DNA from: a virus
Lineage: Duplodnaviria > Caudoviricetes
IMG/VR virus record: IMGVR_UViG_3300043567_000723
Reading direction: 5' to 3' (one strand)
Length of the DNA stretch: 64,000 nt
Part shown: positions 1 through 64,000 of the stretch, piece by piece
Layout: the number at the start of each line of letters is the position of its first letter
Position numbering within the stretch: the first letter of the stretch is position 1
Made by a program: the position numbers and the translations under genes
The notes under the pieces: model-generated
Databases searched by the model: none
What the model was told of the DNA's origin: nothing
The model's input: only the letters and a program-made list of their open reading frames with translations

Positions 1-540
1 GACGAGACTGGCTCTGGTTCGCTGGTATTCGCCACCAGCCCGACGCTTGTGACGCCCAACATTGGTGTCGCTACTGGTACGTCTTTTAATAGCATTACTG
101 GTTTAAGCAGCACAACGCCTGTTGTAGACGGTACGGCTGCTGTCGGCACCGGTACAACGGCAGCCCGTGCCGATCACGTACATCCGACTGACACTAGTCG
201 CGCTGCTACGTCCGGTACGCTAGCCCAGTTTGCGGCTACTACATCAGCGCAACTTGCCGGCGTTATTAGTGACGAGACTGGCTCTGGTTCGCTGGTATTC
301 GCCACCAGCCCGACGCTTGTGACGCCCAACATTGGTGTCGCTACTGGTACGTCTTTTAATAGCATTACTGGTTTAAGCAGCACAACGCCTGTTGTAGACG
401 GTACGGCTGCTGTCGGCACCGGTACAACGGCAGCCCGTGCCGATCACGTACATCCGACTGACACTAGTCGCGCTGCTACGTCCGGTACGCTAGCCCAGTT
501 TGCGGCTACTACATCAGCGCAACTTGCCGGCGTTATTAGT
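1..540 (+). repeat. Perfect 270-bp tandem duplication (1-270 = 271-540), with a diverged third copy starting at 541
   Basis: Direct comparison: both units begin GACGAGACTGGCTCTGGTTCGCTGG and end ...GGCGTTATTAGT; the copy at 541 has synonymous changes. Confidence 0.95.
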
Positions 541-2067
541 GACGAGACTGGTTCCGGGTCGCTAGTATTTGCTACCAGCCCAACCCTCGTGACGCCTGTT
601 CTTGGAACGCCATCCTCTGGTACGCTTACCAGTTGCACCGGGCTTCCAATCAGTACGGGCGTCTCTGGTCTTGGTACTGGTGTCGCCACGTTCTTGGCGA
701 CTCCGTCTAGTGCAAATCTTGCCAGTGCGCTTACAGACGAGACAGGTTCGGGCAAAGTAGTTTTTGATACGAGCCCGCAGTTCACGACCAGCGTGACGAC
801 CGGCAGCACAACTTTTGCTGTGTTTAACACAGCAGCCACGACAGTCAACGCGTTCGGCGCAGCAACAGCTATTAATCTTGGTGCTAGCACTGGCACCACG
901 ACGATCAACAATAATTTGACCGTTGCGGGCAACCTGACGATCAACGGCACAACAACCACGCTTAACACGAACACCTTAACTGTTGACGATAAAAATATCG
1001 AAATCGGCGCTGTAGCTTCGACAACTGTTACGGGTACAGTGACTGCCGGTTCAGCGGTAGTTACAAGTCTATCGAGCACTAAAGATATTACAGTCGGCTC
1101 GGCATTTACGGCCAGTTCGGGTTTTGCTGGCGTTACCGTTCCGGCGAGTACGACAGTTGCGTCGATCGATAGTGCGACGCAGCTTACGCTCAGCGCCGCG
1201 CTGACTGGTACCGGTTCTTCCACGGTTGCTACTGCGAGCATTGGCGGCGCCACAGACACTACAGCAAACCTTGGCGGCATTACGCTCAAGGGCACCAGCG
1301 ATAAGACGATTATCTGGGACAGCGCAAACTCAAACTGGACCAGTAGCGAAAACTGGAATATCGCCAGCGGCAAAGTATTTAAGGTCAATAATGTTCAGGT
1401 GCTTTCAGCGACGGCGCTTGGTAGCACTGTAGTTGGTTCCTCGCTTACGAGTGTCGGCACTATTAGCTCAGGTACATGGAACGGATCTGCAGTAACTGTT
1501 GCTTACGGCGGCACTGGTTTAACTTCTGCTATTACGGGTCTGCTTAAAGGCAACGGTAGCGCGTACAGTGCGGCCACAGCTGGCACTGACTACGTCATAG
1601 GCGGCACCACGACAGTCGGTAAGCTGATTACGCAAGCGTCGGTCACTACTGGCGCTTCGTTGCAAATTACTGCCATGACTGCTGCTCCCAGCGCGCCTGT
1701 CGCTGGCGATCTTTGGAACAACGCCGGCTCGTTAAGGTTCTACAACGGTGCCGAGAAAACGATTGCCTTTACCGACAGCACTATCACCGGTAACGCGACA
1801 AACGTTACTGGAACGGTCGCTATCGGGAATGGCGGTACTGGGCAGACAAGCGCCAGCGCCGCTTTTAACGCCCTGTCCCCGGTCACCACGCTTGGCGACC
1901 TGATTTACGGCAGCGGCACAAATACGAATGCTCGGCTGGCCGGTAATACAACCACGACCAGACGAGTTTTGACCCAGACAGGTACCGGCACCGTATCTGC
2001 CGCGCCTGTGTGGGTTGATCAGTGCACAATTGTCGCTGACTGCACCCTCGACGGCGGCACGTTCTAA
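1..2067 (+). CDS. Tail fibre / virion surface protein, 5-prime truncated (frame open from base 1)
   Basis: Thr/Gly/Ala/Ser-rich; DETGSGSLVFATSPTLVTP repeats and an NLTVAGNLTINGTTTTLNTNTLTVDDKNIEIG segment typical of phage fibre proteins; ends DGGTF. Confidence 0.8.
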   Translation, partial: DETGSGSLVFATSPTLVTPNIGVATGTSFNSITGLSSTTPVVDGTAAVGTGTTAARADHVHPTDTSRAATSGTLAQFAATTSAQLAGVISDETGSGSLVFATSPTLVTPNIGVATGTSFNSITGLSSTTPVVDGTAAVGTGTTAARADHVHPTDTSRAATSGTLAQFAATTSAQLAGVISDETGSGSLVFATSPTLVTPVLGTPSSGTLTSCTGLPISTGVSGLGTGVATFLATPSSANLASALTDETGSGKVVFDTSPQFTTSVTTGSTTFAVFNTAATTVNAFGAATAINLGASTGTTTINNNLTVAGNLTINGTTTTLNTNTLTVDDKNIEIGAVASTTVTGTVTAGSAVVTSLSSTKDITVGSAFTASSGFAGVTVPASTTVASIDSATQLTLSAALTGTGSSTVATASIGGATDTTANLGGITLKGTSDKTIIWDSANSNWTSSENWNIASGKVFKVNNVQVLSATALGSTVVGSSLTSVGTISSGTWNGSAVTVAYGGTGLTSAITGLLKGNGSAYSAATAGTDYVIGGTTTVGKLITQASVTTGASLQITAMTAAPSAPVAGDLWNNAGSLRFYNGAEKTIAFTDSTITGNATNVTGTVAIGNGGTGQTSASAAFNALSPVTTLGDLIYGSGTNTNARLAGNTTTTRRVLTQTGTGTVSAAPVWVDQCTIVADCTLDGGTF

Positions 2068-2077
2068 GGAATTAACA

Positions 2078-2236
2078 ATGCAATTTAACGTGTCCGTACA
2101 GGGCAGGCCGTATAAAACAATAGAAGCCCCCAATACAGGGGCTGCTTTATCTATGGTGGCGGAAGACATCGCGGCCGGGTTAGTCCCCGACCTCGACCCC
2201 AGCGCCGATCAAAATATTACCATTGTTCCGGCCTAA
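2078..2236 (+). CDS. Small hypothetical protein (MQFNVSVQGRPYK...)
   Basis: AAGGA upstream of ATG 2078; fills the gap after the fibre gene. Confidence 0.6.
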   Translation: MQFNVSVQGRPYKTIEAPNTGAALSMVAEDIAAGLVPDLDPSADQNITIVPA

Positions 2237-2242
2237 TTTGAC

Positions 2243-2271
2243 TTGTCAGGTTTTTAGCTCGGGTGTAGTAT
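2243..2271 (+). promoter_or_regulatory. Candidate sigma70-type promoter
   Basis: TTGTCA-17 nt-TAGTAT in the intergenic gap before 2304. Confidence 0.4.
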
Positions 2272-2303
2272 AGCGAGAACTATTTCGCTATACGGGTCTT
2301 ATC

Positions 2304-2810
2304 ATGGCCAACACGATTCTTCTAAAGCGTAACAGCACCGCAGCCGCGCAGCCCACAGCCGGCCAACTAGCCGTTGGCGAACTGGCTATCAATACAGCCG
2401 ACGGCCGGTTGTTCGCCAAGAACTCTGCCAACGCTGTGGTGAATCTCCCGGTGTCGAGCATTAGCGGGCAGGCTATTACGCCGTCTTCTGTCGGGGCTAC
2501 CGGTAATGTTTCAGGCAGCACTTTAACTTCCACCGTGGCAACAGGCACTGCGCCGCTCAGTGTGACATCGACGACTGCCGTTACGAACTTAAATGCTGAT
2601 ACCGTAGACGGCCAGCACGCGAGTGCATTTGCCACATCGGCCCATACGCACGGCAGCGTTACCAGCGACGGTAAAATCGGTTCGACCACCGGGCAGGTAA
2701 TTACAACGGGCGCGGCCGGTGTGCTGCAAGCCTCTGCGACCATACCAGCCGCAAACCTGCCCGCTCCGCAGCGGCTCTCTTCTTATTGCTCTGGCCTTTT
2801 CTTTGGGTAA
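2304..2810 (+). CDS. Tail fibre-associated protein
   Basis: MANTILLKR...PTAGQLAVGELAINTADGRLF N-terminus common to phage fibre proteins; VTNLNADTVDGQHAS motif. Confidence 0.7.
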   Translation: MANTILLKRNSTAAAQPTAGQLAVGELAINTADGRLFAKNSANAVVNLPVSSISGQAITPSSVGATGNVSGSTLTSTVATGTAPLSVTSTTAVTNLNADTVDGQHASAFATSAHTHGSVTSDGKIGSTTGQVITTGAAGVLQASATIPAANLPAPQRLSSYCSGLFFG

Positions 2811-2813
2811 ACA

Positions 2814-3185
2814 ATGGCTGCACCAAATCTACAGGCTCCGACAACAGTCACTGGCAAAACGACGTATTTGTCTTTGTCCGCAACAACTGAAACGACGCTG
2901 CTGTCAAACGCGGCGGCAAGTAACAAAGCGTTGCGTATCGCTAACTTAACAGTGGCGAATAAATCTACTACCACAAGCGCGTCAATTGCAGCAAAAATCT
3001 ACACGGCTGCGAGCGCCGGTACGGGCTATTCTTTAGCCGCTACGGTGACTGTACCTGTAGGCGCTGTTGTTATCTTAATCGGCAAAGAAAATCCGGTGTG
3101 GCTGGAAGAAGACAAGCGCATCACAGTTACAGCCGGCACAGCAAATATTCTTGACGTTGTTTGCTCGTATGAAGAGGTTGCATAA
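2814..3185 (+). CDS. Virion structural protein (small beta-rich tail accessory)
   Basis: MAAPNL... Thr/Ala-rich beta protein ending SYEEVA; typical tail-region gene, coupled to the next ORF (TAATG). Confidence 0.6.
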   Translation: MAAPNLQAPTTVTGKTTYLSLSATTETTLLSNAAASNKALRIANLTVANKSTTTSASIAAKIYTAASAGTGYSLAATVTVPVGAVVILIGKENPVWLEEDKRITVTAGTANILDVVCSYEEVA

Positions 3186-5164
3186 TGCCCCGCCCGTCTG
3201 GTGGTTATGCTGCTGGGTACGTGACGCCCGTACTGAGTTCTAATGCGGCTGTGGGAGTGTGGACGCCGCGCGATGTATACGCCAATCGAGCCGCCGGTAC
3301 GTGGCCTGTTGAGGGCACGGCTACGCCAGCGTTCTCGACTGTTGGCTACACGCGACTGTGGGGTTTAACCACAAAATCTTCTGGGCTGGTCACGGGTACG
3401 GCCGCAACCGACACCGGTCGGTATAACGTGAAATGGTGGGACAACACTATTACAAACCATCTTTCCGGCGGCACATTTAGCAAAGCAGCCGCGGGTGGCT
3501 ATCGCGCGTTTGAGATTTATCCGGTGCGGCAAACACTCACTTCCGCGTCTAGCAATGCGGTTTTAGCCTACAAAAACGGCTATAACGTCACTATCGACAC
3601 CGGGCAGAGTAAGTTCGGCGGCGCAAGCGCTTCTTTTGGCGGCAACGGCGACTATCTCAGGACATCTGTTGCGTTTAACTACTCATCAAACTTCACGATA
3701 GAGTTTTGGTTTCGGCGATATGCCTCGGGCAGCGGTCAGGCCCCTACGTTTTACGAAGCCGGTGATATTCAAGGCGGTCAGGGCGGCTTGCATATTTATT
3801 ATTTAAACGGTCAGATGCAGGTTAGCGACGGAATCGCCCCGGGCATCTCTGGCGGGTCAATTCCGGCGTTAAACACGTGGGTACATATTGCCCTAGTGCG
3901 GAACAACGGCACAAATACGTTGTACGTTGACGGCACCAGTGTTGGAACGAGCACGCAAGATTACGCGGCGCAGATAACAAATAACATCATCTCAATCGGC
4001 GGCGCCCCAAACTACAGTTTTTATATCCACGGCTGGATCGACGATTTTCGGCAAACGCAAGCCGCTGTTTACACAGCCAATTTTACGCCGCCTACGGCAG
4101 CCCTCACCGCGATTACTAACACAGCGCTCCTGTACAACTTTAATACAGACTTTGACTCTATACCGTTCGGACAGTTTGACGGCTTTGACGTGTCGTCTAA
4201 CAACATCACCAAGTTGCGAGGAGAAAGCCTCATAATCGACCGCGGACCGGGCTTCAATCAGTCGGTATACATGTATATCGGGTATCCGCATTATGGTTAT
4301 GGGTATGTGCCACAGTGGGTTCCCGGTCCAGCAGAATTTGCAAGTTTGAAAAACAATGATCTTGCAGCCGCTGATTTGGACCAGTTCTACACAGACCTCG
4401 GCGCCAGCAACGCCGGTGTTTTGAGCGTGCAGGGCAACCCCGGCATATCAGCCGACACGCCATCTATAGCCACAGCGAAAGGCTATACGGTGTTTGGCAG
4501 CGTGCCTCCGGCTACGACATTGCTTTTAAATTGCGAGGGGGCAAATAACGGAACCACGATTACAGACTCTAGCGTAACAGCGCAGACTATTCGCCGCCTC
4601 CACACCGGCAGCACTGCTCCCGTTACCAGCACAACGCAGTTTAAGTATGGTTCGTCTTCGGTTCTTTTTAACGGCAACAACTGGCTGGACAACTTAAACG
4701 GCAATTCGGCTAATGTCTTGGGTACCGATAATTTTACTGTAGAAATGTGGGTGTACTTAGCGTCTCGGGGAACGGTGACGCCAATCTTTGAGTTAGACCA
4801 ATACACTGCTGGTATTTTGTGGCGCGTAGGCAGCAGCGTAGATAGTCTTTGGATCAAAAACAACCAATACAACTGGTCGCCGGCTACGCACGTTCCTTTA
4901 ACGACATGGACGCACGTGGCGCTTGTCAGAGAGAACGATAATGTGCGCGTATACGCAGGTGGGGTGCAGCGGCTGTCTGTCAACTTACCTGCAAACACGT
5001 TAGTTGGCACAGCGGGCAAAATAGTTATCGGCGCGTCTACGCATGATAATTACACTACCCGTATGACCGCCAACAGTTATCTTGACGACATCCGGCTGAC
5101 ACGCGGACTTGCTCTTTACACGGGCACCTTCACGCCGCCGACGGCGCAACTTACGGCACTATAA
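3185..5164 (+). CDS. Tail protein with two LamG/concanavalin A-like lectin domains
   Basis: Two copies of SKFG.SS..F.G...NFT(I/V)E.W...W.H(I/V)ALVR....YV.G...G..DD.R.T....YT..FTPPT, a LamG3-type signature. Confidence 0.8.
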   Translation: MPRPSGGYAAGYVTPVLSSNAAVGVWTPRDVYANRAAGTWPVEGTATPAFSTVGYTRLWGLTTKSSGLVTGTAATDTGRYNVKWWDNTITNHLSGGTFSKAAAGGYRAFEIYPVRQTLTSASSNAVLAYKNGYNVTIDTGQSKFGGASASFGGNGDYLRTSVAFNYSSNFTIEFWFRRYASGSGQAPTFYEAGDIQGGQGGLHIYYLNGQMQVSDGIAPGISGGSIPALNTWVHIALVRNNGTNTLYVDGTSVGTSTQDYAAQITNNIISIGGAPNYSFYIHGWIDDFRQTQAAVYTANFTPPTAALTAITNTALLYNFNTDFDSIPFGQFDGFDVSSNNITKLRGESLIIDRGPGFNQSVYMYIGYPHYGYGYVPQWVPGPAEFASLKNNDLAAADLDQFYTDLGASNAGVLSVQGNPGISADTPSIATAKGYTVFGSVPPATTLLLNCEGANNGTTITDSSVTAQTIRRLHTGSTAPVTSTTQFKYGSSSVLFNGNNWLDNLNGNSANVLGTDNFTVEMWVYLASRGTVTPIFELDQYTAGILWRVGSSVDSLWIKNNQYNWSPATHVPLTTWTHVALVRENDNVRVYAGGVQRLSVNLPANTLVGTAGKIVIGASTHDNYTTRMTANSYLDDIRLTRGLALYTGTFTPPTAQLTAL

Positions 5165-5910
5165 TGATTTTCTATTACGGCACGCCAAAGTACTCTGTCG
5201 CGCTGAACGCTAAAGTCGGCTCAAGCAGTATGGCGCGGGCGATTATTGAGCAGTTTTATCCGCGGCAAGATTGGTTGATACGTACCGCGGCGTACCCAGA
5301 AGGCAAATCTCCTGAAACTGAACAGTGGCATTGGCTGTGCGGCGGCTCGCCCACGCCGCCAAAGCCTGTAGTGCTACTCGTGCGTGACCCGGTTGCTCGT
5401 TTTGTGTCCGCGTGCCAGCAAGTAAACATTAAACCCAGCAATGTCCAAAACGCTATAGACTCAATTATCGATGACGTCCAATGTCATCGCGTCAGGCCAG
5501 AAAATTTATCCGACGAACAGTGGCGTAAGCAGTCGGACTACGCACAGCGACAAAATACTCGGATGGGGCAGCATATGATGGCGCAAGGAAAAAAGCCGCC
5601 CCGTTTTGGCTTCCTGCGCGACAACGTACACTTTCTTCATCAACACGAATACGCCGTAGGCCCGACGACTTGTTTTCAGTTTCCTCGGGATATGAAAGCC
5701 GCTTGGGAGTTTCTTGAGATTGCGGCGCCAATACCGGAAGCGAACAAAGCGCGCCGAAAAAAAGCCGTGTTAACAGAAGAACAAGAAACTGCTGTGCGGT
5801 TGTACTACTCGGCAGACCAGCAATTATTTGATAACATTACTGAGCCGGGTTATGTGTTTATCCGCGACGCATCGCTGGCGCCAGCACTGGCAACAACGGC
5901 CGATCTTTGA
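5164..5910 (+). CDS. Sulfotransferase family 2-like protein
   Basis: NAKVGSSSM (PAPS 5-prime-phosphosulfate loop-like), VRDPVARFVSA (3-prime-phosphate-binding motif) and HFLHQ. Confidence 0.65.
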   Translation: MIFYYGTPKYSVALNAKVGSSSMARAIIEQFYPRQDWLIRTAAYPEGKSPETEQWHWLCGGSPTPPKPVVLLVRDPVARFVSACQQVNIKPSNVQNAIDSIIDDVQCHRVRPENLSDEQWRKQSDYAQRQNTRMGQHMMAQGKKPPRFGFLRDNVHFLHQHEYAVGPTTCFQFPRDMKAAWEFLEIAAPIPEANKARRKKAVLTEEQETAVRLYYSADQQLFDNITEPGYVFIRDASLAPALATTADL

Positions 5911-5943
5911 TTTTAAACGCTATTTTTAAACAAAGGGCTAACC

Positions 5944-6282
5944 ATGAGCGTGCTCGACCCAGAAACATCCCCAATCATCGACCCGGCTACTCGCATTGCC
6001 AACCAACTTAAACAAAACGCCCGCAATATATTTCGCAATATTACGGCGTCTTTCTCGCACAACGCCAAGATTTTTTGGCAGAACTCAGATGCAACCCCGC
6101 AGGAAATCGCCGCGGCACTAGGCACCGATGGCGTTGAACTTTTTCAGTTGCACGCCAAACTCGGCGAATTGCTGTATTCGATAAAACCCGAAGTTACTAC
6201 TGCCACTATGGCTATCGTGGGCGAGTCTACGTACAACGAAGACGGTTCTGTGACTATCGGCGCGCCGGATGAAACGGTGTAA
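5944..6282 (+). CDS. Hypothetical protein (tail region)
   Basis: 112-aa ORF in the co-directional cluster. Confidence 0.6.
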   Translation: MSVLDPETSPIIDPATRIANQLKQNARNIFRNITASFSHNAKIFWQNSDATPQEIAAALGTDGVELFQLHAKLGELLYSIKPEVTTATMAIVGESTYNEDGSVTIGAPDETV

Positions 6283-6284
6283 AA

Positions 6285-6554
6285 ATGTTGTTAGCTATAG
6301 CCGCATTCTTTTTAGGTTTTTCAGTTAGTTTTATCGGCGTTAAATTGCGGAGCTGGTTTTTTGTACGGCGTTTTTCTGTGTTAAAAAGCGGGCGGTTTTA
6401 TAGCCTGCGGCGCACCCGCGTTTTACGCTATAAAACGCGTAAACATATACCGTACCGCGGCTATTCTATTAGTTCGCGGTTTTGGCGTTCATTTGCGGCG
6501 ATAGATTATTTAGACACGCATATCGACTTAGACGAGTCAACGTTTCGGGGCTAA
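6285..6554 (+). CDS. Hypothetical protein with N-terminal TM segment
   Basis: Hydrophobic first 20 aa followed by a basic stretch; follows the previous stop directly. Confidence 0.45.
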   Translation: MLLAIAAFFLGFSVSFIGVKLRSWFFVRRFSVLKSGRFYSLRRTRVLRYKTRKHIPYRGYSISSRFWRSFAAIDYLDTHIDLDESTFRG

Positions 6555-6601
6555 ATATGCTATTTTAGATGGCGTGACGTTTGCCTGCAGGGATAGCATA
6601 A

Positions 6602-8776
6602 ATGGCCAAGAAACGTATTTCAGATCTGCCCGCGAAGGGCATTCCTGATCAGAATGACTTGCTGGCCATTGTTGACCAGCAGGAAGCTCTTCCGACGACG
6701 AAAAAAACAACCGTCGGAAACTTACTCGCGGCTTTAAATATCTTAACGGTTGGTCCTACGGGGCCAACGGGACCATCTGGCGCAGCTGGCTCAGTCGGCG
6801 CAACAGGGCAAACAGGTCCGACAGGTGTATCAGGCGCTTCGGGTGAGGTTGGCGGTAAGGGGACCACAGGTGCTACTGGTCCAACAGGTGCAACTGGCCC
6901 AACTGGTCCAGTAGGTGCAAACGGTCTTGTTGGACCTACTGGCGCTACTGGACCGACAGGCGTCGGCACAACGGGTCCTTCTGGTCCGTCTGGCCCGTCT
7001 GGCGGTAAAGGTTCAACCGGGCCTACCGGTCCAACAGGTGTAGGTACAACAGGCCCCACGGGCCCGAGCGGCGTTGGTGGTTCTACCGGCCCGACTGGTC
7101 CGACTGGCCCACAAGGCGAGCGTGGTTTTGCCGGATCTTCTGGCTTACAAGGTTTATCCGGCCCAACTGGCTTGACAGGTCCGACCGGTCCAACTGGCGT
7201 AACAGGTCCGTCTGGTCCCGTTGGTCCGAGCGGCGTCACTGGTGCAACTGGTCCTACCGGCCCGGCTGGTCCGTCTGGTGCGCAGGGCGAAGTTGGCCCA
7301 AGCGGCACTCAAGGTATACAGGGTATACAGGGTATTCAGGGTCTTAACGGAACCCAAGGCCCGAGCGGCACACAGGGTTTGCCGGGTAGTAACGGCGCTG
7401 TTGGCGCAACTGGCCCGACCGGCGTTGGTGTTACTGGTCCGACTGGTCCGACAGGCGTAACTGGCCCTACTGGTCCGACAGCTGTTGGTGAAACAGGACC
7501 TACGGGACCAACTGGTGTAACCGGCGATACTGGACTAACAGGCCCAACCGGCCCATCTGGTTCGACTGGCCCTACAGGCCCGACTGGTGTATCTGGTGTT
7601 GGTTTTAATTTTCTAGGGCAGTGGGTAACTGCAACTGCTTATGCCGTAAACGACGTCGTTACGTTTAACGGCAGTTCGTATATTGCCATTAGTTCTGTTC
7701 CGTCGGGTTCTAACTTTTTACCGTCGGCAACGCCTACGCGTTGGGCGGAGCTAGCAATTCGCGGCGCTTCTGGTCCGAGCGGCCCAACAGGCCCGTCTGG
7801 TTCAGCTGGCCCCACTGGTCCGACAGGCGAAGTAACCACAGGCCCAACTGGACCTACTGGCCCCACCGGCCCAACCGGACCCACCGGCCCAACCGGACCC
7901 ACAGGTTTAAGTGTCGTATTTCGCGGTACTGCATCTTCGTGGCCGCCGACTGGTACGATCGCTGTTGGCGATATTTGGATCGTAGGCGACGCCGCTGCCG
8001 ATGACGATGATCTTCCAGCAAACGCTGTTGCTGGAACTGGTCTTTACTGGAATGGCTCCACGTGGGTAAACATTGGCCAGATTAGAGGCGCGATCGGCGT
8101 TACAGGCCCGACCGGCCCAGTAGGAACAACAGGCGACCGCGGCCCATCTGGCCCGTCAGGTCCCACCGGCCCGACTGGTGTTAGCTTTACAGGCCCAAGC
8201 GGCCCAAGCGGTTCTGCTGGCGCAGCTGGCCCGTCTGGTCCGTCAGGGCCTTCTGGCGCTGCGGGCCCGTCTGGTCCGTCAGGCGCGCAAGGCGGAGTAG
8301 GTCCGTCTGGTCCGCAGGGTCCAAACGGTGAGCCCGGCACGCCGGGAGCTTCTGGCGCTCGCGGAACTGACGGATCAACTGGCCAGACGGGGCCAACAGG
8401 CGTTACTGGTCCAACTGGTCCGACAGGTGTAGTAGTTACCGGACCAACCGGACCAACTGGACCAACGGGCTCATTTGCAATCGCGCAAGATATTATTAGC
8501 GTAGCCACTAATCGCACACTAACGGCGACCGACGCTGGTAAAGTAATTTGGTGCATCAACACCGTACCGATTACGCTCACAATTCCGGCTAGTGGTTTTG
8601 CTGTTGGCACTAACATCGATATCGTTCGCGGTTCTGCCGTAGTTGCAATTGTCGGTGCATCTGGCGTGTCAGTATTTGGTACGCCGGGTTTAAATCTGCG
8701 CGCGCAATATAGCTCTGGTAACTTACTGCAGCTCGCCAGCCAGTCGTGGTTGTTTGCCGGTGACACAACAATTTGA
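6602..8776 (+). CDS. Collagen-like (Gly-X-Y) tail fibre/spike with a carbohydrate-binding-like insert
   Basis: Long GPT/GPS triplet tracts interrupted by [24 protein letters not shown] (CBM5/12-like) and a globular C-terminal domain; [11 protein letters not shown]-terminus. Confidence 0.9.
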
Positions 8777-8782
8777 TTTGTT

Positions 8783-9772
8783 ATGCGCGGCAAAATAGGC
8801 ATACGTTACAGCCGAATCACTGACGCTGAAACACGCAGCACTTACTTAAAAGCGCACGTGTTAATTTTGCCGTTACTTACCGGCGTTAGATTCACGCACG
8901 CGTCGGCAAATATTCTCGCACTCGCTGTTACGACAAACGCAAGATTAACGCACGCGTCTGGAAATATTCTTACGTTACCGGCCCCGGCAGGCGCGAGATT
9001 CACGCACGCGTCTGGAAATATTCTTACGCGCGGTAAGACCGGCGCAAGAATGACGTACATGGGTCAAAACATTTTGACCCGCAACACTCAAAATGCCGCA
9101 AGTAGATTGACGTACGCAACAGCTAGTATTCTTGTAAGAACGGCAGTTGCTTCAAACACCAACTTGACATATGCAACAACGAATATTCTTGTACGAGAAA
9201 TATTAAGTCCCAAGCTGCGCGTGACCGATCTTACTGTTGACGTATTTACCTATACGCCCGACTTGCCGATTATTCAATTACCGTCATTTGGCATAGATAC
9301 CTTAACCTGCGAAAACCCGGCAGAAACTGTAAGAACAACATCGCTGCGTGTAGATGCGTTGGCTTTTGCCGGCTTAGCGCCAACTGTTCGCGCAACTGAC
9401 TTTGGTGTAGATTTACTCGTATTCACACCAGACCTGCCGATTATCCAACTACCGGCGCTTGGTGTTGATACTTTGACGCGTGAAAACCCGGCAGCAAAGA
9501 TAAATATAACCGCGCTAAACGTAGATCTATTTGTATTTGTGACGGCGCAGCCAATTGTTGAAATCGCGTCGTTGAGCGTAGATACTTTGGCGTTTATGCC
9601 GCCATTGCCGACTATTTCTTTGCCGTCTTTTACCGTGGAAACGCTAACCTACGAAATAGCCACACCTACTTTAAAGACTGCCGCGCTAAACATAGACGCT
9701 TTAACGCGTGTCACACCAGCGGCAGAATCCCGCGTATCAGGACTCGTGGTCGATGTGCTTGTCATAAATTAG
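8783..9772 (+). CDS. Beta-strand repeat protein (about 17 repeats of 16-21 aa), probable fibre
   Basis: Repeats of type [11 protein letters not shown] and of type [14 protein letters not shown] cover almost the whole protein. Confidence 0.65.
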
Positions 9773-9817
9773 AAAAAATGCGGTATACTTGTATTCCAAC
9801 CATTCGCGAGGTGTTTT

Positions 9818-11035
9818 ATGGCGCTGCTTTTTTTTGAAGGTTTTAATCGCTCGTTTGACGGCCAAGATCCTACGCCAATCTACGCCGGTAACTGGGCTTT
9901 AACTCCCGTCACGTCTGGCGGTTCAACTTATACACCTCAATTTGGGCATACGCCCACTAAAAGAACTGGCTCTGGTTCTTTGTATTTGCCGTCAAACATC
10001 GGCGCCGGCAACAGCGCGCAGTGTTATGCCGAATGGAGCATCGGCACACAAGCCAACAAAACGCTTTATTTTGGTTTTGCCGGGTACAACTTTTACACCG
10101 GTTACGACTCTGACCCTACAGCGTCACCGTATGCCGCAACGCTTTTGCGATTTTATAGCAGCGGCGGTTCTGAGCGCTTTCGCCTCGACCTTGAAATCGA
10201 CACAACGATTGCAAACGCCCTGAACGTAAACGTTAAAAATTCTAGCGGTACAACACTGGGCTCGTTTATTTATAACGACATTTACGATAACCCTAGCTAT
10301 AGCCCCGCAAGAAGTTTTGGTCGTGATAAGGTGTACAGTACAACGTATACTGACGTGTGGGGCTACTTTGAGGTAAAAATTACAACCGGCGCTACTGTAA
10401 ATAATATCGAAGTGCGTGCGAACGGTATTGCCCTTCAAACATCTTCAAGTCAAACGTTTATTTCAGTGCCGTCTTCATCGCCTACTAACGACATCGGTAA
10501 AATTCGTTTTTATGCAAATGAAACAGCCGACCAGTACATTGACGATCTTTATCTACTGGACAACGCTTCCGGATTAAATACTTGGCTAGGCCCGACCGTG
10601 CGTGTGTATAGCCCGAACCTATACACCACAAACGACGATGTCTCAACAGCAACCGATCAAGAATGGACAGCTGTTGGTACGCTTTCTCTTGGCTCTCACA
10701 ATCCAGATTCAGACTACCTAACGACAAAGCTGCCGAATAAATCGCAGTTATATGTTTTAGACAGCGCTGACGGCTTGTTCTCAATGCCCGAAGAAAATAC
10801 CGTGGCTGCTGTTCAGATCCGGTCTACGGCCCGCGAAACAAGTTTGCCCGCAGCGTACAAGCAAGTGTTTAAACCAAATACTGCCGGGTCAACAACGGAT
10901 GTAGTCACCGTAAACACAAACGCGTACTATGAGAGCAAAGCCACGCTTTTGATAAACAATCCAGCGACAACAACAAGTTGGACGATTGCTGATTTAGAAA
11001 CGGCGCATTTTGGTATCAAATCAGTTGCTCGTTAA
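9818..11035 (+). CDS. Putative tail/virion protein (paralog of 11049-12500)
   Basis: MALLFFEGFN start, YFEVKI, YIDDLYL..., AAVQI...AR motifs shared with the next ORF. Confidence 0.65.
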   Translation: MALLFFEGFNRSFDGQDPTPIYAGNWALTPVTSGGSTYTPQFGHTPTKRTGSGSLYLPSNIGAGNSAQCYAEWSIGTQANKTLYFGFAGYNFYTGYDSDPTASPYAATLLRFYSSGGSERFRLDLEIDTTIANALNVNVKNSSGTTLGSFIYNDIYDNPSYSPARSFGRDKVYSTTYTDVWGYFEVKITTGATVNNIEVRANGIALQTSSSQTFISVPSSSPTNDIGKIRFYANETADQYIDDLYLLDNASGLNTWLGPTVRVYSPNLYTTNDDVSTATDQEWTAVGTLSLGSHNPDSDYLTTKLPNKSQLYVLDSADGLFSMPEENTVAAVQIRSTARETSLPAAYKQVFKPNTAGSTTDVVTVNTNAYYESKATLLINNPATTTSWTIADLETAHFGIKSVAR

Positions 11036-11048
11036 ACACAGGTGAACT

Positions 11049-12500
11049 ATGGCGCTTATTTTCTGTGAAGGCTTTAACGAATTTCGCACCATCAACTCGG
11101 CGTACTACCCGCAGTTAGATGAGTGGACAGTTACCGGCTCAAATCTTTTTAATAACCCTCGTTCTGGTGCATATGCGTTTGGACTTTACAGCGCAAACAC
11201 TACTCAAGGTAAATTGCAGTTAGATTTGGCCGCGTTTGGCGGTCCTCACACAGGTAAAAAACTGTATGTCGGTTTTGCTGTTGATAATTTGTCCAGTTTA
11301 GGCGGCGTGGATGCGGGCACAACGGCTCCGCGGCGTTTAGTTACTTTTTTAAACGCGGCTGGCGCAGAGGTTTTGCAAATTGATGTAAAAAAAGAAGCGA
11401 CAATAACCGACCTAAACATGAAATTTACTGTGGCGCAAGCGGGTGCGCAGTTTGCCGAGTATACGCTGTCTGGTTTTTTTCCGGGTATAGAATATTTAAC
11501 CGGAGGAAGTGCGCCGCAACAAGTTTTTAGAGATTATTTGTACATCGAGTTTGAAATTGATTTGGTCAATAAAACTTTTGCGTTGCGCGTTGAGGGCGTA
11601 CCGAAAAACGTCACAGGCACAAGCAGTAATTTATCCAATTTCCCAACCACGATTAGCAACATTTCAACGCTTCAATTTCACGGCACGCGCGGAGTTGATA
11701 CTTATATCGATGATTTCTACGTTGCCGATTCTCTTGCGGCGAGCAGTTTGCAAGCTACGTTAAGTGTCGGCTCAAACATCGTAACTTTAAAAAATGGCGG
11801 CTCAACACTTGGTTTAGCAGTCGGTCAAACTATTAGTTTGTCGTCTGGTAGCGCTGGCGCATTTGGTACGCCCGCCGCGCCAGATACGCTAGCTATTGCG
11901 AGTATTAGCGACAGCACGCGTTTTGTCGTTAATGCTAACCACGTAACGGCCGGCGCTGTAACGTTTAACGTTATTGACCCGGTCGGTACAGGTTTGAACA
12001 CGTGGTATGGCCCGTGCCGTGTACATACGCCCGCTTTAAATGGTGATAACTTTTTGGACAGTAACGATATATGGTCGGCCAACGGTAATACAAAACTAGA
12101 CAACAATGATTACGACGCAACCGGTTCTTATGTAGTGAGCGGCACGGTAGGCAAAAAACAGTTAATCTCTTGTTCTACGACGCCAACTAACGGCTTTGGG
12201 TCAATTACGATCGGCGAAGAGGAATACATTGCGGCCGTGCAGTTGAACACAGTTATCCGTAAAACAAACCAAGACACAGCCATAAAGCCAATATACAAAT
12301 CCGCAACAAACACGTATCATGACGTTGGTGCCGGCATCAACCTCAGCGGGACAGCAGATTTAAACTACAAAACGCGCCTGTTCGTCATTCCCAAAAACCC
12401 AGCGACAAACGCTACGTGGGAACTCGCCGCAATTGTTGACGGGTCGTCTGCAAATGCAATTAACAATGGTTTTGGCGTTGAGCTTATAGCGCCAACTTGA
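11049..12500 (+). CDS. Putative tail/virion protein (paralog of 9818-11035)
   Basis: MALIFCEGFN start, YIEFEI, YIDDFYV, AAVQL...IRK motifs. Confidence 0.65.
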   Translation: MALIFCEGFNEFRTINSAYYPQLDEWTVTGSNLFNNPRSGAYAFGLYSANTTQGKLQLDLAAFGGPHTGKKLYVGFAVDNLSSLGGVDAGTTAPRRLVTFLNAAGAEVLQIDVKKEATITDLNMKFTVAQAGAQFAEYTLSGFFPGIEYLTGGSAPQQVFRDYLYIEFEIDLVNKTFALRVEGVPKNVTGTSSNLSNFPTTISNISTLQFHGTRGVDTYIDDFYVADSLAASSLQATLSVGSNIVTLKNGGSTLGLAVGQTISLSSGSAGAFGTPAAPDTLAIASISDSTRFVVNANHVTAGAVTFNVIDPVGTGLNTWYGPCRVHTPALNGDNFLDSNDIWSANGNTKLDNNDYDATGSYVVSGTVGKKQLISCSTTPTNGFGSITIGEEEYIAAVQLNTVIRKTNQDTAIKPIYKSATNTYHDVGAGINLSGTADLNYKTRLFVIPKNPATNATWELAAIVDGSSANAINNGFGVELIAPT

Positions 12501-12521
12501 TTTTAACTCGCCGCTATTTTT

Positions 12522-13178
12522 ATGGCTTACTTAACCACTATAAACGGTAAATTACGTATAGACTGGGCCGCGAGCACACTCATACTTTCTGAGAGTGAAA
12601 AAGAGCCGTGCTGCTGTTGTACGGCCGGTTGTGTTATAACGACTATTACGCTTATTCGCCCAATTGTTTGGCCGGGCGTGGCGCGTTGCGCAACTGGTTG
12701 GTTAAAATACGAAGATGTAAGTTCTCATCCTGCAAACTGCCGATCAAACACAGAGTGGCGTTTAATAAATTTGCCGACTTGCGAAATAGTTGCATCGGGA
12801 AAAATTGAAAACGGTAAATTGACGGGATTAAAAGACCGCGCATGTTATCCAATGCCATACTGGGAAGGGGCAACACCATGCCCGCCCCCCGGCCCTATTA
12901 CTTTTTCCAGCCTTCTGTGGCTGCCGCTCGCTTTTTTTGCTTACGCAGCAAATTTTTTGGACATTGAAACTTTAATTGCACTTCTTGGTAGTTCTATGGT
13001 TGCCCTTCATTGCGACGGTGACCTGTCATGCCGCTATGTGCTTCAATTACAAACTGCATGCAAAAAAGATGGCGAGTTGCTTTGGCCTGAGCCAAATCCG
13101 TGCGTACGACAACTACCAAATCACGGCGGCGGCGGCATTCCACGGGATGGCGGCGGCGGTGATTTCCCGGTGCCTTAA
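12522..13178 (+). CDS. Cys-rich hypothetical protein
   Basis: 218-aa ORF with a CCCC motif and an internal hydrophobic segment. Confidence 0.55.
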   Translation: MAYLTTINGKLRIDWAASTLILSESEKEPCCCCTAGCVITTITLIRPIVWPGVARCATGWLKYEDVSSHPANCRSNTEWRLINLPTCEIVASGKIENGKLTGLKDRACYPMPYWEGATPCPPPGPITFSSLLWLPLAFFAYAANFLDIETLIALLGSSMVALHCDGDLSCRYVLQLQTACKKDGELLWPEPNPCVRQLPNHGGGGIPRDGGGGDFPVP

Positions 13179-13180
13179 TC

Positions 13181-13819
13181 ATGGAAAACAATAGTGGCGA
13201 AGATGACCGCGTTACAGTTACTCGCGATCAATTTTTTGATCTCATGCGCGGCGACCTAAAACTGCTAAGAAAACTACTGTGTTTGTGCCGGTACTTTTTA
13301 TCGTGCAACATTCAAGATCAGATATTTAATGCGTTGTTGGCGCAATCTGAAATAGAATTGACTGAAAAAGTTCAGCGGTTTTTCTTGTTTTTTGCGGCAG
13401 CGGCAATTGATCCTGCGCAAAACATTGACGACATTCCCGTGAATGTTTTTTTGCCGCCATTACCCGAGCGCGAATGTTTGTTTGCGCGTAATGGTATTTT
13501 CATAGATACAAAAGCGTGTTTTCAAACTAGAGACGTGCCGTTAAATACTGTGACGCCTTTTAAATCTGTGCGTAACACATATTTTTTACTAGAGCACGCA
13601 CACGAAGCGCTTGAAATGAGTTGTCAACTGCGGCTTCGGCAGTTAGCGTATTTGCAGAATAACAAACCGGATATCATTATTGAAGAAATTGACTCTGTCG
13701 CGCATGTAATTGAAATGACTGCAGATGCGCAACTAACCGAGGCGCAAAAAATCATTTTTGAAATTGGCGGTTATGCCTACAACAAAAGCAAAATGTATGG
13801 CGACATGCTTGAGCACTAA
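13181..13819 (+). CDS. Hypothetical protein
   Basis: 212-aa ORF directly following the previous stop. Confidence 0.6.
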   Translation: MENNSGEDDRVTVTRDQFFDLMRGDLKLLRKLLCLCRYFLSCNIQDQIFNALLAQSEIELTEKVQRFFLFFAAAAIDPAQNIDDIPVNVFLPPLPERECLFARNGIFIDTKACFQTRDVPLNTVTPFKSVRNTYFLLEHAHEALEMSCQLRLRQLAYLQNNKPDIIIEEIDSVAHVIEMTADAQLTEAQKIIFEIGGYAYNKSKMYGDMLEH

Positions 13820-13847
13820 AACACCATTTTGTGGTGTTTTAAAAAAA

Positions 13848-14606
13848 ATGCACGCGCAGGGTTTGTTCACGCACATGCCCTTTGTCGTAAATCCCGAAAT
13901 TTTACTTTTCTCCCTCGGTTGTTCGAATCCGCATTTTCCAAGTAAAGATTGGCGAGTCGGCTATATCGACGCGCGCACACAAACATGGCGTTTGTTGGAC
14001 ACCGGTTTGCCGGCGGGCACAGTAGAGTGTTCCCCGACAGCCTACATAGATTTTGCAACCAACAAAATAGTCGTTTGTTTTTTGGCCAGCACGCCCGCGT
14101 GCCCGACATATTTCATGTATAAGATGGTCGGCAATTCGTGGGATTCGCTATGCGGCGCTTTCGCAGTTGGCACGCCAACCTATCACGGTTTTGTAAATAA
14201 CGAATTGTTTGTAACCAGCCGGTTTTTTCCAAATAACGATATTCACATTCGTATAGAAACTAGAACCGGGCGCATAACGCGACTTGCGGCGTTGTCGCAA
14301 TACATCCACAAAATTTCGTATGTCTCTGAGCAGCCGACAAAAATAATTGTGTCGTTGCAGAAAAAAGAGAACCCCAGACACGCTAAAGAACTGCTACTAG
14401 ACACGGCCGATTATTCTACAGTTCATGTGATTCGTCAGCGGCAACATAAGTTGTATAAAGCGTCGTTGTATGAAAACATGATACTTTACGGCAAAAAATT
14501 GCGCGGCTTTGACGAGCGGCAAATTTGTGGTAACACGTCTCGCGTGCAATTTGACCCGAGTCCGCTACATTGTCATTTAGTAAAATTACCCACGAAAAAT
14601 GGCTAA
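13848..14606 (+). CDS. Hypothetical protein (start uncertain; ATG 13848 chosen)
   Basis: Long ORF in the track (13758-14606) that overlaps tdk by 8 nt. Confidence 0.55.
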   Translation: MHAQGLFTHMPFVVNPEILLFSLGCSNPHFPSKDWRVGYIDARTQTWRLLDTGLPAGTVECSPTAYIDFATNKIVVCFLASTPACPTYFMYKMVGNSWDSLCGAFAVGTPTYHGFVNNELFVTSRFFPNNDIHIRIETRTGRITRLAALSQYIHKISYVSEQPTKIIVSLQKKENPRHAKELLLDTADYSTVHVIRQRQHKLYKASLYENMILYGKKLRGFDERQICGNTSRVQFDPSPLHCHLVKLPTKNG

Positions 14607-15180
14607 ACTCTACTTTCGGCACGGAACCGTCAGCAGCGCCAAAACCCTGAATCTTCTTGCCGCGGCGCACAACTACCGGCAACGCGGCAAAAAGATTTTG
14701 TTACTTAAACCAGCCGTCGACACGCGGTTTGGTTTGGGCGTAATCAAAACACGGGCTGGCTTAGAGCTAACCGCTGATATTGTCGTGGCGCCGGATGTAC
14801 CGTTATCTTTTACGGAAGAGCAGCTGGGCGCTGTTTGCGTCCTCGTTGACGAGGCGCAGTTTCTGCCTGTTTCCGCTATTGATTACCTTCACAGCGCGGT
14901 TGTGATAAACCGGGGTATTCCGGTAATCTGTTACGGTTTACGGACGGACTTCAGAACGGTATTGTTTCCGGCGGCGAAACGCTTACTGGAACTCGCCGAC
15001 AGTATTGAAGAAATCAAAACTATTTGTCATTTTTGCTTGCGCAAAGCGATCTTTAATCTTAAGCTTCTCGACGGTAAGGCCACCCTCGCCGGTCCGTCTG
15101 TTGAATTAGGTTGCGAAGAAAAGTATCTTCCTGTCTGCGCCGCGTGTTATGCAGAGCAACACAGAACAACCGATCACTAA
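14599..15180 (+). CDS. tdk: Thymidine kinase
   Basis: GTVSSAKT P-loop, LVDEAQF, VICYGLRTDF, two CxxC Zn motifs and GCEEKYLPVCAACY. Confidence 0.95.
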   Translation: MAKLYFRHGTVSSAKTLNLLAAAHNYRQRGKKILLLKPAVDTRFGLGVIKTRAGLELTADIVVAPDVPLSFTEEQLGAVCVLVDEAQFLPVSAIDYLHSAVVINRGIPVICYGLRTDFRTVLFPAAKRLLELADSIEEIKTICHFCLRKAIFNLKLLDGKATLAGPSVELGCEEKYLPVCAACYAEQHRTTDH

Positions 15181-15544
15181 CGAGATCGTACAAGTAGTTG
15201 AACAACCAGCGGCTGCGGCAAGGACGCCCGGCCCGGTTGATATTTTCGCTGCCGGCGGCGTTGTTTTCTTCGCCGCCGTGTTTTTTCTGTGGTTCTTTTT
15301 TGAACACCTAGAAACACAGCGAATGCTAGCTGATATGCGCCGACGAGCAGAAGCCCGAAGGTTGCAAAACACGCTAATGTCTGCCGATCTCTTGGTGGTA
15401 ATCGCCGAGCAAGAGCGCGCGCGGCTTTCTCGCGTGCGACTTGAAAATATTGCGGCAGCTGAAAAAGCGGCCGCGGTGTCTGCCGCTGTAGCAAACGTGC
15501 CCGACCAGTCTTCAAAACGTCGAAGAATTTTCAAGCTCTACTAG
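15149..15544 (+). CDS. Single-pass membrane protein with coiled coil
   Basis: TM segment IFAAGGVVFFAAVFFLWFFF followed by a helical charged region. Confidence 0.6.
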   Translation: MQSNTEQPITNEIVQVVEQPAAAARTPGPVDIFAAGGVVFFAAVFFLWFFFEHLETQRMLADMRRRAEARRLQNTLMSADLLVVIAEQERARLSRVRLENIAAAEKAAAVSAAVANVPDQSSKRRRIFKLY

Positions 15545-15552
15545 GAGAAAAT

Positions 15553-15747
15553 ATGGCCGCCCGCGTTCCGACACCGACACTGAAAGAAATAGCTGAGCGC
15601 GCCAAAGCGATCCGCGCAACGTGGACGCCGCAAGAAAGAAAAAAGAAATGCGTTTATTCAACAGATGTGCGATATACGCCGATGTCGGAAAATGTGTTTT
15701 CGGATAGCATTGGGCCAAGTTCCCGCCGCATTCAAAAACTCTATTAG
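15553..15747 (+). CDS. Small hypothetical protein
   Basis: AGGAG RBS; PTLKEIAERAKAIRATWTPQERKKK motif. Confidence 0.6.
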   Translation: MAARVPTPTLKEIAERAKAIRATWTPQERKKKCVYSTDVRYTPMSENVFSDSIGPSSRRIQKLY

Positions 15748-15755
15748 GATCTAGT

Positions 15756-16190
15756 ATGTCTTGTTGCCAAAATAAAACCGGCAAAAAAATTGAAAAGCTG
15801 CAGTTGCCGCCGCTGGTATACGACGTTGCTGCAAACCTCGTCACCACGCTATGCGATCTCGTAAATGCGGGTATAAAGACACTACCAGACACGCTCACCG
15901 TTACAGAGCTTATGTTAGTGCTGCAATCGTTAGTTCAAAAGAATGATGAGCTGCAGCGCAAAGTAGACGAACGTAAAAGTCCCGCGGTGACTACAGCCGG
16001 CGCTGCGGTGAACGTAGCATTTGGGCCTAACAATGCATATGTGCTATCAATGCCCGTCACACCTGCCGCGTGCGACGAGCTAGCTGAGCAGTTTGACGCA
16101 ATAGCTCAGCGACTCCGGCAAGCCGCTAGATCAAATATGTTTGACTGTGAACACCAGCAGATTTTATTTCCGTTTGTAGATTGCGCCTGA
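15756..16190 (+). CDS. Hypothetical protein
   Basis: 144-aa ORF with AGGA upstream. Confidence 0.55.
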   Translation: MSCCQNKTGKKIEKLQLPPLVYDVAANLVTTLCDLVNAGIKTLPDTLTVTELMLVLQSLVQKNDELQRKVDERKSPAVTTAGAAVNVAFGPNNAYVLSMPVTPAACDELAEQFDAIAQRLRQAARSNMFDCEHQQILFPFVDCA

Positions 16191-16216
16191 CGTCATCTGC
16201 CACCAAAGGACTGGTC

Positions 16217-17350
16217 ATGTCGAAGCCAACGCTGCACCTTATTGGTATCTTTCACACGATTCACAATCAGGCGTACTCGCATTGCGCGTTTACCGGGAAA
16301 GCACTGCGCTTTTCTAAAATGATGCAGATGCGCGGCTACCCGGTAGTCGAGTATGCCAACGAGGGCAGCGAAAGCGAAGCACGAGAAAAGATCGTTATCT
16401 TGTCGCGCAAAGAGCTGCAAGAAATGACGGGCGAACGAAAAAAGACAGATTTTTATGCGGATCTTGCCACTGTCGGCACGCCGCACCATACAGAGTTTGA
16501 GTCGCGCCTAGTGTCTTTTATGAAGCATCGGGTACAGCCCGGCGACATTATTTGCCATCCGTTTGGTCACGCGCATTCAAGACTGCTCAATGACTTCCCG
16601 AAGAACCTGCACGTTGAGACCGGCATTGGCTACCCGACGCTGGTAGACGGGACGATTAAGATATTTGAAAGCTACGCGTGGCGGCACTACCACGCCGGCA
16701 AAGACGGTCGCGAGGGCAGCAACTATGAATGGGTTATTCCAAACTATTTTGATATCAATGACTGGCAACCCAGTTTTGCTCCCGGTTCTTATTACGCTTT
16801 TCTTGGGCGTATTGGGGCGCATAAGGGTCTGAACACGCTGCTGGAGATTGCGCGGCACCTGCCTGAAGGCGGCCCGAAAATCGTGTTGTGCGGGCAGGGC
16901 GACCCGACGCCGTGGCTGCACCCAAACATCGAGTACCGCGGACCAATTTCTGGTACAGCGCGCAGCGAGTATATGCGCAACGCGATCTGTTCTCTCATGC
17001 CCACCACGTTCATCGAACCATTTGGCGGATCTGGCGTTGAGGGCCTAATGTGTGGCACGCCGCTGATTACGACAGACTACGGCGCCTTTGCCGAAACCGT
17101 ACAGCACGGTTTCAATGGCTTCCGCTGCAAAACGCTCGAAGACTGGCTCGAAGCTCTGGAGGCCGTGACGCAGCTAGACCGCGCTGCTGTGTCCAATGCA
17201 GCCAGAGAAACCTACAGCCTTGAAGCGTGCAGCAAACGCTACGATGACGCGTTTGAAAAAATACACCAGCTGTACGATAAAGGCTGGTACACGCTGTCAG
17301 AAAAACGGCTCAAAAAAGCCCCAAAAATTGCCGTTTCCGCGGGCCTATAA
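16217..17350 (+). CDS. Glycosyltransferase family 4 (GT-B)
   Basis: FLGRIGAHKG, EPFGGSGVEGLMCGTPLITTDYGAFAETVQHGFNGF; AAAGGA RBS before ATG 16217. Confidence 0.9.
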   Translation: MSKPTLHLIGIFHTIHNQAYSHCAFTGKALRFSKMMQMRGYPVVEYANEGSESEAREKIVILSRKELQEMTGERKKTDFYADLATVGTPHHTEFESRLVSFMKHRVQPGDIICHPFGHAHSRLLNDFPKNLHVETGIGYPTLVDGTIKIFESYAWRHYHAGKDGREGSNYEWVIPNYFDINDWQPSFAPGSYYAFLGRIGAHKGLNTLLEIARHLPEGGPKIVLCGQGDPTPWLHPNIEYRGPISGTARSEYMRNAICSLMPTTFIEPFGGSGVEGLMCGTPLITTDYGAFAETVQHGFNGFRCKTLEDWLEALEAVTQLDRAAVSNAARETYSLEACSKRYDDAFEKIHQLYDKGWYTLSEKRLKKAPKIAVSAGL

Positions 17351-17448
17351 ATAGGCTAAATTTCGCGCTATATCGTGGCATATTACTTGCGCACTGCAAA
17401 TATGTATTTGCAGAACTTTGCGCCTTCGGGTTCTCAAAGGAGACCGCT

Positions 17449-17622
17449 ATGCCTTACCCGATTGTTCGTGAGATTCTGATTGTTTTCTGCACCATAGCTG
17501 GTACCCTCGTGGGCTGGCTTGCGGGCAAAAGCATCAGCATACCTACAGCAGAAATGTCGCTTGCATTTGTCGGCATGGCCCTCGGTGGCGCATTTGCTGA
17601 TATCTGCACGCGCAAGGAGTGA
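17449..17622 (+). CDS. Small two-TM membrane protein (57 aa, not in the ORF track)
   Basis: AAGGAG RBS, ATG 17449; MPYPIVREILIVFCTIAGTLVGWLAG...LAFVGMALGGAFADICTRKE. Confidence 0.6.
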   Translation: MPYPIVREILIVFCTIAGTLVGWLAGKSISIPTAEMSLAFVGMALGGAFADICTRKE

Positions 17623-17626
17623 TACC

Positions 17627-18274
17627 ATGAAACGTGTGTTGTGTTTTGTGCTCCTGACGGTTGTGTGCGCTTTTTCGGAAGCCAAGGATTTTCCGTGGAA
17701 CCACGATGTGCGTGACCCGGCTTTCGAGGCGTGGGCTATGACTGAAATACGCGCAGTTGTCGAAGAGAATTTCGCGGCTGTTAACAATGAAGACGTCAAA
17801 AGGCTCATGGCGACCCACACGAGCTACTGCCCTGATCGGGAAGAGTTCATGAAAGAAGCTAAGCAGTCTTTTGAAGACTTCGACGTTTATGTCCGGCTGG
17901 TTGATTTACGCTGGGGTGGCGCTGGCAACGCGTCCAGCGTATATAAGTCAGGTCACCGGTGTTCTGTGATCGTGACGCAGCAAACAATGCCGGCTAATGC
18001 TGAAGATGGCGATTACACGTCATACAGAGGCAACTCCGCTTTGCTGCCCCCGACGGAGCTAGTTTATTACACGCTCCACTGCCACATGGAAAAGGGCAAG
18101 TGGAAGATCCACATGATCAATGGGGACGTGTGCCGGACGACGTGGGAGTATTTCGAAGACGATAAAAGAGAGCGCGAAAGGCTATCTGGTAATACAGCGT
18201 CAGCGCCCGGTCGATCGCCGTTTGATTGCGCAAATGGTCGGTGTCAGAAACCGGTCATTCGCGTAGGTAACTAA
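17627..18274 (+). CDS. Secreted protein, possibly SnoaL/NTF2-like fold
   Basis: AAGGAG RBS, signal peptide MKRVLCFVLLTVVCAFS, IRAVVEENFAAVNNEDVKRLMAT helix, C-terminal CANGRC. Confidence 0.55.
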   Translation: MKRVLCFVLLTVVCAFSEAKDFPWNHDVRDPAFEAWAMTEIRAVVEENFAAVNNEDVKRLMATHTSYCPDREEFMKEAKQSFEDFDVYVRLVDLRWGGAGNASSVYKSGHRCSVIVTQQTMPANAEDGDYTSYRGNSALLPPTELVYYTLHCHMEKGKWKIHMINGDVCRTTWEYFEDDKRERERLSGNTASAPGRSPFDCANGRCQKPVIRVGN

Positions 18275-18308
18275 TGTCTACAGTGTTGCGGTGACGCAGC
18301 ACTGGCCC

Positions 18309-18382
18309 GACCCCTTAGCTCAGCTGGTTAGAGCATCGGACTTTTAATCCGTTGGTCCTCGGTTCGAATCCGAGAGGGGTCA
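18309..18382 (+). tRNA. tRNA-Lys(UUU)
   Basis: Cloverleaf: GACCCCT/AGGGGTC acceptor, anticodon loop CT-TTT-AA, GGTTCGAATCC T arm; CCA not encoded. Confidence 0.95.
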
Positions 18383-18422
18383 CTGTTTGGGGGTTCGATT
18401 GTTTCACACAAGGATGAGTGAA

Positions 18423-18623
18423 ATGAATTGGGTAGTTATGCTTCTTATGTCGATCTTAATGCCAGTTGTGCAGCCGACTCTGCAAAATGGAGTACAGAAA
18501 ATGTCGGCTAAGATTCAGCAGGTTTCCCAACCAAGCCCTTATATTACGTACCACGAAGGGCGCTGGTGGAAGTTAGAGAACGGTCAGTGGTACGTCTGGC
18601 AGGAGAACAAAAATGCCAATTAG
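18423..18623 (+). CDS. Small exported protein with Trp/Tyr-rich tail
   Basis: Hydrophobic N-terminus; YITYHEGRWWKLENGQWYVWQ. Confidence 0.55.
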   Translation: MNWVVMLLMSILMPVVQPTLQNGVQKMSAKIQQVSQPSPYITYHEGRWWKLENGQWYVWQENKNAN

Positions 18624-18894
18624 TGCGCCGCTGTTTAATCTATATTTCACAGGTGAGTACGACAAGATTCCGACTCGTATGCAGACGGCCCTTACGCGAT
18701 ACGTCACCGACCGCGTGGCTCCCGGTAACTTCCTGCAAGCGGTCATTAAGAACGACCTGCGCGACGCCTGTGGCCGCGCAGATAGTGAGAATCTGCCGCT
18801 GTTACCCCTGTACGTTAAATGGCTTTACAACGTCGCTCCGGGCGGCTGTTGGGGTAGCCTAGACAACTACAAGGCGTGGATGGCTGGTGAGTAA
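18613..18894 (+). CDS. Hypothetical phage protein
   Basis: 93-aa ORF with AGGAG RBS; PGNFLQAVIKNDL...WGS motif. Confidence 0.65.
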   Translation: MPISAPLFNLYFTGEYDKIPTRMQTALTRYVTDRVAPGNFLQAVIKNDLRDACGRADSENLPLLPLYVKWLYNVAPGGCWGSLDNYKAWMAGE

Positions 18895-18924
18895 TCTATA
18901 AGCCTTTTTGCGTAAAAAGTTGCC

Positions 18925-18997
18925 GGGATCGTAGCCCAATGGCAGAGGCAAAGGACTTAAAATCCTTCAAGTGTGGGTTCGAGTCCCACCGATCCTA
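18925..18997 (+). tRNA. tRNA-Leu(UAA) with short variable loop
   Basis: GGGATCG/CGATCCT acceptor, AAGGA-CT-TAA-AA-TCCTT, 5-nt variable region CAAGT, GTGGG-TTCGAGT-CCCAC. Confidence 0.9.
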
Positions 18998-19020
18998 ATG
19001 GTTGATCAAAAGGAGTTTTC

Positions 19021-19371
19021 ATGCCACAAGACACGGTTAAATACAAACCGGTTTGTTGCTACCAGTGCGGAGAAACGTTTCGGTCGTATACGTTCAAAGA
19101 CGTGTACGACATGCGCATTGACGGCGTGATTCACAAAGTGCCCGTATACGCTGTCCCGTGCCGGCGTTGCGACGCCTGCGACATCGCGATAACGGACGCT
19201 GGTTCCGATGAGGCCGTGCAGTGGTCGTACAAAAAGTACCTCAACGAGCACGGATTAAACACGCCATGGCTGCGTTTCCGCCGCTGGATTCGTCGCCGTT
19301 GCCGAATCGCGTGCGACCGGTATAACTGGTACCGGCTGCGATTCGATAAATGGCGTGGCAAATATTCGTAG
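19021..19371 (+). CDS. MqsA/YgiT-type zinc-finger protein without HTH
   Basis: CYQCGE...KDVYDMRIDGVIHKVPVYAVPCRRCD spacing matches the YgiT-type Zn finger; AAGGAG RBS. Confidence 0.55.
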   Translation: MPQDTVKYKPVCCYQCGETFRSYTFKDVYDMRIDGVIHKVPVYAVPCRRCDACDIAITDAGSDEAVQWSYKKYLNEHGLNTPWLRFRRWIRRRCRIACDRYNWYRLRFDKWRGKYS

Positions 19372-19377
19372 CAACGT

Positions 19378-19451
19378 AGGCGCATAGCTCAATTGGTCAG
19401 AGCACCTGCTTTACACGCAGGGGGTTAGGGGTTCGAGTCCCTTTGCGCCTA
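19378..19451 (+). tRNA. tRNA-Val(UAC)
   Basis: AGGCGCA/TGCGCCT acceptor, CCTGC-TT-TAC-AC-GCAGG, GGTTCGAGTCC. Confidence 0.95.
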
Positions 19452-19515
19452 TTGCCCGGTGTGGGGCGTATTCGACAACAGCCGCGCACACCCGCGGTGT
19501 ATTCACGGAGGATTT

Positions 19516-19884
19516 ATGATCCGCATTTTCATGTGCCTGTGTCTGGTTGCGTCTGCTCTCACGGTTGAGGCGGCTCCCCGACGACGATATACCTACAACA
19601 CGACACCGGCAGCCTCGCCAGCGCGTGTGTCTGGGTATACGTCCACCTCCTCTATGCCGACGGGTAATACCGGTTCGGCACAGGGTGTGGCTGAAATACA
19701 GGCTTCGCGCGGCTACGTGGGCCACTTCGGTGGCAACAGTGGTTACGAGGGTTGCGGCTCCGGTTCGACGCCAGAGCAAGCCCTAAACAACTGCTGCTAT
19801 TCCAATAGCGGCATGGCAGTTGTGGATCAGGGCGTAGCCTGTGGCCGTAATGGCCGTTGGTACGCTTGCAAGCGGTACCGGTAA
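19516..19884 (+). CDS. Secreted Cys-containing protein, possibly truncated CAP/SCP-like
   Basis: GGAGG RBS, signal peptide, GHFGGNSGYEGCGSG...NNCCYSNSG...GVACGRNGRWYACKRY. Confidence 0.55.
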   Translation: MIRIFMCLCLVASALTVEAAPRRRYTYNTTPAASPARVSGYTSTSSMPTGNTGSAQGVAEIQASRGYVGHFGGNSGYEGCGSGSTPEQALNNCCYSNSGMAVVDQGVACGRNGRWYACKRYR

Positions 19885-19939
19885 TACTGGCTAATCGGCG
19901 GGCGCTGGAGGAAGCTCAAGCCTCTGGCGCCCGCCCCGC

Positions 19940-20010
19940 GGCCCGCGGAAACCGGTTGGCAAGCGAGTCTTATTAACTCGAAACGCGGGGTTCGACTCCT
20001 CGGCGGGCTA
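19940..20010 (+). tRNA. Atypical tRNA-Ile(UAU)-like gene (weak D arm, U at position 37)
   Basis: GGCCCGC/GCGGGCT acceptor, CGAGT-CT-TAT-TA-ACTCG anticodon arm, CGGGG-TTCGACT-CCTCG T arm; D region short with no clear stem. Confidence 0.65.
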
Positions 20011-20050
20011 TTGTTTGTTCTGTTTGTTATCGACTTTTATAGGAGTTAAC

Positions 20051-20212
20051 ATGCGCTACAAGAACGTAACGGCTGATGGTTCTTTTTTCGCCATTGTCAA
20101 ATGGGCAGAAACCAACAACGCGCATTACGACACGCGCGTTATAAATGGTCGGATACAGATTGGCATGTCGCCATATCACTGGCGTCGTGCTGAATATCAA
20201 GGTGCAGCATGA
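20051..20212 (+). CDS. Small hypothetical protein
   Basis: AGGAG RBS before ATG 20051; coupled to the next ORF. Confidence 0.5.
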   Translation: MRYKNVTADGSFFAIVKWAETNNAHYDTRVINGRIQIGMSPYHWRRAEYQGAA

Positions 20213-20394
20213 CACTTGAACGTGCGGCCGAGCTAGTTTCAGCGCTCCGCGTAGCTGAACCAAACTCATTAGCTGCGCCTGATTTGTTCTCTCACTTTGT
20301 GGATTATTTCAATCTGCAGGGAGAAAAAAAACTAACGCAATTTGCAGAGCTGTGCGGTTTTCTTATCGCTTGCGATGTTAGTCGCGTTGGTTGA
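20209..20394 (+). CDS. Small hypothetical protein
   Basis: ATGA overlap with the previous stop. Confidence 0.45.
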   Translation: MTLERAAELVSALRVAEPNSLAAPDLFSHFVDYFNLQGEKKLTQFAELCGFLIACDVSRVG

Positions 20395-20397
20395 ACG

Positions 20398-20470
20398 GGC
20401 CCCATCGTCTAGAGGCCTAGGACACCACCCTTTCACGGTGGATACCGGGGTTCGAATCCCCGTGGGGTCA
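20398..20470 (+). tRNA. tRNA-Glu(UUC)
   Basis: GGCCCCA/TGGGGTC acceptor, CCACC-CT-TTC-AC-GGTGG, GGTTCGAATCC. Confidence 0.95.
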
Positions 20471-20607
20471 TTGATGAGTAAAACCATTGAACTGTTCCGG
20501 CTGATCCCCGGCAGGAGGTAGTGAGGTTTTAAGTTCGATTTCCCGGTATGCCTATCCACGTGGCTCGTATATCGGAAGCGACCCCTAATCGACACTCATC
20601 AATTTTT

Positions 20608-20681
20608 AACTCGGTAGCCCAATTGGCAGAGGCGGTAGACTTAGGATCTACTTGTTGTGGGTTCGACTCCCACCCGGGTTA
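20608..20681 (+). tRNA. tRNA-Leu(UAG) with short variable loop
   Basis: AACTCGG/CCGGGTT acceptor, GTAGA-CT-TAG-GA-TCTAC, 5-nt variable region TTGTT, GTGGG-TTCGACT-CCCAC. Confidence 0.9.
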
Positions 20682-20683
20682 TT

Positions 20684-20850
20684 GTCTCGGCAGCGTGTGT
20701 ACAGCGCTGCGAAATGCAGGGGGAAGTTAGTCCTCCTTAATTCGTTTGTGGGAGGGTAGCAAAGGTATTGATATCTATGGCCGGGCGCATCGGCCCGGCC
20801 GCCAAATAGATAACAATATGCCCGATAGGACCACGTCCCTGCGGCGAGAC
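20684..20850 (+). ncRNA. Unclassified structured RNA candidate (167 nt)
   Basis: Closing helix GTCTCG/CGAGAC followed by TTTTT; internal helices GCAGCG/CGCTGC, GCAGGG/CCCTGC, CCTCC/GGAGG and a compound stem GTATTG-ATCTAT-GGCCGGGC / GCCCGGCC-ATAGAT-CAATAT. Confidence 0.6.
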
Positions 20851-20871
20851 TTTTTCATCTAGGAGAGAATC

Positions 20872-21246
20872 ATGTGGGACGATGTCATAATTGGCAGCGG
20901 AAATAGTCTGAACGGCGCTTGCCTCGTGCGCAAGCTAGAGAATGCTGATATCTCTGCTAACGCCGCGTCATACTGGATCCACCAAGCCTATCTTGGCGGC
21001 AGCATGACTATTTTCAAGAACACGCTGGAAGGTGACAAGCTGAAAACCATGCTTACCGACGGCACAGCAGATGGCGACATTTCGGTTTGGCTGGAAAACG
21101 TGTTTATTGATAACGTAGAAAGCGGCCGGTTGAAAATGCTTGTGCGGTCGGCCATAATGCGGGCAGAGTCCAATGCCCGTAAAAAGAAGGCTAAGGACAT
21201 TCGCAAAGCTTTTAGCCGCGCATTCAGAAAGATTGATGAGTATTGA
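20872..21246 (+). CDS. Hypothetical protein
   Basis: AGGAG RBS; MWDDVIIGSG start; 124 aa. Confidence 0.65.
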   Translation: MWDDVIIGSGNSLNGACLVRKLENADISANAASYWIHQAYLGGSMTIFKNTLEGDKLKTMLTDGTADGDISVWLENVFIDNVESGRLKMLVRSAIMRAESNARKKKAKDIRKAFSRAFRKIDEY

Positions 21247-21254
21247 TTGATACA

Positions 21255-21596
21255 GGGGGCGTACTGGTATCGACGTATAGACGGAAACACACATTGCATT
21301 CCGTGGTTGATCGAGAGGCCACGTTAATACTCGATTAAATGTTAATTGGCACTTTCAACAGTGTCCCCGCTCTCGCTGCCTGAGCAGTGATCGGGTGAGG
21401 CGCGTGACCTCATCGCCCATCACGCTGGCCGACTGGAAGAAGTCTGACAGGCTGGACAGACAGCCAAAGATGGTGGTAGCCCACCTGACGCCGATAATCG
21501 GCTGGCTTTGTTCATTGTGTAAGCAACAATGAGACATGAATGTAGACGTGTGTGTGGAAACTATTACGGACGCGGGTTCGACTCCCGCCGCCTCCA
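21255..21596 (+). ncRNA. ssrA: tmRNA; tag reading frame 21348-21383 encodes (A)GTFNSVPALAA*
   Basis: 5-prime GGGGGCG...GGTATCGAC and 3-prime GGACGCGGGTTCGACTCCCGCCGCCTCCA tRNA-like domain; pk1-like CCGTGG/CCACG element; tag ends in the LAA degron. Confidence 0.95.
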
Positions 21597-21600
21597 TATA

Positions 21601-21719
21601 ACAACGTTCGTGGGTGAAGGCGCCTCAAAAAGGTTAGCCGTGGAAACTAGGGCAAATATTCACGCATGAGCCCGAAGACCTATACCCCGTGATGGCCTGC
21701 GTGTCCGTCACAACGTTGT
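21601..21719 (+). ncRNA. Possible structured RNA directly after tmRNA
   Basis: Closing ACAACGTT/AACGTTGT (extendable by GTG/CAC), internal GTGAA/TTCAC; no ORF. Confidence 0.35.
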
Positions 21720-21722
21720 TTT

Positions 21723-21856
21723 AACCGGGCGCTCCTTGCCTTCGGATACCACTGCGGGGAATCTCGTAGTGAGCTGCCGACGTGGGGGAGCACTAAGAAC
21801 AGCTGCAGCTGGGCTTAGATAAGGGCTGGGGCGTAAATGGCCCACCCGGTTTTTTT
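21723..21856 (+). ncRNA. Unclassified multi-branch structured RNA candidate ending in a U-tract
   Basis: AACCGGG/CCCGGTT closing helix followed by a T-run; internal GCTCC/GGAGC, CACTGCGG/TCGTAGTG, CTAAG/CTTAG, GGGCT/GGCCC. Confidence 0.5.
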
Positions 21857-21918
21857 CTTTGCTCGTGGCACGTTGTCACGGGTTGTCCAGTGGTTTTTTA
21901 ACGTAAGGATACGTTTAT

Positions 21919-22533
21919 ATGGCAAGGCAAGCAGCCCGTAAAGTGCTAGTGTCTGAATCAGTAGTTTCGAAATATACCGGCCGGCCAAAAGCCGGCACGC
22001 AGCATCCGTTCAAACAGTTTGGGCCAGCCTATCCAGCACTACATGACTGGACCGTCGTGCTGAGTCGTGATCCGCTTTATATCCACATCACGCAAAGGAT
22101 GATCGATCTCGCAATTCCGGGTTCGCCGGAGCACTGTGTTTTGGCGTTAGCGCTAAAAGCTTTTTGGGGTAAGCACTACTCGTTTCAGGTAGGCAAGGGT
22201 ATCATCAAAATCTGGGATCTTGCCAACAAGATCGAGATTCGGTGGCACTGCCCTACTACGTTATCGCGCGCAGCCGGCGTGTTTGATAAAGACAAGCCGT
22301 GGCCGTTGCCCCCGAACGTTTACAAACTCAACCCCATGACGCCACTTCTTCAAAACCGAAAGCGCGCAGAAAACAAGAAGAAGGTCGCGGCTTGTATGGT
22401 AAAGGGTGTAGCTGGTCGCGCATTTGAAGTCATTCGGCTGACGAAGAAGAGGAAAAAGAAGTCTGCGGTTACTCGTACTGTTCTGCGCAATACGCGAATC
22501 AAATGGAACGGCGCGACGGTGATCAAGAAGTAG
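21919..22533 (+). CDS. Basic hypothetical protein
   Basis: AAGGA RBS; 204 aa; Lys/Arg-rich termini. Confidence 0.6.
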   Translation: MARQAARKVLVSESVVSKYTGRPKAGTQHPFKQFGPAYPALHDWTVVLSRDPLYIHITQRMIDLAIPGSPEHCVLALALKAFWGKHYSFQVGKGIIKIWDLANKIEIRWHCPTTLSRAAGVFDKDKPWPLPPNVYKLNPMTPLLQNRKRAENKKKVAACMVKGVAGRAFEVIRLTKKRKKKSAVTRTVLRNTRIKWNGATVIKK

Positions 22534-22811
22534 TAGCCGATATTGTGCACGCGTAGCCGGGCTGAAGTATGTTCTGCCATTCTTCAGCCCGGCGCGCTTA
22601 TTTTGATATCTGGTCGCCCGACGCCAGTGCGTACCCAACTCTCAAGCTCAGCTTGTCGGTTGATGATGCGCAGAGGATTGGGTATTGGTCGGCTGTTTCG
22701 GGAATGTGGACAGCCGGTCGAGATTGTTAAGCATGTTCCTCGTCCTCGCATTGCCCGCGTGCGAAGGATTAAATTGAGCGGGCTTTTTTTTCTTTACAGG
22801 AGGTTACTAGC

Positions 22812-23054
22812 ATGGCTAATCAGAAGGATCTGAAAATCGTTGAGTGCGAAATCACCGGCATGCCAAACGACATGTTCGACCCGATGCCGCAAGTTCGCGT
22901 GCGTTTTGAGGGCAGCGCGGCTGACGACTTTGTCACGCTGTTTTCTTACTTCCCTGACGAGCTGGAGTTTTCAACCAGCGAGTTCATCAACCTGACGCGC
23001 ACACAAGCTATGCGGTTGTATAGCGATCGAGATGTTGCCTACCTGAGAAACTAA
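22812..23054 (+). CDS. Hypothetical protein
   Basis: AGGAGG RBS; FDPMPQVRVRF...LFSYFPDELEF motif. Confidence 0.7.
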   Translation: MANQKDLKIVECEITGMPNDMFDPMPQVRVRFEGSAADDFVTLFSYFPDELEFSTSEFINLTRTQAMRLYSDRDVAYLRN

Positions 23055-23320
23055 TGATGTCAAAACCAGCTGTCGGTAAACGCATTAAACTTCTGGGCGC
23101 AATGGTAAACCCAAACTCGACTTGGATGCCCGTAGAAGAAGGTATGGCGAAAGATCTGGAAGGCACGATTGTGCACATGAATTTTAACGGCCCGCCTGAG
23201 TATCACCAGATTAGTGTGAACTGGGATAACGGACGGACGTTGGCTATTTTGCCATACGTTGATGAATTCATTGTGCTTGATTATGCAGACGTTTTCACTA
23301 AGCATGAAGGAGATGCGTGA
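23054..23320 (+). CDS. DUF4314-like SH3-fold protein
   Basis: GKRIKLL..M...GTIVHM...QISVNWDNGRTLAILP..D.F pattern. Confidence 0.6.
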   Translation: MMSKPAVGKRIKLLGAMVNPNSTWMPVEEGMAKDLEGTIVHMNFNGPPEYHQISVNWDNGRTLAILPYVDEFIVLDYADVFTKHEGDA

Positions 23321-23323
23321 GCT

Positions 23324-23656
23324 ATGGCTGGTTACGAAGGCATGCGCAACGGCGTAGTTGAGAAGTTAAATTCTGTCGGCAACTGCCCCGCCTGCGGAGG
23401 CAGTTGGGACGGCGGAGACATTCTTGAAAGCTTCACCGCCCTACGCGAAAAGGGTGCTGAGTATTACAAGAACAAAACGGATGAAGAGCTGAAACAAATA
23501 GCCGGCCAGTATGGCTGGACTGTTGAGAACCCACAAAGGTTCAGCAAGTTAATCGGCGTGGAGTTGCCGTATTCGCACCCGCAGCATTACGACGGCGTGT
23601 CGTTTTGGCGGTGCCCGCACTGTAAAGCACAGTGGTCGCGTTTTGGTAACGCCTAG
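23324..23656 (+). CDS. Zinc-ribbon protein
   Basis: CPACG...FWRCPHCK. Confidence 0.65.
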   Translation: MAGYEGMRNGVVEKLNSVGNCPACGGSWDGGDILESFTALREKGAEYYKNKTDEELKQIAGQYGWTVENPQRFSKLIGVELPYSHPQHYDGVSFWRCPHCKAQWSRFGNA

Positions 23657-23668
23657 AAAGGATAATAA

Positions 23669-23920
23669 ATGTGCGATAACGCGGAACATGAAACAGAGTA
23701 CTCATCGTACGACGACGGTTATGACGCACGCTATTGCGTTGACTGCAACGAGTGGCTTGAGCAAAAGTGCAGTGATCCAGATTGCATGTACTGTGGCGTT
23801 CGTCCAGATCGCCCGTTACCTGTGGTTGTAAATCTAAAAGCAATTGAGTGTTGTCGTAGTTCAGCGGCGGCACTGGAAGCGGCTAAAAACGGAAACTATG
23901 ACCCAGAAAAGGAGTACTGA
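23669..23920 (+). CDS. Cys-rich hypothetical protein
   Basis: YCVDCNEWLEQKCSDPDCMYC; AAGGA RBS. Confidence 0.65.
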   Translation: MCDNAEHETEYSSYDDGYDARYCVDCNEWLEQKCSDPDCMYCGVRPDRPLPVVVNLKAIECCRSSAAALEAAKNGNYDPEKEY

Positions 23921-24573
23921 TGCGAGTTTATATTGGCCCGTACCATCATTGGTTTGCGCCTTACCGCTGGGCTAAGAAACTACTGCGGAAATGGTACGAT
24001 GTCGACGGCCCGCGCATAAACCTTGAAACCTACGACAAGGTTAACCGTATCGCGCGCAGGCGTTTTAAATGGTTGCGTTTTATTGAAGAATGGTTCGACT
24101 CTCGGTACAAGCGTAAAGTTAAAGTGCGCGTGGACTACTATGACACGTGGGGAATGGACTCTACGCTTTCGCTCGTTATCCTGCCTATGCTCAAGCAGTT
24201 AAAAGCAACCAAGCAGGGTTCGCCGAGCGTGGACGATAGCGACGTGCCGGACGAACTTAAAAGCACTAGTGCGATCCCCCATATGACAGACGCGCAGTTA
24301 GCCATGGGTGAGGTTGACAGCAATTTGCACAAACGTTGGGAGTGGGCCCTAGACGAGATGATCTGGGCGTTTGAGCAGATGAACGACGAGGACGCGGACA
24401 GTAAGTTTCACTCAGACGCTGACCCAGCCAAGCCCCGCAACGAACCCGGCATCTCGTTTGAAGAGGGCATGAAGCGCGGTAAGTTCGACATGGAAGGCTA
24501 CATGGCGTGGCAGAGCAGGAAGACTCGTGGTCTTACCCTGTTTGGCAAGTATTTCGAAAGTCTTTGGGATTAA
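23920..24573 (+). CDS. Conserved phage hypothetical protein
   Basis: MRVYIGPY...YDTWGMDSTLSLVILPMLKQLK...RWEWALDEMIWAF...LFGKYFESLWD, a pattern recalled from large myophages. Confidence 0.7.
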   Translation: MRVYIGPYHHWFAPYRWAKKLLRKWYDVDGPRINLETYDKVNRIARRRFKWLRFIEEWFDSRYKRKVKVRVDYYDTWGMDSTLSLVILPMLKQLKATKQGSPSVDDSDVPDELKSTSAIPHMTDAQLAMGEVDSNLHKRWEWALDEMIWAFEQMNDEDADSKFHSDADPAKPRNEPGISFEEGMKRGKFDMEGYMAWQSRKTRGLTLFGKYFESLWD

Positions 24574-24579
24574 ATAACA

Positions 24580-24738
24580 ATGACCGACTGGCAAAGGGCT
24601 TGGCGTTATTGCGGCAAAACGCGGAACAGCGCCAAGGGTAAGAAAACGCTAAAGCGGGATAACCACCGCAAGAACCGGATCATGGCCAAGAAGTTGGATG
24701 ACGTTTACGTGCGTCTCAGCGGTTGGGACGTCATTTAA
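24580..24738 (+). CDS. Small basic protein (52 aa, not in the ORF track)
   Basis: ATG 24580 to TAA 24738; MTDWQRAWRYCGKTRNSAKGKKTLKR. Confidence 0.5.
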   Translation: MTDWQRAWRYCGKTRNSAKGKKTLKRDNHRKNRIMAKKLDDVYVRLSGWDVI

Positions 24739-24758
24739 ATAACCACAAGGAGTTAAAC

Positions 24759-24971
24759 ATGACAAAGAATCAAACTCTCGTGTCACTAGTAGACTGTGTC
24801 GCGGATATCATGAAAAGCGACACCAGTATCGCGCGACGTTTTATCGTGGAGGGTTGCGTAAAATTTAACAGCAACACTGTTTCTGATCCCGCGTTTCGTC
24901 TGCCTGATGGTGAACAATACAAAATACGAATAGCCAGTTTCAATTTCGCGAAACGCCTCTTAGAGCAATAA
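24759..24971 (+). CDS. Stand-alone S4-like RNA-binding domain protein
   Basis: SDTSIARRFIVEGCVKFNSNTVSDP matches the S4 consensus S.S.ARRLI..G.V..NG..V.D; AAGGAG RBS. Confidence 0.55.
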   Translation: MTKNQTLVSLVDCVADIMKSDTSIARRFIVEGCVKFNSNTVSDPAFRLPDGEQYKIRIASFNFAKRLLEQ

Positions 24972-24990
24972 ATAACCATAAGGAGTTACC

Positions 24991-25278
24991 ATGCATTACG
25001 TGACTTTGCGGGCGTTGGGAAGTGGCGAGTCGCATCACCACATCCGTGGATATGTTACGGACCACAACGGAGACTATTTGCTGGAAATCGGCAACACTTG
25101 CCACGCCGATCCACGGCTCATGGCTTTTGCGGCGATGTTCCCGGAAATCGAAGAATTCTTGCGGGTGATCGATTCTCCGCTGGCCAAGTTGTTGCTCAGC
25201 CAGTTGAGCGACACGGAGCACACGCTACGCAATCGGTTGCGGGCGTCTGAGTACGGCGCCGACGCTGCGACGCATTAG
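24991..25278 (+). CDS. Hypothetical protein
   Basis: AAGGAG RBS; 95 aa. Confidence 0.6.
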   Translation: MHYVTLRALGSGESHHHIRGYVTDHNGDYLLEIGNTCHADPRLMAFAAMFPEIEEFLRVIDSPLAKLLLSQLSDTEHTLRNRLRASEYGADAATH

Positions 25279-25283
25279 TCATT

Positions 25284-25293
25284 GATATCTAAA
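25284..25293 (+). promoter_or_regulatory. RATAKCTAAA motif, first of 9 copies (+ at 25284, 26061, 28505, 30122, 31102; - at 25907, 26981, 31050, 33961)
   Basis: Exact 10-mer matches read from the sequence; 8 of 9 are intergenic (the 31102 copy lies upstream of the likely ATG 31124). Confidence 0.6.
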
Positions 25294-25310
25294 AAAAAAG
25301 GAAATCAACC

Positions 25311-25598
25311 ATGCGGGTTCTTGACGCGCTGATTGATCTGATTAAAGTGAGAGACCAGTTGGCAAACATGGAAGAGAAGCTACAGCATCTTCGCCGTGTT
25401 GTTGACGGGTCCGTGAATGAAATCATGGACTTTATGCAAGAACAAAATCTTATTAAGGTGGCAGATGTCGGCGACTCGGACTGCAGCGGCTTGGAACAAC
25501 CAATGGTGGGCGGAAGTAGTACACAAGGAGAAAGCAGCGTTGGAACCGACAGTGAACACGAAGAGTGGTACCCGCTACAAGACGGACCCGGAGATTGA
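25311..25598 (+). CDS. Hypothetical protein (coiled coil, acidic tail)
   Basis: 95-aa ORF with AAGGA upstream. Confidence 0.55.
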   Translation: MRVLDALIDLIKVRDQLANMEEKLQHLRRVVDGSVNEIMDFMQEQNLIKVADVGDSDCSGLEQPMVGGSSTQGESSVGTDSEHEEWYPLQDGPGD

Positions 25599-25599
25599 A

Positions 25600-25752
25600 G
25601 TGAAAAATCTCCGCAAGGCTCTAGCGCAGATCCGTACGGCTGTCATCAAGTGGCAGCATGAGATTCACGCCGGCTATGAAGGCGGCGAGGCGGATGACAT
25701 TAGCCAGCGGTTCTCCGCGGCTATTGTGGCGACGATCGACCGCGTAAGCTGA
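25600..25752 (+). CDS. Small hypothetical protein
   Basis: GGAG upstream of GTG 25600. Confidence 0.4.
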   Translation: MKNLRKALAQIRTAVIKWQHEIHAGYEGGEADDISQRFSAAIVATIDRVS

Positions 25753-25874
25753 GTCGCTTTTAATACTGTTAGCACAAGCGGCGCCTAGCGCATGTAGCCG
25801 CTGCTTGTGCTAACGCATTCTTGGCGGCCGGTTGGTCGCTTCGGCACGAGCGTGGGCCTCGTTAACCCCACAAA

Positions 25875-25909
25875 AGCCGGCGGGGATGCGCTTCCCTGCC
25901 GGTTTTTTT
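25875..25909 (+). terminator. Rho-independent terminator
   Basis: GCCGGCGGGGA-loop-TTCCCTGCCGGT followed by a T-run. Confidence 0.75.
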
Positions 25910-26095
25910 AGCTATTAGACGTAAAGTCTTGTCAAATAAGCACTTACGTCCGCAGGGTATTGCCGCTCGACCTAAACCATTGTCAGTAAAAGACTTACGT
26001 AAAATGCTTTGTGCAGCTTTAAGGTGCGCTTTGAAACAGGTAAAATAACCCGGCGCTATAAATATCTAAATCCGTCTAATCCGGGGAGTCGCACC

Positions 26096-26179
26096 ATGCC
26101 AACATATGGGTACTTTATTGGCGACTACGATGACGAAGACTTAGACGACTTCGATATGATCATCTTTATTGACCTCTAA
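26096..26179 (+). CDS. 27-aa acidic peptide MPTYGYFIGDYDDEDLDDFDMIIFIDL
   Basis: GGGGAG RBS 7 nt upstream of the ATG. Confidence 0.45.
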   Translation: MPTYGYFIGDYDDEDLDDFDMIIFIDL

Positions 26180-26280
26180 ATTCGCCGCCAAATACGGGCA
26201 TATTAAGTGAATGATGGGCGTAAGCCATAGTACTTACGCTTTCTTTACTTAAAGGCAACTCGTATGAAAAAGGCGAAAAA

Positions 26281-26541
26281 ATGCTCACGACGTTTATCGG
26301 GGTCTTGGTTGTTTGTGCGGTTATTGGCTGGATTGATTCTGCGATCCGCCAGTCTGCCGATTTCGATGCCCTAAAGAAGCGCTGGTCGGAACCTACTCCA
26401 CCGCCAGCTCCGACGCCGCAACCAGTACAACCCACAACAGGGCGGCGTATTATTCTTGACGCCAATGCGCAGCCGATTAGTTCGGCATCGCCAACGTCAT
26501 TTGATACGCGGGCTTATGAGGGCAATTGGCTGGCGAACTAG
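26281..26541 (+). CDS. Small membrane-anchored protein
   Basis: N-terminal TM segment and Pro-rich linker. Confidence 0.55.
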   Translation: MLTTFIGVLVVCAVIGWIDSAIRQSADFDALKKRWSEPTPPPAPTPQPVQPTTGRRIILDANAQPISSASPTSFDTRAYEGNWLAN

Positions 26542-26566
26542 GCTTTAAACCTTTCGTGGAGTTTAT

Positions 26567-26938
26567 ATGTTTACGCAAGGAGAAGCTGAGAACGCTATCT
26601 GCACTACACTTAATAAGTTTATGCAGGAGTACATGGGGAAAGGAGCAACTACCATAAAGACTCGTATTGCAGGCGATATGGTCATTGTGCGTATTTCTGG
26701 GATGTTAACAAAAACAGAGCAGCTGTTAGCGCAGACGCCTAATGGCTCTGAGTTGTTAAAGTCTATGCGTCGGCATCTCATGGTAGACGCCGGTACAGAG
26801 CACTTTAGCCGGGTTTTCGCAGAGTTATTGGAAACACCGGTTTTAAATATCTATTACGACTGCAATTTATTAACTAACGAAGAATTCTTACTGGCGACGT
26901 TGCTTGAAGAACCAACGTTTCGTCAAAAGAAAACTTAA
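26567..26938 (+). CDS. DUF2294 / MpsC-like protein
   Basis: AENAICTTLNKFMQEYMGKGATTIKTRIAGDMVIVRISGMLTKTEQLLA...LLKSMR pattern characteristic of DUF2294. Confidence 0.75.
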   Translation: MFTQGEAENAICTTLNKFMQEYMGKGATTIKTRIAGDMVIVRISGMLTKTEQLLAQTPNGSELLKSMRRHLMVDAGTEHFSRVFAELLETPVLNIYYDCNLLTNEEFLLATLLEEPTFRQKKT

Positions 26939-26941
26939 ACT

Positions 26942-26983
26942 AAAGCGCGGTGGATAAATCTACCGTATTCACGCGCTTTTTTT
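26942..26983 (+). terminator. Rho-independent terminator
   Basis: AAAGCGCG...CGCGCTTT followed by a T-run. Confidence 0.7.
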
Positions 26984-27122
26984 AGCTATCAGTATTTCTC
27001 GCCCTTTTCTTCACGCAATCTTTCTGCCAAAATGGGCGTATTCAGCTTGGGAACAGCCGCGCGATCTTATTCATAGCCAACTATTCGGAAATACCTATTA
27101 GTTGGCAGACAAGAGCTACGCC

Positions 27123-28493
27123 ATGCCATTTAGATCTGAAAAGCAACGGCGCTTTCTTTGGGCCGAGCATCCAGATATTGCCAAACGCTGGGCGCACGAG
27201 TATCCGCAGAAGAAAAAACTGCCCATGTACGCAGACGACAAGGATAAAACAAAAATGAACCGCGCATCAGACGTTAAAGCAGCCTGTGATAAGTATATGG
27301 CTCAAATTAAGTTAACAACCGGTCAGAATATTGACGTAAATCCAGTGTTAACAAAGCTTTACGGCAAGTTAAGTAAACAAGCGGATTCCACGACGGTTAA
27401 AATGACGATGCCGCAGGGGACCAAGCCAATGGCCGCGGGAGAAGAACCTGTGGAGCCAGCGAAAACCCAGCAAGATCCAGATTCGGGCTGCGTTACACCG
27501 AAAAAGCCTGAAAACATGATGCTTTCTAAACTCTCGGTTGTGCTTTCGCAGTCGATTATGCAAGCGCTTGAGAACGAAAAAGCCGAGGCAGAGGCCCGAA
27601 ACGCCCAACTTATGCCGGCGAACGCTGGAATTAAACGTTATGCTATGCCAGCTAATGGCACCCCGCCTCCGATGGGTATGGCTCAAAGCGCTGCTCCTGC
27701 TGCGCCCGCTGCTCCGGCAGACCCCGCTCAATCTGGCCAGCTGCCGCCTGTCGGTGGTGGTTCGAACCCGTCGGCGAACCCTATTAATTCCTATGGCGCT
27801 ATCTCTAGTAGCGGCGAAATTAATGGCAACGCAGCTTTCGGTGGCCCCAGCATTGGCAAGCTGGCTTCTTCCCCGGCGTGGCAGCGTAGTGCCGGTAAGA
27901 ATCCAGAAGGTGGCCTCAATGCCAAAGGCCGCGCCAGCTATAACAAAGCCACGGGCGGCAACCTCAAAGCCCCTGTGACGGAGAGTAATCCCACAGGCGA
28001 ACGGGCCTCGCGCCAGAACTCTTTTTGCTCAAGGATGTGTGGCATGAAAAAAGTAAACACCGGCGCTGAAACAAAGAAAGATCCTGATTCGCGCATTAAC
28101 AAATCTCTGCGCAAATGGAACTGCAAATGCTCTAGTGCGTACGAGTTTGGCAAGCAGGCTGGCATATTTAATAGTCTGGCTGGCTTAGTGGGCCGCGGCG
28201 CTACGGCTGCTGTGAAAGCTGCCCCGGTAGCTGCGCCGAAGTTAAATTTCGCAACAGCACATCCGTCTGTGTTAGGCCCACTTGCGTCTGCCCGAGGCCA
28301 AGCTTTACCGGCCGACCTCTGGGATGTACTGCACAAATGGAAAAACCCACGGCCAGCTGTAGCGCCCGCAAACAGGCTTCGCGTAGGCGGAAACCACTGG
28401 AATCGCTTTGGCGAGACTATGACCACACCAGAGCAGCAGCAGGCTTTAAGCGCAGCGACCCAGCGTTGGCGAGATGCTGCCGCGGCGAAATAA
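27123..28493 (+). CDS. Modular putative internal virion protein with K-x-A sites (includes a DUF6321-like module)
   Basis: MPFRSEKQRRFLW module; AWQRSAGKNPEGGLNAKGRASYN...SRINKSLRKWNC module; KAA, KQA, KLA and KQA motifs at the module borders. Confidence 0.7.
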   Translation: MPFRSEKQRRFLWAEHPDIAKRWAHEYPQKKKLPMYADDKDKTKMNRASDVKAACDKYMAQIKLTTGQNIDVNPVLTKLYGKLSKQADSTTVKMTMPQGTKPMAAGEEPVEPAKTQQDPDSGCVTPKKPENMMLSKLSVVLSQSIMQALENEKAEAEARNAQLMPANAGIKRYAMPANGTPPPMGMAQSAAPAAPAAPADPAQSGQLPPVGGGSNPSANPINSYGAISSSGEINGNAAFGGPSIGKLASSPAWQRSAGKNPEGGLNAKGRASYNKATGGNLKAPVTESNPTGERASRQNSFCSRMCGMKKVNTGAETKKDPDSRINKSLRKWNCKCSSAYEFGKQAGIFNSLAGLVGRGATAAVKAAPVAAPKLNFATAHPSVLGPLASARGQALPADLWDVLHKWKNPRPAVAPANRLRVGGNHWNRFGETMTTPEQQQALSAATQRWRDAAAAK

Positions 28494-28610
28494 GCCTAGG
28501 CGCTGATATCTAAATAAAAGCCCTATTTCGGTCATATTCAGTGATGCCCAGTAGTGTATTGGGCTGTCCTGTACCCCGGCTGCACTCTTTGCAGCATAAG
28601 GAGGAGACCG

Positions 28611-28820
28611 ATGATTCTTTGTAAAAAGATCAAGCAGTTTTTCAGTCCACCCATATCGACCGCTCGCCTTAACGCAAAGATTGACGCTGTGGAAAACACC
28701 GTTGATCGTTTGCTGGCCGTGGTCGAACAGTCAATGACAATGCAGCGTGAGCTGGTTGTGTCATACGACGTGCTGTCGCGCAAAGTGGACGGAATCCTGC
28801 AAACCACAGAAGGGAAATAA
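28611..28820 (+). CDS. Small coiled-coil protein
   Basis: GGAGGAG RBS before ATG 28611. Confidence 0.65.
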   Translation: MILCKKIKQFFSPPISTARLNAKIDAVENTVDRLLAVVEQSMTMQRELVVSYDVLSRKVDGILQTTEGK

Positions 28821-28822
28821 CT

Positions 28823-29032
28823 ATGATTACAGAATTTCCCCCTGAGATTCTGCCTGAGTCTGAAGTAGCTCGGCACACCCAAGATTGCGTCGAGAACTGG
28901 CGAAAGACGCTGCCTGCAGAAGAGTTTGCTGAGCTGGAAACGCGCTTGCGGGACCAGTTTAACCAGACTGTAACGCAAGCCGCTGAGATCCTTGTTCGGA
29001 CGTGGTTTAATCAGAAAGTACGTGTCATATGA
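28823..29032 (+). CDS. Small hypothetical protein
   Basis: 69 aa, tightly coupled to its neighbours. Confidence 0.6.
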   Translation: MITEFPPEILPESEVARHTQDCVENWRKTLPAEEFAELETRLRDQFNQTVTQAAEILVRTWFNQKVRVI

Positions 29033-30123
29033 TGAAGCTCTACAACGGGCCAATTCATGACATAGACCTCGACGAACCACCGGATACGCGCTGGATTCAA
29101 TTCGCTAGCTCCCAAGCTGGCGCAATTCATAAGCTCCTTGCCGACATCGAAACATGCGTCGACGAAGAGCTTTCCTCGCGTCTTTGTGCGCCACTTCGTG
29201 CAGTGCTTATGGCTGCACTAAGCGGCGGCGGTTCATTGTTACGCTACGTCGTGAGCTGGTTTGGCGAAGAATACACCCAAGAGTTAGCGTGCATTGCCAA
29301 GCACGCTGACGTACCTGTGGGAAAGCTCATGCTGGGGAATCTCATCTATGACTTTACGTCTCTTTCAGAGATGTACGGTTGTGGCTGCTCCAGCGTGAGT
29401 TTTGAAGTTAACGAGTCGCCGCTTTTGGTTCGAAACATGGACTGGGTTATGCCGCGCAGCACTGGCCGGCATACCAAAGTCATACGCTTTCATCGTGGTG
29501 GCAAAGCCTACACTGCAGTAGGCGTTGCCGGCATGGTGGGTGTTGTTTCAGCCATGAGTGACGACTGGGCGGTGACAGTAAATCAAGCGCCAATAGTAGA
29601 AAAACTAAATACTATTGCTGGTGTGCTGTCGTCGCCCACGCTGCTGTGCAGATGGCCCGCGCTCCAACGCGTTCGGGTCGTTTGTGACCAGCTGCCCAGT
29701 TACAACGGTATGGTACTTGGTCTTCGTGGCCATAAAGCGCTCGTGCCGTTTTTTGCGCACGTCGTTGGCACGAAAACTCGGGAACACACTGTGGTAACGC
29801 ACGTCGGGAATGACTCTACGATTCGCACGAGGCGGCACAGCATTGTGCAAACGAACCATTATGTTGCTGGCGAGTACAAAGCGTACAACATGCCAGAAAT
29901 AACAGCAGATGGTTGTCGGTGGAGTACGTTTAATCGGTATCGAAAAGTTAAGCAACGGCTGCAGACCGCGCTTGACGAGAAAGAGTTTACGCAAGAAGTA
30001 GCTAAGCAACCTGTGCGTGCTTTGAGGCTTCTGGCGTCTGCAACCGACGAGGACACCATGCAACAAATGGTATTGTGGCCCGCGCGGAAGCAAATGGTTC
30101 TAAAAACCCGGCTGAACGGCTGA
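29029..30123 (+). CDS. Ntn-hydrolase of acid ceramidase/NAAA or C45 type
   Basis: Alpha-chain-like N-half (YTQELACIA...GKLMLGNLIYD), then G-CSS nucleophile Cys, LLVRNMDW, AGMVGVVSAM and VQTNH. Confidence 0.75.
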   Translation: MMKLYNGPIHDIDLDEPPDTRWIQFASSQAGAIHKLLADIETCVDEELSSRLCAPLRAVLMAALSGGGSLLRYVVSWFGEEYTQELACIAKHADVPVGKLMLGNLIYDFTSLSEMYGCGCSSVSFEVNESPLLVRNMDWVMPRSTGRHTKVIRFHRGGKAYTAVGVAGMVGVVSAMSDDWAVTVNQAPIVEKLNTIAGVLSSPTLLCRWPALQRVRVVCDQLPSYNGMVLGLRGHKALVPFFAHVVGTKTREHTVVTHVGNDSTIRTRRHSIVQTNHYVAGEYKAYNMPEITADGCRWSTFNRYRKVKQRLQTALDEKEFTQEVAKQPVRALRLLASATDEDTMQQMVLWPARKQMVLKTRLNG

Positions 30124-30244
30124 TAGCTAAATAAAAGCCAAAAGCCGGGTATATCTAATGATGCGAATGTGTTATTCGTGTCCCCATATCAAGTTACATG
30201 GGTTTCGGCGTAACTGTGTTCTCCATGTTTAAGGAGCCTATCAG

Positions 30245-30958
30245 ATGGTTGCTACTGCAAAGAAGAAGGTCAACGTCAAGGCTGCTCGCAAGTCCGGCAC
30301 GGTGAACCGCGCGGGCGCTGGCAAGACTCGTACCAAGGCCAGCACGGCCAAGCCCATGACGTCCAGCGACGTCGAGGCCGTCGTGCACCGCATCATCGAC
30401 GAGCGGTCGATGGTGGCCCGGGTGCGTGAGACGGCTGTGCCCGTGATCGCGGTCGTGTTCGAGGGTCTGCAGAACATCGCCAACTCCGTGTGGGCGTTCT
30501 GTGGCAAGGTGTACACCACCTGCCGCGACGCGCTCACGGCGATGCATCACTGGCTCGGCGCGCAGATGCACGCCGCGGCTGGGCAGTCCAAGAAGGCGTA
30601 CGAGCAGCTGCGTGAGCTGGTCGGCTCCATGAGCATGGAGTCGGCAAGCGCGGCGGTTGTGGGCCTGATGGCCACGGCGGCTGCGGTCGGCATCGCCATC
30701 GTCACTGGCGGCGCTGTCGGCGTTGCCATGACTGGCGTTGCGACGAACCTTGGCGCCAGCGCTGCGGTGGCCCAAGTGACGAGCGTGATTTTCGCGTCGA
30801 TCTCGGCGGTGTGCGTTGCCGAGGTGATGTACGCGCTCGCGCTCGCCGGCCTGAGCGATCAGCTGCTCGCGGCAGCCAAGATCGAGGCTGAGGCCAAGGA
30901 CCGCGCGGCCAAGACCATCGTGGTCAACGCCGTGAAGGTCGCGCCCGTTGGTGCGTGA
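30245..30958 (+). CDS. Membrane protein with Lys-rich N-terminus; atypically G/C-ending codons
   Basis: AAGGAG RBS; basic tail followed by Ala/Val/Gly-rich TM helices; third codon positions almost all C/G. Confidence 0.7.
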   Translation: MVATAKKKVNVKAARKSGTVNRAGAGKTRTKASTAKPMTSSDVEAVVHRIIDERSMVARVRETAVPVIAVVFEGLQNIANSVWAFCGKVYTTCRDALTAMHHWLGAQMHAAAGQSKKAYEQLRELVGSMSMESASAAVVGLMATAAAVGIAIVTGGAVGVAMTGVATNLGASAAVAQVTSVIFASISAVCVAEVMYALALAGLSDQLLAAAKIEAEAKDRAAKTIVVNAVKVAPVGA

Positions 30959-31018
30959 ATTTTTACGCTGGATCTTCCTGACCAGCGTAAAGATCTTTAC
31001 TGTATGTAAAGGTCAAAT

Positions 31019-31052
31019 TGGTGGGTGCCCGCAAGGGTGCCCACCTTTTTTT
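31019..31052 (+). terminator. Rho-independent terminator
   Basis: GGTGGG-TGCCC-GCAA-GGG-TG-CCCACC followed by a T-run. Confidence 0.8.
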
Positions 31053-31123
31053 AGCTATCAGAGGTCGTAAGTTACAATAAACCGAGCTATAATCTGCCTT
31101 TGATATCTAAATCAGGTTGCGCC

Positions 31124-32896
31124 ATGCCGCCCAATGACAATGAAAACGGCGTTGATTTGCGTACGCTCGGTGGTGCGGGTGGCGCTGCGCTCCCCACGAT
31201 TGGCCTGCTGGAGTATTTGTTCTCCACGCTGCCGAAGTATCGCAAACTAATTCAAGACGCCCCTGACTGGTCTACTGTTGACGGCAACGTAGACATGAAC
31301 AAAGCCATGCGCACGCTACGGCCGGGCGATTTTGGCGTGGCTGGTTTGCAGCGTAGCAAATCCGGCCCCTTGGTAAATTTCTTAATCAACGGCTCGGCTA
31401 TTACCTCTGGCGGGCCGGGCGCGCATGGCCAGATGGTCGGGCCGTATATTCAGGCGCCGTACTCTGTAGCGAACACACCCAAAAGCGGTAAGCCCCCGGC
31501 GCTGCCCTTTTTAATGAACGACCGCGGCGAGTTATACAACTCATCACTCGCGCGCAACCGACAGGGCTTCATTGATGAAATTGCGCCAAGCCCGGAGAAC
31601 ACAGAGCAGTATTTAACGTCATACGGCAATACAAAGCGCTACGGAATACTTAAAGAACGCCTACGGGCGATCAGCCAGCAGCTGCAAGAGAACGGCGGTA
31701 CCAAGCAGCTGCGCGGTGAACGCGCACAAACAGTGAGCGATCTGAAGCGCCTTTTGGGTAGTCAATCCTTGCGCGCGTTCTTTGAGGGCACGCCGCAAGC
31801 GCAGGCCAAGAGTACGCTGGCGCGCATTCAGCAACTAGCAGACCAGACGACCGGCGAAGCAGCTACTGGCCAGAAAGCGCGTTTGCTTGACTTAGCGCAG
31901 CGGTTTGCTGGACGTGGTGAAGCTGGCGGAAGATCCACGCAGCTGGCTGAAGAGATCAAACGCACTGTAGAGCGCATGGGCACGCAAGGTAATTTACCCA
32001 GATCTACGTTATTTCGTCCCAAGGCATTTGAGACGTTTGTGCCGACGCTGCATCACGGCGGCATTGGTGGCGCAGCGCGTGATCCTGTGTTTCATATGTT
32101 CGAATCGCTGCCAGAATCCGTGCAGCGCGATATCGCAAAACGACAAGGCATTGGCCTGCGAACACTGCGCAAACAAATGGAGAATAACAAGCGCCAAATG
32201 GTGCTTGATCGCCGGGCGGCTAAGAAAGCGCCGTGGAAATTTAACGCTGGAAGCAGCTTGGGTATAGATAACGTGTACGACGATTTGGCCAGAGACCGCT
32301 CGGCACTATTTCCCGAAGGTTATTACTTCAATCAGCCCCGCGGCACGATCTACGCCCGCGCGGCAGATCACGTAGATGACGCGAAGTTAAACAAAGCACT
32401 GCAGGCTCGTACGGCGACATCGTATGCCTCGGCAGACGCGATGGGGGCCGGCGGTAAAGAAGTCACTGGTATCAATACTATTCGACGGCGCCTTCCCTTT
32501 TTGCAAAAGCTGCCGTTTATTGGGGGTCGTGGAATTGGCTCCAAATCATGCTGGGGCGACCATTGCGGCTCGATGCCGTCGGCTGTTCTTGACGATATTG
32601 GCGCTATAAAACCTAAGCTTCCCCACGCAGACGTTTTGCCCAATACGTTATTAACAGACAAAAACGTTAAGATATTAGGTGTCACGAATAAGCCGTTGAT
32701 CATGAAGCAGCTTATGCAGTCGGCGGGGCGGCGCTCTTTTTTGGGTCTGGGCGCTGCTGGATTGATGGGGGCTGCGGGTTACGGTCTGGGCGCTGTCGGC
32801 AATGCATTAAAAGCATCGCCGGCGAAACCCATGCCTCCGCAGTTGGATCCCCACATGTTTGCACAGGCCCAAAAACTCCTGCAGCCGAGATCATGA
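31124..32896 (+). CDS. Permuted papain-like NlpC/P60 (YiiX/YebB-type) protein with a large insert
   Basis: LRPGDFGV...GAHGQMVG (His first) and, far downstream, HCGSMPSAVL...DVLPNTL (Cys second); C-terminal Gly/Ala TM-like helix. Confidence 0.55.
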   Translation: MPPNDNENGVDLRTLGGAGGAALPTIGLLEYLFSTLPKYRKLIQDAPDWSTVDGNVDMNKAMRTLRPGDFGVAGLQRSKSGPLVNFLINGSAITSGGPGAHGQMVGPYIQAPYSVANTPKSGKPPALPFLMNDRGELYNSSLARNRQGFIDEIAPSPENTEQYLTSYGNTKRYGILKERLRAISQQLQENGGTKQLRGERAQTVSDLKRLLGSQSLRAFFEGTPQAQAKSTLARIQQLADQTTGEAATGQKARLLDLAQRFAGRGEAGGRSTQLAEEIKRTVERMGTQGNLPRSTLFRPKAFETFVPTLHHGGIGGAARDPVFHMFESLPESVQRDIAKRQGIGLRTLRKQMENNKRQMVLDRRAAKKAPWKFNAGSSLGIDNVYDDLARDRSALFPEGYYFNQPRGTIYARAADHVDDAKLNKALQARTATSYASADAMGAGGKEVTGINTIRRRLPFLQKLPFIGGRGIGSKSCWGDHCGSMPSAVLDDIGAIKPKLPHADVLPNTLLTDKNVKILGVTNKPLIMKQLMQSAGRRSFLGLGAAGLMGAAGYGLGAVGNALKASPAKPMPPQLDPHMFAQAQKLLQPRS

Positions 32897-32935
32897 GATA
32901 GCCGACTAAATATACATCTACGACTGGGGGCCGCT

Positions 32936-33778
32936 ATGGACGCGCGCGAATTCTTTGCCCTACTTTTCCGCCACGTGATTCTTATTCTAGCCGGCGCTCA
33001 TGTAGCGCTGGCCGGCACGCGGGACCCCAACACGCCAGACGAAAAGTACGTCGAGTTTGGCAAGCAGTTTCCGTCTGTGCTGCGCATCCGGGCAAATATC
33101 ATTGACCCCGAAAGTAAGTACCCCTACCAGTATGGCTCTGCAGTGGCTATTCGGCCGCACTGGATTCTTACGGCAGCGCATGTGTTAGCCGGCGCTGAGA
33201 ACCCCGTGGCGATTAAAGACGGCGACAAGAAGTTCGCGCTTGGCCCTGTGTTCGTCCATAAAGACTTTGAAGAAGAGACTGTAGGCTTTCACGACATCGC
33301 ATTGCTGTACTCGCCCGAAGATTTTGAGCTAAAGTTTTACACGCCGCTGTATACAGACAAAGATGAAGTTGGCAAGGCTGTGACGATTGCCGGCTATGGT
33401 TTCTACGGGACGTTTCATACGGGCGGCAAACAAATAGATAGCAATAAGCGCGCCGGGCATAACAAAATAGACAGCGCTGAACGCGCGGTTCTTTTATGCA
33501 GCCCCAGTGTGACAAACCGCATGCCGCTAGAATTCATGATTGCTTCTGGGGATTCCGGTGGTGGCTTATTTATCGGCAACGAATTAGCCGGGATTAACTC
33601 TTTTCTCATGGCTACTGACAAAAAACCCGACGGAAGTTACGGCGATGACGCGGCTTTTACCCGTGTGAGTTTGTACGCGGATTGGGTAGAATCACAGATC
33701 GCGGCGTATGAATTAAAGATAGCCGGCAAAGGCACGCTCGCGGCAGATCTAGATTTAATCTCCCCACCTGAAGAGTGA
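32936..33778 (+). CDS. Secreted trypsin-like serine protease (S1)
   Basis: Signal peptide; LTAAH, HDIALL and GDSGGGL catalytic triad motifs. Confidence 0.92.
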   Translation: MDAREFFALLFRHVILILAGAHVALAGTRDPNTPDEKYVEFGKQFPSVLRIRANIIDPESKYPYQYGSAVAIRPHWILTAAHVLAGAENPVAIKDGDKKFALGPVFVHKDFEEETVGFHDIALLYSPEDFELKFYTPLYTDKDEVGKAVTIAGYGFYGTFHTGGKQIDSNKRAGHNKIDSAERAVLLCSPSVTNRMPLEFMIASGDSGGGLFIGNELAGINSFLMATDKKPDGSYGDDAAFTRVSLYADWVESQIAAYELKIAGKGTLAADLDLISPPEE

Positions 33779-34041
33779 TCATGGAAAGTCTGTCGCTGTT
33801 GGTATTGTCGACGTTGATATTTTTACTATTCTGCGCCACATATCTCTGCGGGCCAATCGCCGCATTGTTTGCGGTGAAAAAATGGTCAATCGCCGCAGTG
33901 GTTACCGGAGCGTTTGCGTGCTGGCTCGGTATTTACTTCTTCGTCACGGTAAACACGGAATTTAGATATCTAGGTCTAGTATCAACTGGTTTGGGGCTCT
34001 GGGCGATGTACAAAATCGCGCGCAATATCATGGCGGACTGA
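33775..34041 (+). CDS. Small three-TM membrane protein
   Basis: Entirely hydrophobic 88-aa ORF coupled to the protease gene. Confidence 0.6.
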   Translation: MIMESLSLLVLSTLIFLLFCATYLCGPIAALFAVKKWSIAAVVTGAFACWLGIYFFVTVNTEFRYLGLVSTGLGLWAMYKIARNIMAD

Positions 34042-34042
34042 C

Positions 34043-36223
34043 ATGAGCGAACTTCCAAATAGTATTTCTAGCGCGGTTACGATATGGGCGGCTAAACAGG
34101 CTGACCTAAACCCTGATATTCAGCTGCAAGACCACCAGCAAAGAATCGCCGACAGAATCTCGGGCCAAGATCCCAGATTATTGGTCTATCACGGCCTAGG
34201 TTCGGGGAAATCTTTATCGGCGCTCGCTGCGGCAGAAGAAGCGCAGAACCAGAGCGGCGGGAATTACGGCGTCGTAGTCCCGGCGAGCTTGCGGGGAAAC
34301 TTCCAGAAAGAAATTGGCAAGTTCACGCATGACTCGAATCCAGAGATCATGAGCTACACGGGCTTAGCCTTGGGCAAGAACTTCCAAGAGCAGCCCGACA
34401 CGCTGATCATGGACGAAGCACATAGACTTCGCAATCCACGTTCAGGGGCAGCGCAAGCAGCAGCGCAAGCAGCGGCAAACGCCAAAAGACTCTTACTGCT
34501 CACAGGCTCGCCGATCACAAACTCGCCCAGTGACATGGCGAATTTGTTATCTATGCTGAACAACAAGCAAATTACGCCAGAAGAGTTTGAAGACCGCTAC
34601 GTAGGTTATAAGACAGTCCGGCCGGGCATCATGGGCTGGTTACGGGGCGCAAAGCCCGGCGTCAAGCCAGTCGTAAAGAACGAGGCTGAGTTACGCGCGC
34701 TCCTGAAGGGCAAAGTCGATTATCAGCCCAGCAAGACTCCCGACGGCGTGAACGTACAAGAAGAACAAGTCAAAGTGCCCTTATCAGCCGAGCAGCAAAA
34801 GATCCAAAAAGCTATTCGCACTAAAATTCCACCGGGTTTTCTCTGGAAGCTTGACCAAGAGTTTCCCCTAAGCCGCGACGAACTGGCGAAGTTAAATTCG
34901 TTTATGACGGGCATGCGCCAAGTGAGTCTGTCCACGCAGCCGTTTCGCGTGGACAAAGACCCGGCGAAAGCGTTTACACAGAGCGCGAAGTTACAAAAAG
35001 CATTTGAAGACCTGCGCGCTACGCTGAAAGAAGACAAGCGCAAAAAAGCTATTATCTACTCGAATTTTATTGACTCTGGCTTGGCCCCCTACGCGTCTGC
35101 GTTAGAAAAAGCCAAGATCCCGCATGCGTTTTTCCACGGCGGCGTCAGCCCAAAGGCGCGCCAAGCCGCCGTGGACGCATACAACACGGGCAAGCTTAAA
35201 GCTCTGCTCATTGGCCCTGCGGGCGCCGAAGGCTTGTCTACAAAAGGCACGAGTCTGATCCAGCTCTTAGATCCGCACTGGCATGAGTCGCGCAGTCAGC
35301 AGGCCAAGGGCCGTGGGTTGCGTTTTGACTCGCACGTGGGATTACCAGAAGAACTCAAGAACGTCGCAGTAAAAAGATATCTAAGTGCGTCGCAAAATCC
35401 CAGCTTGCTTGGCAAACTCATGGGCTACAAGCGCGAACGCACCGGCGACGAAGTTCTAGAAAGACTCACAGCCGAAAAAGAACAGATCAACGAAGAGTTT
35501 CGCCGGTTACTTCGCGAAGAAGGCTCGCAGTACGCAAACCAGCAGCAAGAAAAGCTTGGCGCTGCAGCTCCGCCAGACTTTCAGCCAGACTATACGCCGG
35601 GCCAGTTACACGGCATGGGTGTATACAAGTCTTTGTATGAACAAGAGGGCCCGAGATTAGCCAGCTTAGGCGAATGGAAGCCAGAATGGGTCACAGAGCA
35701 TGACCCCAAGGGCTGGCTGGAGTGGTACCAGAACTATAACGCCGGCCGTAGAATCCCCGACGAAGACATGCGGCAGATCAAGCGCTGGGCGAGTTTCAAA
35801 GCACGCCACGGCGGGCCATTTGTAAAGAAACCGTCGCCACGTAGAGGGTGGGCGCTACGAAACTGGGCGATTGACCCAGAGAAGCTAGTATCAAAATCCC
35901 GCGCGGGTGATATCAAAACCATGCTGCAAGAGTATCAAGAGAAAGAGCTGAAAAAATATCTTAAAAAACAGCCCATGCTGGCTGAAAAAACCAGCGCTAA
36001 TATCGCCGCGCCGTTAAAACTCCTGCAAAAGCATGTAATAGCTGTTAGTTCGCGGCCTCTTCCAAAGAAAAAGAAACGCCTGCTACAATATGTAACTGGT
36101 TTACCCCACCCCAAGGTGCCGGTGAAGCGCGTTATTGATAGCATCCTTGACGACGAGACTTCTCATGCCGCTCCCGATGATCTCGCCCAGCAAGCTGCCG
36201 GAGATGCTGCTGTCTCGTCGTAA
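34043..36223 (+). CDS. SNF2-like (SF2) helicase fused to a C-terminal domain of unknown function
   Basis: HGLGSGKS (motif I), MDEAH (II), LTGSP (III), EGLSTKG (V), QAKGRGLR (VI); then PDFQPDYTP...GWLEWYQNYNAGRR..DMRQIKRW domain. Confidence 0.88.
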   Translation: MSELPNSISSAVTIWAAKQADLNPDIQLQDHQQRIADRISGQDPRLLVYHGLGSGKSLSALAAAEEAQNQSGGNYGVVVPASLRGNFQKEIGKFTHDSNPEIMSYTGLALGKNFQEQPDTLIMDEAHRLRNPRSGAAQAAAQAAANAKRLLLLTGSPITNSPSDMANLLSMLNNKQITPEEFEDRYVGYKTVRPGIMGWLRGAKPGVKPVVKNEAELRALLKGKVDYQPSKTPDGVNVQEEQVKVPLSAEQQKIQKAIRTKIPPGFLWKLDQEFPLSRDELAKLNSFMTGMRQVSLSTQPFRVDKDPAKAFTQSAKLQKAFEDLRATLKEDKRKKAIIYSNFIDSGLAPYASALEKAKIPHAFFHGGVSPKARQAAVDAYNTGKLKALLIGPAGAEGLSTKGTSLIQLLDPHWHESRSQQAKGRGLRFDSHVGLPEELKNVAVKRYLSASQNPSLLGKLMGYKRERTGDEVLERLTAEKEQINEEFRRLLREEGSQYANQQQEKLGAAAPPDFQPDYTPGQLHGMGVYKSLYEQEGPRLASLGEWKPEWVTEHDPKGWLEWYQNYNAGRRIPDEDMRQIKRWASFKARHGGPFVKKPSPRRGWALRNWAIDPEKLVSKSRAGDIKTMLQEYQEKELKKYLKKQPMLAEKTSANIAAPLKLLQKHVIAVSSRPLPKKKKRLLQYVTGLPHPKVPVKRVIDSILDDETSHAAPDDLAQQAAGDAAVSS

Positions 36224-36296
36224 ACTCTTTGAAGCTATCGCCGCGAACGTCGCAAAACGAAAAATTCAAAACTCCATTCAAGCCACAGGTGACAGA

Positions 36297-37934
36297 ATGA
36301 GCGTAACGCCGCAGCAATTCGGTATGCAACTGGGTCAGCAAGCAAAGCAGGCAAACTTAGGCAACGCTTTGCGCGGCCTTGGTATTCAAGCTGGTCGCGC
36401 TGGCTTACGCCTTGGTAACGCTGCCAAGCCGCTTGTCGATGAAGCCACAAGCATGGCGAACACTGGCGCGCAAAGATTGGGCCAGACGATGTTCGGCAAC
36501 CCTGTTCGCGCTGCTGTGTCGGGCGCTGGCTTAGCAACAGCTGGTCTTGCCTACGGTGATCATCTGGCGGCTAAGAACCAAGCGATGTCGCAGCTGAAAG
36601 ACGTTAACAACGACGTGCAGAAGTTCAAGTTAAATGGCGTGGGCAGCGGCATGAAGATGCCGCAAATGCCGTCTAATGGTGTAATGCCGCGCAGCACTGG
36701 CCAAGGCGGTCTTACGGGCGGCGGCGGTCCGTTGTCGATGTCTCTGGCCGGCAAGCAAGCCGGAATCGTACCGAGTGTGTGGGATGCTACTTCTAAAAGT
36801 CTTCAACAGCGCGCTTCTTTACTCCAAGACATGTTTGCAAACTTGCGGCCGCTGGCTGGGCGCAAAGGTTTAAATGCCGTTGGGGCTGCATTTAAACCAG
36901 AAAAATATAACGGTAACTGGGGTCGCGGTTTAACCACGCAGCATCTGAGCAAAATGACCGATGATGCGTCGCAACAGCTCGGTAGCGTGAGTGATAAATT
37001 AGAAAACCTGCAAGATCTTTTTCCATTAAAGAAAGCTTCGCTACTCTCGGCCCTTAGCGGCGGTTTGGGTGCTGGCGTCGGTGGCCTCGCTGGCGGTATG
37101 GGTGGCGGCATGATGGGTGCGCTTACCGGCGGCGCGTTAGGTGGCGCTCCGGGTGCTGGCATTGGTCTGCTCTCTGGCGGCGCGCTGGGCATGGGCGCTG
37201 GTGCGCATCTGGGCGGTAACATCGGCGCGAGCATTGGCAAGAAAAAGAAGAAAGACGACGAGCCTAAGAAAGAAGAATCGGCCGAAAAAGAAGAAAAATC
37301 CGATGAGGGCGAAGAAGAAGTTAAAAAGAGCGCCGCGGCTGTTTTAACTTTGCTGCAGAAAAACAACCCAGAGCAATTTAAAGCAGCGGCGGGCCCGGGC
37401 ACAGCGGAATTCGGCACGAAGGTGACGCCGACGGGTAGCCGACGTGCCGGCCCGATTGTAACTCAGCCGAAGCCGATTCGGATGCCGGTTGGTCCTGCTC
37501 CGGCGGCACGACCTGCGGCTGCTCCGGCTGCTGCTCCGGCGGCTGCTCCGGCGGCACGACCTGCGGCTGCTCCGGCTGCTGCTCCGGCGGCTGCTCCGGC
37601 GGCTGCTCCGGCGGCACGACCTGCGGCTGCTCCGGCTGCTGACCCGCGGCGCCAATATACGCCGTTTGATTGGAATAAATATCCGCACGACCAACAGAAA
37701 AATTTTGAGCGTGACGTGACACGGCGAATGTATACACAGTACGGCGTCCCCGAGCACGCTATGCGGATACCAAAAAGCGCGCCTGATCTATGGCAGAATG
37801 TGCCGCAAGACCAGCGAAAAATGATGGAACGCGATGTGCAAGAGCGGTTGTACGGCCAGTATGGTGGTGTGGAAGCGTTTAATAACTCGATGAGCGACTG
37901 GGCGCAGCGCGAAGCCACACCGCCCGCGCAGTAA
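36297..37934 (+). CDS. Gly/Ala/Pro-rich putative internal virion protein with K-x-A sites (start moved from 36135 to ATG 36297)
   Basis: MSVTPQQFGMQLGQQAKQAN leader; KQA, KKA, KSA and KAA motifs; glycine-zipper GGLAGG..GALTGG segment; PAAA repeats. Confidence 0.7.
   Translation: MSVTPQQFGMQLGQQAKQANLGNALRGLGIQAGRAGLRLGNAAKPLVDEATSMANTGAQRLGQTMFGNPVRAAVSGAGLATAGLAYGDHLAAKNQAMSQLKDVNNDVQKFKLNGVGSGMKMPQMPSNGVMPRSTGQGGLTGGGGPLSMSLAGKQAGIVPSVWDATSKSLQQRASLLQDMFANLRPLAGRKGLNAVGAAFKPEKYNGNWGRGLTTQHLSKMTDDASQQLGSVSDKLENLQDLFPLKKASLLSALSGGLGAGVGGLAGGMGGGMMGALTGGALGGAPGAGIGLLSGGALGMGAGAHLGGNIGASIGKKKKKDDEPKKEESAEKEEKSDEGEEEVKKSAAAVLTLLQKNNPEQFKAAAGPGTAEFGTKVTPTGSRRAGPIVTQPKPIRMPVGPAPAARPAAAPAAAPAAAPAARPAAAPAAAPAAAPAAAPAARPAAAPAADPRRQYTPFDWNKYPHDQQKNFERDVTRRMYTQYGVPEHAMRIPKSAPDLWQNVPQDQRKMMERDVQERLYGQYGGVEAFNNSMSDWAQREATPPAQ
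37495..37640 (+). repeat. Low-complexity coding repeat (GCTCCGGCGGCACGACCTGCGGCTGCTCCGGCTGCT x3 plus GCTCCGGCG units) encoding APAARPAAAPAA
   Basis: Direct reading of the tandem units. Confidence 0.9.
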
Positions 37935-38031
37935 CGCTATAAAAACAAGCCTTAAATTCGCCGGCGACGCGGCGTTACAGCCCCGGTATAATTAGCTCTT
38001 CGAGGCACGGAAGCCTTTAGGAGACCGGAGC

Positions 38032-38382
38032 ATGGCGGCTCGATTTAAATATTATCAGGCCCTCCTGCGGACGCTCAAAAAGGACTGCCCTGCGGCATTT
38101 CCTGTCTCCGTGCGTCGCGTGCAGCTCTCGAAACTAGAGGGCCGTTGCTGGAAACACGGCAAGAAGTTCTACATCCAGATCGATAAAAGTCTGGATGAAT
38201 CTCGCGCCATTGACGTCTTGCTGCACGAATGGGCGCACGCGCGTGGCTGGAATCATCGGCTTGATACAGCTGTAGACGACGCGGCGTTTAATAAGCTCGC
38301 CCATGATGCTGCGTGGGGCGTTGCGTATGCCGAAGTGTATGTGCACTACGAGCGTATTTTCACAAGTCCAGCTGTGTTATGA
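38032..38382 (+). CDS. Small zincin-like HExxH protein
   Basis: IDVLLHEWAHARGW; AGGAG RBS. Confidence 0.65.
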   Translation: MAARFKYYQALLRTLKKDCPAAFPVSVRRVQLSKLEGRCWKHGKKFYIQIDKSLDESRAIDVLLHEWAHARGWNHRLDTAVDDAAFNKLAHDAAWGVAYAEVYVHYERIFTSPAVL

Positions 38383-38516
38383 GCGGGCCCAAGAAGCCTG
38401 CGCCACTATCTCGGGAGTTCTTATTAGCGCAGAAAAAATGTTGCGGCAGAAAATGTCATAACTGCCCATATCTTCCCAAATACTCAGCCGGCAGCACGAA
38501 AGTAAAACCATGTTAA
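38379..38516 (+). CDS. Small Cys-rich protein (DUF5522-like)
   Basis: SREFLLAQKKCCGRKCHNCPY. Confidence 0.6.
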   Translation: MSGPKKPAPLSREFLLAQKKCCGRKCHNCPYLPKYSAGSTKVKPC

Positions 38517-38884
38517 AGTTTTGCGTCGTGTTGTTTTCGTGGCTAGAGCAGTGCTTACCAGTAGCATTGCGTCCACGGCGTATTCTCGACATGCGCCAGC
38601 GAGCCGGAGAATGGCGCAGAGTAAGGGCAGAACATTTAAAGAAATATCCCGTGTGCGAAGTCTGTGGCCGCGATAAAAATCTTATTGTGCACCATATTTT
38701 TCCGGTCAGCGTAGCGCCAGAGCTAGCGTTAGTGGAAAATAACCTGCTTACGATGTGCGAAACCCCATGTCACTTTATGTTTGGGCACTTTTTCAGCTAT
38801 CATTGTTACAATAGGGAAGTGCGTAGCATGGCCAAAAAGTTTCGCGCGCAGTTGCTCAAACGAAAATGTCAACCATTTAAATAG
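38510..38884 (+). CDS. HNH endonuclease
   Basis: CEVCG...VHHIFP...NNLLTMCETPCH; the true start may be ATG 38591. Confidence 0.85.
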   Translation: MLKFCVVLFSWLEQCLPVALRPRRILDMRQRAGEWRRVRAEHLKKYPVCEVCGRDKNLIVHHIFPVSVAPELALVENNLLTMCETPCHFMFGHFFSYHCYNREVRSMAKKFRAQLLKRKCQPFK

Positions 38885-38892
38885 CGTGGATT

Positions 38893-39645
38893 ATGCAACC
38901 ATACGAGTTTGGTTACGCCGTGGGCTCGCAAATGAAACAAGCGGGCGTCTTGGGTGATATCGGCAGCGGTATTTCGAGTGCTGCCAGTGAGATGTGGAAT
39001 CCGACAACGAGCTTGGGCACAGCCGCAAACATCGCGGGCTACATGACGCCGGGCGTGGGTTCCGTACTGGCTGCCCGTGACTTGTATAACAACGTCAGTC
39101 AGGGCAATGTGCTGGGAAGTCTAGGCTCAGCCGGCATGATGGCGCTGGGGCTGATTCCGGGCGCTGGCTTACTCGGCGGCGCAGCCAAAGGACTCGCGCG
39201 TGGCGGTCGAGCTTTAATGGGTGGCGGTCGCGTAGCCCAGACAGTCGGCAAGGGGCTCAACGCCGCGGCTGAGGGCACTATGGCCGCATCCAGAGGCATG
39301 GTCGCGGCGAACCGCGCGGCCACTGGTATTAACTCAAACATATCGCAGGGCATTCAGAAGCATATTCCGCTGGCCCAAACTAGCTGGAAGTCTGTGGGTC
39401 CGATGTCCGTGCCCTTAAATCCGATCAAGTCCACAATGAACGCGGCTATTCGTAATCCGATTAATACGCTGGCCATGACGACCAGCTCGGCGCCGCCAGA
39501 AAACACAGCTGCGCAAATTGGCGCGCAGCAGCTCAGTGGAGCCGGGCCGATTACGCAGCCGGCTACGCCAGCCCCGCGAATTCCCACTTTAAACAGGCCG
39601 ATGGCGCCGGGTTCTTTCCGGCCGCAGCCCATTGCACGTTTTTAA
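38893..39645 (+). CDS. Gly/Ala-rich putative internal virion protein
   Basis: MQPYEFGYAVGSQMKQA leader; YMTPGVGSVLAARDL...ALGLIPGAG segment resembling pre-toxin TG-like motifs. Confidence 0.7.
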   Translation: MQPYEFGYAVGSQMKQAGVLGDIGSGISSAASEMWNPTTSLGTAANIAGYMTPGVGSVLAARDLYNNVSQGNVLGSLGSAGMMALGLIPGAGLLGGAAKGLARGGRALMGGGRVAQTVGKGLNAAAEGTMAASRGMVAANRAATGINSNISQGIQKHIPLAQTSWKSVGPMSVPLNPIKSTMNAAIRNPINTLAMTTSSAPPENTAAQIGAQQLSGAGPITQPATPAPRIPTLNRPMAPGSFRPQPIARF

Positions 39646-39668
39646 CTAGGTTTAACTAGGAGCGTTTC

Positions 39669-40247
39669 ATGAATCCGTATGAGTTTGGCTTTGCCGTTGG
39701 TGCTATGGAGAAGACAGCGGCTATTAATTTGGGCACACTTGGCGCTCGGCTTGCACAGGCTGGTTCTTCTGCCTTAACTGGCGCGAAGACTATTAATACT
39801 GGCGCAAAGCATCTGGTGCGTGGCACTGGCAACGTGGTCGGCGGCCTTGGCAGTGTCGCTGACGCTGCTGGCTCGCTCGCAAAGGGCGTCGGCCGTGGCG
39901 CTATGCAACTTGGCCAGCGTACTAATTCTGTGGCTGACAATATGAACGGCGGCGTGATCAAAGACTTGCTGAAAGTGCTCGGTCACGGCACTCGCGCTGT
40001 TGGCCGCGTGACGCACAGTGCTGGTGGCGGCGCTGGACTGGTCGGTTCTGGTCTCAAGGGCACAGGGCGCGGCTTAAACAGCGTTTCGCAAATGGGCTAT
40101 GGCGTGCCGACTGCTGCGGCGCTTGGCTTAGGTGCCGCTGGTGCTGCCGTCGCGCCGAAAGTCCCGCTACCTAATGTGAACTTACGTTCGCCGCTGGACG
40201 TGGACTTTAGTTACAAGACGCGCAACCCCATTGAAGTGAATTGGTGA
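39669..40247 (+). CDS. Gly/Ala-rich putative internal virion protein
   Basis: MNPYEFGFAVGAMEKTAA leader, paralogous to the leader of 38893. Confidence 0.7.
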   Translation: MNPYEFGFAVGAMEKTAAINLGTLGARLAQAGSSALTGAKTINTGAKHLVRGTGNVVGGLGSVADAAGSLAKGVGRGAMQLGQRTNSVADNMNGGVIKDLLKVLGHGTRAVGRVTHSAGGGAGLVGSGLKGTGRGLNSVSQMGYGVPTAAALGLGAAGAAVAPKVPLPNVNLRSPLDVDFSYKTRNPIEVNW

Positions 40248-40408
40248 TGTGCCCGATTTGTGAGAGCCCGCCGATTGAGATCCGCGGAAAATTAGTGTGC
40301 CCCTTTTGCCATATTATTCTAGAGACGTGTTGCGAAGGCGGCCGCTGCGATTATTCAAAAGAAACTATAGATAACAAAACAGATAACAAAACGGAAGAAC
40401 AACCATGA
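40247..40408 (+). CDS. Small zinc-ribbon protein (53 aa, not in the ORF track)
   Basis: MCPICES...VCPFCH...TCCEGGRC; TGATG/ATGA coupling on both sides. Confidence 0.65.
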   Translation: MCPICESPPIEIRGKLVCPFCHIILETCCEGGRCDYSKETIDNKTDNKTEEQP

Positions 40409-42741
40409 ACGAACTCCATGCTTTTGGTGCTGCGGCTCGTGCTGAACTAGAAAAAGAAGCGGCGCCGAATCTGGGCGCGATGGCTCGATCGCTGGGGAAT
40501 TACGCCACCAAGCGTGTGTTACCCGCGGCAAAAAACCTTGCCAACAAAGCGGTTGAAAAAGCCACGCCGGTTGTAAACAAAGCCACGACAGCGGCCAAGC
40601 CGTACGTAGACGATTTAGCGAATCGCGCGACTGGCGCTGCGAAAGCTGTCGCTGGTAATCCTACGGTACAAGGCGTCGCGTCACGGTTTGGCAACGCGGC
40701 AAATCGCGTAGCCACAGGTGTGGGTACGATTGGCCAGCTGGCGCAAGATGCGACGCGCGGTGGTCTTAATATAGCCGACGATGTTGCGCGTTATGCTATG
40801 AATGGCCCCGGTAGTGCGGCTGCGGCTGGCGGCAAGCTCGGCGACAAAGTAGTCCGCGGCGTGCAGACAGAAGCTGGCCGTGCATTCGGCACGAGCCCCG
40901 TCGGCGACAAGCTGAACCCACTAAATCTAGCCGCTGGCGGTGGCGCTATTTACGGCGCTGGCAAAGCAACTGGTTTGCTCGGCAGTGGAAGCGCTGACGT
41001 GGCAGATCCGACGCCGAATAACTTACAAGAACAGCAACATCGTTCGTATGACATGCAAAAGCAAATGCAGACGAACACGGGCGGTAATAATTCGCAAGGT
41101 TTAATGGGCATGTGGAACAGCCTGCCGCTCGAAGCTCGCTACGCTATTGGCGCTGGCGTTCCTTTGGCATTAGTCGGCGCTGTTATGGGCGGCAGAGGTA
41201 ACACTGGCGCTGGTCTGGGTATGGGCGCGCTTGGTTTAGGCGCCGCTGGTTTGGGCGCGGCTGGCGCGGGCATGTTTGGCGACGGTGCTCGACGCATGGT
41301 TGGCCAAGGTGCAAATGCGCTGTACAGCATGGTTGGCGGCCAGAGCGACCCCATGAGCCAGATGCGCACGCTCGGAAAGCTGAGCCCGGAGTTTGGCACC
41401 ACGGCGCTTATGGGCCGCGACCCGAATCTCAGCGCAGAGCAAGCTCGCGGCATGTATGACTTTATGACGCAGAACCAAGAAGCTATTGAGCGCCTGATGC
41501 CGCAGCTGCAAAACAGCAGCGTGACAAGCGCGCCAGCAATAAAAGCCGGCGCGTATTTCGCCGAGAAGTTAGCTGGCCGCTGCTGGACCGGCTACGAACC
41601 AGTGCCGGGCAAGAAGCCGTATAGCAATGACTCGTGCCGGCCTGTAAGTAAGAAGAAAAAGAAGAGCGAAAAGAAAGCTGCCAGTCCGTTTGGGCCCGCG
41701 CAGCCGATCACTGGTGCTCGGCCGACGATGACGCAAATGCCGCCGAAGCCTGCTGAGAAACCAGTGGCAAAGCGCGATGTCAGCAAGCTTCCGCCGTATG
41801 TCTCGCAAGGCCAGCAGGCAGCAGAGCAGGCAGCCAAGCAGCCGCCAATGAACACGATGGTAAAGACCCAAGCGGCAAAGAAGTTTGCCGGTGTTGCGGG
41901 CCAAGGCAAGACCACGATGAACGCGACGCCCTCAAGCCGTGGCGATAAGAAGTTAGTAGACGACAAGCAGCGCGAGACTAATAGCCCGGTACCGACAGAC
42001 GCCAAGAACAACACGCAAGAAGCTGGTTTGACAGCCGCCGAGAAGCAAGCGTTTGGGGCGGCACTCGGTCGCGCTATTGGTACCGGCGCTAAGGGCTTAG
42101 TGCGCGGCGCTGGTCGAGCCGCTTTTAACGTGGCCGAAGGCGCGGCGAACGCGCTAGCCGACGGCGCAAATTACGTTGGAAAGAACGTTCTTAATATGAA
42201 ACCTTCTTTGCCGTCAGGCGTGCAGCAGGCCGCAAAGAAAGCCCCGGCGTTAGCTGATCCGCCGGGTTGGAATGCACCGTATAATCCCAACATAAGATAT
42301 GCTGATTCAGCTGCTGGAAAAGCTTTTGCCGCCAGCTCGGCTGCTCAACCAGCGCAGTCTATGGGTCAGAAGATCGTCGGCGGCGTCAACGCAGCAGCTC
42401 AAGGTGCGGCTGCCGCTGGCCGTGGCGTCGGAGCCGCTGTAAACGCTGGCGCAAACATCGTAAAGGGTGTAGCGCCGCTCGCGCAGGGTGTCGTCGGCGG
42501 TGTTGGCGCTGCAGCGCAGGGATTAGGTACTGGTGTAAATGTGGCCGGCAAGGCGCTTTCAGCGGCCTCCAAAAGCCCGCTGACCGCTATCCCGACTGCG
42601 GCAGCTGGTATTTACGGCGCCTCGCAAATGGGCGGCATGATGCCCAAGGGCATGCCGAAATTTCAATCGCCCATCACGTGGGAAAATAATAATAACGGTG
42701 TAAAGCCCATGCAGTCGGGCCGCATTAATCAGCCGCTGTAA
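40405..42741 (+). CDS. Large modular Gly/Ala-rich putative internal virion protein with several K-x-A sites
   Basis: EKEAA, EKLAG, EKKAA, KKFAG and EKQAF motifs; embedded RCWTGYEPVPGKKPYSNDSCRP mini-module. Confidence 0.75.
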   Translation: MNELHAFGAAARAELEKEAAPNLGAMARSLGNYATKRVLPAAKNLANKAVEKATPVVNKATTAAKPYVDDLANRATGAAKAVAGNPTVQGVASRFGNAANRVATGVGTIGQLAQDATRGGLNIADDVARYAMNGPGSAAAAGGKLGDKVVRGVQTEAGRAFGTSPVGDKLNPLNLAAGGGAIYGAGKATGLLGSGSADVADPTPNNLQEQQHRSYDMQKQMQTNTGGNNSQGLMGMWNSLPLEARYAIGAGVPLALVGAVMGGRGNTGAGLGMGALGLGAAGLGAAGAGMFGDGARRMVGQGANALYSMVGGQSDPMSQMRTLGKLSPEFGTTALMGRDPNLSAEQARGMYDFMTQNQEAIERLMPQLQNSSVTSAPAIKAGAYFAEKLAGRCWTGYEPVPGKKPYSNDSCRPVSKKKKKSEKKAASPFGPAQPITGARPTMTQMPPKPAEKPVAKRDVSKLPPYVSQGQQAAEQAAKQPPMNTMVKTQAAKKFAGVAGQGKTTMNATPSSRGDKKLVDDKQRETNSPVPTDAKNNTQEAGLTAAEKQAFGAALGRAIGTGAKGLVRGAGRAAFNVAEGAANALADGANYVGKNVLNMKPSLPSGVQQAAKKAPALADPPGWNAPYNPNIRYADSAAGKAFAASSAAQPAQSMGQKIVGGVNAAAQGAAAAGRGVGAAVNAGANIVKGVAPLAQGVVGGVGAAAQGLGTGVNVAGKALSAASKSPLTAIPTAAAGIYGASQMGGMMPKGMPKFQSPITWENNNNGVKPMQSGRINQPL

Positions 42742-42806
42742 GGAGCGTGCGTATCGCTTAAATATCAAAACCTGTTTCTATACCCCACCAAGGAAGGCGG
42801 GACTGT

Positions 42807-43511
42807 ATGGCCACATCACGTCCAGTAAGACGAGCGGAAAAGAAAGCAAAGAAAAAAAACGACCAACAAGAACGGGCAAAGGCAGCGTTAGCGCCGTGTG
42901 AAATTGAGTGGCGCACAGACAGTCAGAAGCGCGCGTGGAAAACGCTGCACGATAATGACATCACGTTCTTGCTCGGCTCTGCTGGTTCGGGCAAGACGTT
43001 TCTTGCAATGGCCTACGCCATTAACGAGATTCTGGCTAAGCGCAAAAGCCAGATTATCTTGACGCGCCCCATCGTGGACGCGGGTGAAAAACTGGGATTT
43101 CTTCCCGGTTCGTTCGGCGAAAAAGTCAATCCATACATGCAGCCGCTGTATGACACGATGGACACGCTTTTGGGTAAGTTCAACGCCAAGCGCGAGTTTG
43201 TGAACAAAGCCATCGTGTTGGCGCCGCTGTGCTACATGCGTGGCCGGACGTTTAACGACTCGATCGTTGTGTTTGACGAAGCCCAAAACGCCACGTACAT
43301 GCAGCTCAAACTTCTGCTCACGCGTTTCGGGCAGAACACGCAAATGGTGATTACAGGCGACCCGCACCAGAGCGATTTGCCGTTTTCTCCGCCGCCGTTA
43401 AACGAAGTTGTTACGAAATTAAAGGGCGTTGCCAGTATAGATACTGTGCAATTTGCCCATAATGACGTCGTGCGGCATCCGATCGTCGCGGCGGTTCTAA
43501 AGAAGCTCTGA
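42807..43511 (+). CDS. phoH: PhoH-like ATPase
   Basis: GSAGSGKTFLA, LGFLPG, YMRGRTF, DEAQN, TGDPHQSDL, DVVRHPIV. Confidence 0.95.
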   Translation: MATSRPVRRAEKKAKKKNDQQERAKAALAPCEIEWRTDSQKRAWKTLHDNDITFLLGSAGSGKTFLAMAYAINEILAKRKSQIILTRPIVDAGEKLGFLPGSFGEKVNPYMQPLYDTMDTLLGKFNAKREFVNKAIVLAPLCYMRGRTFNDSIVVFDEAQNATYMQLKLLLTRFGQNTQMVITGDPHQSDLPFSPPPLNEVVTKLKGVASIDTVQFAHNDVVRHPIVAAVLKKL

Positions 43512-43526
43512 CGCATTGGCAAAGTA

Positions 43527-43555
43527 TTGTGCATTTTTCGTTTGCCGGCTAAACT
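43527..43555 (+). promoter_or_regulatory. Candidate sigma70-type promoter
   Basis: TTGTGC-17 nt-TAAACT upstream of the ferritin-like gene. Confidence 0.3.
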
Positions 43556-43617
43556 TCGCCGACAAGCGTCATTTGCATTGTCGCTATATGGTAAATACTT
43601 TTACGTGAGGGTTGCCC

Positions 43618-44091
43618 ATGACGTTGCCGCAGTTTTTAGAAATCATGAACAGTGATTTAGCGAACGAATGGACGCACTTGCAGTTCTATCTGTATCACGC
43701 AAGCGCTGTCACGGGCTTACACGCGCACGAGTACAAAGAATTTTTAACAGAATCAGCGCAAGGCGAACTGCAGCACGTGCAGGCGTTTTTGGACCGGTTA
43801 TTTGGCTTGAATTACGCGCAGCCGTCCCAGAGCGCCAAGCCATTTGCTGTATCCAGCCGCGTTGAAGATATCATTATCGGCGCCATAAAGCTCGAAGAAG
43901 AGGTCGTGCAGAACTACACGCAACGACTGCAGCAGCTGGATGAACTAGCCGCAGCGCATCCGGTGCAGTCGGCGTATCTTAAAGTGTTCTACGAAGACCA
44001 GTTACAAGACAGCTACGAAGACTGCGAACACTTACGGCGTATTTTAAAAAACGTGACTGGCAGTATAGAGCCACGAAAAACCGGAGATTGA
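43618..44091 (+). CDS. Ferritin/bacterioferritin-like di-iron protein
   Basis: LANEW..LQFY, ELQH, LEEEVVQNY and E..EH ligand spacing of a four-helix bundle. Confidence 0.8.
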   Translation: MTLPQFLEIMNSDLANEWTHLQFYLYHASAVTGLHAHEYKEFLTESAQGELQHVQAFLDRLFGLNYAQPSQSAKPFAVSSRVEDIIIGAIKLEEEVVQNYTQRLQQLDELAAAHPVQSAYLKVFYEDQLQDSYEDCEHLRRILKNVTGSIEPRKTGD

Positions 44092-44093
44092 GC

Positions 44094-44345
44094 TATGCGG
44101 GAGTGTTGCGGCTTGGCGACCAGAGTGCTGCTGCGAGCGGGCTACTCCCACCTGCTCTGCGCCTCTCTGGTAGTGACGCCGCAGAAACTCAGTTGTCCCG
44201 CTGAGTTTTGCACCACACTTGGATAGCCGTGGTGCCGGATACTGGTTGTCGGGTTTCAAACGAGTCCAAGCGCCTCCTTCGCCCCTACGCCATACGAGCA
44301 AAAACAGAGCACGAGCGGCTCCGTTGCCAGTATCCAGCCCGCATA
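44094..44345 (+). ncRNA. Unclassified large structured RNA candidate (about 250 nt) with possible pseudoknot
   Basis: Closing TATGCGGG/CCCGCATA; helices ACCAGAG/CTCTGGT, GAGCGGG/CCTGCTC, AAACTCAG/CTGAGTTT, CACCAC/GTGGTG, GGATACTGG/CCAGTATCC; loop CTTGGA complementary to TCCAAG. Strand not certain. Confidence 0.6.
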
Positions 44346-44372
44346 AAAAAGTGTTAAATAAAGTGTTACACC

Positions 44373-44678
44373 ATGTCACCGCAACGCATCGAAAACGAAA
44401 CGCGCGAAGAAATGCTGCGGCGTATTGATAACGAAATTCGGCGTGAGCGTCGTCTAGAGCGCTGGTTTTTGCGTTCGTTAATGACGTGGTTTTTAATCGT
44501 GGCGGCGTGGCACGTGTGGCCCTACCTGAGCGTCCCAGAGAACTGGCCCATTATGTTCACGTGCCTACGGGCTGTCATGCAAATTGCTGGTTGTGTGGCT
44601 GCGCTACTCGGGTTTCTTGTAACGCTCGCGTGGATTGGATCCGGCGGGCAGCTCTTTAAAGACGACCTGTACGAATAA
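44373..44678 (+). CDS. Two-TM membrane protein
   Basis: Charged N-terminus followed by two hydrophobic helices. Confidence 0.6.
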   Translation: MSPQRIENETREEMLRRIDNEIRRERRLERWFLRSLMTWFLIVAAWHVWPYLSVPENWPIMFTCLRAVMQIAGCVAALLGFLVTLAWIGSGGQLFKDDLYE

Positions 44679-44698
44679 ACAAAAGGAATTGTTTACGT

Positions 44699-45145
44699 AT
44701 GACCATTCATTCACAATCCAAATGGCCAGAAGCCGTGGCCATCGGAGCTGAGGGCGTTTCGTTAGCCATTGCAAAGATGCTGCGGCACAAGATCGTCCCG
44801 TGTGTGCCGATCATCGACATTGGCTACGACTTAGTGTCTGAATACGGCAGTGTCGTGAAACGCGTGCAGATTAAAGCGACCACGCTGATCAACGCGTCTC
44901 GGCCAGAATCCATGCGGTTTTCGCTGTCGAAGCACAAAGCCGGCCTGCACCGCAATGGCTCTTATGTTCCGTCCCAGCGGCGCGTGTATCACCCCAGCGA
45001 CGTTGATGTATTTATTTTTGTGCATGTGCGTTTAAAGAAATTTTACGTAGTGCCGGTCGCTGAGTTAGATTTCAGAAAGCACTACATTACGTTCAACGGC
45101 AAAAGCCCGTGGGCGGATGCTTGGCACGTGCTCAAGGAAGCATGA
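44699..45145 (+). CDS. PD-(D/E)xK endonuclease-like protein
   Basis: GAEG...YDLVSE...RVQIKAT...DVDVFIFV...FYVVP pattern. Confidence 0.75.
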
Positions 45146-45576
45146 ATCCTTACCGCAACACAACGATCGCCATAGATTTTGACCGCACGTTCACGAGTGA
45201 CGTGGACATGTGGCGCGTGGCTATTAAATTATTTGCCAGCCGCGGTCATAAAGTTGTTTGCGTGACTGGGCGCACAGACTCGGTCGCTAATCGGCTCCAA
45301 TTAGCTGAGATTTTTGGCGAAGCAACGTTTAAACTGCTCAGTGGTTGCATTTTTTGCAACCACTCACCCAAACGAGAAACAACGCGGCGGCACGGCTACA
45401 AAATAGACATCTGGATTGATGACTTACCAGAAGGCGTGGGCGCAACAGATCCGCGAGAGTTTAAAAAACTAGAAGACCAATTTGACGTCTGCGAGACACT
45501 CCCTATTTTCACGCCAAAAGCAGTAAACCCTTATACTGTTTGGGAGCCTAAAACCACAGACGCCAGCTTTAAATAA
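45142..45576 (+). CDS. HAD-superfamily phosphatase
   Basis: IAIDFDRTF (motif I), CVTGR (II), K (III), IDIWIDD (IV); ATGA overlap with the previous gene. Confidence 0.8.
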
Positions 45577-45583
45577 CAAAATT

Positions 45584-45904
45584 ATGGATTACGTCGTATA
45601 TGCCCTTGTCCCAGTTGCTTTTGTGCTTGGTTACGTTGTGGGCCGGGTGGATTTTATTGCAGATCGGCTTAGAGAACCGACTGGCACGACATACCAATCG
45701 CCCCTTGCGCGCAAAACGAGCGCCAAAACAGCTACGGCACCCGCCGCCGCCCAACGCATAGACATTGATACTGCCATTGTCACCGGCGCTATTGATACGT
45801 CGGGCATGCAACGAGCCGGCGCAAAAGAGATGGGCAAAACGACTTCGACCGCAGATAATATTTCTTCTTCTGTTTCCAAATTAGCGCAGTTAAAAGGAAA
45901 ATAA
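45584..45904 (+). CDS. Small membrane-anchored protein preceding the actin-like gene
   Basis: N-terminal TM segment; C-terminal helix NISSSVSKLAQLK. Confidence 0.65.
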   Translation: MDYVVYALVPVAFVLGYVVGRVDFIADRLREPTGTTYQSPLARKTSAKTATAPAAAQRIDIDTAIVTGAIDTSGMQRAGAKEMGKTTSTADNISSSVSKLAQLKGK

Positions 45905-45906
45905 CC

Positions 45907-46941
45907 ATGGCCAAGGGTTTAGACGTCGGGACATCGTTTATCGTACTGGCTTCGGACAGCCTCGAACCGATCAGCTACACCAGCGACGATCAGGCTGAAT
46001 TTATCAATTACAAAGATTTTCGTGACGCGTTCTACGTGATTAAGCCCACTACGCCAGTGGCCACGAAGATGATCGAAAAGGGCCTGCAGGGCAAAGTCTT
46101 CGTCAAGGACAACGACGGTGCTTTTATTCTGCTGGGACAAGACGCTATTGATAAAGCCATCGAGCGCAACGAGTCGGCCAAGCGACCTATGTATCGCGGC
46201 GTTGTGAGCCCCAAGGAAAAAGAAGCCAAGCGCGTACTGGCGTTTATCCTCAAAGAAGTTGCTGGTAAAGCCACCGAGCCAGATGAGAAGCTCGTGTTCT
46301 GCATTCCGGCGCAGCCCGTGGACCAAGAAGACGACGACTTTGACGTTGGTTATCACGAAGACGTGGTCAAAGCAGTCTTGGCCGAACAGGGCTATACTGC
46401 GCGGGCTATTAACGAAGCCGAGGCGCTGTGCTACTCAGAGCTAGCCAACGATGACTACACGGGCATTGGGCTTTCGTGGGGCGCTGGCATGGTCAACGTG
46501 TGCGTGATGCTCAACGGCGAGCCGACTGTGCTGTTTTCGACCACGAAGTCTGGCGACTGGATTGATCGCATGACCGCCGTGGCGACAAACGAGCCAGACT
46601 CGGTTGTGCAGGCTGAGAAAGAGCAGGGCGAGTTCACGATTGGCGAGCCAAACGAGAACGTGATTCTGGCCGCTGTTAGCTCGTACTATGAGCGCCTTAT
46701 TGACTACACCACGAAGCAATTAGCGGCAGCGCTAAGCAATCACAAGGCGTTGCCGAAGTTCAAAGAGCCGATTTTGATAGCAATGGCGGGCGGCACGACT
46801 AAAGCCGCGGGCTTTGTGGAAATGTTCCGGCGCAAGCTCGAAGAGAATAATTTTCCGCTGCCAGTGAAAGAAGTCCGGCACGCCTACGACCCGCTGCACG
46901 CTGTCGCGCGTGGCTGTCTCATTGCTGCCAAGATTCTCTAA
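45907..46941 (+). CDS. Actin-like (ASKHA) ATPase
   Basis: GLDVGTS (phosphate 1), AINEAEA (connect 1), GLSWGAGMVNV (phosphate 2), AMAGGTT (adenosine), DPLHAVARG (connect 2). Confidence 0.85.
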   Translation: MAKGLDVGTSFIVLASDSLEPISYTSDDQAEFINYKDFRDAFYVIKPTTPVATKMIEKGLQGKVFVKDNDGAFILLGQDAIDKAIERNESAKRPMYRGVVSPKEKEAKRVLAFILKEVAGKATEPDEKLVFCIPAQPVDQEDDDFDVGYHEDVVKAVLAEQGYTARAINEAEALCYSELANDDYTGIGLSWGAGMVNVCVMLNGEPTVLFSTTKSGDWIDRMTAVATNEPDSVVQAEKEQGEFTIGEPNENVILAAVSSYYERLIDYTTKQLAAALSNHKALPKFKEPILIAMAGGTTKAAGFVEMFRRKLEENNFPLPVKEVRHAYDPLHAVARGCLIAAKIL

Positions 46942-47041
46942 TCACGCGCGTTCTTTTTGTGGACGCTTTGCTGAGCCTGCGGTACGATTGGGCACCGCAG
47001 CGCATGCATCGCGCTCGTGTTAACAAACTAAGGAAAGTTAT

Positions 47042-47500
47042 ATGGGTACACGCCAGCGTTTCGACGGAATTATCATTTCGCATCTCGGAAATATCGCTGG
47101 CCGGGTTCCAGAACGTGAAAATACGCTTAAATATCTGCAGGCGGCGTTGAAAGCTGGCTGGCACGTAATGGCAGACGTGCAGTTTATTAATGGCGCGTTT
47201 ATCTTGCCGAATGACAACGGTTTTAGTGCCGCCCCGCCCAGTTTCTTCTCGAATCAACGCGTCTGGTCCCGCTGCCAGAACGCCGAAACCATGGATGCGC
47301 TGTGCAACATTGGCGCGCATGCTTTTATTAATGCCGACGCGCCTTTGGTGTTAACAAGCGCGCAATTTATCTGGACGCTTCCGCCCCGCGAACTTTCTCC
47401 GCGCTCTATCGCGGTTTATCCAGAACTGGCCGAAGCTGATTGGCTCGAACAATATGAGCCAGCTGGCCTGTGCAGCAATGAACCGATGAACTACATTTAG
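47042..47500 (+). CDS. Degenerate glycerophosphodiester phosphodiesterase-like protein
   Basis: IISHLGN...ENT...ALKAGWHVMADV resembles the GDPD N-terminus (SHRG...ENT...E.DV) with catalytic residues altered. Confidence 0.55.
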   Translation: MGTRQRFDGIIISHLGNIAGRVPERENTLKYLQAALKAGWHVMADVQFINGAFILPNDNGFSAAPPSFFSNQRVWSRCQNAETMDALCNIGAHAFINADAPLVLTSAQFIWTLPPRELSPRSIAVYPELAEADWLEQYEPAGLCSNEPMNYI

Positions 47501-47587
47501 TTTTAGTTTGTTGTGTCATCGCGTTCTTTGACAATTTGGCGGCCTGTGCGCAATTCTGTACATCAGCTCGTTATGGGCGTACAGAGT

Positions 47588-47596
47588 TGTTAAAAT
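47588..47596 (+). promoter_or_regulatory. Extended -10 element (TGnTAAAAT) just upstream of a structured RNA candidate
   Basis: TGTTAAAAT ends 6 nt before the closing helix at 47603. Confidence 0.4.
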
Positions 47597-47602
47597 TGAG
47601 GT

Positions 47603-47821
47603 GTGTCAAAAGTTAGTCGTGGTGGTCGACTGGTTAGGCGTTTCTTCTGCGGCATGGATGCGGCAGGGGTTACAGGTTCCGTGGTCAGATTTTGTCGGGC
47701 TCACGGGCGGAGGAGCAGCAAATGCCACACGGGATAATTTATATCCTTGAAAGTTGCTGCGGAACCGCGGCTTCGGCCGTGGTAGGGCCTGCGGACAGGG
47801 GATCGCAGGGGCTTTTGACAC
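47603..47821 (+). ncRNA. Unclassified large structured RNA candidate (219 nt)
   Basis: Perfect 10-bp closing helix GTGTCAAAAG/CTTTTGACAC; internal AGTCG/CGACT, GGTTCCG/CGGAACC, GCAGCAA/TTGCTGC, GGATA/TATCC, GCGGC-TTCG-GCCGT, CCTGCG/CGCAGG. Confidence 0.65.
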
Positions 47822-47865
47822 ATTTTGTTTGACGTAAGTGTATATCTTGCAGGCAGTTAGTAATT

Positions 47866-48222
47866 ATGAACGATGAATTTATTCATTCATTGTCCGTGCT
47901 TTTTAGCGCGTTTGGCGCAGCTGCTTTTGCTGGGCTGGCAACCCTTTTGCGGTTTGCCAAGAAGTTATCTAAACTAGCAGTGGTCAGCGCAATGTTGAAC
48001 GCCGGATTTCTGGGGCTCGCCATTGCGTTGATTTGGTATCAGAATTATCGGAAAGCCGAAAACGTCTATGGGCTGATCGGCATTTGCGTGCTGGCGGGCA
48101 TGGGCGGCTCGACGCTGACAGATCTGGCGATTTCGTTATTGTCAGGCGCGGGTATCAAAGTAACCATTGTGCACGAACGCGATCGACAAGGAGATCACGA
48201 GCATGACAATGACGAATCGTAA
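47866..48222 (+). CDS. Holin-like membrane protein (3-4 TM)
   Basis: Short, Gly/Ala-rich TM helices with a charged C-terminus. Confidence 0.55.
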   Translation: MNDEFIHSLSVLFSAFGAAAFAGLATLLRFAKKLSKLAVVSAMLNAGFLGLAIALIWYQNYRKAENVYGLIGICVLAGMGGSTLTDLAISLLSGAGIKVTIVHERDRQGDHEHDNDES

Positions 48223-48352
48223 ACAATTGAGTGTAGCGGCGTGGGGCGCATCAGCAGTATTCTGTGTGCTGCTTCTTGTTTCTGCGCTCTCGGCTGTTTC
48301 GCACAGCATCGGTAGCCACGTCGATATGCCAACTATCTCAACACATCCTTGA
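48203..48352 (+). CDS. Small single-TM protein
   Basis: AAGGAG RBS; hydrophobic core. Confidence 0.45.
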   Translation: MTMTNRKQLSVAAWGASAVFCVLLLVSALSAVSHSIGSHVDMPTISTHP

Positions 48353-48358
48353 CATTTA

Positions 48359-48434
48359 TGCCTGATAGCTCAGTTGGTAGAGCAGGCGACTGTTAATCGC
48401 CGGGTCGTAGGTTCAAGTCCTACTCAGGCAGCCA
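48359..48434 (+). tRNA. tRNA-Asn(GUU) with encoded CCA
   Basis: TGCCTGA/TCAGGCA acceptor, GGCGA-CT-GTT-AA-TCGCC, GGTTCAAGTCC, G-CCA end. Confidence 0.95.
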
Positions 48435-48451
48435 TAAGAACGGTCTCAGCT

Positions 48452-49774
48452 ATGGACAGCTTATCTGCGCTTGATCCGCTTAGCTGGGAGCCTGACTATC
48501 TGCGGGACCATCCCGCCTACGCCGCCGGCAATGCGCTGGGCTGGCTGTACCGCGGCGACAAGCAAGCCGCGACGAATTATCCGCTCACAGGCCGCCTGTA
48601 CTTGTCTAATTCTGGCTGGCTGATGCTTTCTGTGCCCAATGCGCTTGTGCGTGGCGTGTATGACGCCATGAGCGAGCCGGGCATTGAGCTGCCTACGGCC
48701 GCCGCGTGGTCTGTCGGCGACAAGAAAGAACTACTCAACGCGCACATCTCAGTTATGACGGCCGACGAAGTGCAGCAGGTTGGTTCTGATAACATTAACG
48801 AGCGCGGCCACATGTTTGGCTACACGCTCAGCGGTTTAAAAGAAATCACGCCGCGGTCAAACACGCCAATCAGCAAAATCTGGGCGATTCAAGTAACCGC
48901 GCCAAACTTAGCTGCCTTGCGAAAAAGCTACGGCTTATCTGCGCTGCCGAATAACGACGAGCAGTTTCATATCACAGTAGCTGTGCGTAAACGCGGCGTT
49001 CTTCTCGACAACGGCAAGGCCAAGGGTTACGAAACCGCTGCCGAAAGCACCGAGGGGCGGCGGTTTAGTAACCCCATTAGCCGGGGCGCGCTAAAAGCTG
49101 CTGCCGCGGATGACACCACGTACGACTGCAGTTGCTCTGGGGCGTGCACTTGCCCCGAGACTTGCACGTGCAAACAAAATGGGCGCTGCGGCGCCCCGCA
49201 CAAAGCCGCCGCGCTTTCCCGATCGGGAGCAAAACTTTCCCGAGCGGGACAAAACGACCTGTTAGTGGGCGGAAAAGCCGACAATGTTCCCGATCGGGAA
49301 ATTTCTACACCAGCGTTAGCCGAAGGAGCTAAACATGAGCACGAACACACAGACAATGATCAAATCGCCCGCGAAATTGCCAAAGATCATCTGTCCGAAG
49401 ACCCGCGCTACTACGAAAAAGTCAAAGAAATAGAGAAAGCGAGTTACGCGGCGCAGAATTCTGCTGGCAGTGTGTACGCGCAGCAGTTTCGCAATCTTTT
49501 GAATTTCCGTGAGCCGTTTAAATACGACCACAACAAGCCGGTGTTTCAGAATGTCACCGATCACTTGTTAAAAGCCAAGCAGCGCGGCGACTTTATCATT
49601 TCTGCACGAAACAAAGCGCACATCTACCGCTCGCAGTTAGATCCGCAGTATCGGTATCAAATGGCGCAAGCGGCTATTAATGGCACGCTGCCGCAAATGA
49701 ATACAACAGACAAGATTGTGCAAATGTACGGTAATGATATCTTTGACTCAATTGGCCGCTGGGGGAAGAAATAA
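48452..49774 (+). CDS. Modular putative virion protein: 2H phosphoesterase + Cys-rich peptide + DUF5661-like module
   Basis: Two HxS/T motifs (NAHISV, FHITV); CSCSGACTCPETCTCKQNGRC; GAKHEHEHT...IAREIAKDHLSEDPRYYEK; start moved out of tRNA-Asn to ATG 48452. Confidence 0.75.
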   Translation: MDSLSALDPLSWEPDYLRDHPAYAAGNALGWLYRGDKQAATNYPLTGRLYLSNSGWLMLSVPNALVRGVYDAMSEPGIELPTAAAWSVGDKKELLNAHISVMTADEVQQVGSDNINERGHMFGYTLSGLKEITPRSNTPISKIWAIQVTAPNLAALRKSYGLSALPNNDEQFHITVAVRKRGVLLDNGKAKGYETAAESTEGRRFSNPISRGALKAAAADDTTYDCSCSGACTCPETCTCKQNGRCGAPHKAAALSRSGAKLSRAGQNDLLVGGKADNVPDREISTPALAEGAKHEHEHTDNDQIAREIAKDHLSEDPRYYEKVKEIEKASYAAQNSAGSVYAQQFRNLLNFREPFKYDHNKPVFQNVTDHLLKAKQRGDFIISARNKAHIYRSQLDPQYRYQMAQAAINGTLPQMNTTDKIVQMYGNDIFDSIGRWGKK

Positions 49775-50040
49775 TGACAACACCGTGGCTCGATGCAATC
49801 AAAAAGAAGTTGGGGCTAGATAAGAAAAAGCCGCAACCAGCGCCCACGCCATCACCAGCGCCGAAGCCCTCGCCCGGTGTGATTGATTACTTGAAGGCGT
49901 TAAAGTTATTTAACGCATCGCACCTTGATAAACTAGGCCCGGCAGTTGGCTTAAGCCTGCTGACGCTTTTTTTTGCTATTAGCGGTTTATTGGCGTGGAT
50001 TGTGGTTGTGCTTAAATTCATGCTCACTCTGGCGCGCTAA
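49774..50040 (+). CDS. Small membrane protein
   Basis: Pro-rich linker and a C-terminal TM segment. Confidence 0.6.
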   Translation: MTTPWLDAIKKKLGLDKKKPQPAPTPSPAPKPSPGVIDYLKALKLFNASHLDKLGPAVGLSLLTLFFAISGLLAWIVVVLKFMLTLAR

Positions 50041-50043
50041 ACC

Positions 50044-51084
50044 GTGAACAACATTCATACGCTTACGACATGGCAGGCTGTACCGCAACGCATTGCGACG
50101 TTGTTACCGCTAGCGCACGCGACCAAGTTTGCACACGAGCAGGCGGCGAGTTCTGCTGGATTGCTCGCAACTTCGGTGGCGACATGGCGACCAGATCTGA
50201 ACATGATCACGCTGTATGTCCCTGACGCCATTACCAAAGAAGCTTTTGCGGTATATGAGCGCGCGGTGCAAGCCGGCGGCCGATCAACCGCAGCCGTGAC
50301 GCTCCACGGGACTGAACCTGACTGGGACGAAGAAATCGTTATTAAACGCGGCTCTTTAGTCCCGGCTCTGCCGACTGTCTGGAACACGGGCAATACGCTA
50401 CTAGGCGGCCCGACGCCGTTATCCAATGGCATCATGGCTGGCTTGCTTGCTGGTGGTACTGGCTACGGCGCTGGCATGTTAGCAGAGCAGCTGTTTCCAG
50501 AGCGTTATATTCAGCGCGGCAAGCTGCGCCGCACATTGGGCTTACTTGGCGCTGCCGGCGGCGCTGCAATGGGTGGCTTAAATGCCTACTCAAACGCAAA
50601 AGCGCTGCGCACGAGTTTTCTCAAAGGGCTGATTACAAATAACAAAACACCGGTGACGTATCCGTATCAGGTAAAAATGCAGGAGCGCGAAAAGAAGGCA
50701 TACGCGCCCTATCCCGGAGCACCCGAGCAGTCTCTGTATTCGCCGGTTGTTTCTGTGCCGCAATTCAATCAGGCCGCGTGGCAAGACGTAAACAGAGGCA
50801 TGCGGGCCGGTAATTTCCAGACATACACGCCGCCGCAATTCGCCGCAGCCACCACGGGTCTCATGACCGGTATTAGCACAAATATGCGGTCGCCCATTAT
50901 CCGCCCGATTGACGTAATTAACGGTATTGCGTCTGCCGGCGTGGGCTTGGCGACGGCGCATGTAGCCGGGCGGGCGTTATCGGCGCTTGCTGGTTTGACG
51001 CCAGAAGGTCAAAATAAGTTACAAGAAATGGGTCTCTGGGGCGGCATGATGCACGCCATGGTCCCATCGCTTTTTGGCCGTTAA
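50044..51084 (+). CDS. Gly/Ala-rich putative internal virion protein
   Basis: GLLAGGTGYGAG glycine-zipper helices; KFA and EKKAY motifs. Confidence 0.65.
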   Translation: MNNIHTLTTWQAVPQRIATLLPLAHATKFAHEQAASSAGLLATSVATWRPDLNMITLYVPDAITKEAFAVYERAVQAGGRSTAAVTLHGTEPDWDEEIVIKRGSLVPALPTVWNTGNTLLGGPTPLSNGIMAGLLAGGTGYGAGMLAEQLFPERYIQRGKLRRTLGLLGAAGGAAMGGLNAYSNAKALRTSFLKGLITNNKTPVTYPYQVKMQEREKKAYAPYPGAPEQSLYSPVVSVPQFNQAAWQDVNRGMRAGNFQTYTPPQFAAATTGLMTGISTNMRSPIIRPIDVINGIASAGVGLATAHVAGRALSALAGLTPEGQNKLQEMGLWGGMMHAMVPSLFGR

Positions 51085-51091
51085 TTGCGTA

Positions 51092-51120
51092 TTGCAGTCT
51101 TTTTTGTTTCGGGGCATAAT
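51092..51120 (+). promoter_or_regulatory. Candidate sigma70-type promoter for the holin/protease block
   Basis: TTGCAG-17 nt-CATAAT, then AAGGAG RBS and ATG 51148. Confidence 0.45.
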
Positions 51121-51147
51121 GTGTGCTCATTACTCAAGGAGTGATTT

Positions 51148-51519
51148 ATGGCTACAAAGAAAAGTGTTGAAACAGTACGTGAAGAACTGCGGGTGTTAAA
51201 CAGCGCTGTTGACGATGTAAACGTTGACAACGGTAACTGGCTAACGCCGGAATTCTGGACAATGGCCTTCGGCGCGATCACGAATCTCGTGGCTGTTGGC
51301 GTCCTCATTGGCTGGATTGACTCGTCGCAGGCTGAGTCGCTGACCAAGGCTATAACGGCGATCGTTGGTGCCACGCAAATTGTCGTGCTGAATAGCGCGT
51401 TGATTTGGAAGTATCTGTCTGGCCGCACTGAGCTGCGTGCCCAGATGGTTGACGCCCGCTATCGGTACATGGAAGCAGTGGCTGTTGAGAAAATGCGTTC
51501 AGACCGCGCGAGCAGCTAA
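51148..51519 (+). CDS. Holin-like protein (2 TM)
   Basis: WLTPEFW..AFGAITNLVAVGVLIG and a second TM helix; charged C-terminus. Confidence 0.6.
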   Translation: MATKKSVETVREELRVLNSAVDDVNVDNGNWLTPEFWTMAFGAITNLVAVGVLIGWIDSSQAESLTKAITAIVGATQIVVLNSALIWKYLSGRTELRAQMVDARYRYMEAVAVEKMRSDRASS

Positions 51520-51522
51520 CAC

Positions 51523-51927
51523 ATGACCACGGCAGAACTGCAAAAACGAATTGATGCATCCGCAGCGTTGTCGGACTTGAAGCGCAAACTCACGGACGAG
51601 ATTGCGCTTCAAGCTGACAATAGCTTTCAGTTTGATCCGTTTCTGGTTGTAATGATTATCTCTGTGCTTGTGCAGGTGATTATTCATTGCCGCGAGCAGA
51701 ATTCAGACGATGCGATTCAACAAAGCATGCGAGAACTGCGTACGCTTCCGCCCCGTAAATTAATGCGACTACGACGCCGCTTAAACAATTTATGGCGCGA
51801 GCACTGCGCTAAGACAGGTACAGAATACACACCCGATAACCCAATCGTTGGGGCTGTGTATCGGTTAAGTGATACAATTGATGACGCTGCCGCAGCCGGC
51901 CTCGTGGAGTTGGCTGCCGCGCGTTAA
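51523..51927 (+). CDS. Hypothetical protein with central TM segment
   Basis: FQFDPFLVVMIISVLVQVIIHCR. Confidence 0.6.
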   Translation: MTTAELQKRIDASAALSDLKRKLTDEIALQADNSFQFDPFLVVMIISVLVQVIIHCREQNSDDAIQQSMRELRTLPPRKLMRLRRRLNNLWREHCAKTGTEYTPDNPIVGAVYRLSDTIDDAAAAGLVELAAAR

Positions 51928-51939
51928 TCTCTTGCAAGG

Positions 51940-52773
51940 ATGCGCATTATGGCAAGGAAGCCAACCGCACAATCAGAAGCTCATGTTATTCCTGTCGGCG
52001 AGATCCTCAAGCGTTTACACGCGCTCGGGTATTTCGGAGACAAGACACTGGCGCAGGTCAAAAAGATCAAAGGCGTCGAGTTACAGAAGGCTGTACGGGC
52101 GTTTCAGGAATTTAACGGCCTGAGCCCTACGGGCACAGTTGGCCCGAAGACCGCGCACCGGATCAACCGGCGTCGCTGCGGCCTACCTGATTTTAATATC
52201 ACGGCACCCGGCGGCGACCCGTGCAAATGGCCAATGCCCGGCGTGACGTACTACCACGATGTGCATCTGCCCGGTTTAACAGACTCGCAGGTAGCCGAAG
52301 CGTACGACATTGCATTCAGCCAGTGGGCCGAAGTGTGCAATCTGAATCCGTCGCGTGTTGATGCCGCGAACAAAGCTAATATTTATGCTCGTTCTGGCGT
52401 CGGTAAGAAGTACGGTTTAGATAACAAAGGCGGCACGTTGGCGTGGAGCGAGTTACCGTGCGGTGTTGCTGAAAACATCCAGCTTGATCAGATGTTTGAC
52501 GAGGCAGAAGACTGGTCTTTTAATATGGCCGTCGCTGTCATCTGCCACGAGCTTGGTCACGCATTGGGCCTGCCGCATTTAAATTCCGGCAATCTTATGG
52601 CGCCGTATTACGACCCAAACGTCACAAAACCGCAAGATGGTGACGTTGTAGAGATAGTGAAGTTATACGGTAAACGAACAGCGGCGTATCCCATTACGCA
52701 AGATGCCGGATTACAAATTAACGGTACGCTTACAATTAATGGTCGTCCGTATGTTCTTGTGCCGCAGACGTGA
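51940..52773 (+). CDS. Peptidoglycan-binding domain + matrixin (M10) metalloprotease
   Basis: AVRAFQEFNGLSPTGTVGPKT (PG-binding 1), RRCGLPD cysteine switch, HELGHALGLPH, LMAP Met-turn. Confidence 0.9.
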   Translation: MRIMARKPTAQSEAHVIPVGEILKRLHALGYFGDKTLAQVKKIKGVELQKAVRAFQEFNGLSPTGTVGPKTAHRINRRRCGLPDFNITAPGGDPCKWPMPGVTYYHDVHLPGLTDSQVAEAYDIAFSQWAEVCNLNPSRVDAANKANIYARSGVGKKYGLDNKGGTLAWSELPCGVAENIQLDQMFDEAEDWSFNMAVAVICHELGHALGLPHLNSGNLMAPYYDPNVTKPQDGDVVEIVKLYGKRTAAYPITQDAGLQINGTLTINGRPYVLVPQT

Positions 52774-52808
52774 TAAAATAACAATAACACACAATCGTTG
52801 GAGAAATT

Positions 52809-53090
52809 ATGACTATGAATACGTTTCAGCTTGTTTTAGCCGGTCTTTTTCTTGTAGCGCTTGTTGCGACCTATCGTGACACGCTGCTTGGTTTTTTAAA
52901 GAAGCGCGGCGTAGCCGCCGTATCGGGCGTGCAGGAATCGATCGCTGTCCCGCTCGTCAACGACATCTTGGCGGTGACCAAGCTGCGTGACAAACTTTCT
53001 GCAGAAGGCTGCACGGCGGGCGTTGATGCCTGCACAGCTTTGCTGCGCGTGATTGTCGAGTATGAACAGCCGTCAAAGGGTGTTGTATGA
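52809..53090 (+). CDS. Small membrane-anchored protein
   Basis: GGAG RBS; N-terminal TM segment. Confidence 0.6.
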   Translation: MTMNTFQLVLAGLFLVALVATYRDTLLGFLKKRGVAAVSGVQESIAVPLVNDILAVTKLRDKLSAEGCTAGVDACTALLRVIVEYEQPSKGVV

Positions 53091-53542
53091 AAAAAGTAGT
53101 TTGGATTCTCGGTTTACTGCTGCTGCTGTCGTTTGTGTTTCCAAACGGCCTACCCGGTTTGCACACACCGACCGACACAGACGTAACGCCCGTTGTGCCC
53201 GCCGGGCCAACTGACGCGAAAATTGTTGAAGTATTAACTGGGTCTGACGCCGCTGATCGCGCGCGCATTGCGGGTGTGTACGCTGGTTTAATCCACGTGC
53301 TAAATCGCGACGGCGGAAAGAAACTGATCACAACGACTGAAAAGTTTGCGATGCTGCAGGCCAATACACTCGGCGTAGCTATTGATACGCCGGGCGAGTA
53401 TCCGGGGCTCGACACCGCAATTGAGAGCGTGTTTTTAACGGCTGTGGGTTCTGATGACGTCGTACCCGTTACGCCGGAACTGGTCACAAAGTTGGTCGAT
53501 GCTTGTGCTGTTATTGTCAATTCGGCTACTACGGCTAAATAA
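53087..53542 (+). CDS. Exported/membrane-anchored helical protein
   Basis: MKKVVWILGLLLLLSF signal; ATGA overlap with the previous gene. Confidence 0.65.
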   Translation: MKKVVWILGLLLLLSFVFPNGLPGLHTPTDTDVTPVVPAGPTDAKIVEVLTGSDAADRARIAGVYAGLIHVLNRDGGKKLITTTEKFAMLQANTLGVAIDTPGEYPGLDTAIESVFLTAVGSDDVVPVTPELVTKLVDACAVIVNSATTAK

Positions 53543-53545
53543 CAA

Positions 53546-54001
53546 ATGCCGCTCACGCTGTCTGTACTGTTATTGTGTTTGATCGTTTGGCTGTTGGCCG
53601 TGATGTACGCCCACCTGAACATGGTGGACTATCCATCGCGGCCGCAGGGATTAGAGTTGGTACAAATTAGGAGTAATATCGCTATGGCTGATGTTTTAAC
53701 GTATCGTGTTTCTGCCGCCGCCCCGGTTGACGCTGACGTGGTCTCGCGCGTTGTTACGCTCAAGATCAACGGCGAAGACAAGGGCGCTCGGACGTTTGAG
53801 GGCGCTGTAACTGATCTCGGCACCGTCGCCGCGCCGCAAGGTGCGGAAGTCGAGCTGTCGCTGGTCGACGTAGATGACGCGGGCAACATTTCGCAGCCTG
53901 CTACATATACGTTCACGGCTGTTGATACCCTGCCGCCGGCCGTTCCCGGCGCGTTCAATGTCACGCTGGTCAGCGAAGCTCCCGAAGAGCCCGCTGTCTG
54001 A
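53546..54001 (+). CDS. Membrane-anchored Ig-like/beta-sandwich protein (alternative start ATG 53684)
   Basis: N-terminal TM; VDVDDAGNISQP...DTLPPAVPG pattern; AGGAG before the internal ATG. Confidence 0.55.
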   Translation: MPLTLSVLLLCLIVWLLAVMYAHLNMVDYPSRPQGLELVQIRSNIAMADVLTYRVSAAAPVDADVVSRVVTLKINGEDKGARTFEGAVTDLGTVAAPQGAEVELSLVDVDDAGNISQPATYTFTAVDTLPPAVPGAFNVTLVSEAPEEPAV

Positions 54002-54022
54002 ATCTAATGTCGGAGTCATTCC

Positions 54023-55048
54023 ATGGCCAATACAGAGAACTTCTTTGAAAACGTTTATGACGTTGTGGCAGCGTACGAAGGCGGCTACGTGGGGGCTTAC
54101 AGCAACCCCGAAGCAGCTGAAGCGCTCCGCGATCAGATTAAAGCCGCCGGTGGTATTCCCGACGGCGCCATGGCATGCTCGACATATAAACTTGAAGAAA
54201 CTGGCAAGGGCAGGTTAAGTTTGCCGTTTCTTGAGATCCTGAAGCTCTACCCGGACGCCCTGCCGGGTGGAGCGCAGGGTCGCGGTGACTGTGTAAGTTG
54301 GTCGACGCGAAACGCCTGTCTCGGCACGATGTGCTGCGAGATTACAAGCGGTGTTCCCGACCCCAACAGCAACCGGCTTGAGGGTGCGCCGGAAGTAAGT
54401 GACACCGCGCGGCTTAACGGCGTGTTAAGCACTGAGGCGTTTTACAATTGGCGCCGACACGGTGGCGACGGCTGGAGCTGCGCTGAAGCCGCGCAAGTAG
54501 CCTTAAACGATTCTGGTCTCTGGCTTCGAAAGAAGTACGACGAGATCGATGTTGACTTTACGCAGTACAGTTCGCGGAACGCCGGTATTTACGGGAGCCG
54601 AACGCCCCCGGAATCATGGCGCGCGATCGGTAAAGATCACCGCGTGCAGACAATCACAGAAGTAGAAGAGTATGAAGCGCTGCGCGATCTTTTAGCCAAC
54701 GGTTACTGTATAAGTAGCTGCGGTAGTGAAGGATTTTCAGATAAACGAGATGAACATGGCGTCAGTCGTCGTCGTGGTAGTTGGGCCCACGCGCTCGCAT
54801 ATCTCGCTGTAGACGACCGGCCTGAAACGATTAAGTTATATGGTGAGCCGCTTGTATTAGTTCAAAACTCGTGGGGCGCGTGGAATGACGGAAGTCGGCG
54901 TATTTTAGGCACTACGATCGATATTCCTGTTGGTGCTTTCTGGGCGCTCTGGTCAGATATTAAAAACCGCTATATGGTAGCTATCTCTGGCGTAAACGGT
55001 TGGCCGCCGAAGAAGCTCAAGAGTTATGGCGCGCTCGGTAACATATAA
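54023..55048 (+). CDS. Papain-like (C1) cysteine protease
   Basis: QGRGDCVSWS (Gln and Cys), SWAHALAYL (His), VQNSWG (Asn). Confidence 0.88.
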   Translation: MANTENFFENVYDVVAAYEGGYVGAYSNPEAAEALRDQIKAAGGIPDGAMACSTYKLEETGKGRLSLPFLEILKLYPDALPGGAQGRGDCVSWSTRNACLGTMCCEITSGVPDPNSNRLEGAPEVSDTARLNGVLSTEAFYNWRRHGGDGWSCAEAAQVALNDSGLWLRKKYDEIDVDFTQYSSRNAGIYGSRTPPESWRAIGKDHRVQTITEVEEYEALRDLLANGYCISSCGSEGFSDKRDEHGVSRRRGSWAHALAYLAVDDRPETIKLYGEPLVLVQNSWGAWNDGSRRILGTTIDIPVGAFWALWSDIKNRYMVAISGVNGWPPKKLKSYGALGNI

Positions 55049-55084
55049 GCGCAACGTGTTGCAATAATCGAAAAAGGACGACAT

Positions 55085-55429
55085 ATGTTTGAATGGCTTG
55101 TTCTCGCAGTTCCGGTGACATATGCCGAACCACCCAAGAAAGACTATATCGGGGTGGTCGCTGCAGAGGCTGCTTATGCTTCTTTGCTTCCTGACGCGGC
55201 GCCTGTAAAGCCACTCGTAGACACAAAAGACTGCAAGCGCTGCAACGGCACAGGTCGGATCCGCACGGGCGACGACATTAACTGGACGGACTGCCCGGAC
55301 TGTGAACCGAAAGACGGCTCTATCAAAGAATCGGGCCCGCTGCCGTCCATGCGTTTACAGGTTAAGCCCCTGCCGCCGGTTAAAACGAGTGATTGCGAAA
55401 CCGGTCGTTGTCCAGCTCCTCGCACGTAA
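55085..55429 (+). CDS. Exported protein with DnaJ-like CxxCxGxG zinc motif
   Basis: CKRCNGTG...CPDC; C-terminal CETGRC. Confidence 0.6.
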   Translation: MFEWLVLAVPVTYAEPPKKDYIGVVAAEAAYASLLPDAAPVKPLVDTKDCKRCNGTGRIRTGDDINWTDCPDCEPKDGSIKESGPLPSMRLQVKPLPPVKTSDCETGRCPAPRT

Positions 55430-55437
55430 GGTGTTGA

Positions 55438-55929
55438 ATGTCTGTGTCTCAGTCGTCTGGCAAATGCTATAGCTACCGCGGTCTCAAATTTTACGCCAAA
55501 AACGGCTTTGTTTGTCTGCATGACGAGCAGACTGGCGAGTTTTATGTTTTAACGCGCCGTGAGTTTCTTCAACGCGCGCAGGCAATTAGCGACGAGGCCA
55601 AGCGGCTGCGCACAATGGCTGCGTCAAATCCAGCTCAGGCCGCGTGGATGTCCGCCGACCGCATGGATTTACAGGTGGCTATTGATAATATGGTCGCCTG
55701 TACCAAGGAAGCCAAAGAGCAGGGCGACCGCAACGATCCCGCTGTAGATGCGTGGTTTACAAGACACCGCCCGGGCAGAAAGAGTAAGATATCGATGGCT
55801 AGCGGAGCTAACTTTAAGACGGCGTTGCCGGGTGTTTTACCGTTGGGTAAAGATACCGGAAAATATGTAACGCCGGACTTTACTGTTGGCGCGCAGCCGA
55901 AAAAACTTATTCTGCCCGGAGAATTTTGA
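55438..55929 (+). CDS. Hypothetical protein
   Basis: 163-aa ORF. Confidence 0.65.
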   Translation: MSVSQSSGKCYSYRGLKFYAKNGFVCLHDEQTGEFYVLTRREFLQRAQAISDEAKRLRTMAASNPAQAAWMSADRMDLQVAIDNMVACTKEAKEQGDRNDPAVDAWFTRHRPGRKSKISMASGANFKTALPGVLPLGKDTGKYVTPDFTVGAQPKKLILPGEF

Positions 55930-55930
55930 C

Positions 55931-56287
55931 ATGGACGTCACGGAAAAAGAAGCTTTTAAGCTCGGTTTTCTGCAGCGCTGCGCCGAAGAAGCGCTTGACG
56001 CTACAGCCCTTGAGCAGCGTGTAAACGCAGCTGACGCATTTGCCAAGTGCGGTTTTGATATGAGTTCGTTGTCCAACGCAGGGAATATGGCTGGCAATAT
56101 TGCCTACGCCCCGCTTCTGCTTGCGACAGCTGGTGGCGGGTTAGCGGGACATCTGGCCGGTAAGTTAACTGAGCCCGATGTAGACGAAGAAGATCTCAAG
56201 GCGCGAGAATTAGCCGCGGCGTACAAGGCGTACGCCGCTAGGGCTAAGACAAACAAAAAGTTACGGTTGTATCGTCCAGAAAGGTAA
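55931..56287 (+). CDS. Small putative internal virion protein
   Basis: EAFKLGFLQRC leader, AKCG site and GGGLAGHLAG helix. Confidence 0.6.
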   Translation: MDVTEKEAFKLGFLQRCAEEALDATALEQRVNAADAFAKCGFDMSSLSNAGNMAGNIAYAPLLLATAGGGLAGHLAGKLTEPDVDEEDLKARELAAAYKAYAARAKTNKKLRLYRPER

Positions 56288-56290
56288 TTT

Positions 56291-56638
56291 GTGAGTTTGC
56301 GCAAATATCACGGAGAAATTGGCGGGCAGCAGCACGCCAACCAGAATTTAAACTGGCCGGGAACTCTGGACGGTTTTCCTGTTATCGGCAACGGAAATCG
56401 GGCCGACCTAAAACAGGACGAACTCGAAAATATTGACCTGCGATACGATTTTAAATCGCACATGTTCGAGTTATGGGATCCGCAGCAAAAGACGGAATTT
56501 GACGACATCAATGATAAAATAGTCAACGGCTGGTATCGGCTGCTGAAACGCAGCGATAACTGGGACGACGAGAAAAAACATTTTCGTATCTGGCTGGAGT
56601 GGGCGCAGGTTTACGGCATGCTTCCGCCAAAGATGTGA
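56291..56638 (+). CDS. Hypothetical protein
   Basis: 115-aa ORF directly following the previous stop. Confidence 0.6.
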   Translation: MSLRKYHGEIGGQQHANQNLNWPGTLDGFPVIGNGNRADLKQDELENIDLRYDFKSHMFELWDPQQKTEFDDINDKIVNGWYRLLKRSDNWDDEKKHFRIWLEWAQVYGMLPPKM

Positions 56639-56650
56639 ACGAGGATATAA

Positions 56651-57532
56651 ATGACCACCAACATTAAAACAGCTGCCAATGGAACACCTGTCTCAGCCCC
56701 TGTTGGACAACCTACGCCCCAAGATTTCCAGCGTTTCTGGGGTGACCGCATTGTGCGTACTGGCGTCGGTGGTCTTGGTCTTGGTGCTGGCGCTGCAAGC
56801 CTTTATTACTTGGCGCGCGGTTTGTCGCAGGCTTTGCGCGACAGGAAGCCCGTAGAAGAAGAAGACGAAAACGTACCGGCTACTGCCGTGGTCGCGGGCA
56901 ACAAAATGGCCGGGCTGTATGACAATATGGCAACGGGCACCGGAAAAATGCTGCCCGACAGCCTCGCTGATTTTTTAAAGCCTTTCACGCCGGCAATTCG
57001 GCCCGGCAAAGACAACACGTTTGATCCGAATGTCATTCGGTCTTCTTTCGGCACAGCAGCCACGCTTGGCGCTGGCGCGCTTGGCACATATGGCGGTTAC
57101 AAGCTCATTAGCGCGCTGCACGGTATGAAAAAGAAACGCGATCGGCAAGCTGAGATCGACGAAGCTGAGCAAGCATATTACGACGCGCTTACTGGCAGCG
57201 GCGGCAATAAGCTGGCCGGCGTTTATGACACAGCGAGCGAGAAAGCTGCTGCAGAAAAAATGGCGAACCCGCTGGAGTTGCTTAGCGGCATGTGGGATAC
57301 GGCAAAACGCGTGCCAGCAGCTGTTGGCGGCGGCTACGTTGCTACTGGTTTGGGTCTCGGCGGCCTTGCCGCGAAACTAATGTATGACCGCGCCCGTGAA
57401 CGCTCTAAGGCCAAAGCAGTCGAAGAGGCTGCACGCTCCAAAGCGCGCATCGCCGGGATTCTGCCGACATACGTTGACCCGGATGAAATTGTCGCCTTAA
57501 AGCAGCGAGCCGAACAAGCGCAGGCAGGGTGA
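56651..57532 (+). CDS. Gly/Ala-rich putative internal virion protein with three internal repeats
   Basis: Repeated unit K(T/M/L)A...G(L/A)G(L/A)G...Y.L...coiled coil; IKTAA, NKMAG, NKLAG and EKMAN sites. Confidence 0.7.
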   Translation: MTTNIKTAANGTPVSAPVGQPTPQDFQRFWGDRIVRTGVGGLGLGAGAASLYYLARGLSQALRDRKPVEEEDENVPATAVVAGNKMAGLYDNMATGTGKMLPDSLADFLKPFTPAIRPGKDNTFDPNVIRSSFGTAATLGAGALGTYGGYKLISALHGMKKKRDRQAEIDEAEQAYYDALTGSGGNKLAGVYDTASEKAAAEKMANPLELLSGMWDTAKRVPAAVGGGYVATGLGLGGLAAKLMYDRARERSKAKAVEEAARSKARIAGILPTYVDPDEIVALKQRAEQAQAG

Positions 57533-57536
57533 TGCT

Positions 57537-60500
57537 ATGCCGACCCCTGAACTGCCCCCGTTAAAGCAACCCGATTTTGCTTCTGCGCCGCCGTTAGCGC
57601 CCGCAGCGCCAGCGCCTCTTCCGCCGCCAGCCATGCGCACGTTTGGCGATATTGGATCGATGCGGCAGAACATATTTGAGCAGGCACGTACGAGCGCGCA
57701 ATCGTTGCGGCCTCTGCAGAACGATCTTTATACGCTGCAGCTGCAAGACGTAGATTATTCCGGCCCAGAAAGTTTCACACGGGCTGATCAGAAGAAAGCT
57801 GTCCTCTCTAGAGGCACGCTTGCTCGCCGATTGCAGGGTACGTGGACGCTCGTTGATAACAAAACCGGCGAGTCGGTTGGGCAGAAGCGCGCTACGATTG
57901 CACACGTGCCGTATCTCACAGACTCTGGCACATTCGTAAACGGCGGCGTTGAATATACGCTAGCGCATCAGATGCGGTTAAAAGCCGGTGTGTTTACGCG
58001 CGAAAAAGACAACGGCGAGATTGAAGCGCATGTGAACACGCTGCCCGGTAAAGGCCGCTCGCATCGTTACTTCCTCGACCCCAAAACCGGCGTATTCAAA
58101 ATCAGCATCGGGCAGGCGCAGATCCCACTCATGCCGATGCTCAAAAGCATGGGCGTCTCTGAGCAAGATATTCGCAAGGCGTGGGGCAACGAGATTACCG
58201 CCGTCAACATGGAAAAAGGCGACGCGGGCACAATGGATAAATTGTATGCCCGCATCGTAAATAAACAGGTGGCGGGAGCTGACGCGCTGGCCAAAGCAAA
58301 GGCTGTGGCTGAAGAGTTTGCCAAGACAGAGTTAGATCCAGAAGTAACTAGACGAACACTCGGCGGCGAGCACAAGAACCTTACGCCTGACACCATTCTG
58401 GCGATTACAAAAAAACTTATCGCCGTCAATCGTCGCGAAGCCGAATCAGACGACCGCGACAACATGGTGTTTCAGTCAGTGGTCGGTCCAGAAGATTTAA
58501 TATCAGAACGGTTTACAAAAGATCGGTCTGCGTTAAATAAATTACTCTGGCGGGCCACAGCGAAGAAGTCTATCGACCACATACCCAGCGGCGTATTCGA
58601 TAAGGCTATTTCAGCTGCGCTAATCGGCTCTGGTCTCGGCTCTAGTCTTGAAGAAATCAACCCGGCCGAGATTTTCGACCACCAGACGCGCGTAACCCGC
58701 ATGGGCGAGGGCGGCATCTCGTCACTAGACGCTGTTCCGGCCGAATCGCGTAGTGTGCAGCCGTCGCATCTCGGGTTCATCGATTATCTGCGGACGCCTG
58801 AGTCCGGAAAAGTCGGCGTTGATATGCGTTTTGCTCGTGGCGCAATGAAGGGCGCTGACGGCAAGGTGTATACGCCGGTTGTAAACATGCAGACCGGCGA
58901 AACAGAATATAAAACACCGCAAGAGCTGTCAGACACACCGCTAGTGTTCCCCGGCGAAGAGAACAACAAGTTGCCGGTTGTCGCTGCGCTCGTCAACGGA
59001 AAGATGAAGTACGTTGACCGAAAAGAAGCGCAATACAGCTTGCCCAACATGGACTCGACGTTCTCCAGCCTTACAAACATGGTACCGATGAAGGCCATGA
59101 TCAAAGGCCAGCGCGTCATCATGGGTTCGCGCATGTTTACTCAAGCTTTGCCGCTTGTAGGAGCGCAAGCGCCGTTAGTGCAGTCGGCCAAGTTTGATGA
59201 CCCCAACATGTCGCACGAAGACGAAATGGGAGAAAAGCTTGGCGCCACCCGGGCAACCACTCGCGCGCAGGTAGTCGATGTAACGGCTGACGGTATTGTG
59301 CTGCGCGACAAAGACGGGAACAAGAAAACAGTCGAGTTGTATAACGAGATGCCGTACAACCGAAAAACGTTCTTGCATCAAACGCCGATGGTAAAACCCG
59401 GCGATGTTGTGCAACCCGGGCAGCTGCTGGCTAAGTCAAACTTCACAGATGATCAGGGTAGCGCGGCACTCGGGCTTAACATGCGTGTAGCTTATGTGCC
59501 GTTCCGCGGTAAAAACTACGAAGACGCCATAGTGATATCAGAATCGGCGGCAAAACGGTTGACGTCTGAGCACATGTATCAGCACGAAGCAGAGTGGGAT
59601 GAAAATACACACGTCGGGAAAAAGGCATTCACAAGTCTGTTTCCGACAGAGTACGACAAGAAAATGCTGGACAATTTTGACGATCAGGGCGCAATTAAAA
59701 AAGGCGCTGTCGTTAATTTTGGCGACCCCCTTGTTCTCGTCGCTAAGAAAAAAGATACGGTGTACGGCAAGGTGCACCGCGGTCGTGCCGGTAGTTTCAC
59801 CAACGACACTGTTACGTGGGACCATCACGCGCCCGGTATTGTAACCGACGTTATGCACACCAAAAAAGGTGTCAGCGTTGTTGTAAAAAATCAGGCGCAG
59901 ATGGACGTTGGCGATAAGCTCACCGGTCGCTTTGGTGATAAGGGCGTCATTGCCGATATCATTCCAGACGACCAGATGCCGCAAGACAAAGAAGGCAATC
60001 CGTACGAAGTGCTTGTCAGTCCGCTGGGTCTTATCAGCCGCGTGAATCCGGCGCAGGTTATAGAAGCAGCACTCGGTAAAGTTGCAGCAAAAACAGGCAA
60101 ACCATTCAAAATCAAAGACTTCGATGACCAGAATGATTTAATTGAATTTGCGCAGAAAGAACTCGACAAGAACGGGCTTTCAGACACAGAAGATTTAACA
60201 GATCCTGAGACTGGCCGAAAAATTCCGGGTGTTTTAACCGGAACGCGTTTCTTCATGAAACTGCACCATACAAGTGAGTCTAAGGCGCAGGGTCGGGCCA
60301 TGGGGGCTTATACCGCCGAAGGCACGCCAGCAAAAGGTGGCAGTGAGGGCGCGAAGCGTGTTGGCATGCTCGACCTCGGTGCTTTGTTATCGCACGGCGC
60401 TGGTAAAGTTATCCGCGACGCCAAAATGGTACGCGGGCAGGCCAATCCAGAATACTGGTCGCAGTTCATGGCTGGCTATACGCCGCCGCTGCCGAAAGTT

Positions 60501-61973
60501 CCGCATGTCTATGAAAAATTTGTTGGGCAGCTGAAAGCGTCTGGCATTAACGTCGTCCGCAGCGGCACGAAAACAAACGTCATGGCGTTGACTGACAAAG
60601 ACGTGGATCAGCTTGCCGGTCCAAGAGAGATTCAAAACTCTGAGACTGTTGACTGGAAAGGCCGGTTGAAACCAATTGCTGGCGGCCTGTTTGACGAGAG
60701 CTTAACAGGTGGTCACGGCGGCAATCGGTGGGGGAAGATAACCCTTCACGAGCCGATGCCGAATCCAGTCATGGAAGATCCGATCCGGCGTGTTCTCGGG
60801 CTAACAGAAAAGAAATTCCGCGGTATCCTCGCCGGCCAAGACAAGATTAACGATCAAACCGGTCCCAAAGCTATTCAGACGGCGCTGGCCAATATTAATC
60901 TGCCGAAAGCGATTGAGCAGGCGCGTGAAGATATCAAATCCGGCCGTAAGACACTGCGCGACGCCGCTGTTCGTAGGCTTGGGTTTTTGAAAAGCGCGGA
61001 GCAGGCCGGTGTGCATCCGAAGGACTGGATGCTGACAAAAGTTCCGGTCCTGCCGCCGCTATTTCGGCCGGTCAGCACCATGGGGCCGAAGAAGTTGCCG
61101 CTCGTTGCCGACGCGAACTACTTGTACAAAGAATTGCTCGACGCCAATGACTCGTTAAAAGAAGCGTCTGGTGCGCTTGCAGAGTACGGCGACGAGCGCC
61201 TTGGTGTATATGACGCCATGAAAGGCGTGACCGGTCTTGGTGAGCCGCAGCAGCCGAAAAACGCTGAACGCAACGTAAAGGGATTTTTACGGCATATTTT
61301 CGGCAACTCGCCCAAGTACGGTACGGTACAGCGCAAGTTACTCAGCTCGACGGTTGATCTTGTCGGCCGCGCTGTTATTACGCCGAACCCAGACCTAGAC
61401 ATGGACGAGGTTGCCCTGCCAGAAGAGAAGGCGTGGGATATCTATAAGCCTTTTGTGGTGCGCGATTTAGTTCGCCGCGGCCTTCCCAGAATGCAGGCAC
61501 TTGATGCCGTAGAGAAAAAAACGAAAGAAGCGGCAGCCGTGCTTGAGCGGCAAATGAGTTCGCGCCCGATTGTTATTAACCGCGCGCCCGTGCTGCATCG
61601 TTACGGCATGATGGCTTTCTACCCGCGGCTGACCAAGAACAAAGTCATGGAAGTCAACCCGGTTATTACCAAGGGTTTCGGCGCTGACTTTGACGGCGAC
61701 GCGATGCAATACCACGTACCCAGCACAGAAGACGCCGCTAAAGAAGCCGTGGACAAAATGCTACCCAGCAAAAATTTATTTGCGGCATCCACGTTTAAAG
61801 CGCACTACGTACCGAACAAAGATTATCAAACTGGTTTGTACGTCGCGTCCAGTAGAATTAATAACAAAGCAAAACCCCGGGTATTCCGAAACAAGCAGGA
61901 CGCTATGCAGGCGTACAGGCGTGGTGAAATAGAGGTAGACACCCCGGTTCATATTGTGGAAGATACTAAGTAA
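57537..61973 (+). CDS. rpoB/rpoC: Phage multisubunit RNA polymerase: beta fused to the N-terminal (catalytic) half of beta-prime
   Basis: Beta motifs TDSGTFVNG, RSVQPSHLG..DYLRTPES, GSRMFTQALPL, GDKLTGRFGDKGV, MKLHH; beta-prime motifs VPVLPPLFRP, NRAPVLHR and catalytic GADFDGD. Confidence 0.95.
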   Translation: MPTPELPPLKQPDFASAPPLAPAAPAPLPPPAMRTFGDIGSMRQNIFEQARTSAQSLRPLQNDLYTLQLQDVDYSGPESFTRADQKKAVLSRGTLARRLQGTWTLVDNKTGESVGQKRATIAHVPYLTDSGTFVNGGVEYTLAHQMRLKAGVFTREKDNGEIEAHVNTLPGKGRSHRYFLDPKTGVFKISIGQAQIPLMPMLKSMGVSEQDIRKAWGNEITAVNMEKGDAGTMDKLYARIVNKQVAGADALAKAKAVAEEFAKTELDPEVTRRTLGGEHKNLTPDTILAITKKLIAVNRREAESDDRDNMVFQSVVGPEDLISERFTKDRSALNKLLWRATAKKSIDHIPSGVFDKAISAALIGSGLGSSLEEINPAEIFDHQTRVTRMGEGGISSLDAVPAESRSVQPSHLGFIDYLRTPESGKVGVDMRFARGAMKGADGKVYTPVVNMQTGETEYKTPQELSDTPLVFPGEENNKLPVVAALVNGKMKYVDRKEAQYSLPNMDSTFSSLTNMVPMKAMIKGQRVIMGSRMFTQALPLVGAQAPLVQSAKFDDPNMSHEDEMGEKLGATRATTRAQVVDVTADGIVLRDKDGNKKTVELYNEMPYNRKTFLHQTPMVKPGDVVQPGQLLAKSNFTDDQGSAALGLNMRVAYVPFRGKNYEDAIVISESAAKRLTSEHMYQHEAEWDENTHVGKKAFTSLFPTEYDKKMLDNFDDQGAIKKGAVVNFGDPLVLVAKKKDTVYGKVHRGRAGSFTNDTVTWDHHAPGIVTDVMHTKKGVSVVVKNQAQMDVGDKLTGRFGDKGVIADIIPDDQMPQDKEGNPYEVLVSPLGLISRVNPAQVIEAALGKVAAKTGKPFKIKDFDDQNDLIEFAQKELDKNGLSDTEDLTDPETGRKIPGVLTGTRFFMKLHHTSESKAQGRAMGAYTAEGTPAKGGSEGAKRVGMLDLGALLSHGAGKVIRDAKMVRGQANPEYWSQFMAGYTPPLPKVPHVYEKFVGQLKASGINVVRSGTKTNVMALTDKDVDQLAGPREIQNSETVDWKGRLKPIAGGLFDESLTGGHGGNRWGKITLHEPMPNPVMEDPIRRVLGLTEKKFRGILAGQDKINDQTGPKAIQTALANINLPKAIEQAREDIKSGRKTLRDAAVRRLGFLKSAEQAGVHPKDWMLTKVPVLPPLFRPVSTMGPKKLPLVADANYLYKELLDANDSLKEASGALAEYGDERLGVYDAMKGVTGLGEPQQPKNAERNVKGFLRHIFGNSPKYGTVQRKLLSSTVDLVGRAVITPNPDLDMDEVALPEEKAWDIYKPFVVRDLVRRGLPRMQALDAVEKKTKEAAAVLERQMSSRPIVINRAPVLHRYGMMAFYPRLTKNKVMEVNPVITKGFGADFDGDAMQYHVPSTEDAAKEAVDKMLPSKNLFAASTFKAHYVPNKDYQTGLYVASSRINNKAKPRVFRNKQDAMQAYRRGEIEVDTPVHIVEDTK

Positions 61974-61996
61974 CTTTAGCTCGACACGGAGGTCGT

Positions 61997-62707
61997 ATGT
62001 TCACTGTTAACCCCGAACTAATCGCGCTGGCAAAGGCGCGATTTGAGAAGTCTGCGCTCGTGCCCGGTGCCGCCGTTGATCCGGCTGCGGCTGGGGCTGC
62101 ACCGCCAGTAGACCCTGCGACCATGGGAGCAGTGCCGCCGGTTGACCCCGCGATGGCCGGCGCCGCGCCCCCGATGGATCCCGCGGCAATGGGTATGCCT
62201 GCTGCGCCTGCGCCCATGCCTGCTGCTCCGGCGGCGCCGGGTGCGGCCCCCGCATCTGGAATGCAGCAAAAGTTAAAACCAGAACAAATGATGCAGATGC
62301 TCGATTACCGGCTTTACAACATGCAGCAGCAGCTTACCGCGATTATGAACGCGATGGGCGTGCAAGTTCCGCCGGAATCGCTCGTCCTGCCGCCGGGTAC
62401 TACTGGCGCCCCGCCCGCTGAAACAGCGCTGCCGGGTGGATCGATGGCTCCTCCGCCGCCGGATCAAAGCGCGCAGGGTGGCATGCAGCCGCCCGGTGGC
62501 CCGCTTCCGCCGGGTGGTCCGCTCCCGCCGAACGCCGCACCGCAAGATCCGACAGCGAAGGTTGCTTGGTGGAACGTAGAAGCGGAAAAGCCGGCGTCGT
62601 ACATCGGCTATCCTGTGCCGCAAAACCCGAATCAACCAACTGACGTGCAGATTAAAGCAAATGCCATATCCGCCATGATTCGGAGTCTTGCGGGCAATGC
62701 TGGTTAA
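61997..62707 (+). CDS. Pro/Ala/Met-rich low-complexity protein between the RNAP genes
   Basis: GGAGG RBS; FEKSAL and TAKVAW motifs; PxxPAAMG repeats. Confidence 0.7.
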   Translation: MFTVNPELIALAKARFEKSALVPGAAVDPAAAGAAPPVDPATMGAVPPVDPAMAGAAPPMDPAAMGMPAAPAPMPAAPAAPGAAPASGMQQKLKPEQMMQMLDYRLYNMQQQLTAIMNAMGVQVPPESLVLPPGTTGAPPAETALPGGSMAPPPPDQSAQGGMQPPGGPLPPGGPLPPNAAPQDPTAKVAWWNVEAEKPASYIGYPVPQNPNQPTDVQIKANAISAMIRSLAGNAG

Positions 62708-62936
62708 AACGCAGCACCACTTACAGCCAACCGAGCAAAAGGCGCACAGCATCGTCGTGGAAGACGACGTTGGTAATCCGATCTTCGTCGCCATTCAAGT
62801 CGACGAAGCCATCATTTACTCAACGCCCGGCGAAAAAGACTTCCACTCAATGCTGCGCGCTCTGGGTATTGAAAAAACGGTGGTTGTAGCCGACTTTAAA
62901 CCTAAGCCGCTGCAGAATATTGTGCGGCCGATGTAA
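62697..62936 (+). CDS. Small hypothetical protein between the RNAP genes
   Basis: Overlaps the previous stop; ends 1 nt before the next ATG. Confidence 0.65.
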   Translation: MLVKTQHHLQPTEQKAHSIVVEDDVGNPIFVAIQVDEAIIYSTPGEKDFHSMLRALGIEKTVVVADFKPKPLQNIVRPM

Positions 62937-62937
62937 C

Positions 62938-64000
62938 ATGCTTAAAACCACGCTCGGACAAGTCCTGATTAACGAAGCGCTCCCGCCGGAGATGCGCGAC
63001 TATGACCGCGTGCTCACTAAAAAAAGCATGGGCGCGCTGGCGACTGAGCTAGCCAAGTCGCATCCCGAAAAATATCGGGAGGCAATGAAAAAACTGCACG
63101 ACGTCGGCAAAGACGCTGGTTACAGCAGCGGCGGGCTTTCTTTCAGTTTGAAGCACATTCGCCCGACGCTGGCCGTGAAAGCCGCGCAGATTCGCACGCA
63201 AAATGCCATGCGCGAGATTCTGTCCGACAAGCGTTTAGACAGCAAAACGCGGCAAATTAAACTGCTAGAGTTAGCTGCAAACACGCAAAAAGAGTTGCTA
63301 GACAAGGTCTACAAAGAAGCCGAGAGCCAAGACAATCCGCTGGTGCATCAGATTGCTGGCGCTGGTGTCGGCAATAAATATCAATTGAATTCTTTGATCG
63401 GGGCTGACATGCAGTACCTCGATCACCGCGGCGAGCCGATTCCAATTCCAGTGCTACGCGGCTACGGGCAAGGGTTACGCCCCGTTGAATATTTTGCCGG
63501 CGCTTTCGGTACCCGCAAAGGTGTTATCGACCTTAAGACGGCCACCGCCGACGCTGGGTTTTACGGTAAACAGCTGGCGCAGATGACGCACAGACTTTTA
63601 GTCACCGCGGACGACGATGACGATACAGACGAAGAGCGCGCGGCATCTGCGTTAGAACGTGGCTACCCCACAGACGTCGATGACCCAGATAACGAGGGCT
63701 CACTGCTCTCTCGCCCAATCGGACCGTATAAACGCAACACGGTATTAACGCCGAAGATCCTGCGTGACATTAAGGACATGGGCGTTAAAGATATTTTAGT
63801 CCGTAGCCCGATTGTAGGGGGTCCAGCAGATGGCGGCGTATACGCGAAGGACGTTGGTTATCGCGAAAAAGGCCGTTTACCGCCGGCTGGAGATTATGTG
63901 GGCATCGCCGCGGCCCAAGCGTTGTCTGAACCTGTCACACAAAGCCAGATCAGCTCGAAACACTCTGGCGGTGTCGGCGGCGCAGGCGCAATCTCTGGTT
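62938..64000 (+). CDS. rpoC: Phage RNA polymerase, C-terminal half of beta-prime (runs off the window; not in the ORF track)
   Basis: MLKTTLGQVLINEALP; bridge helix GLRPVEYFAGAFGTRKGVIDLKTATADAGF; trigger loop VGIAAAQALSEPVTQSQISSKHSGGV. Confidence 0.93.
   Translation, partial: MLKTTLGQVLINEALPPEMRDYDRVLTKKSMGALATELAKSHPEKYREAMKKLHDVGKDAGYSSGGLSFSLKHIRPTLAVKAAQIRTQNAMREILSDKRLDSKTRQIKLLELAANTQKELLDKVYKEAESQDNPLVHQIAGAGVGNKYQLNSLIGADMQYLDHRGEPIPIPVLRGYGQGLRPVEYFAGAFGTRKGVIDLKTATADAGFYGKQLAQMTHRLLVTADDDDDTDEERAASALERGYPTDVDDPDNEGSLLSRPIGPYKRNTVLTPKILRDIKDMGVKDILVRSPIVGGPADGGVYAKDVGYREKGRLPPAGDYVGIAAAQALSEPVTQSQISSKHSGGVGGAGAISG

Follow-up and report, generated by a model that had tools for sequence, protein, structure and literature searches.

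An array of tRNA genes in a phage recorded in IMG/VR carries an element whose family, judged by comparative sequence analysis, is a conserved pseudoknotted RNA with a core of ~108 nt that is absent from Rfam 15. Although not a tRNA, the element is an RNA gene of a phage tRNA cluster, sharing the strand of the tRNAs and lying close to them. The copy described here spans positions 20684-20850 (+ strand, 167 nt) of a 64,000-nt stretch of DNA (the window) belonging to a 157.5-kb virus record. A first-pass annotation had proposed a new phage ncRNA at this site, a proposal supported by a family that is conserved, covaries and has no match in Rfam 15.

Fold and covariation of the element

A single base (U20683) intervenes between the discriminator of the upstream tRNA-Leu(UAG) and G20684, the first base of the element, placing its start 2 nt past the discriminator as annotated. 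The 5' GUCUCG (20684-20689) is complementary to the 3' CGAGAC (20845-20850), and TTTTT follows at 20851-20855; these paired ends and the U-tract had been read directly from the sequence, and the terminal helix (P1) is now supported by covariation. The 167-nt element has an MFE of -74.5 kcal/mol compared with -55.5 +/- 4.5 for dinucleotide shuffles (z = -4.21), an energy that none of 200 shuffles reached. Scanning the window and relatives with Rfam 15 covariance models (tRNA, tmRNA, hammerhead, HDV-like, hatchet, pistol, twister, SRP, 5S, riboswitches and others) at gathering score returned no family matching the element. Relaxing the threshold to E<=10 on the window and on loci L029 and L034 again gave no element match except a YrlA tail spilling over from the tRNA; this was the cmscan check suggested with the annotation.

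Coding capacity was also considered. Overlapping ORFs are short only (35-60 aa); the annotation had noted no ORF. Copies measure 107, 108, 109, 113, 167 and 188 nt, and reading frames are not conserved between sub-lineages (sequences read by eye). Because these length steps are not multiples of three and no frame is common to the sub-lineages, we regard the element as an RNA and not a peptide gene; a tmRNA-like tag or small peptide was rejected on the same reading of the frames by eye.

Related contigs came from IMG/VR and JGI metagenomes, which were searched with DNA patterns (exact or degenerate), with the 5' end of the tmRNA and with the neighbouring helicase. Of the 20 matches that a covariance model confirmed, 18 are distinct. 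The fold common to the 18 distinct copies consists of P1, P2, a GAAAU junction and a P3 arm holding a P4/P5 pseudoknot and a variable P6 (Table 1). It forms a three-way junction with a pseudoknot and no tRNA-like arm, in which P2 is stacked directly on P1 (J1/2 = 0 nt) and J3/1 is a 2-nt junction, GG. Over 31 pairs and 18 distinct rows, 99.1% of 555 cells are paired. Covariation, which the annotation had suggested testing in homologues, is present, with nine pairs changed on both sides. The covariation score reaches 0.250, compared with 0.101 +/- 0.010 in shuffles (0 of 500 reach 0.250), and sliding control structures by 1-3 columns lowers pairing to 32-56%.

Individual helices differ in how they vary. 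Two of the six P1 pairs show compensatory changes: the first pair is distributed across copies as GC:8, AU:4, CG:3 and GU:1, and the fifth changes from CG to AU in L036. P2 carries a single compensatory change, GC to AU, also in L036. Scanning for covarying columns uncovered P4, a helix of two pairs that joins the conserved strand to the bases immediately preceding the 3' strand of P5; P4 crosses P5 and the arrangement is therefore a pseudoknot. P5 is in turn supported because a paralogue of the P3 domain in genome G002 (locus L007) has GCGG/CCGC in place of the GUGG/CCAC found elsewhere. The conserved strand at 20722-20747 may also contain a small hairpin. G.U pairs on the + strand comprise an invariant U.G in P2, GU:8 in P6 and GU:15 in the small hairpin, and all of these would become A.C mismatches on the opposite strand. 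All copies share a strand with the neighbouring tRNA or tmRNA, and we assign the RNA to the + strand because of these conserved G.U pairs and this constant orientation.

Comparison with the 17 other copies revised part of the annotated structure. The internal helices described from the window are present in its MFE fold, but not all belong to the family; the MFE pairing UCCUCC/GGGAGG, for example, is not kept in other copies. A 20-bp compound stem does exist in the window but is an insertion in the P6 loop of one sub-lineage and not a family feature, and the 167-nt size likewise holds for the window copy but not for the shorter family core. The long form, with an expanded P6 apical loop, comprises the window copy and those at L057, L048, L042 and L053. 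The other 13 of 18 distinct copies are short (103-113 nt) and lack the long arm, counting L050, whose 5' end is cut by the contig end. We rejected the idea that the long arm is a mobile hairpin (it occurs once in the genome) and that the P2 loop forms a kissing dimer: its UGUACA is palindromic, but an extra A breaks the palindrome in L042 and L053.

The G002 paralogue, at L034:1500-1596(-) (equivalent to L007 about 4040-4140), contains only the P3 pseudoknot domain, P1 and P2 being absent. Flanked by tRNA-Leu on one side and the complete element on the other, it has its own longer closing stem, a larger P6 insert and a U-tract after it.

Table 1 Features of the element and its neighbours in the window, placement of the element across loci, and a further candidate RNA in relatives.
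Feature	Position or loci	Strand	Basis or remark
tRNA-Leu(UAG), no encoded CCA	20607..20682	+	ARAGORN; Rfam RF00005 57.4 bits
P1 5' strand GUCUCG, partner 20845-20850	20684..20689	+	MFE fold, alignment
P2 hairpin, 7 bp including invariant U.G, 7-nt loop GUGUACA, nearly invariant	20690..20710	+	alignment
J2/3, invariant GAAAU	20711..20715	+	alignments
P3 5' strand, 6 bp with 20837-20842	20716..20721	+	three of six pairs compensatory: GC/UA, AU/GC, GC/AU
P3-domain conserved 5' strand GGAAGUUA..CCUUAAU.. running from P3 to P5	20722..20747	+	alignment, covariation
P4 pseudoknot 5' strand	20732-20733	+	pairs GC:11/CG:7 and AU:10/CG:6/GC:1
P5 5' strand GUGG, partner CCAC 20831-20834	20748..20751	+	invariant in full copies
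P6 base 5' strand, partner 20821-20823	20754..20756	+	middle pair CG:11, AU:3, GC:3, GU:1
Lineage-specific long arm in P6 loop	20765..20819	+	missing from 13/18 distinct copies; unique in genome
P4 pseudoknot 3' strand GG, crossing P5	20828..20829	+	covariation
P5 3' strand CCAC	20831..20834	+	alignment
P3 3' strand	20837..20842	+	alignment
P1 3' strand CGAGAC	20845..20850	+	MFE fold, alignment
U-tract	20851..20855	+	sequence; loci comparison
Phage tmRNA, other usual neighbour in relatives	21255..21599	+	Rfam RF00023 118.8 bits; ARAGORN
Element 1-2 nt after tRNA-Leu(UAG)	window, L004, L005, L010, L035, L037, L038, L045		8 loci
Element 2 nt after tRNA-Glu	L051, L054
Element 2-3 nt after tmRNA	L052, L057, L048
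Element 3-5 nt before tmRNA	L016, L045, L038, L004
Element 3 nt before tRNA-Leu	L050
Element 8 nt after ORF stop codon	L053		near-identical L042 likewise free-standing
Element 147 nt or 287 nt from tRNA-Leu	L007, L016
Candidate structured RNA in element-tmRNA spacer	L005:4958-5070, L010:1384-1498, L035:9068-9179, L037:7683-7793	-	absent from window

Placement and distribution

The RNA array of the window (18309-21599, +) contains tRNA-Lys, tRNA-Leu(UAA), tRNA-Val, tRNA-Glu, tRNA-Leu(UAG) and a one-piece tmRNA. We tabulated the placement of the element over 19 loci (Table 1). The annotated attachment to tRNA-Leu(UAG) holds in the window and seven other loci, but elsewhere the element follows tRNA-Glu, tmRNA or an ORF, or sits upstream of tmRNA or tRNA-Leu. 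Loci L038 and L045 have the order tRNA-Leu, 2 nt, element, 3 nt, tmRNA. Because ordinary tRNA genes of the same phages are themselves spaced 2-5 nt apart, the element occupies the kind of position that any other gene of the array does. What comes after P1 depends on the neighbour: a U-tract is present where no RNA gene comes after the element and absent where a tmRNA or tRNA lies within 3-5 nt. In total, 11 of 19 loci have a U-tract and three more have U-rich flanks such as UUUC or CUUUG.

This placement raises the possibility of a cis-acting RNA-end module (a terminator-like stop, an exonuclease barrier or punctuation) with no function as a free RNA, which we consider unlikely though deserving of attention. 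In most cases the element comes immediately 3' of a tRNA, tmRNA or ORF, both of its ends are sequestered in P1, and downstream ORFs begin 20-30 nt later; the U-tract, found whenever no RNA gene comes next, and the position 8 nt past a stop codon in L053 suit a cis-acting 3'-end element as well as they suit a stable RNA. However, the near-invariant 21-nt P2, the GAAAU junction and the pseudoknot strands far exceed what a terminator or barrier needs, and five loci have a tmRNA or tRNA 3-5 nt downstream and no U-tract. A 6-bp P1 closing a branched, multi-branch-loop fold would also be an atypical intrinsic terminator, and a terminator scan made no call at the element. Finally, tRNA 3' ends need trimming, not protection.

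Every confirmed copy comes from one small clade of uncultured ~200-kb phages, and the runs containing DNA of this clade are lake-water and freshwater metagenomes. SNF2 helicases within the clade are 72-81% identical to each other and gave no close cultured relative; when 50,697 phage records were searched by blastn with the region, its tRNA-Leu part alone found matches. In the phage's own record, a search for two terminase families found neither. One strong copy is present in each of six of the eight complete clade genomes. The other two, G019 and G020, have no copy, and we take the element to be dispensable because these complete relatives do without it. Weak model matches in G012, G018, G019 and G020 fall within ORFs or are missing the conserved motifs, and the model did not confirm the metagenome pattern matches at L039, L041, L044, L046 and L056. 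Scanning bacterial genome contigs with a degenerate pattern gave eight matches, which the model did not confirm and which we attribute to chance; pattern and model together thus found no host or prophage copy in these contigs.

An uneven distribution could also be produced by a selfish or mobile RNA/DNA cassette that moves between array positions at no benefit to the phage. Position does vary among close relatives, two complete genomes lack a copy and one carries a partial paralogue. We nevertheless find this account very hard to credit: the element is single-copy per genome and always in the same array and orientation, its flanks revealed neither terminal repeats nor duplicated target sites, the long arm is not repeated in the genome, and the compensatory changes indicate that the RNA fold is under selection.

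Across loci, the element has no protein gene as a constant neighbour. The 124-aa ORF P0001 (window 20872-21246), between the element and the tmRNA, was discarded as a partner, having no Pfam match and no link to the element in other loci. Relatives of P0001 that are 30-34% identical occur in the jumbo-phage contigs L002 and L003 (299 and 328 kb), which are without the element and have no tRNAs near the P0001 relative; a closer relative lies directly upstream of the tmRNA in L019.

Several further observations concern the arrays themselves. Four relatives have a ~112-nt spacer between element and tmRNA that is a further candidate structured RNA: its fold is branched, a 9-bp stem (GUUGUUGGU/GCCAACAAC) closes it, and four pairs show compensatory changes, as judged from four sequences only. 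The two window tRNA-Leu genes, UAG (20607-20682) and UAA (18925-18997), are 76 and 73 nt long with short variable loops and a class-I shape, and the discriminator of tRNA-Leu(UAG) is U. This combination of shape and discriminator is unusual for a bacterial-type tRNA-Leu, and charging identity is uncertain; tRNA-Leu(UAA) in L005 and L026 measures 85-87 nt. A sigma-70-like promoter match (21130-21158; TTGAAA, 17 nt, CATAAT; 10/12) lies inside P0001 ~100 nt before the tmRNA, which may therefore have its own promoter. The 320-nt gap after the tmRNA (window 21601-21856 region) has no Rfam match at E<=10. ARAGORN assigns the tmRNA of L005, L035 and L038 a 25-residue tag, ADYVSSWRFC...SEAT, and that of the window and other relatives an ...ALAA-type tag (GTFNSVPALAA, GAYAPALAA); the SEAT-type tags are either miscalled or divergent tag templates.

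Comparison with known RNAs

A close parallel is found in phage T4, where transcription of the tRNA region also yields RNAC and RNAD (species 1 and species 2 RNAs, rnaC/rnaD), for which no role is known (PMC3014915; PMC9697503). These small RNAs, of 139 and 119 nt, resemble the element in being encoded among phage tRNA genes, on the same strand as these, without being tRNAs themselves; rnaD follows tRNA-Arg at a distance of 24 nt and is itself followed, 6 nt on, by rnaC. The element is not homologous to either. Run with filters off on the T4 tRNA region, model R2 found nothing on rnaC or rnaD (best score 6.9 bits). T4 RNAC ends in a tRNA-like T arm (GGUUCGAAUCC) of a kind that the element does not possess, the predicted folds of rnaC and rnaD differ from the three-way junction with pseudoknot, and the hosts and phage lineages are unrelated. 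The best reading is that the element represents a positional analogue of T4 RNAC/RNAD without homology.

Theta ribozymes, which nest their 5' strand internally in a double pseudoknot and pair their 3' end with the strand after P1, were the second system compared. Described in gut Caudoviricetes, they are minimal HDV-like structured RNAs a few nucleotides from tRNA 3' ends, often those of tRNA-Leu, with a proposed role in tRNA 3'-trailer processing (Kienbeck et al. 2024; PMC10879173). The element resembles them in its position beside tRNAs. In contrast to theta ribozymes, its 5' and 3' ends pair together, the first six bases with the last six, and it also occurs upstream of tmRNA and away from tRNAs.

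We asked on this basis how plausible a self-cleaving ribozyme of a new class would be, one cutting at or near its own 5' end and removing the 3' trailer of the upstream tRNA, tmRNA or mRNA. In 13 of 19 loci the element begins 1-3 nt past a tRNA or tmRNA, which resembles the spacing of theta ribozymes (within 5 nt of tRNAs; PMC10879173), the compact pseudoknotted fold has invariant junction nucleotides, and the base preceding P1 is not conserved, as in 5'-cleaving ribozymes. However, equally tight spacing is normal between the ordinary tRNA genes of these arrays, some copies adjoin no tRNA, and no ribozyme family in Rfam 15 is resembled even at E<=10. HDV-like and theta ribozymes are excluded by the covariation-supported end pairing, which is incompatible with HDV topology, and no HDV-type Rfam family matches. 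The hammerhead fares no better: J1/2 measures 0 nt, CUGANGA is missing, GAAAU alone is core-like and Rfam hammerhead models gave no match. We accordingly judge a cleaving ribozyme of this kind improbable. The annotation had set aside tRNA, hammerhead, HDV/theta and SRP, in agreement with the covariance-model scans and the paired ends.

YrlA (RF02553) is likewise a stem-closed small RNA linked to a tRNA-like sequence. Its cmscan match in the window is weak (21.5 bits, E 0.36), starts inside the tRNA and overlaps the first part of the element. Such matches score 20-28 bits against a gathering score of 69 and fall on tRNA-Leu; in L029, where tRNA and element are ~290 nt apart, the match stays on the tRNA, and YrlA was rejected. 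Ro/TROVE (PF05731) is absent from G000, G002 and G003, while control genomes gave matches.

A putative stable RNA and its significance

With these comparisons in place, we put the chances at about even that the element is a small, stable, trans-acting RNA freed by the processing of its tRNA and tmRNA neighbours. We favour a stable RNA acting in trans over its rivals because the conserved P2, J2/3 and pseudoknot point to a recognition surface: these parts are strongly conserved where the flanks differ. Most likely, the P2 hairpin, the GAAAU junction and the pseudoknotted P3 domain would form a putative binding surface for a host or phage factor. Release by tRNA-processing enzymes, co-transcription, stability and action in trans are all steps that we infer.

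RNase Z (RNase BN for phage T4 tRNAs in Escherichia coli) removes 3' trailers, and RNase P cuts the 5' end of every tRNA and tmRNA. In the window, no CCA is encoded after tRNA-Glu, tRNA-Leu(UAG) or the tmRNA, so their 3' trailers must be removed to the discriminator. Since the neighbours lack an encoded CCA and lie 1-5 nt away, the same cuts that mature them would free the element. The element is probably co-transcribed with the tRNA/tmRNA array. Maturation of the 3' end of the upstream tRNA or tmRNA, by RNase Z or by trimming, would then free its 5' end, and an RNase P cut at the 5' end of a downstream tmRNA or tRNA would free its 3' end; if there is no RNA gene downstream, the U-tract may be where the transcript ends. 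With both ends locked in P1, the RNA should be stable. The element may not itself be an RNase P substrate because, unlike T4 RNAC, it has no T-arm-like motif.

A 41-Mbase freshwater metatranscriptome contains a 588-nt contig that runs from inside tRNA-Leu through the element and into the tmRNA of a relative. This is one assembled contig of a relative, and contigs cannot show ends, strand or level; its word depth of 32.7 would be hard to reach by DNA carry-over, which is formally possible.

The element thus adds a new RNA family, of narrow distribution, to a kind known since T4. That phage tRNA clusters carry additional small RNAs has been clear since T4, and to our knowledge these still lack an assigned role after 50 years. 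What the family would mean depends on its mode of action. If the element merely stabilises or terminates transcripts, it would be of local interest. If it were a new small self-cleaving ribozyme or otherwise actively set the ends of neighbouring RNAs, to which we give little credence, these phages would trim the 3' ends of CCA-less tRNA, tmRNA and mRNA independently of host nucleases, and the element would match theta ribozymes in function while being unrelated to them in structure. Should it prove to be a ribozyme, or to act as a decoy for a host factor of RNA processing or defence, phage RNA biology would gain a new mechanism. The invariant P2 hairpin looks like a specific, if putative, recognition site. 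The family also offers natural variants (long and short forms, a paralogue limited to one domain, and several placements), which make it a tractable object for uncovering function.

Follow-up and report, generated by a model that had tools for sequence, protein, structure and literature searches.

The closest described systems are the PeSLs and PmSLs of T4-type phages (Arbiol et al. 2010, PMC2839356; Comeau et al. 2014, PMC4122927); a PeSL is a composite intergenic element in which a stem-loop terminator and an A/T-rich tract are joined to a promoter (PMC2839356, PMC4122927), and the type is further characterised by demonstrated activity of promoter and terminator and by mini-circles that are excised. 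As far as we could find in the literature, essentially no PeSL-type cassettes have been described outside T4-type phages. Lambdoid morons are accessory genes with their own promoter and terminator, inserted between conserved genes. Cluster A mycobacteriophages, which are temperate, carry stoperators (L5 gp71 sites), i.e. many asymmetric copies of ∼13 bp in short intergenic spaces and at gene boundaries, in one orientation with respect to transcription and with a known repressor. Morons and the boundary (linker) sequences of lambdoid phages were reportedly described by Juhala et al. (2000) and Clark et al. (2001), and the module theory is said to be that of Susskind and Botstein.

Here we describe a short word that appears to punctuate the accessory-gene (hyperplastic) region in an uncultured freshwater jumbo-phage clade with its own bacterial-type RNA polymerase. 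We propose that this punctuation of transcription units doubles as homology for modular shuffling, PeSL-like but in a non-T4 lineage; we give this reading a probability of about two in three.

Results

Motif copies and the boundary word

The stretch of DNA analysed in full (the window) is 64 kb long and belongs to a phage contig of 157,526 bp. An exact scan of both strands found exactly nine matches to RATAKCTAAA in the window, all within 25284-33970: forward copies at 25284, 26061, 28505, 30122 and 31102, and reverse copies at 25907, 26981, 31050 and 33961. A first-pass annotation of this DNA had listed the same nine copies and strands, with none elsewhere in the window, and its rough expectation of well under one copy becomes 0.32 (sd 0.55) when computed; nine copies were reached in 0 of 100 shuffles. 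The whole contig holds 15 copies, against nine in 8.7 kb, so the clustering is real; the six copies outside the window are coding or isolated.

An asymmetric word of 12-20 nt, (GC)GCTGATAKCTAAA(A/T)AAA, in letters (GC)GCTGATA(G/T)CTAAA(A/T)AAA, has RATAKCTAAA as its core, and the extended consensus of this word is identical in both orientations. All genes of the phage lie on the + strand. The word was found in terminator tails, in box 1 of a promoter-like element and in a gene linker. The elements of the region are as follows.

25284..25293, + strand: forward copy in an intercistronic linker, TGATATCTAAA plus an A-run between the F05 stop (25276-25278) and the F06 start (25311).
25877..25916, + strand: predicted intrinsic terminator; hairpin 25877-25902, T7 25903-25909, tail AGCTATT, reverse copy 25907-25916, dG -26.6.
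26061..26070, + strand: forward copy in the 5′UTR upstream of a small acidic ORF (26096-26179), ∼15 nt past a sigma70-like -10 box TAAAAT (26041-26046).
26174..26241, + strand: two-box element without the full 10-mer; box 1 cTCTAAAT 26174-26181, box 2 CATATT 26199-26204, leader hairpin 26216-26241, 33.4 bits.
26945..26990, + strand: predicted intrinsic terminator after the MpsC gene; hairpin 26945-26976, T7 26977-26983, tail AGCTATC, dG -15.1.
28500..28572, + strand: forward word GCGCTGATATCTAAATAAAAGCC; 10-mer 28505-28514 overlapping box 1, 18 nt, box 2 CATATT 28533-28538, 5′ leader hairpin, 42.5 bits.
30117..30215, + strand: forward word CGGCTGATAGCTAAATAAAAGCC; 10-mer 30122-30131 overlapping box 1, 18 nt, box 2 TATATC 30150-30155, two leader hairpins.
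31020..31059, + strand: predicted intrinsic terminator after F14; hairpin 31020-31045, T7 31046-31052, tail AGCTATC, dG -24.0.
31088..31111, + strand: sigma70-like -10 box TATAAT 31088-31093, then forward copy 31102-31111 in the F15 5′UTR (ATG 31124).
33961..33970, - strand: reverse copy within the coding sequence of F17 (33775-34041), no T-run, upstream dG -5.9.

Some 15 related contigs of lake phages keep the word and its architecture, even where the neighbouring protein is as little as 42% identical; at orthologous sites the word persists while flanks and hairpin stems diverge. The nearest annotated relative, the cultured Salmonella phage Arash (33% identity), lacks both the exact tail word and any match to the two-box element.

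Other identities considered for the word did not hold. A dimer operator, CTGATAGCTATCAG, was rejected because the fully symmetric site is absent from every locus examined, and an IHF-like site, WATCAANNNNTTR, was rejected by inspection, the TTR part being unconserved after the tail. An Rfam search of 20000-38500 gave no family at the motif sites, only tmRNA and two tRNAs. By eye, a T4 late-type sequence, TATAAATA, was seen at two sites only.

Terminator tails

At reverse copies 25907, 26981 and 31050, but not at 33961, the coding strand has, downstream of a stop codon, a GC-rich hairpin that runs straight into a T-run. The three copies, each with T7 behind its hairpin, are those that the first-pass annotation had described as fused to terminator U-tracts, and we predict them to be the tails of strong intrinsic terminators. 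The hairpin-plus-tail arrangement of 25877..25916 also occurs in relatives; reverse copy 26981-26990, in terminator 26945..26990, forms the left edge of the F11 module, and reverse copy 31050-31059, in terminator 31020..31059, marks a site of cassette insertion or loss in relatives. Copy 33961 is probably a chance match: F17 is a small membrane protein, a conserved 88-aa ORF (33775-34041) shared with relative L010, and in relatives L039 and L042 the copy is retained solely as coding sequence.

The contig has four copies of TTAGCTAT after T7 runs, each behind a hairpin of dG -15 to -27. At 14 non-redundant loci, mean upstream dG was -23.4 for 49 coding-strand copies; random windows averaged -12.1 and copies in the other orientation -6.8. 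Hairpin and T-tract are attached to ∼46 of the 49 copies, and the exact tail is present on 27 of 38 strong hairpin+T5 sites (14 non-redundant loci). The tail is invariant across sites; the hairpin stems differ and are mutually unrelated. We know of no role in intrinsic termination for the bases that follow the T-tract (AGCTATCAG).

Two-box promoter-like element

Box 1 of a two-box element, GCTAAATA-N18-CATATY, shares bases with forward copies 28505 and 30122; the consensus of the element is aGCTAAATA-N7-AAA-n-cCGGg-CATATy-tAnTGA. In 42 of 46 matches the two boxes are 18 nt apart. Five strong matches occur in 157 kb, scoring 29-51 bits versus ≤13 in shuffles, all of them intergenic and on the coding strand. 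The element thus has the fixed spacing, the strand specificity and the intergenic position upstream of genes of a sigma70-family two-box promoter. It does not fit the early consensus of the host sigma70 (TTGACA-N17-TATAAT and close variants): box 1, GCTAAATA, is unlike the sigma70 -35 box, box 2 often ends in C, and a sigma70 scan picked up none of the two-box elements. The putative promoter could be read with a host sigma, a phage sigma or an activator.

Leader hairpins, which show covariation, start ∼5 nt past box 2, an indirect hint of a transcription start 5-9 nt beyond a -10 box. The element at 30117..30215 has the top score in the contig (50.7 bits), compensatory changes keep 10 of 14 pairs of its leader, and the F13 stop codon TGA (30121-30123) lies inside its word; the element at 26174..26241 has an orthologue in relatives L007-L010. 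Two forward copies are weakly conserved. Among six relatives aligned at 26061 only L010 shares the window's copy, which is present also in the close relatives L039 and L042; at 31102 L042 has the copy and the close relative L039 does not. The spacer 25917-26095 was rejected as a structured RNA (z = 0.37, no covariation).

No tail directly precedes a two-box promoter in the window; tail 31050 precedes the TATAAT at 31088. Among relatives, 15 of 57 tails continue as a full composite: hairpin, T-tract, TTAGCTATcag, 10-14 nt and GCTAAATA-N18-CATATY.

The operator or convergent promoter sites suggested in the first-pass annotation survive in part: two forward copies belong to box 1 of the promoter-like element and three reverse copies to terminator tails, but convergent minus-strand promoters at the reverse copies were rejected, as the minus strand carries neither genes nor a box 2. 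Likewise, the forward and reverse copies do alternate around gene blocks, not as paired sites but because they are placed on the promoter side and on the terminator side in a genome with all genes on the + strand.

Gene content

Genes near the motif are mostly ORFans with almost no family matches. The region had no megablast hit in phage and plasmid collections, and tblastn of the 598-aa protein against phages gave no match. The phage encodes a fused beta-beta'N RNAP, and the contig has a gene of RecA/UvsX type (RecA family). A Sigma70_r2 profile search of the contig gave no match; for Sigma70_r4 there was a weak, sub-threshold match of 15 bits. A tyrosine or serine recombinase or HNH nuclease was not found in the contig (77% complete; no match to Phage_integrase, PF00589, Resolvase, PF00239, or HNH).

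Breakpoints between relatives

Relatives differ by indels, replacements and a single gene translocation whose breaks lie within these elements, with base-precise junctions and a roughly five-fold enrichment: 49 of 545 breakpoint ends fall inside elements (9.7 expected; maximum of 20 in 1000 randomisations), as do 37 of 127 noncoding ends (12 expected), figures inflated by HSP ends that match conserved islands merely because conservation stops there. Tails and promoters received equal numbers, 22 and 22.

Individual junctions illustrate the exchange. At the site of terminator 31020..31059 the single tail of L007 equals the left flank plus the right flank of L008, a base-precise cassette indel, and between L021 and L009 the crossover lies between tail and box 1; in both pairs a cassette flanked by two elements in one phage is a single chimeric element in the other. 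The F11 module was translocated, with the tail as its left edge, and homology of four phages starts exactly at TTTAGCTATCAGCGC. Copy 25284 is the right edge of a hypervariable slot, where four unlike upstream contexts (the window's own and those of L039, L042 and L009) converge on an invariant TGATATCTAAA island; homology resumes around it at 25268 (L042) and 25320 (L039). At 28505 L042 homology begins exactly at the word. Intervals bounded by tails range in length from 169 bp to >1.3 kb; the F15-F16 gap, which has no tail, stays at 43-57 bp in most relatives.

Gain and loss breakpoints thus fall on the motif, in agreement with the idea, put forward in the first-pass annotation, that it marks cassette ends. 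A dedicated gene-capture system is not supported, as the contig yielded no recombinase, crossovers are shared equally between tails and promoters, and the hairpins are of the ordinary terminator kind; also, no inversions between inverted copies were seen in ∼15 genomes. Recent capture of the 30245 gene, singled out earlier as compositionally distinct, was not borne out, the gene being equally GC3-rich in all relatives. The DUF2294/MpsC gene is limited to the sub-lineage of the window: L039, L041 and L042 have it, and all more distant relatives lack it.

Discussion

The observed anatomy of the elements, their conservation and the positions of breakpoints suggest that each of the two alternatives offered by the first-pass annotation, cassette ends and transcription signals, holds part of the answer. 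Read in reverse on the coding strand, the A-run of the word would be the T-tract of an intrinsic terminator, with AGCTATCAG after the release point; read forward, GCTAAAT(A) would serve as upstream box in a two-box promoter of rigid layout (18-nt spacer, CATATY, tAnTGA), whose transcripts would begin with a protective 5′ hairpin. In one place the forward word is a bare gene linker, giving stop codons in several frames. Word and promoter boxes recur at many unit boundaries and would therefore offer short homology, at which RecA/UvsX-type recombination may delete, insert, replace and translocate promoter-gene-terminator modules.

Instead, the word could be the binding site of a phage-encoded sequence-specific regulator (a stoperator- or MotA-box-like repressor, an activator or a sigma-associated protein) controlling the accessory region, the terminator and promoter contexts being secondary and the breakpoints a by-product of conservation. 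We consider this unlikely. Such a site would explain why an asymmetric, multicopy word of 12-16 nt is strictly intergenic or at boundaries and conserved well beyond its flanks, why it occurs in either orientation and, like factor sites, at a variable distance of 10-14 nt from box 1, and why AGCTATCAG is kept although no part in canonical termination is known for it. An RNAP of its own and the weak sigma region-4 match are present in the phage, Arash virions carry RNAP and sigma (PMC10585845), and Mot-box PmSLs are known in T4-type phages. Still, the neighbouring genes yielded no candidate binding protein, the fully symmetric site is absent, and the hairpin and T-tract tied to ∼46 of 49 coding-strand copies would be needless for a free-standing operator. 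Also, a regulator is compatible with the punctuation reading rather than exclusive of it. As to stoperators in particular, the copies here have both orientations on one transcription direction and most are welded to hairpin-T7 terminators; no DNA-binding family was detected among neighbouring genes and no repressor or integrase was found.

A bolder and still less probable version is that the word is the recognition signal of a dedicated phage factor, either a novel DNA-binding protein or the sigma or RNA polymerase that phages of this lineage may package in their virions; in both orientations, this factor would link termination to re-initiation and to a targeted exchange of modules, and so define gene junctions. 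If true, the word would be a 'gene-junction signal' of a DNA phage and not passive shared homology.

Hairpin and core could also be likened to an integron attC site, with a dedicated site-specific recombinase moving gene cassettes in and out: a hairpin of variable sequence stands next to an invariant core at cassette ends, junctions are base-precise, and the cassettes carry unrelated ORFans. This we hold to be very unlikely, as the contig (77% complete) gave no IntI-type recombinase and no other match to Phage_integrase, Resolvase or HNH, the inverse core is absent on the other side of the hairpin, and the hairpins, GC-rich stems of canonical form that precede T7 on the coding strand, are ordinary terminators. 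Moreover, crossovers in promoters are as frequent as those in tails, inverted copies gave no inversions in ∼15 genomes, and the cassettes are not promoterless but bring their own promoters.

Chance or compositional matches, or functionless remnants of a small mobile repeat (MITE-like), are hardly credible: they could account for 33961 and the six coding or isolated copies elsewhere in the contig, and perhaps for the poor conservation of 26061 and 31102, but are contradicted for eight of the nine copies by the excess over the 0.32 expected, by a word kept at orthologous sites to 42% protein identity despite diverged flanks and stems, and by unrelated stems, which a transposed repeat would not have.

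Under the punctuation reading, the word gives a practical rule for locating module boundaries and promoters in these phage genomes, and the junctions are natural examples of accessory-gene swapping in jumbo phages. A small promoter class, GCTAAATA-N18-CATATY, is defined, for which host versus phage holoenzyme as reader is now testable.

Compared with lambdoid morons and boundary sequences, the system has in common short conserved sequences at module junctions; unlike moron flanks, which share no word, most junctions here have one word, across a deep clade. The likeness to PeSLs goes further. Like those of T4-type phages, the elements are concentrated in an ORFan-rich hyperplastic region, where one phage has a cassette a relative has a single chimeric element, crossover points differ within a shared element, promoter boxes are lineage-specific and a RecA/UvsX-type recombinase is phage-encoded. 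Unlike PeSLs, whose hosts are T4-type, they belong to an Arash-like lake jumbo phage with a beta-beta' RNAP, not a T4-type myovirus; the upstream box is GCTAAATA and not TTGACA-like; the best-conserved piece is an asymmetric 12-16-nt word directly after the T-tract, which is also found inverted, overlapping box 1, or as a bare gene linker; and the predicted tail and promoter modules are mostly separate in the window. The logic of PeSLs, in which terminator and promoter signals double as exchange points for accessory genes, would now extend to an unrelated clade of uncultured jumbo phages with their own RNA polymerase, the difference being a short asymmetric word welded, in both orientations, to the T-tract of a terminator or to the upstream box of a promoter.

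Phage and genomic context

The window corresponds to G000:C1:46697-110696 of a single viral contig (completeness 77%, CheckV estimate) in which a crude gene call gives ~155 genes, essentially all on the plus strand. A protein encoded at 57537-61973 unites RNA polymerase beta domains with N-terminal beta' domains, and the helicase encoded at 34043-36223 is closest (33%) to gp217 of the cultured Salmonella phage Arash, the gene of which adjoins one for an Arash RNAP subunit. Mass spectrometry of Arash virions showed this helicase along with the RNAP subunits and a sigma factor (PMC10585845). Given the beta/beta' protein and the Arash-like helicase, the contig is a piece of a jumbo phage, uncultured and with a distant resemblance to Arash. 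Genes near the motif are small, and for nearly all of them no family matched; matches were limited to DUF6321, MpsC/DUF2294, a trypsin-like protease and a weak Ntn-hydrolase-like signal.

Several other features of the region were recorded. Genes for tRNA-Glu (20398-20470), tRNA-Leu (20607-20682) and a full tmRNA (21255-21599, tag peptide GTFNSVPALAA) are located just upstream of the accessory region. Beside the tRNA cluster, the related lake phage L039 has a ~670-bp insertion (L039:2281-2950, between window positions 19932 and 19991), which carries the region's only minus-strand ORF (164 aa, 2401-2895) and may be of homing-endonuclease type. The Arash gp217-like, virion-type SNF2 helicase has 726 aa in the window; a ~560-bp insertion near the N-terminus lengthens it to 901 aa in L039 (window 34048-34088 versus L039:17558-18122). 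The ORFs 25311-25598 and 25417-25752 overlap in different frames and both are matched in relatives, with the L039 gene call retaining the counterpart of the second only; either one of them is spurious or the pair conceals a frameshift.

Copies of the word

The first-pass annotation listed nine copies of RATAKCTAAA within 8.7 kb and none elsewhere in the window. An exact scan returned the same nine copies, on the same strands, and no further match in the 64 kb; the expectation was 0.32 in dinucleotide-preserving shuffles, none of which reached nine. Of 15 copies in the whole contig (157,526 bp), nine belong to the 8.7-kb cluster.

25284, forward: between the stop of gene F05 and the start of gene F06; TGATATCTAAA and an A-run
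25907, 26981 and 31050, reverse: terminator tails; the coding strand reads hairpin-TTTTTTT-AGCTAT(C/T), the T7 tracts being 25903-25909, 26977-26983 and 31046-31052
26061, forward: 5'UTR, just 3' of a sigma70-like -10 box TAAAAT at 26041
28505 and 30122, forward: overlap box 1, the upstream one, of a two-box element
31102, forward: 5'UTR, just 3' of a sigma70-like -10 box TATAAT at 31088
33961, reverse: inside a conserved 88-aa membrane-protein ORF, without hairpin; treated as a chance match

A longer word has the 10-mer as its core, and its extended consensus is identical in both orientations (GCTGATAgCTAAATAAAagCc for forward copies; gc.cTgATAGCTAAAaaAA for the complement of reverse copies). 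The word is asymmetric, standing inverted on the upstream box of the promoter-like element relative to the terminator tails, and a symmetric dimer site of it was found at none of the loci. The literature searched contained no mention of these words in phage context.

Predicted terminator tails

A fourth hairpin-T-tract-tail terminator is situated 13 kb upstream of the window, and together with the three in the list it makes up the contig's best coding-strand terminators (upstream dG -15 to -27). TTTAGCT is the contig's most enriched intergenic 7-mer, with seven of eight occurrences intergenic. Among 14 non-redundant loci, mean upstream folding energy was -23.4 kcal/mol for 49 coding-strand copies of TTAGCTAT, compared with -12.1 for random windows and -6.8 for 17 copies in the other orientation; in the same loci the exact tail followed 27 of 38 strong hairpin+T5 sites, with near-variants on most others. 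The stems are unrelated to one another in sequence, which rules out a transposed repeat. The constraint acts on the word itself.

Two-box promoter-like element

The element has the consensus aGCTAAATA-N7-AAA-n-cCGGg-CATATy-tAnTGA, and 42 of 46 matches family-wide have 18 nt between the boxes. A position matrix scan of the 157 kb gave five strong sites only (29-51 bits versus <=13 in shuffles):

-14734, 17355, 26175, 28509 and 30126 (window positions), coding strand: strong two-box sites, all intergenic

Orthologous leaders form hairpins directly after box 2, and in the leader of F14 (the gene at 30245) 10 of 14 pairs are maintained by double compensatory changes. Thus RNA-level selection begins at the expected transcript start of the element, which we regard as a putative promoter. 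In relatives, box 1 often lies 10-14 nt after a tail (15 of 57 tails), giving composite terminator-promoter units, with the tail-to-box-1 distance being variable.

Simpler TATAA(A/T/G) words resembling -10 boxes also occur contig-wide in many other intergenic stretches, after G/C-rich bases (ccggTATAAT, cgcTATAAA, ggaTATAAG). They may represent the phage's general promoter class, distinct from GCTAAATA-N18-CATATY.

-3269, 2111, 6429, 37938, 37987, 64835 and 68481 (window positions): examples of TATAA(A/T/G)-type words

Linker and 5'UTR copies

The forward word has stop codons in three frames (c-TGA-TAG-c-TAA-a-TAA), so any gene joined upstream would terminate there. The stop codons of F13 in the window, of F11 in L008 and L010, and of F05 in L009 are inside it; the three-frame arrangement may be functional or incidental. 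The 5'UTR copies are not well conserved: 26061 is retained in L010 alone among six aligned relatives, with the close relatives L039 and L042 carrying it as well, and 31102 is absent from L039.

Tail 25907 is a 'TATTAG' variant conserved in six phages. After it, within 25917-26180, there are two conserved imperfect palindromes ACGTAA...TTACGT that look like operators, then a sigma70-like -10 box (GTATAAT in four relatives, GTAAAAT in the window), and then a conserved 27-aa acidic ORF (26096-26179) with its stop TAA inside box 1 of the following promoter-like element.

Conservation in relatives

Relatives were drawn from IMG/VR, JGI metagenomes and a large assembly collection; identity runs from 92-94% at the nucleotide level (L039, L041, L042) down to 42% for the F13 protein (L026). 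The word, the hairpin-T-tract-tail and the two-box element are syntenic in all of them except the most distant, L028. Arash lacks both the word and the two-box element; the boundary-word system is therefore specific to the lake clade.

Breakpoints and module exchange

Core gene order is conserved, with hyperplastic tail-containing intervals. The F14-F15 interval contains one to three tails and varies from 169 bp in the window to >1.3 kb; the F15-F16 gap, without a tail, is 43-57 bp in most relatives. The synteny comparison called for in the first-pass annotation gave several junctions of gain, loss and replacement that map base-precisely to word-bearing elements. A tail-promoter-122-aa gene-tail arrangement in L008 corresponds to a single tail in L007, where the sequence follows the L008 left flank up to TTTAGCTATCA and then the L008 right flank. 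The F11 module is on the opposite side of F13 in L021 and L022; its left edge is a tail in all four phages compared, with four unrelated hairpins leftward and homology from TTTAGCTATCAGCGC. At the L021 junction, the hairpin and tail that follow F10 in L009 are fused to the promoter and leader that follow F11 in L009, with the tail on one side of the crossover and the shared GCTAAATA box on the other. The F03-F06 slot is filled by three genes in the window and by three different ones in L039, and is empty in L042; all variants converge on the invariant island TGATATCTAAA of copy 25284. Relative to L042, the replaced F11 C-terminus stops exactly one base before copy 28505.

We observed 49 of 545 unique breakpoint ends inside these elements versus 9.7 expected (maximum 20 in 1000 randomisations), a figure raised to some extent by the tendency of alignments to stop at conserved islands; for noncoding ends it was 37 of 127 versus 12 expected, with the same bias. 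Tails and promoters were equally hit (22 each); a breakpoint is present in about half of all elements.

The MpsC/DUF2294 gene (26567-26938, GC 0.42), directly before tail 26981, is limited to the window's sub-lineage (L039, L041, L042; 85-93% identity) and occurs in no clade member more distant than these; a sub-lineage acquisition is likely. F14 (30245-30958) is compositionally distinct, as the first-pass annotation noted, with GC 0.67 and GC3 0.85; the corresponding values for its neighbours are ~0.53 and 0.55. Its recent capture is contradicted by GC3 values of 0.82-0.91 throughout relatives, which make it an old, compositionally odd family member.

Mechanism and comparison with known systems

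A dedicated recombinase, the other component sought for a gene-shuffling system, did not emerge: we found no tyrosine recombinase, serine recombinase, RecT or HNH nuclease in the contig (77% complete), only a RecA/UvsX-family gene (G000:C1:21608-22978; 28.2 bits, above the Pfam cut-off) in the upstream contig part, outside the window. Crossover points fall anywhere within shared sequence, be it tail or promoter; the observed events are solely between same-orientation copies, and ~15 genomes contained no inversions.

The most economical reading of these sequence data is that the words would be transcription-unit signals (terminator tails, promoter boxes, stop-rich linker) which, being repeated, would double as short homology, with recombination shuffling promoter-gene-terminator modules. 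The two initial suggestions, cassette ends for recombination and promoter or operator sites, are each right in part. It is a live possibility, compatible with that reading, that a sequence-specific factor reads the word in either orientation, being a regulator or this lineage's sigma/RNAP. In its favor is AGCTATCAG after the T-tract, which to our knowledge canonical termination does not need. The only sigma match found in the contig is a sub-threshold one to region 4.

Transcription-unit signals doubling as homology have been described in T4-type phages as promoter-early stem-loop cassettes (PeSLs), which include lineage-specific promoter boxes and Mot-box variants (Arbiol et al., PMC2839356; Comeau et al., PMC4122927). 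The present elements differ in their phage clade and in the orientation-independent boundary word, which is unusual. Judged by sequence, they are PeSL-like regulatory cassettes carried by a clade of jumbo phages that is not T4-type and encodes its own RNAP.

Follow-up and report, generated by a model that had tools for sequence, protein, structure and literature searches.

Results

Genes and features at the locus

The window, by which we mean the whole 64,000-nt stretch of DNA that was analysed, is part of a 157.5-kb IMG/VR virus record of lake-water origin. On its + strand, at 44096-44343, lies a structured RNA gene of ~248 nt whose pairing reaches 44094-44345 in this phage; it follows a gene for a ferritin-like protein and precedes one for a small predicted membrane protein, beyond which lies a PD-(D/E)XK endonuclease gene (Table 1). 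We consider it very likely that 44096-44343 encodes a real, new, + strand structured non-coding RNA.

The window also encodes five tRNAs, a tmRNA and a further tRNA-Asn, the tmRNA (21255-21599, tag GTFNSVPALAA) adjoining the five-tRNA cluster (18309-20682). Further downstream, an actin-like protein is encoded at 45907-46941 (Pfam Volactin PF25216, E = 1.3e-61) and shares 78-83% identity with its counterparts in relatives, whether or not these carry the RNA. A second candidate intergenic RNA, at 47588-47821, is conserved in 22 related loci by nhmmer, RNA-less phages included, and has no Rfam match at the gathering score.

Table 1. Coordinates of the RNA, its elements and its neighbours (window positions, except where a locus is named).
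Feature	Position	Strand	Evidence and remarks
Ferritin-like protein gene, upstream neighbour	43612..44091	+	Pfam PF00210, E = 2.4e-10; stop codon 5 nt before P1
Whole structured RNA	44096..44343	+	End-to-end homolog alignment, consensus fold, metatranscriptome contigs 44103-44299 and 44112-44295
P1 5' strand GCGGG	44097..44101	+	Pairs with 44338-44342; 5 pairs, 2 double-changed (GC<->AU at two positions), 98% paired, n=23
J1/2 purine-rich linker	44102..44106	+	AGAGU/AAAGU in most homologs, AGUGU here; columns nearly invariant (alignments A4, A8)
P2 long arm with internal loops	44107..44183	+	Basal and apical stems covary
P3 hairpin, sequence variable	44184..44209	+	Double changes in 8/9 pairs
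P4 hairpin GCACCAC/GUGGUGC	44210..44235	+	Loop 44218-44224 CUUGGAU is the pseudoknot 5' strand, then invariant AGCC
P5 5' strand GGAUACUGGU	44237..44246	+	Pairs with 44326-44335 (10-bp helix); 7-8 pairs double-changed; terminal U-G invariant
Conserved core within P5	44247..44300	+	Invariant columns in alignments A4, A6, A8
Pseudoknot 3' strand GUCCAAG	44264..44270	+	Inside P5 domain; complementary to P4 loop
P6 hairpin	44303..44325	+	Stem 44303-44310/44318-44325; 5-6/8 pairs double-changed
P5 3' strand GCCAGUAUCC	44326..44335	+	Partner of 44237-44246
P1 3' strand CCCGC	44338..44342	+	U-rich tract next in most homologs, absent in window
Small predicted membrane protein gene, downstream neighbour	44373..44678	+	Not found in relatives
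PD-(D/E)XK endonuclease gene	44699..45145	+	Pfam PF11645, E = 5.5e-9; sporadic near RNA
tRNA-Asn(GTT)/tRNA-Ser(TGA) in slot of RNA-less relatives	L004 3684-3755; L012 3652-3724; L020 3492-3564; L040 3451-3539; L046 3665-3753		

The RNA recurs in a lineage of freshwater phages

Relatives of the locus were collected with the ferritin-like protein as search handle, which yielded 50 related viral loci, 18 of them with a recognizable gap sequence. Two degenerate DNA patterns taken from invariant stretches were searched as well, with confirmation by a profile and by a covariance model (R1). Altogether ~30 distinct RNA sequences were found on more than 40 viral and metagenome contigs, their carriers being ~200-kb freshwater phages. 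The downstream 101-aa protein led to no relatives, and a blastn search of 43600-44700 against 50,697 deposited phage genomes gave no match. A pattern scan of 185,579 prokaryote genomes (one per species) returned 38 matches, only one of which was real, a phage-like contig binned into a metagenome-assembled genome (L109); the remaining matches were at chance level, so that no cellular homolog was found among these genomes. We conclude that the locus belongs to an uncatalogued family of structured non-coding RNAs of 220-290 nt, present in single copy per genome in a lineage of ~200-kb freshwater phages. Each of six complete ~200-kb relatives carries exactly one copy. A further complete close relative (G002) carries none, from which it follows that the RNA is dispensable.

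The homologs comprise a window-like subgroup of ~250 nt, a shorter one with reduced P2, one with an extra P5 hairpin (subgroup D) and a strongly divergent member, L179. Subgroup D was left out of the seed alignment, since MAFFT misplaced its extra hairpin (alignment A5) and model R1 took that hairpin for P4. The divergent member, from a 210.6-kb phage (L179 7660-7940 on the - strand, equivalent to G013 about 82249-82530), keeps P1, P5, P6 with its CGAGCG loop, and CGAGCA, and differs in the interior between P5 and P6. It has neither PhoH nor ferritin as a neighbour and should be useful for defining a minimal core.

A five-way junction with a pseudoknotted 3' core

P1 closes a five-way junction from which emerge the long P2 arm, hairpins P3 and P4 and the P5/P6 core. 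The 5' half of the molecule (P2 arm and P3 hairpin) is variable, whereas the 3' half, in which the P4 loop pairs into the P5 domain and which also holds P5 and P6, is highly conserved. A first-pass annotation, made from sequence alone, had described the whole intergenic gap as folded, with an 8-bp closing helix, at least five internal helices and a predicted pseudoknot or kissing loop. Each of these elements is present where that annotation had placed it. The closing helix does have 8 bp in this phage (TATGCGGG, 44094-44101, with CCCGCATA, 44338-44345), but only 5-6 bp of it are conserved across the family. The internal helices are accounted for by P2 to P6, all located in the gap, and the predicted pseudoknot is both present and covarying.

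In the 5' half, the apical loop of P2 (44142-44150) holds a conserved ACUCCC, and the P3 position is a hairpin in every subgroup despite unrelated sequences. An alternative fold in which the 5' strand GGGAG pairs with the apical CUCCC of P2 was rejected, as it performed no better than shuffled 5' strands and did not track the G>A change in P1; a short tertiary contact between the two remains possible, being neither supported nor excluded.

The pseudoknot joins loop CTTGGAT (44218-44224) to the complementary GTCCAAG (44264-44270). It is present, with 5-8 bp, in all homologs examined, and its compensatory variants include CUUGG/CCAAG, UCGGA/UCCGA, CCGGAU/AUCCGG, UCAGACA/UGUCUGA and UUGAGCU/AGUUCAA. 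Within P5, the core contains P5a (44247-44249 with 44298-44300) and a pairing of GGGU (44251-44254) with GCCC (44281-44284). Because these positions are almost invariant, both pairings are compatible with the data but unproven. The nearly invariant unpaired strands of the 3' half are GGGUU, the joining strands of the P5 core (UUCGCCCC.ACG and ACGAGCA) and the 7-nt loop of P6, ACGAGCG (44311-44317). In this compact pseudoknotted core over 50 positions, a large share of them unpaired, are invariant among phages with neighbour proteins only 45-60% identical. A search within the window for a trans target of the invariant UUCGCCCCUAC strand found none.

Structure is under selection on the + strand transcript

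Folding energy alone is only modestly unusual, with z scores relative to shuffled sequences of -3.2 (+ strand) and -3.8 (- strand), and the case therefore rests on comparison with relatives. RNAalifold applied to 14 full-length homologs predicted 70 pairs, half of which (35/70) were double-changed, with P1 to P6 all covered. For a hand-set structure of 37 pairs in 23 homologs, 97.9% of cells were paired, compared with 32-51% when partners were slid; double changes occurred in 19 of the 37 pairs, and none of 500 shuffles reached any of these measures. The 3' domain taken by itself (18 sequences) was 98.7% paired, with double changes at 15/33 pairs. At the nucleotide level the RNA is 79-85% identical and its 3' domain 84-90%, against 63-70% for the adjacent ferritin gene. 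This comparative evidence is decisive: the RNA structure is under selection.

The strand can be assigned from wobble pairs. Two U-G pairs are invariant or nearly so (23/23 and 22/23 sequences) and G-U accounts for ~9% of all pair cells in the 23 sequences. On the - strand these would be A-C mismatches, which places the selection on the + strand transcript.

The gap is overlapped by ORFs of 43-111 aa, among them a 111-aa - strand ORF spanning it (44044-44379) and short + strand ORFs, and both strands fold, so that a protein-coding sequence or a signal acting at the DNA level, such as an origin or packaging site, had to be considered. Against this explanation, no reading frame is open in all homologs, each frame having stops in some of them, and in three homologs (L041, L071 and L054) all six frames are interrupted by stops. 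Homolog lengths run from 223 to 293 nt with differences that are not multiples of three, and even the best-aligned part has 1-nt indels. The 111-aa ORF has no Pfam or PHROG match, and none was found for the other ORFs. The wobble asymmetry, together with contigs from RNA libraries, points to a + strand RNA. The RNA does not code for protein, and the coding or DNA-signal explanation as a whole is all but ruled out.

No detectable relation to known RNA families

None of the 4227 models of Rfam 15 matched the site, either at the gathering score over the whole window or at E<=10 for 43900-44500 and nine divergent homologs, the sole low-score match being a chance 25-nt L31-leader (E = 4). The models without a match at the site include RNase P (bacterial A/B, archaeal and type T), tmRNA, tRNA, Intron_gpI, riboswitches, GOLLD, ROOL, HEARO, OLE and raiA. 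ARAGORN likewise found no tRNA or tmRNA at the RNA itself, only elsewhere or adjoining the RNA in relatives. As far as Rfam models reach, the family is new.

We nonetheless considered whether it might be a diverged member of a known family missed by these models, such as RNase P RNA, tmRNA, a tRNA-like element, a group I intron, GOLLD or ROOL. In favour of this are GGAAAGUC-like words at the 5' end of some homologs, the tRNAs and tmRNA of the phage, and the position of the RNA in a slot used for tRNAs. Against it stand the failure of every model on ten family members and the nature of the helix that follows the GGAAAGU word: the strand after P1 pairs locally, ~70 nt downstream, in a covariation-supported base of P2, and there is no long-range P4 of the kind formed by CR-I and CR-V in RNase P RNA, which we therefore rejected. 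The first-pass annotation had also discounted RNase P, and rightly so; the RNase P-like words that it had nevertheless noted (GAGTCC and AACAGAG) found no support. A group I intron was rejected too, there being no Intron_gpI match and the flanking ORFs being complete, separate genes. We regard a diverged known family as very improbable.

The main proposal of the first-pass annotation, a new large phage non-coding RNA, is well supported, since the three checks that could have refuted it all failed to do so: there was no known-family match for the window or nine divergent homologs, no conserved reading frame among homologs, and compensatory change was abundant, pseudoknot included. Its further suggestion of a ribozyme remains only a possibility, in the absence of catalysis data.

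We found no published description of the RNA. In a search for conserved structures between the genes of IMG/VR viruses, Fremin, Bhatt and Kyrpides (2023; PMC10690425) obtained more than 10,000 unnamed candidates. These viral candidate structured RNAs come from the same collection as the present one, and the present family could be among them; the main text of that paper mentions neither ferritin, PhoH nor jumbo phages, and its candidate tables were not covered by our search.

The RNA occupies a slot for stable RNA genes

The common gene order is a Gly/Ala-rich protein, PhoH, optional genes, ferritin and then the RNA, the ferritin-like gene being syntenic beside the RNA in most loci. Gaps between the RNA and flanking same-strand ORFs are only 0-45 nt, too short to accommodate a separate promoter, and consensus and terminator scans revealed neither a sigma-70 promoter nor an intrinsic terminator for the + strand RNA.

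In RNA-less relatives the ferritin-like gene is directly followed by tRNA-Asn(GTT) or tRNA-Ser(TGA) (Table 1). Two RNA-bearing loci combine both, tRNA-Ser(TGA) beginning ~8 nt past the RNA 3' end (L071 2929-3016; L054 8814-8901, - strand) to give an RNA-tRNA tandem. RNase P cleavage at the tRNA would by itself make the RNA 3' end there. We infer that the site after the ferritin-like gene is a swap-in slot for stable RNA genes.

The gene downstream of the RNA differs from phage to phage, encoding a dCMP deaminase, an unknown 111-aa protein, a methyltransferase/glycosyltransferase, ferritin, a membrane protein or tRNA-Ser. In the window-like subgroup (L026 3746-4231 and equivalents in L028, L029, L033 and L056) a dCMP/cytidine deaminase follows the RNA directly, its start codon lacking a recognizable Shine-Dalgarno sequence in most of these phages. 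In subgroup D the RNA lies upstream of the ferritin gene, in its 5' leader.

These arrangements bear on whether the RNA is a cis regulator of the next gene, that is, a riboswitch, attenuator or translational control element with the P1 3' strand and U-tract as its platform. Such a role would suit the U-rich run found immediately after P1 in most homologs, the start codon that many of them have 10-25 nt further on, often without a Shine-Dalgarno sequence, and the leader position in subgroup D. However, the downstream genes are functionally unrelated, one being a tRNA, and this variety makes a leader of one gene or a riboswitch unlikely; a riboswitch was also rejected by position, as the RNA has no constant place ahead of functionally related genes. 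The window lacks the U-tract altogether, no terminator is predicted at the 3' end, and RNA libraries show the RNA without the downstream gene. We therefore consider cis regulation improbable.

Between the RNA and the next start codon, the window has a tandem direct repeat of AAAGTGTTA (44348-44368; two copies, 12-nt period), preceded by an A-run where relatives have the U-run. A role for AAAGTGTTA as a recurring promoter word was rejected, since it has no other occurrence in the window.

A PD-(D/E)XK gene lies near the RNA in four phages of two subgroups. Homologs of the PF11645 endonuclease are found 156-850 nt from the RNA in L055 (401-1099), L067 (7280-7756) and G004 (190724-191137), and another homolog occurs in the RNA-less G001 (117928-118326). 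In L067 and L055 the gene occupies the position that the ferritin gene has in other phages. PF11645 includes a group I intron-encoded homing endonuclease. The gene probably encodes a free-standing homing endonuclease and looks like an independently mobile element of the PhoH/ferritin/RNA hot spot, an inference from its presence in an RNA-less relative.

A phyletic profile of the ORFs of G000 compared the RNA-bearing G009, G004 and G013 with the RNA-less G002 and G001, and has little power, the RNA-less side consisting of two genomes, one of them incomplete. Six plausible ORFs co-occur with the RNA, none of which has a Pfam or PHROG match. One of the six, a 134-aa ORF outside the window (G000 27700-28104, +), is present in 3/3 RNA-bearing and 0/2 RNA-less genomes and is a weak co-occurrence lead.

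Sequence of the RNA is found in freshwater metatranscriptomes

Among public runs containing the RNA sequence are two freshwater metatranscriptomes, produced by separate studies (2017 and 2023). One holds 64% and the other 40% of the sampled RNA words; only 7% of the words from the surrounding 2.2 kb are present in the former. Against 43400-45000 each run yielded one contig, of 184 nt (44112-44295, identical to the window) and of 197 nt (44103-44299, word depth 63), both entirely internal to the RNA, and neither metatranscriptome gave a contig from the flanks (43400-44100 and 44350-45000). The 197-nt contig differs from the window at three positions, all C>U (44157, 44167 and 44179), and each variant turns a predicted G-C pair of P2 into G-U (fold pairs 40-62, 28-72 and 16-84). 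Two further runs (X24 and X26) were excluded from the expression and habitat evidence, their kind being uncertain and probably DNA.

The contigs end inside the conserved ACGAGC, ~45 nt short of the predicted 3' end; this may reflect assembly or priming bias, or may be a weak hint of a cut. We consider it likely that the RNA is expressed as a stable + strand species. The evidence is good but circumstantial, in that contigs from RNA libraries are no proof of transcription and give no ends, strand or level, and DNA carry-over is not formally excluded.

The same data could be explained by passive RNA stabilization, in which a tightly folded block halts exonucleases and shields the operon mRNA, the library fragment being its decay-resistant remnant. 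The embedding of the RNA between genes without its own promoter and the recovery of the structured part alone from RNA libraries both favour this. Yet stable helices alone would suffice for a roadblock, which accounts for neither the dozens of invariant unpaired nucleotides nor the covarying pseudoknot, and the position of the RNA relative to the ferritin gene flips between subgroups. A purely passive element is for us an unlikely explanation.

Discussion

A processed, trans-acting stable RNA as the favoured reading

The reading that we prefer, as somewhat more likely than not (probability ~0.55) and without any experiment or raw-read mapping to define the ends, strand or level of the transcript, is that of a processed, trans-acting stable phage RNA. 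The RNA would be co-transcribed with the same-strand PhoH/ferritin gene block, as inferred from the lack of room for its own promoter. It would then be cut out and accumulate as a stable RNA, like the tRNAs that fill the same slot in relatives, and would act in trans rather than on one particular neighbour gene. Its rigid, conserved, pseudoknotted 3' core may bind a conserved partner, which could be a protein of the host or the phage, another RNA or a small ligand.

Some of the evidence speaks against this reading. The U-tract after P1 and the nearby downstream start codon would also suit a cis-acting element, and a structure this stable could persist merely as a remnant of operon mRNA decay. 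The contig ends short of the predicted 3' end and the lack of the RNA in G002 count against it as well. No partner emerged from the analysis, the phyletic profile having given only the six unannotated ORFs.

A catalytic or ligand-binding RNA, whether a self-excising ribozyme, a ribozyme acting on tRNA or other RNA, or a large aptamer, would sharpen the main reading without conflicting with it. Unpaired nucleotides conserved to this degree are more usual in catalytic or ligand-binding RNAs than in simple protein sponges, and the core has them in abundance despite the divergence of neighbour proteins. Multi-helix junctions of this size and complexity are typical of ribozymes and large aptamers. 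The RNA also sits exactly at gene borders within an operon, and the contig ends at 44295 and 44299 give the weak hint of a cut already mentioned. On the other side, there is no match to a known ribozyme or riboswitch model, the data do not point to any cleavage site, ligand or substrate, and the contig ends may reflect assembly and priming bias only. As a specific explanation it is unlikely on present evidence. A broader and bolder proposal, that the family is a new large functional RNA class with a ribozyme or a high-affinity ligand- or protein-binding core, can be entertained as a possibility. Few RNA classes combine many helices with a pseudoknot and dozens of invariant unpaired nucleotides, and those found earlier proved to be ribozymes, riboswitches or ribonucleoprotein cores. 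If this proposal were true, freshwater jumbo phages would put an RNA from a tRNA slot to use during infection, perhaps in RNA processing or in intercepting a host factor or signal, and the family would take its place beside the few complex-fold RNAs (among them RNase P, OLE, GOLLD and ROOL) that opened new biochemistry.

The existence of the structured RNA is unusually well supported for a find made from sequence alone: more than 35 pairs covary, as does the pseudoknot, the natural variants leave pairing intact, and lake RNA libraries contain the sequence. The host phages are uncultured jumbo phages with their own RNA polymerase, tRNAs and tmRNA; since they bring their own RNA machinery, the RNA may be another phage-encoded piece of it. 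It is small enough for direct work in vitro without culture of a host and is a straightforward candidate for an Rfam family.

Comparison with known systems

Bacterial RNase P RNA resembles the present RNA in that P1 joins the 5' and 3' ends of a multi-helix pseudoknotted fold, and some homologs add a GGAAAGU-like word after P1; the context is rich in tRNA genes. Unlike bacterial RNase P RNA, the present RNA has no specificity domain and is ~100 nt shorter than the smallest bacterial examples. The aptamers of lysine and cobalamin riboswitches share with it a closing P1, a five-way junction, a loop-to-internal tertiary pairing and invariant junction nucleotides, and a AGAGGCGC-like word after P1 in some homologs recalls large riboswitch aptamers. 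It differs from the lysine and cobalamin aptamers in having no Rfam match and no coherent downstream gene set.

Phage T4 species 1 and 2 (RNA C and D), two stable RNAs whose function is unknown, are encoded among tRNA genes, and the tRNA-processing machinery frees them from a shared transcript. There is no homology between them and the present RNA; the T4 RNAs are shorter, at about 120-140 nt, and simpler, and processing of the present RNA is inferred only.

GOLLD and ROOL are orphan, elaborately folded phage and prophage non-coding RNAs, often beside tRNA genes, that came from lake metagenomes. Long-range or kissing-loop contacts form part of their structures (Kretsch et al. preprint, 10.1101/2024.12.08.627333). 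The present RNA matches neither of their Rfam models in sequence or structure, and the present data give no indication of multimers. It is, like them, an orphan, folded and phage-borne RNA, of 220-290 nt as against about 580-800 nt.

Follow-up and report, generated by a model that had tools for sequence, protein, structure and literature searches.

Organization of the locus

The window, i.e., the whole stretch of 64,000 nt that was analyzed, belongs to an IMG/VR virus record of 157.5 kb that is 77% complete, and every gene of these 64 kb lies on the plus strand. The gap at 47501–47865 is intergenic and separates an ORF of 152 aa (47042–47500) from an ORF of 118 aa. Within this gap, a folded stretch of 219 nt at 47603–47821 begins 7 nt after an extended −10 element (Table 1).

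As for more distant neighbors, an actin-fold protein (45907–46941; Pfam Volactin, E = 1e-61) is encoded two genes upstream, and in the relatives that have no 152-aa gene the RNA directly follows the actin-fold gene. In INPHARED, this actin-like neighbor matches only two uncultured huge phages, with 33% identity. The window also carries tRNA genes (Lys, Leu x2, Val, Glu, and Asn) and a one-piece tmRNA (tag GTFNSVPALAA) at 18309–21599 and 48359–48434.

Table 1. Features of the RNA locus, with positions in the window
Feature	Coordinates	Strand	Remarks
Extended −10 TGTTAAAAT (TGnTAnnnT)	47588–47596	+	Based on sequence and conservation in relatives
P1, 5′ strand	47603–47614	+	Pairs with 47810–47821; based on fold and covariation
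P2 hairpin	47615–47631	+	7-nt loop UGGUGGU; 4 of 5 pairs covary, 100% paired
J2/3 junction	47632–47638	+	Invariant GGUUAG(G) in alignments of 41 and 51 sequences
P3	47645–47668	+	Lower stem variable, apical hairpin invariant; 6 of 8 pairs covary
P4 hairpin	47679–47706	+	Invariant internal loop (CGUGGUCAG ... CG.G..C.CG); 3 pairs covary, 5 never vary
J4/5 junction	47707–47714	+	Invariant GG-N-GG, GGAGG in the window
P5/P5a	47715–47760	+	Conserved internal loops AAUGCCRCAC and GAAAGU; 11 of 13 pairs covary
P6 hairpin	47764–47783	+	8 of 8 pairs covary; C(UUCG)G at 47771–47776, tetraloop at 47772–47775
P7 hairpin	47788–47809	+	Invariant loop A(N)AGGGGA and invariant G-U closing pair; 4 of 7 pairs covary
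P1, 3′ strand	47810–47821	+	Includes TTGACA (47815–47820), itself not conserved
Linker to the start codon	47822–47865	+	Short, variable, without terminator; 21–61 nt in relatives
118-aa three-TM protein gene	47866–48222	+	Always downstream of the RNA

Promoter and start of transcription

The first-pass annotation of this DNA placed an extended −10 element at the 5′ edge of the RNA; the motif is present there, and the promoter is conserved in relatives. The TAnnnT hexamer is located at a fixed distance 5′ of P1 in 53 of the 54 relatives, its end is separated from the first P1 pair by 5–8 nt in 45 of them, and the TGn extension is found in 40. The conservation block reported by blastn (68–93% identity in relatives) starts sharply at 47588 and ends at 47814–47826. 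According to the −10 spacing, transcription is predicted to start near G47603. Given the spacing between the hexamer and P1 across the members, the 5′ end of the RNA is very probably the first base of P1.

In 8 divergent members out of 54, the hexamer ends 26–27 nt upstream of P1. In these sequences (L161, L133, L154, L191, L093, L171, L132, and L179) the space between the −10 element and P1 is filled by an extra covarying 5′ hairpin, e.g., UUUGCGGGC-GAAA-GCACGCAAA, situated 20–30 nt before P1.

Further upstream, a TCTTTGACAA motif (47525–47534) lies ~55 nt before the −10 element and is kept in most of the relatives having the 152-aa gene. It is followed by a small hairpin (47556–47584), the arms of which vary in sequence and remain complementary among relatives. 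Together, the two could represent a tandem promoter, an operator, or a terminator of the upstream gene. Regarding a phage promoter motif repeated in intergenic regions, k-mer enrichment gave nothing clear, and TGNTAWAMT occurs 4 times in the window versus 6.5 expected.

Covariation and reality of the RNA

The stretch 47603–47821 is a real, intricately folded RNA of ~220 nt that belongs to an undescribed family. For comparison, protein searches that used the two flanking genes as queries yielded 93 loci, mostly on ~200-kb phage contigs. Among 53–54 distinct relatives, standard pairs occupy 97.6% of pair cells, compared with 83.4% after shuffling and 36–44% when the partners are slid. Changes on both sides are observed in 45 of 60 pairs, and 0 of 500 shuffles reach any of these measures, while RNAalifold reports 65 pairs, 49 of them with double changes. 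The covariance model (237 positions, 60 pairs) scores the 54 distinct members at 169–245 bits, compared with at most 15 bits for chance pattern matches. The structure first proposed from the window is thus conserved in relatives and carries compensatory changes.

The minimum free energy (MFE) of the plus strand is −93.7 kcal/mol (z = −4.1), a value that none of 200 shuffles attains. The centroid structure is nearly the same as the MFE structure, and the minus strand reaches just −70 kcal/mol. Three pairs (47613:47811, 47614:47810, and 47794:47803) are invariant G-U or U-G, which identifies the plus strand as the RNA strand.

In a DNA cruciform, or on the opposite strand, invariant G-U pairs would turn into A-C mismatches, which counts against the reading of the locus as a DNA-level element (an origin, a packaging or a recombination site) or as a small protein gene. 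This reading can appeal to inverted repeats, which exist on both strands, and to open frames of 70–79 codons in some members. However, no frame on either strand is open in all 54 members, frames of at least 70 codons are absent in 25 of the 54, the lengths fall in all three classes modulo 3, and contigs from RNA libraries exist. A function other than that of an RNA is hence most improbable.

According to Rfam 15, the RNA is absent from the library, which settles one check suggested by the first-pass annotation: when the whole window is searched at the gathering score, no family hits the element. No hit appears at 47400–47950 even at E ≤ 10, and none on five divergent relatives at E ≤ 1. ARAGORN and Rfam, which do detect the six tRNAs and the tmRNA of the window, report nothing tRNA-, tmRNA-, or tRNA-like at 47588–47830.

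Fold of the RNA

The RNA is enclosed by P1, in which GUGUCAAAAG (47603–47612) is perfectly complementary to CUUUUGACAC (47812–47821). The 10-bp closing helix of the first-pass annotation is therefore correct and is lengthened by two G-U pairs, reaching 47614/47810 and 12 bp. Compensatory changes are found in 9 of 11 modeled pairs of P1, and 99.3% of its cells are paired. As for the TTGACA pointed out as a −35 consensus in the 3′ strand, the hexamer is present, but relatives have CGGTAC, CGACAA, or CAGCAC in its columns, which covary with the opposite strand of P1. Being unconserved and part of a covarying helix, it is rejected as a −35 element.

All six helices originally described inside P1 (P2, P3, P4, P5/P5a, P6, and P7) and the C(UUCG)G are present. 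The loop of P6 reads UUCG, UUUUAU, UUAAAU, or UUCGC among relatives, and since it is not conserved, P6 is probably a structural spacer. The region 47760–47766, where alternative pairings had been taken as a hint at a switch, consists of the variable J5/6 linker and the beginning of P6; one fold fits all relatives, and the suggestion is dropped.

In addition to the helices, five pairs between the P2 loop (47622–47626) and the 5′ internal loop of P5 (47724–47728) form a pseudoknot. All 51 sequences are compatible with it at all 5 pairs, and 3 of the pairs covary (UA/CG/UG in 37/5/9, GC/GU/AU in 48/2/1, and UG/CG/UA in 10/26/15 sequences). Two other candidate features were considered. A second pseudoknot, UCUUC:GGAGG, was rejected with only ~61% of compatible cells. 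The GGAGG of J4/5 resembles a Shine-Dalgarno sequence; since any of the four bases can occupy its middle position in relatives, it is not a Shine-Dalgarno mimic.

About 60 bases in loops and junctions are invariant (alignments of 41 and 51 distinct sequences). Such a number of invariant unpaired nucleotides, together with a pseudoknot that covaries among diverged phages, implies specific recognition or a tertiary architecture. The RNA is thus very unlikely to be a passive 5′ stabilizer or spacer that guards the mRNA from 5′-end-dependent decay with no specific partner: the 5′ end is indeed sequestered in P1 right at the predicted start, but a simple hairpin would suffice for this purpose.

Distribution of the family

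The RNA is present in one copy per genome. A motif scan of IMG/VR yields 66 true members among 70 hits, and a scan of metagenome contigs (JGI Ga... records) yields 22 among 80 loci. The other metagenome loci are unrelated, many of them showing a 52-nt-spaced pattern like that of Streptococcus contigs. Searched in the genomes of 185,579 bacterial and archaeal species, the motif has 33 hits, 0 of which are confirmed (no nhmmer match, best covariance score of 15 bits), i.e., no cellular homologue is found at the stringency of the motif scan. Among the cultured phages of INPHARED, neither blastn with the locus nor tblastn with the 118-aa protein gives a match. Among the holders listed for a 1.2-kb stretch, the DNA runs are labeled as lake or freshwater metagenomes, and no RNA holder is included. 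Based on this distribution, the family is so far restricted to a single clade of uncultured ~200-kb freshwater phages.

Relation to the downstream gene

In every relative (54 members), the 118-aa gene starts 21–61 nt after P1, a gap that in many relatives is too short for a separate promoter. No terminator follows P1, either in the window or in any relative. Since there is no terminator and the same gene invariably follows at this distance, the RNA is the 5′ leader of the mRNA of the 118-aa gene, whatever its further role. The upstream neighbor varies, the 152-aa gene being absent from several relatives, whereas the downstream gene is constant. The RNA was initially regarded as an independent phage noncoding RNA; it is a structured RNA with its own conserved promoter, but, as a leader, it is not independent. 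A link to tRNA-Asn was also considered and discarded because this tRNA is found downstream in only part of the relatives.

In the 118-aa protein, three TM helices are predicted and the C-terminus is charged, as read by eye from the translation rather than with a prediction tool, and it matches no Pfam or NCBIfam family. Its Atlas language-model feature score versus Phage_holin_3 clusters is 0.90–0.91, so by language-model features only it is holin-like, which serves as a lead. It is unusually conserved: of the 270 homologues, the best 120 are all at least 71% identical. One homologue (P0025), on a contig of 202,923 nt, carries the NCBI label Sphingorhabdus sp.; either a phage genome was mis-binned or the label hints at the host group.

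At the head of the 118-aa gene, the initiation codon and codons 2–11 often form a hairpin (47865–47898 in the window; GACGAA... / ...UUCGUUGUC), for which the window has a synonymous compensatory pair, U-A versus C-G in relatives. The register of this hairpin shifts in some clades, so the evidence for it is weak, and selection for it is uncertain.

The constant position immediately 5′ of one gene on the same strand is what a riboswitch-like or factor-sensing leader would have. In such a leader, the junction core would recognize either a small molecule or some protein other than CsrA and thereby gate the translation or decay of the membrane-protein mRNA, e.g., to time lysis, and the GGA loops described below would be tertiary or protein contacts unrelated to CsrA. 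The conservation is also of the aptamer type, with covarying helices and invariant junctions and internal loops (GGUUAGG, GG-N-GG, GUGGUCAG, AAUGCCRCAC, and GAAAGU), and the start-codon region tends to sit in a hairpin. However, no expression platform is conserved: the linker is variable and contains no terminator, no anti-Shine-Dalgarno helix, and no conserved alternative helix. In addition, P1 with its 12 pairs is long and stable, unlike ligand-stabilized P1 helices, and with a single associated gene family of unknown function the ligand is not guessable. This reading is therefore rather unlikely.

Contigs from RNA libraries

RNA libraries of four freshwater studies contain one short contig each (175, 185, 195, and 255 nt) of a relative. 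These contigs, which show neither RNA ends nor levels, cover only 47612–47822, and the flanking protein-coding genes have no contig. One of them extends 42 nt beyond P1. The only other cover by RNA contigs near the locus is in the tRNA-Asn region. The pattern weakly suggests that the leader persists as a separate stable RNA of ~220 nt.

A trans-acting stable RNA that merely shares a transcript with the next gene and is later cut out of it would leave contigs of this sort without neighboring coding sequence. It could be a ribozyme or a self-assembling ornate RNA, form the scaffold of an RNP, or act as a decoy for an RNA-binding or defence protein of the host. Neither a terminator nor a recognizable processing site is found, however, the one longer contig runs past P1, and the contigs are silent about ends and levels. 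A long helix locks the 5′ and 3′ ends, as in stable RNAs, the complexity rivals that of orphan structured RNAs, and the RNA has a single copy per genome and a strong constitutive-type promoter. On the other hand, a trans-acting RNA does not need strict linkage to one gene in all relatives. On balance, such a role is unlikely.

GGA loops and a possible link to CsrA

Invariant GGA is found in exactly two apical loops, those of P3 and P7, and neither loop has an RNA partner. The apex of P3 (C47653–G47660) reads CAUGGAUG, i.e., CA-N-GGA-N-G, which is the CsrA/RsmE consensus. It appears as CA[G/U]GGA[U/C]G in 54 of 54 members, varying at the two N positions only, and its closing C-G pair is invariant. 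In 11 members the first loop base changes from G to U, which rules out a GNRA tetraloop at this apex. The second GGA (47800–47802, loop of P7) is also kept in 54 of 54 relatives. The RsmE/CsrA consensus is A/U-CANGGANG-U/A, and the one obtained by SELEX is RUACARGGAUGU (PMC6849547); some members read UACAGGGAUGU, matching the latter at 11 of 12 positions.

As for the abundance of these motifs, GGA is not enriched in the RNA of the window (7 observed versus 5.6 ± 2.0 expected), and the other GGA columns are present in just 13–37 of 54 members, compared with the two invariant ones. By our own estimate from base composition, CANGGANG would occur by chance in ~7% of sequences of the same size and composition. 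Genome-wide it is not enriched either (51 versus 49 ± 7). Inspection of the 54 members reveals no conserved GGA over the Shine-Dalgarno sequence or start codon of the 118-aa gene; GGA near the start codon is found only in some clades, e.g., as GGGAG or GGAGAAG. Therefore, the classical geometry of CsrA repression is missing.

CsrA (PF02599) is encoded in 10 of 10 near-complete relatives, with scores of 50–72 bits, above the cut-off, and the protein looks canonical (MLVLSRKKEQEVVIGDGI...VRGELI). The gene lies ~73 kb from the RNA in relatives, past the end of the window's record, and it is not found in that record, which is 77% complete. Only ~1.2% of sequenced phages carry csrA (PMC7366521), and the role of phage CsrA has hardly been put to the test (PMC11879866). 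The co-occurrence of CsrA and the RNA falls within one clade and counts as a single evolutionary observation. The CsrA of relatives also has a Thr/Ser-rich C-terminal extension of 35–45 aa (L198 1360–1650, minus strand; also L199–L202).

Outside the RNA, CA-N-GGAGG sites precede several genes (61985 and 55930 in the window, 120578 and 121058 in the genome). They combine a Shine-Dalgarno sequence with the CsrA consensus; one of them, CACGGAGG, is located 12 nt before the ORF at 61997. The genes with such sites are possible members of a phage CsrA regulon.

Proposed explanation

The RNA is probably a phage gene-control RNA. The specific reading preferred here, tentatively, is that it may be a CsrA-binding leader or decoy. 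Transcription from the host-type extended −10 element would begin at about the first base of P1, and the product folds compactly into the 12-bp closing helix, the six inner helices, and the loop-to-internal-loop pseudoknot. This fold displays the two invariant GGA hairpin loops, with the P3 apex as a consensus high-affinity CsrA/RsmE site. A CsrA dimer, either the phage's own or alternatively that of the host, would bind both GGA loops, and the binding would determine how the downstream mRNA is translated or how stable it is. Alternatively, the leader would serve as a CsrA decoy, an option considered because it seems to persist as a discrete species of ~220 nt.

The invariant junctions and the pseudoknot far exceed the needs of any known CsrA target, which suggests a further function or partner. 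One extension, quite unlikely as it stands, is a two-input switch timing lysis, in which the core and the pseudoknot would sense some signal (metabolite, second messenger, or protein other than CsrA) and the GGA loops would couple it to phage CsrA, so as to gate the lysis-type membrane protein of a giant phage. The same low standing is given to a small self-assembling or catalytic ornate RNA.

Comparison with known systems

In comparison with leaders regulated by CsrA/RsmE (glgC, hcnA, cfcR, and moaA), the phage RNA is likewise a 5′ leader with a hairpin-loop GGA matching CA-N-GGA-N-G, a second GGA loop free for the other face of the CsrA dimer, and a cognate csrA in the same genomes (those of relatives). 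In the moaA leader, CsrA acts on a structured RNA. Unlike these leaders, the phage RNA has no conserved GGA over the Shine-Dalgarno sequence or start codon, its two GGA sites are 144 nt apart, and they stand on a large domain of six helices and a pseudoknot, in which many other bases are invariant.

The sponges CsrB/CsrC and RsmX/Y/Z offer a second comparison, the phage RNA being a possible decoy with GGA hairpins and occurring as a discrete species in RNA libraries. The 5′ UTR of Salmonella fimAICDFGH, which titrates CsrA, is a precedent for an mRNA leader acting as a sponge. CsrA sponges, however, contain 5–22 GGA hairpins and end in a Rho-independent terminator, and their sequences are otherwise little conserved, whereas the phage RNA has two conserved GGA, no GGA enrichment, no terminator, and a highly conserved core.

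With ROOL, GOLLD, raiA, and HEARO the phage RNA shares a complex multi-helix pseudoknotted fold, strong covariation, invariant junctions, and a phage-borne location that in some members is near tRNA genes. In contrast to them, it is fixed as the leader of one gene, and it does not match their Rfam models; it is also much smaller than ROOL or GOLLD.

Regarding phage lysis genes, the sdi stem-loop of lambda S and the hairpins of T4 e, soc, and 49 hide the ribosome-binding site and are single small hairpins. The phage RNA resembles them as a structured 5′ end of a small membrane or lysis-type gene (the holin assignment being a lead), the start codon of which often sits inside a hairpin. It differs in being an autonomous domain of 220 nt that does not itself include the ribosome-binding site.

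Two further RNAs were compared and rejected. P4 has GGUCAG in its 5′ strand, a feature shared with 4.5S SRP RNA, but the P4 loop is UUU, UUA, or UACG with no GNRA, the 3′ strand has no AGCA symmetric loop of SRP helix 8, and there is no Rfam hit at E ≤ 10. Like 6S RNA, the phage RNA is promoter-led and perhaps abundant; however, the six-helix fold bears out the first-pass view that it is multi-branched and no 6S-like rod, it has no central bubble, and no Rfam 6S hit appears at E ≤ 10.

Implications

Complex, strongly covarying folds of such size have mostly proved to be riboswitches, ribozymes, or RNP cores, and new ones are rare. With its small size (~220 nt), defined promoter, pseudoknot, dozens of variants, and presence in lake metatranscriptomes, this RNA is directly usable for structure work, namely structure probing and cryo-EM. 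If CsrA is not involved, the invariant core would point to some other ligand or partner. If the CsrA link is true, the RNA would be, as far as the literature found shows, the first proposed RNA partner of a CsrA that a phage encodes. It would then represent a new architecture of CsrA recognition and post-transcriptional control tied to a lysis-type gene in giant phages.
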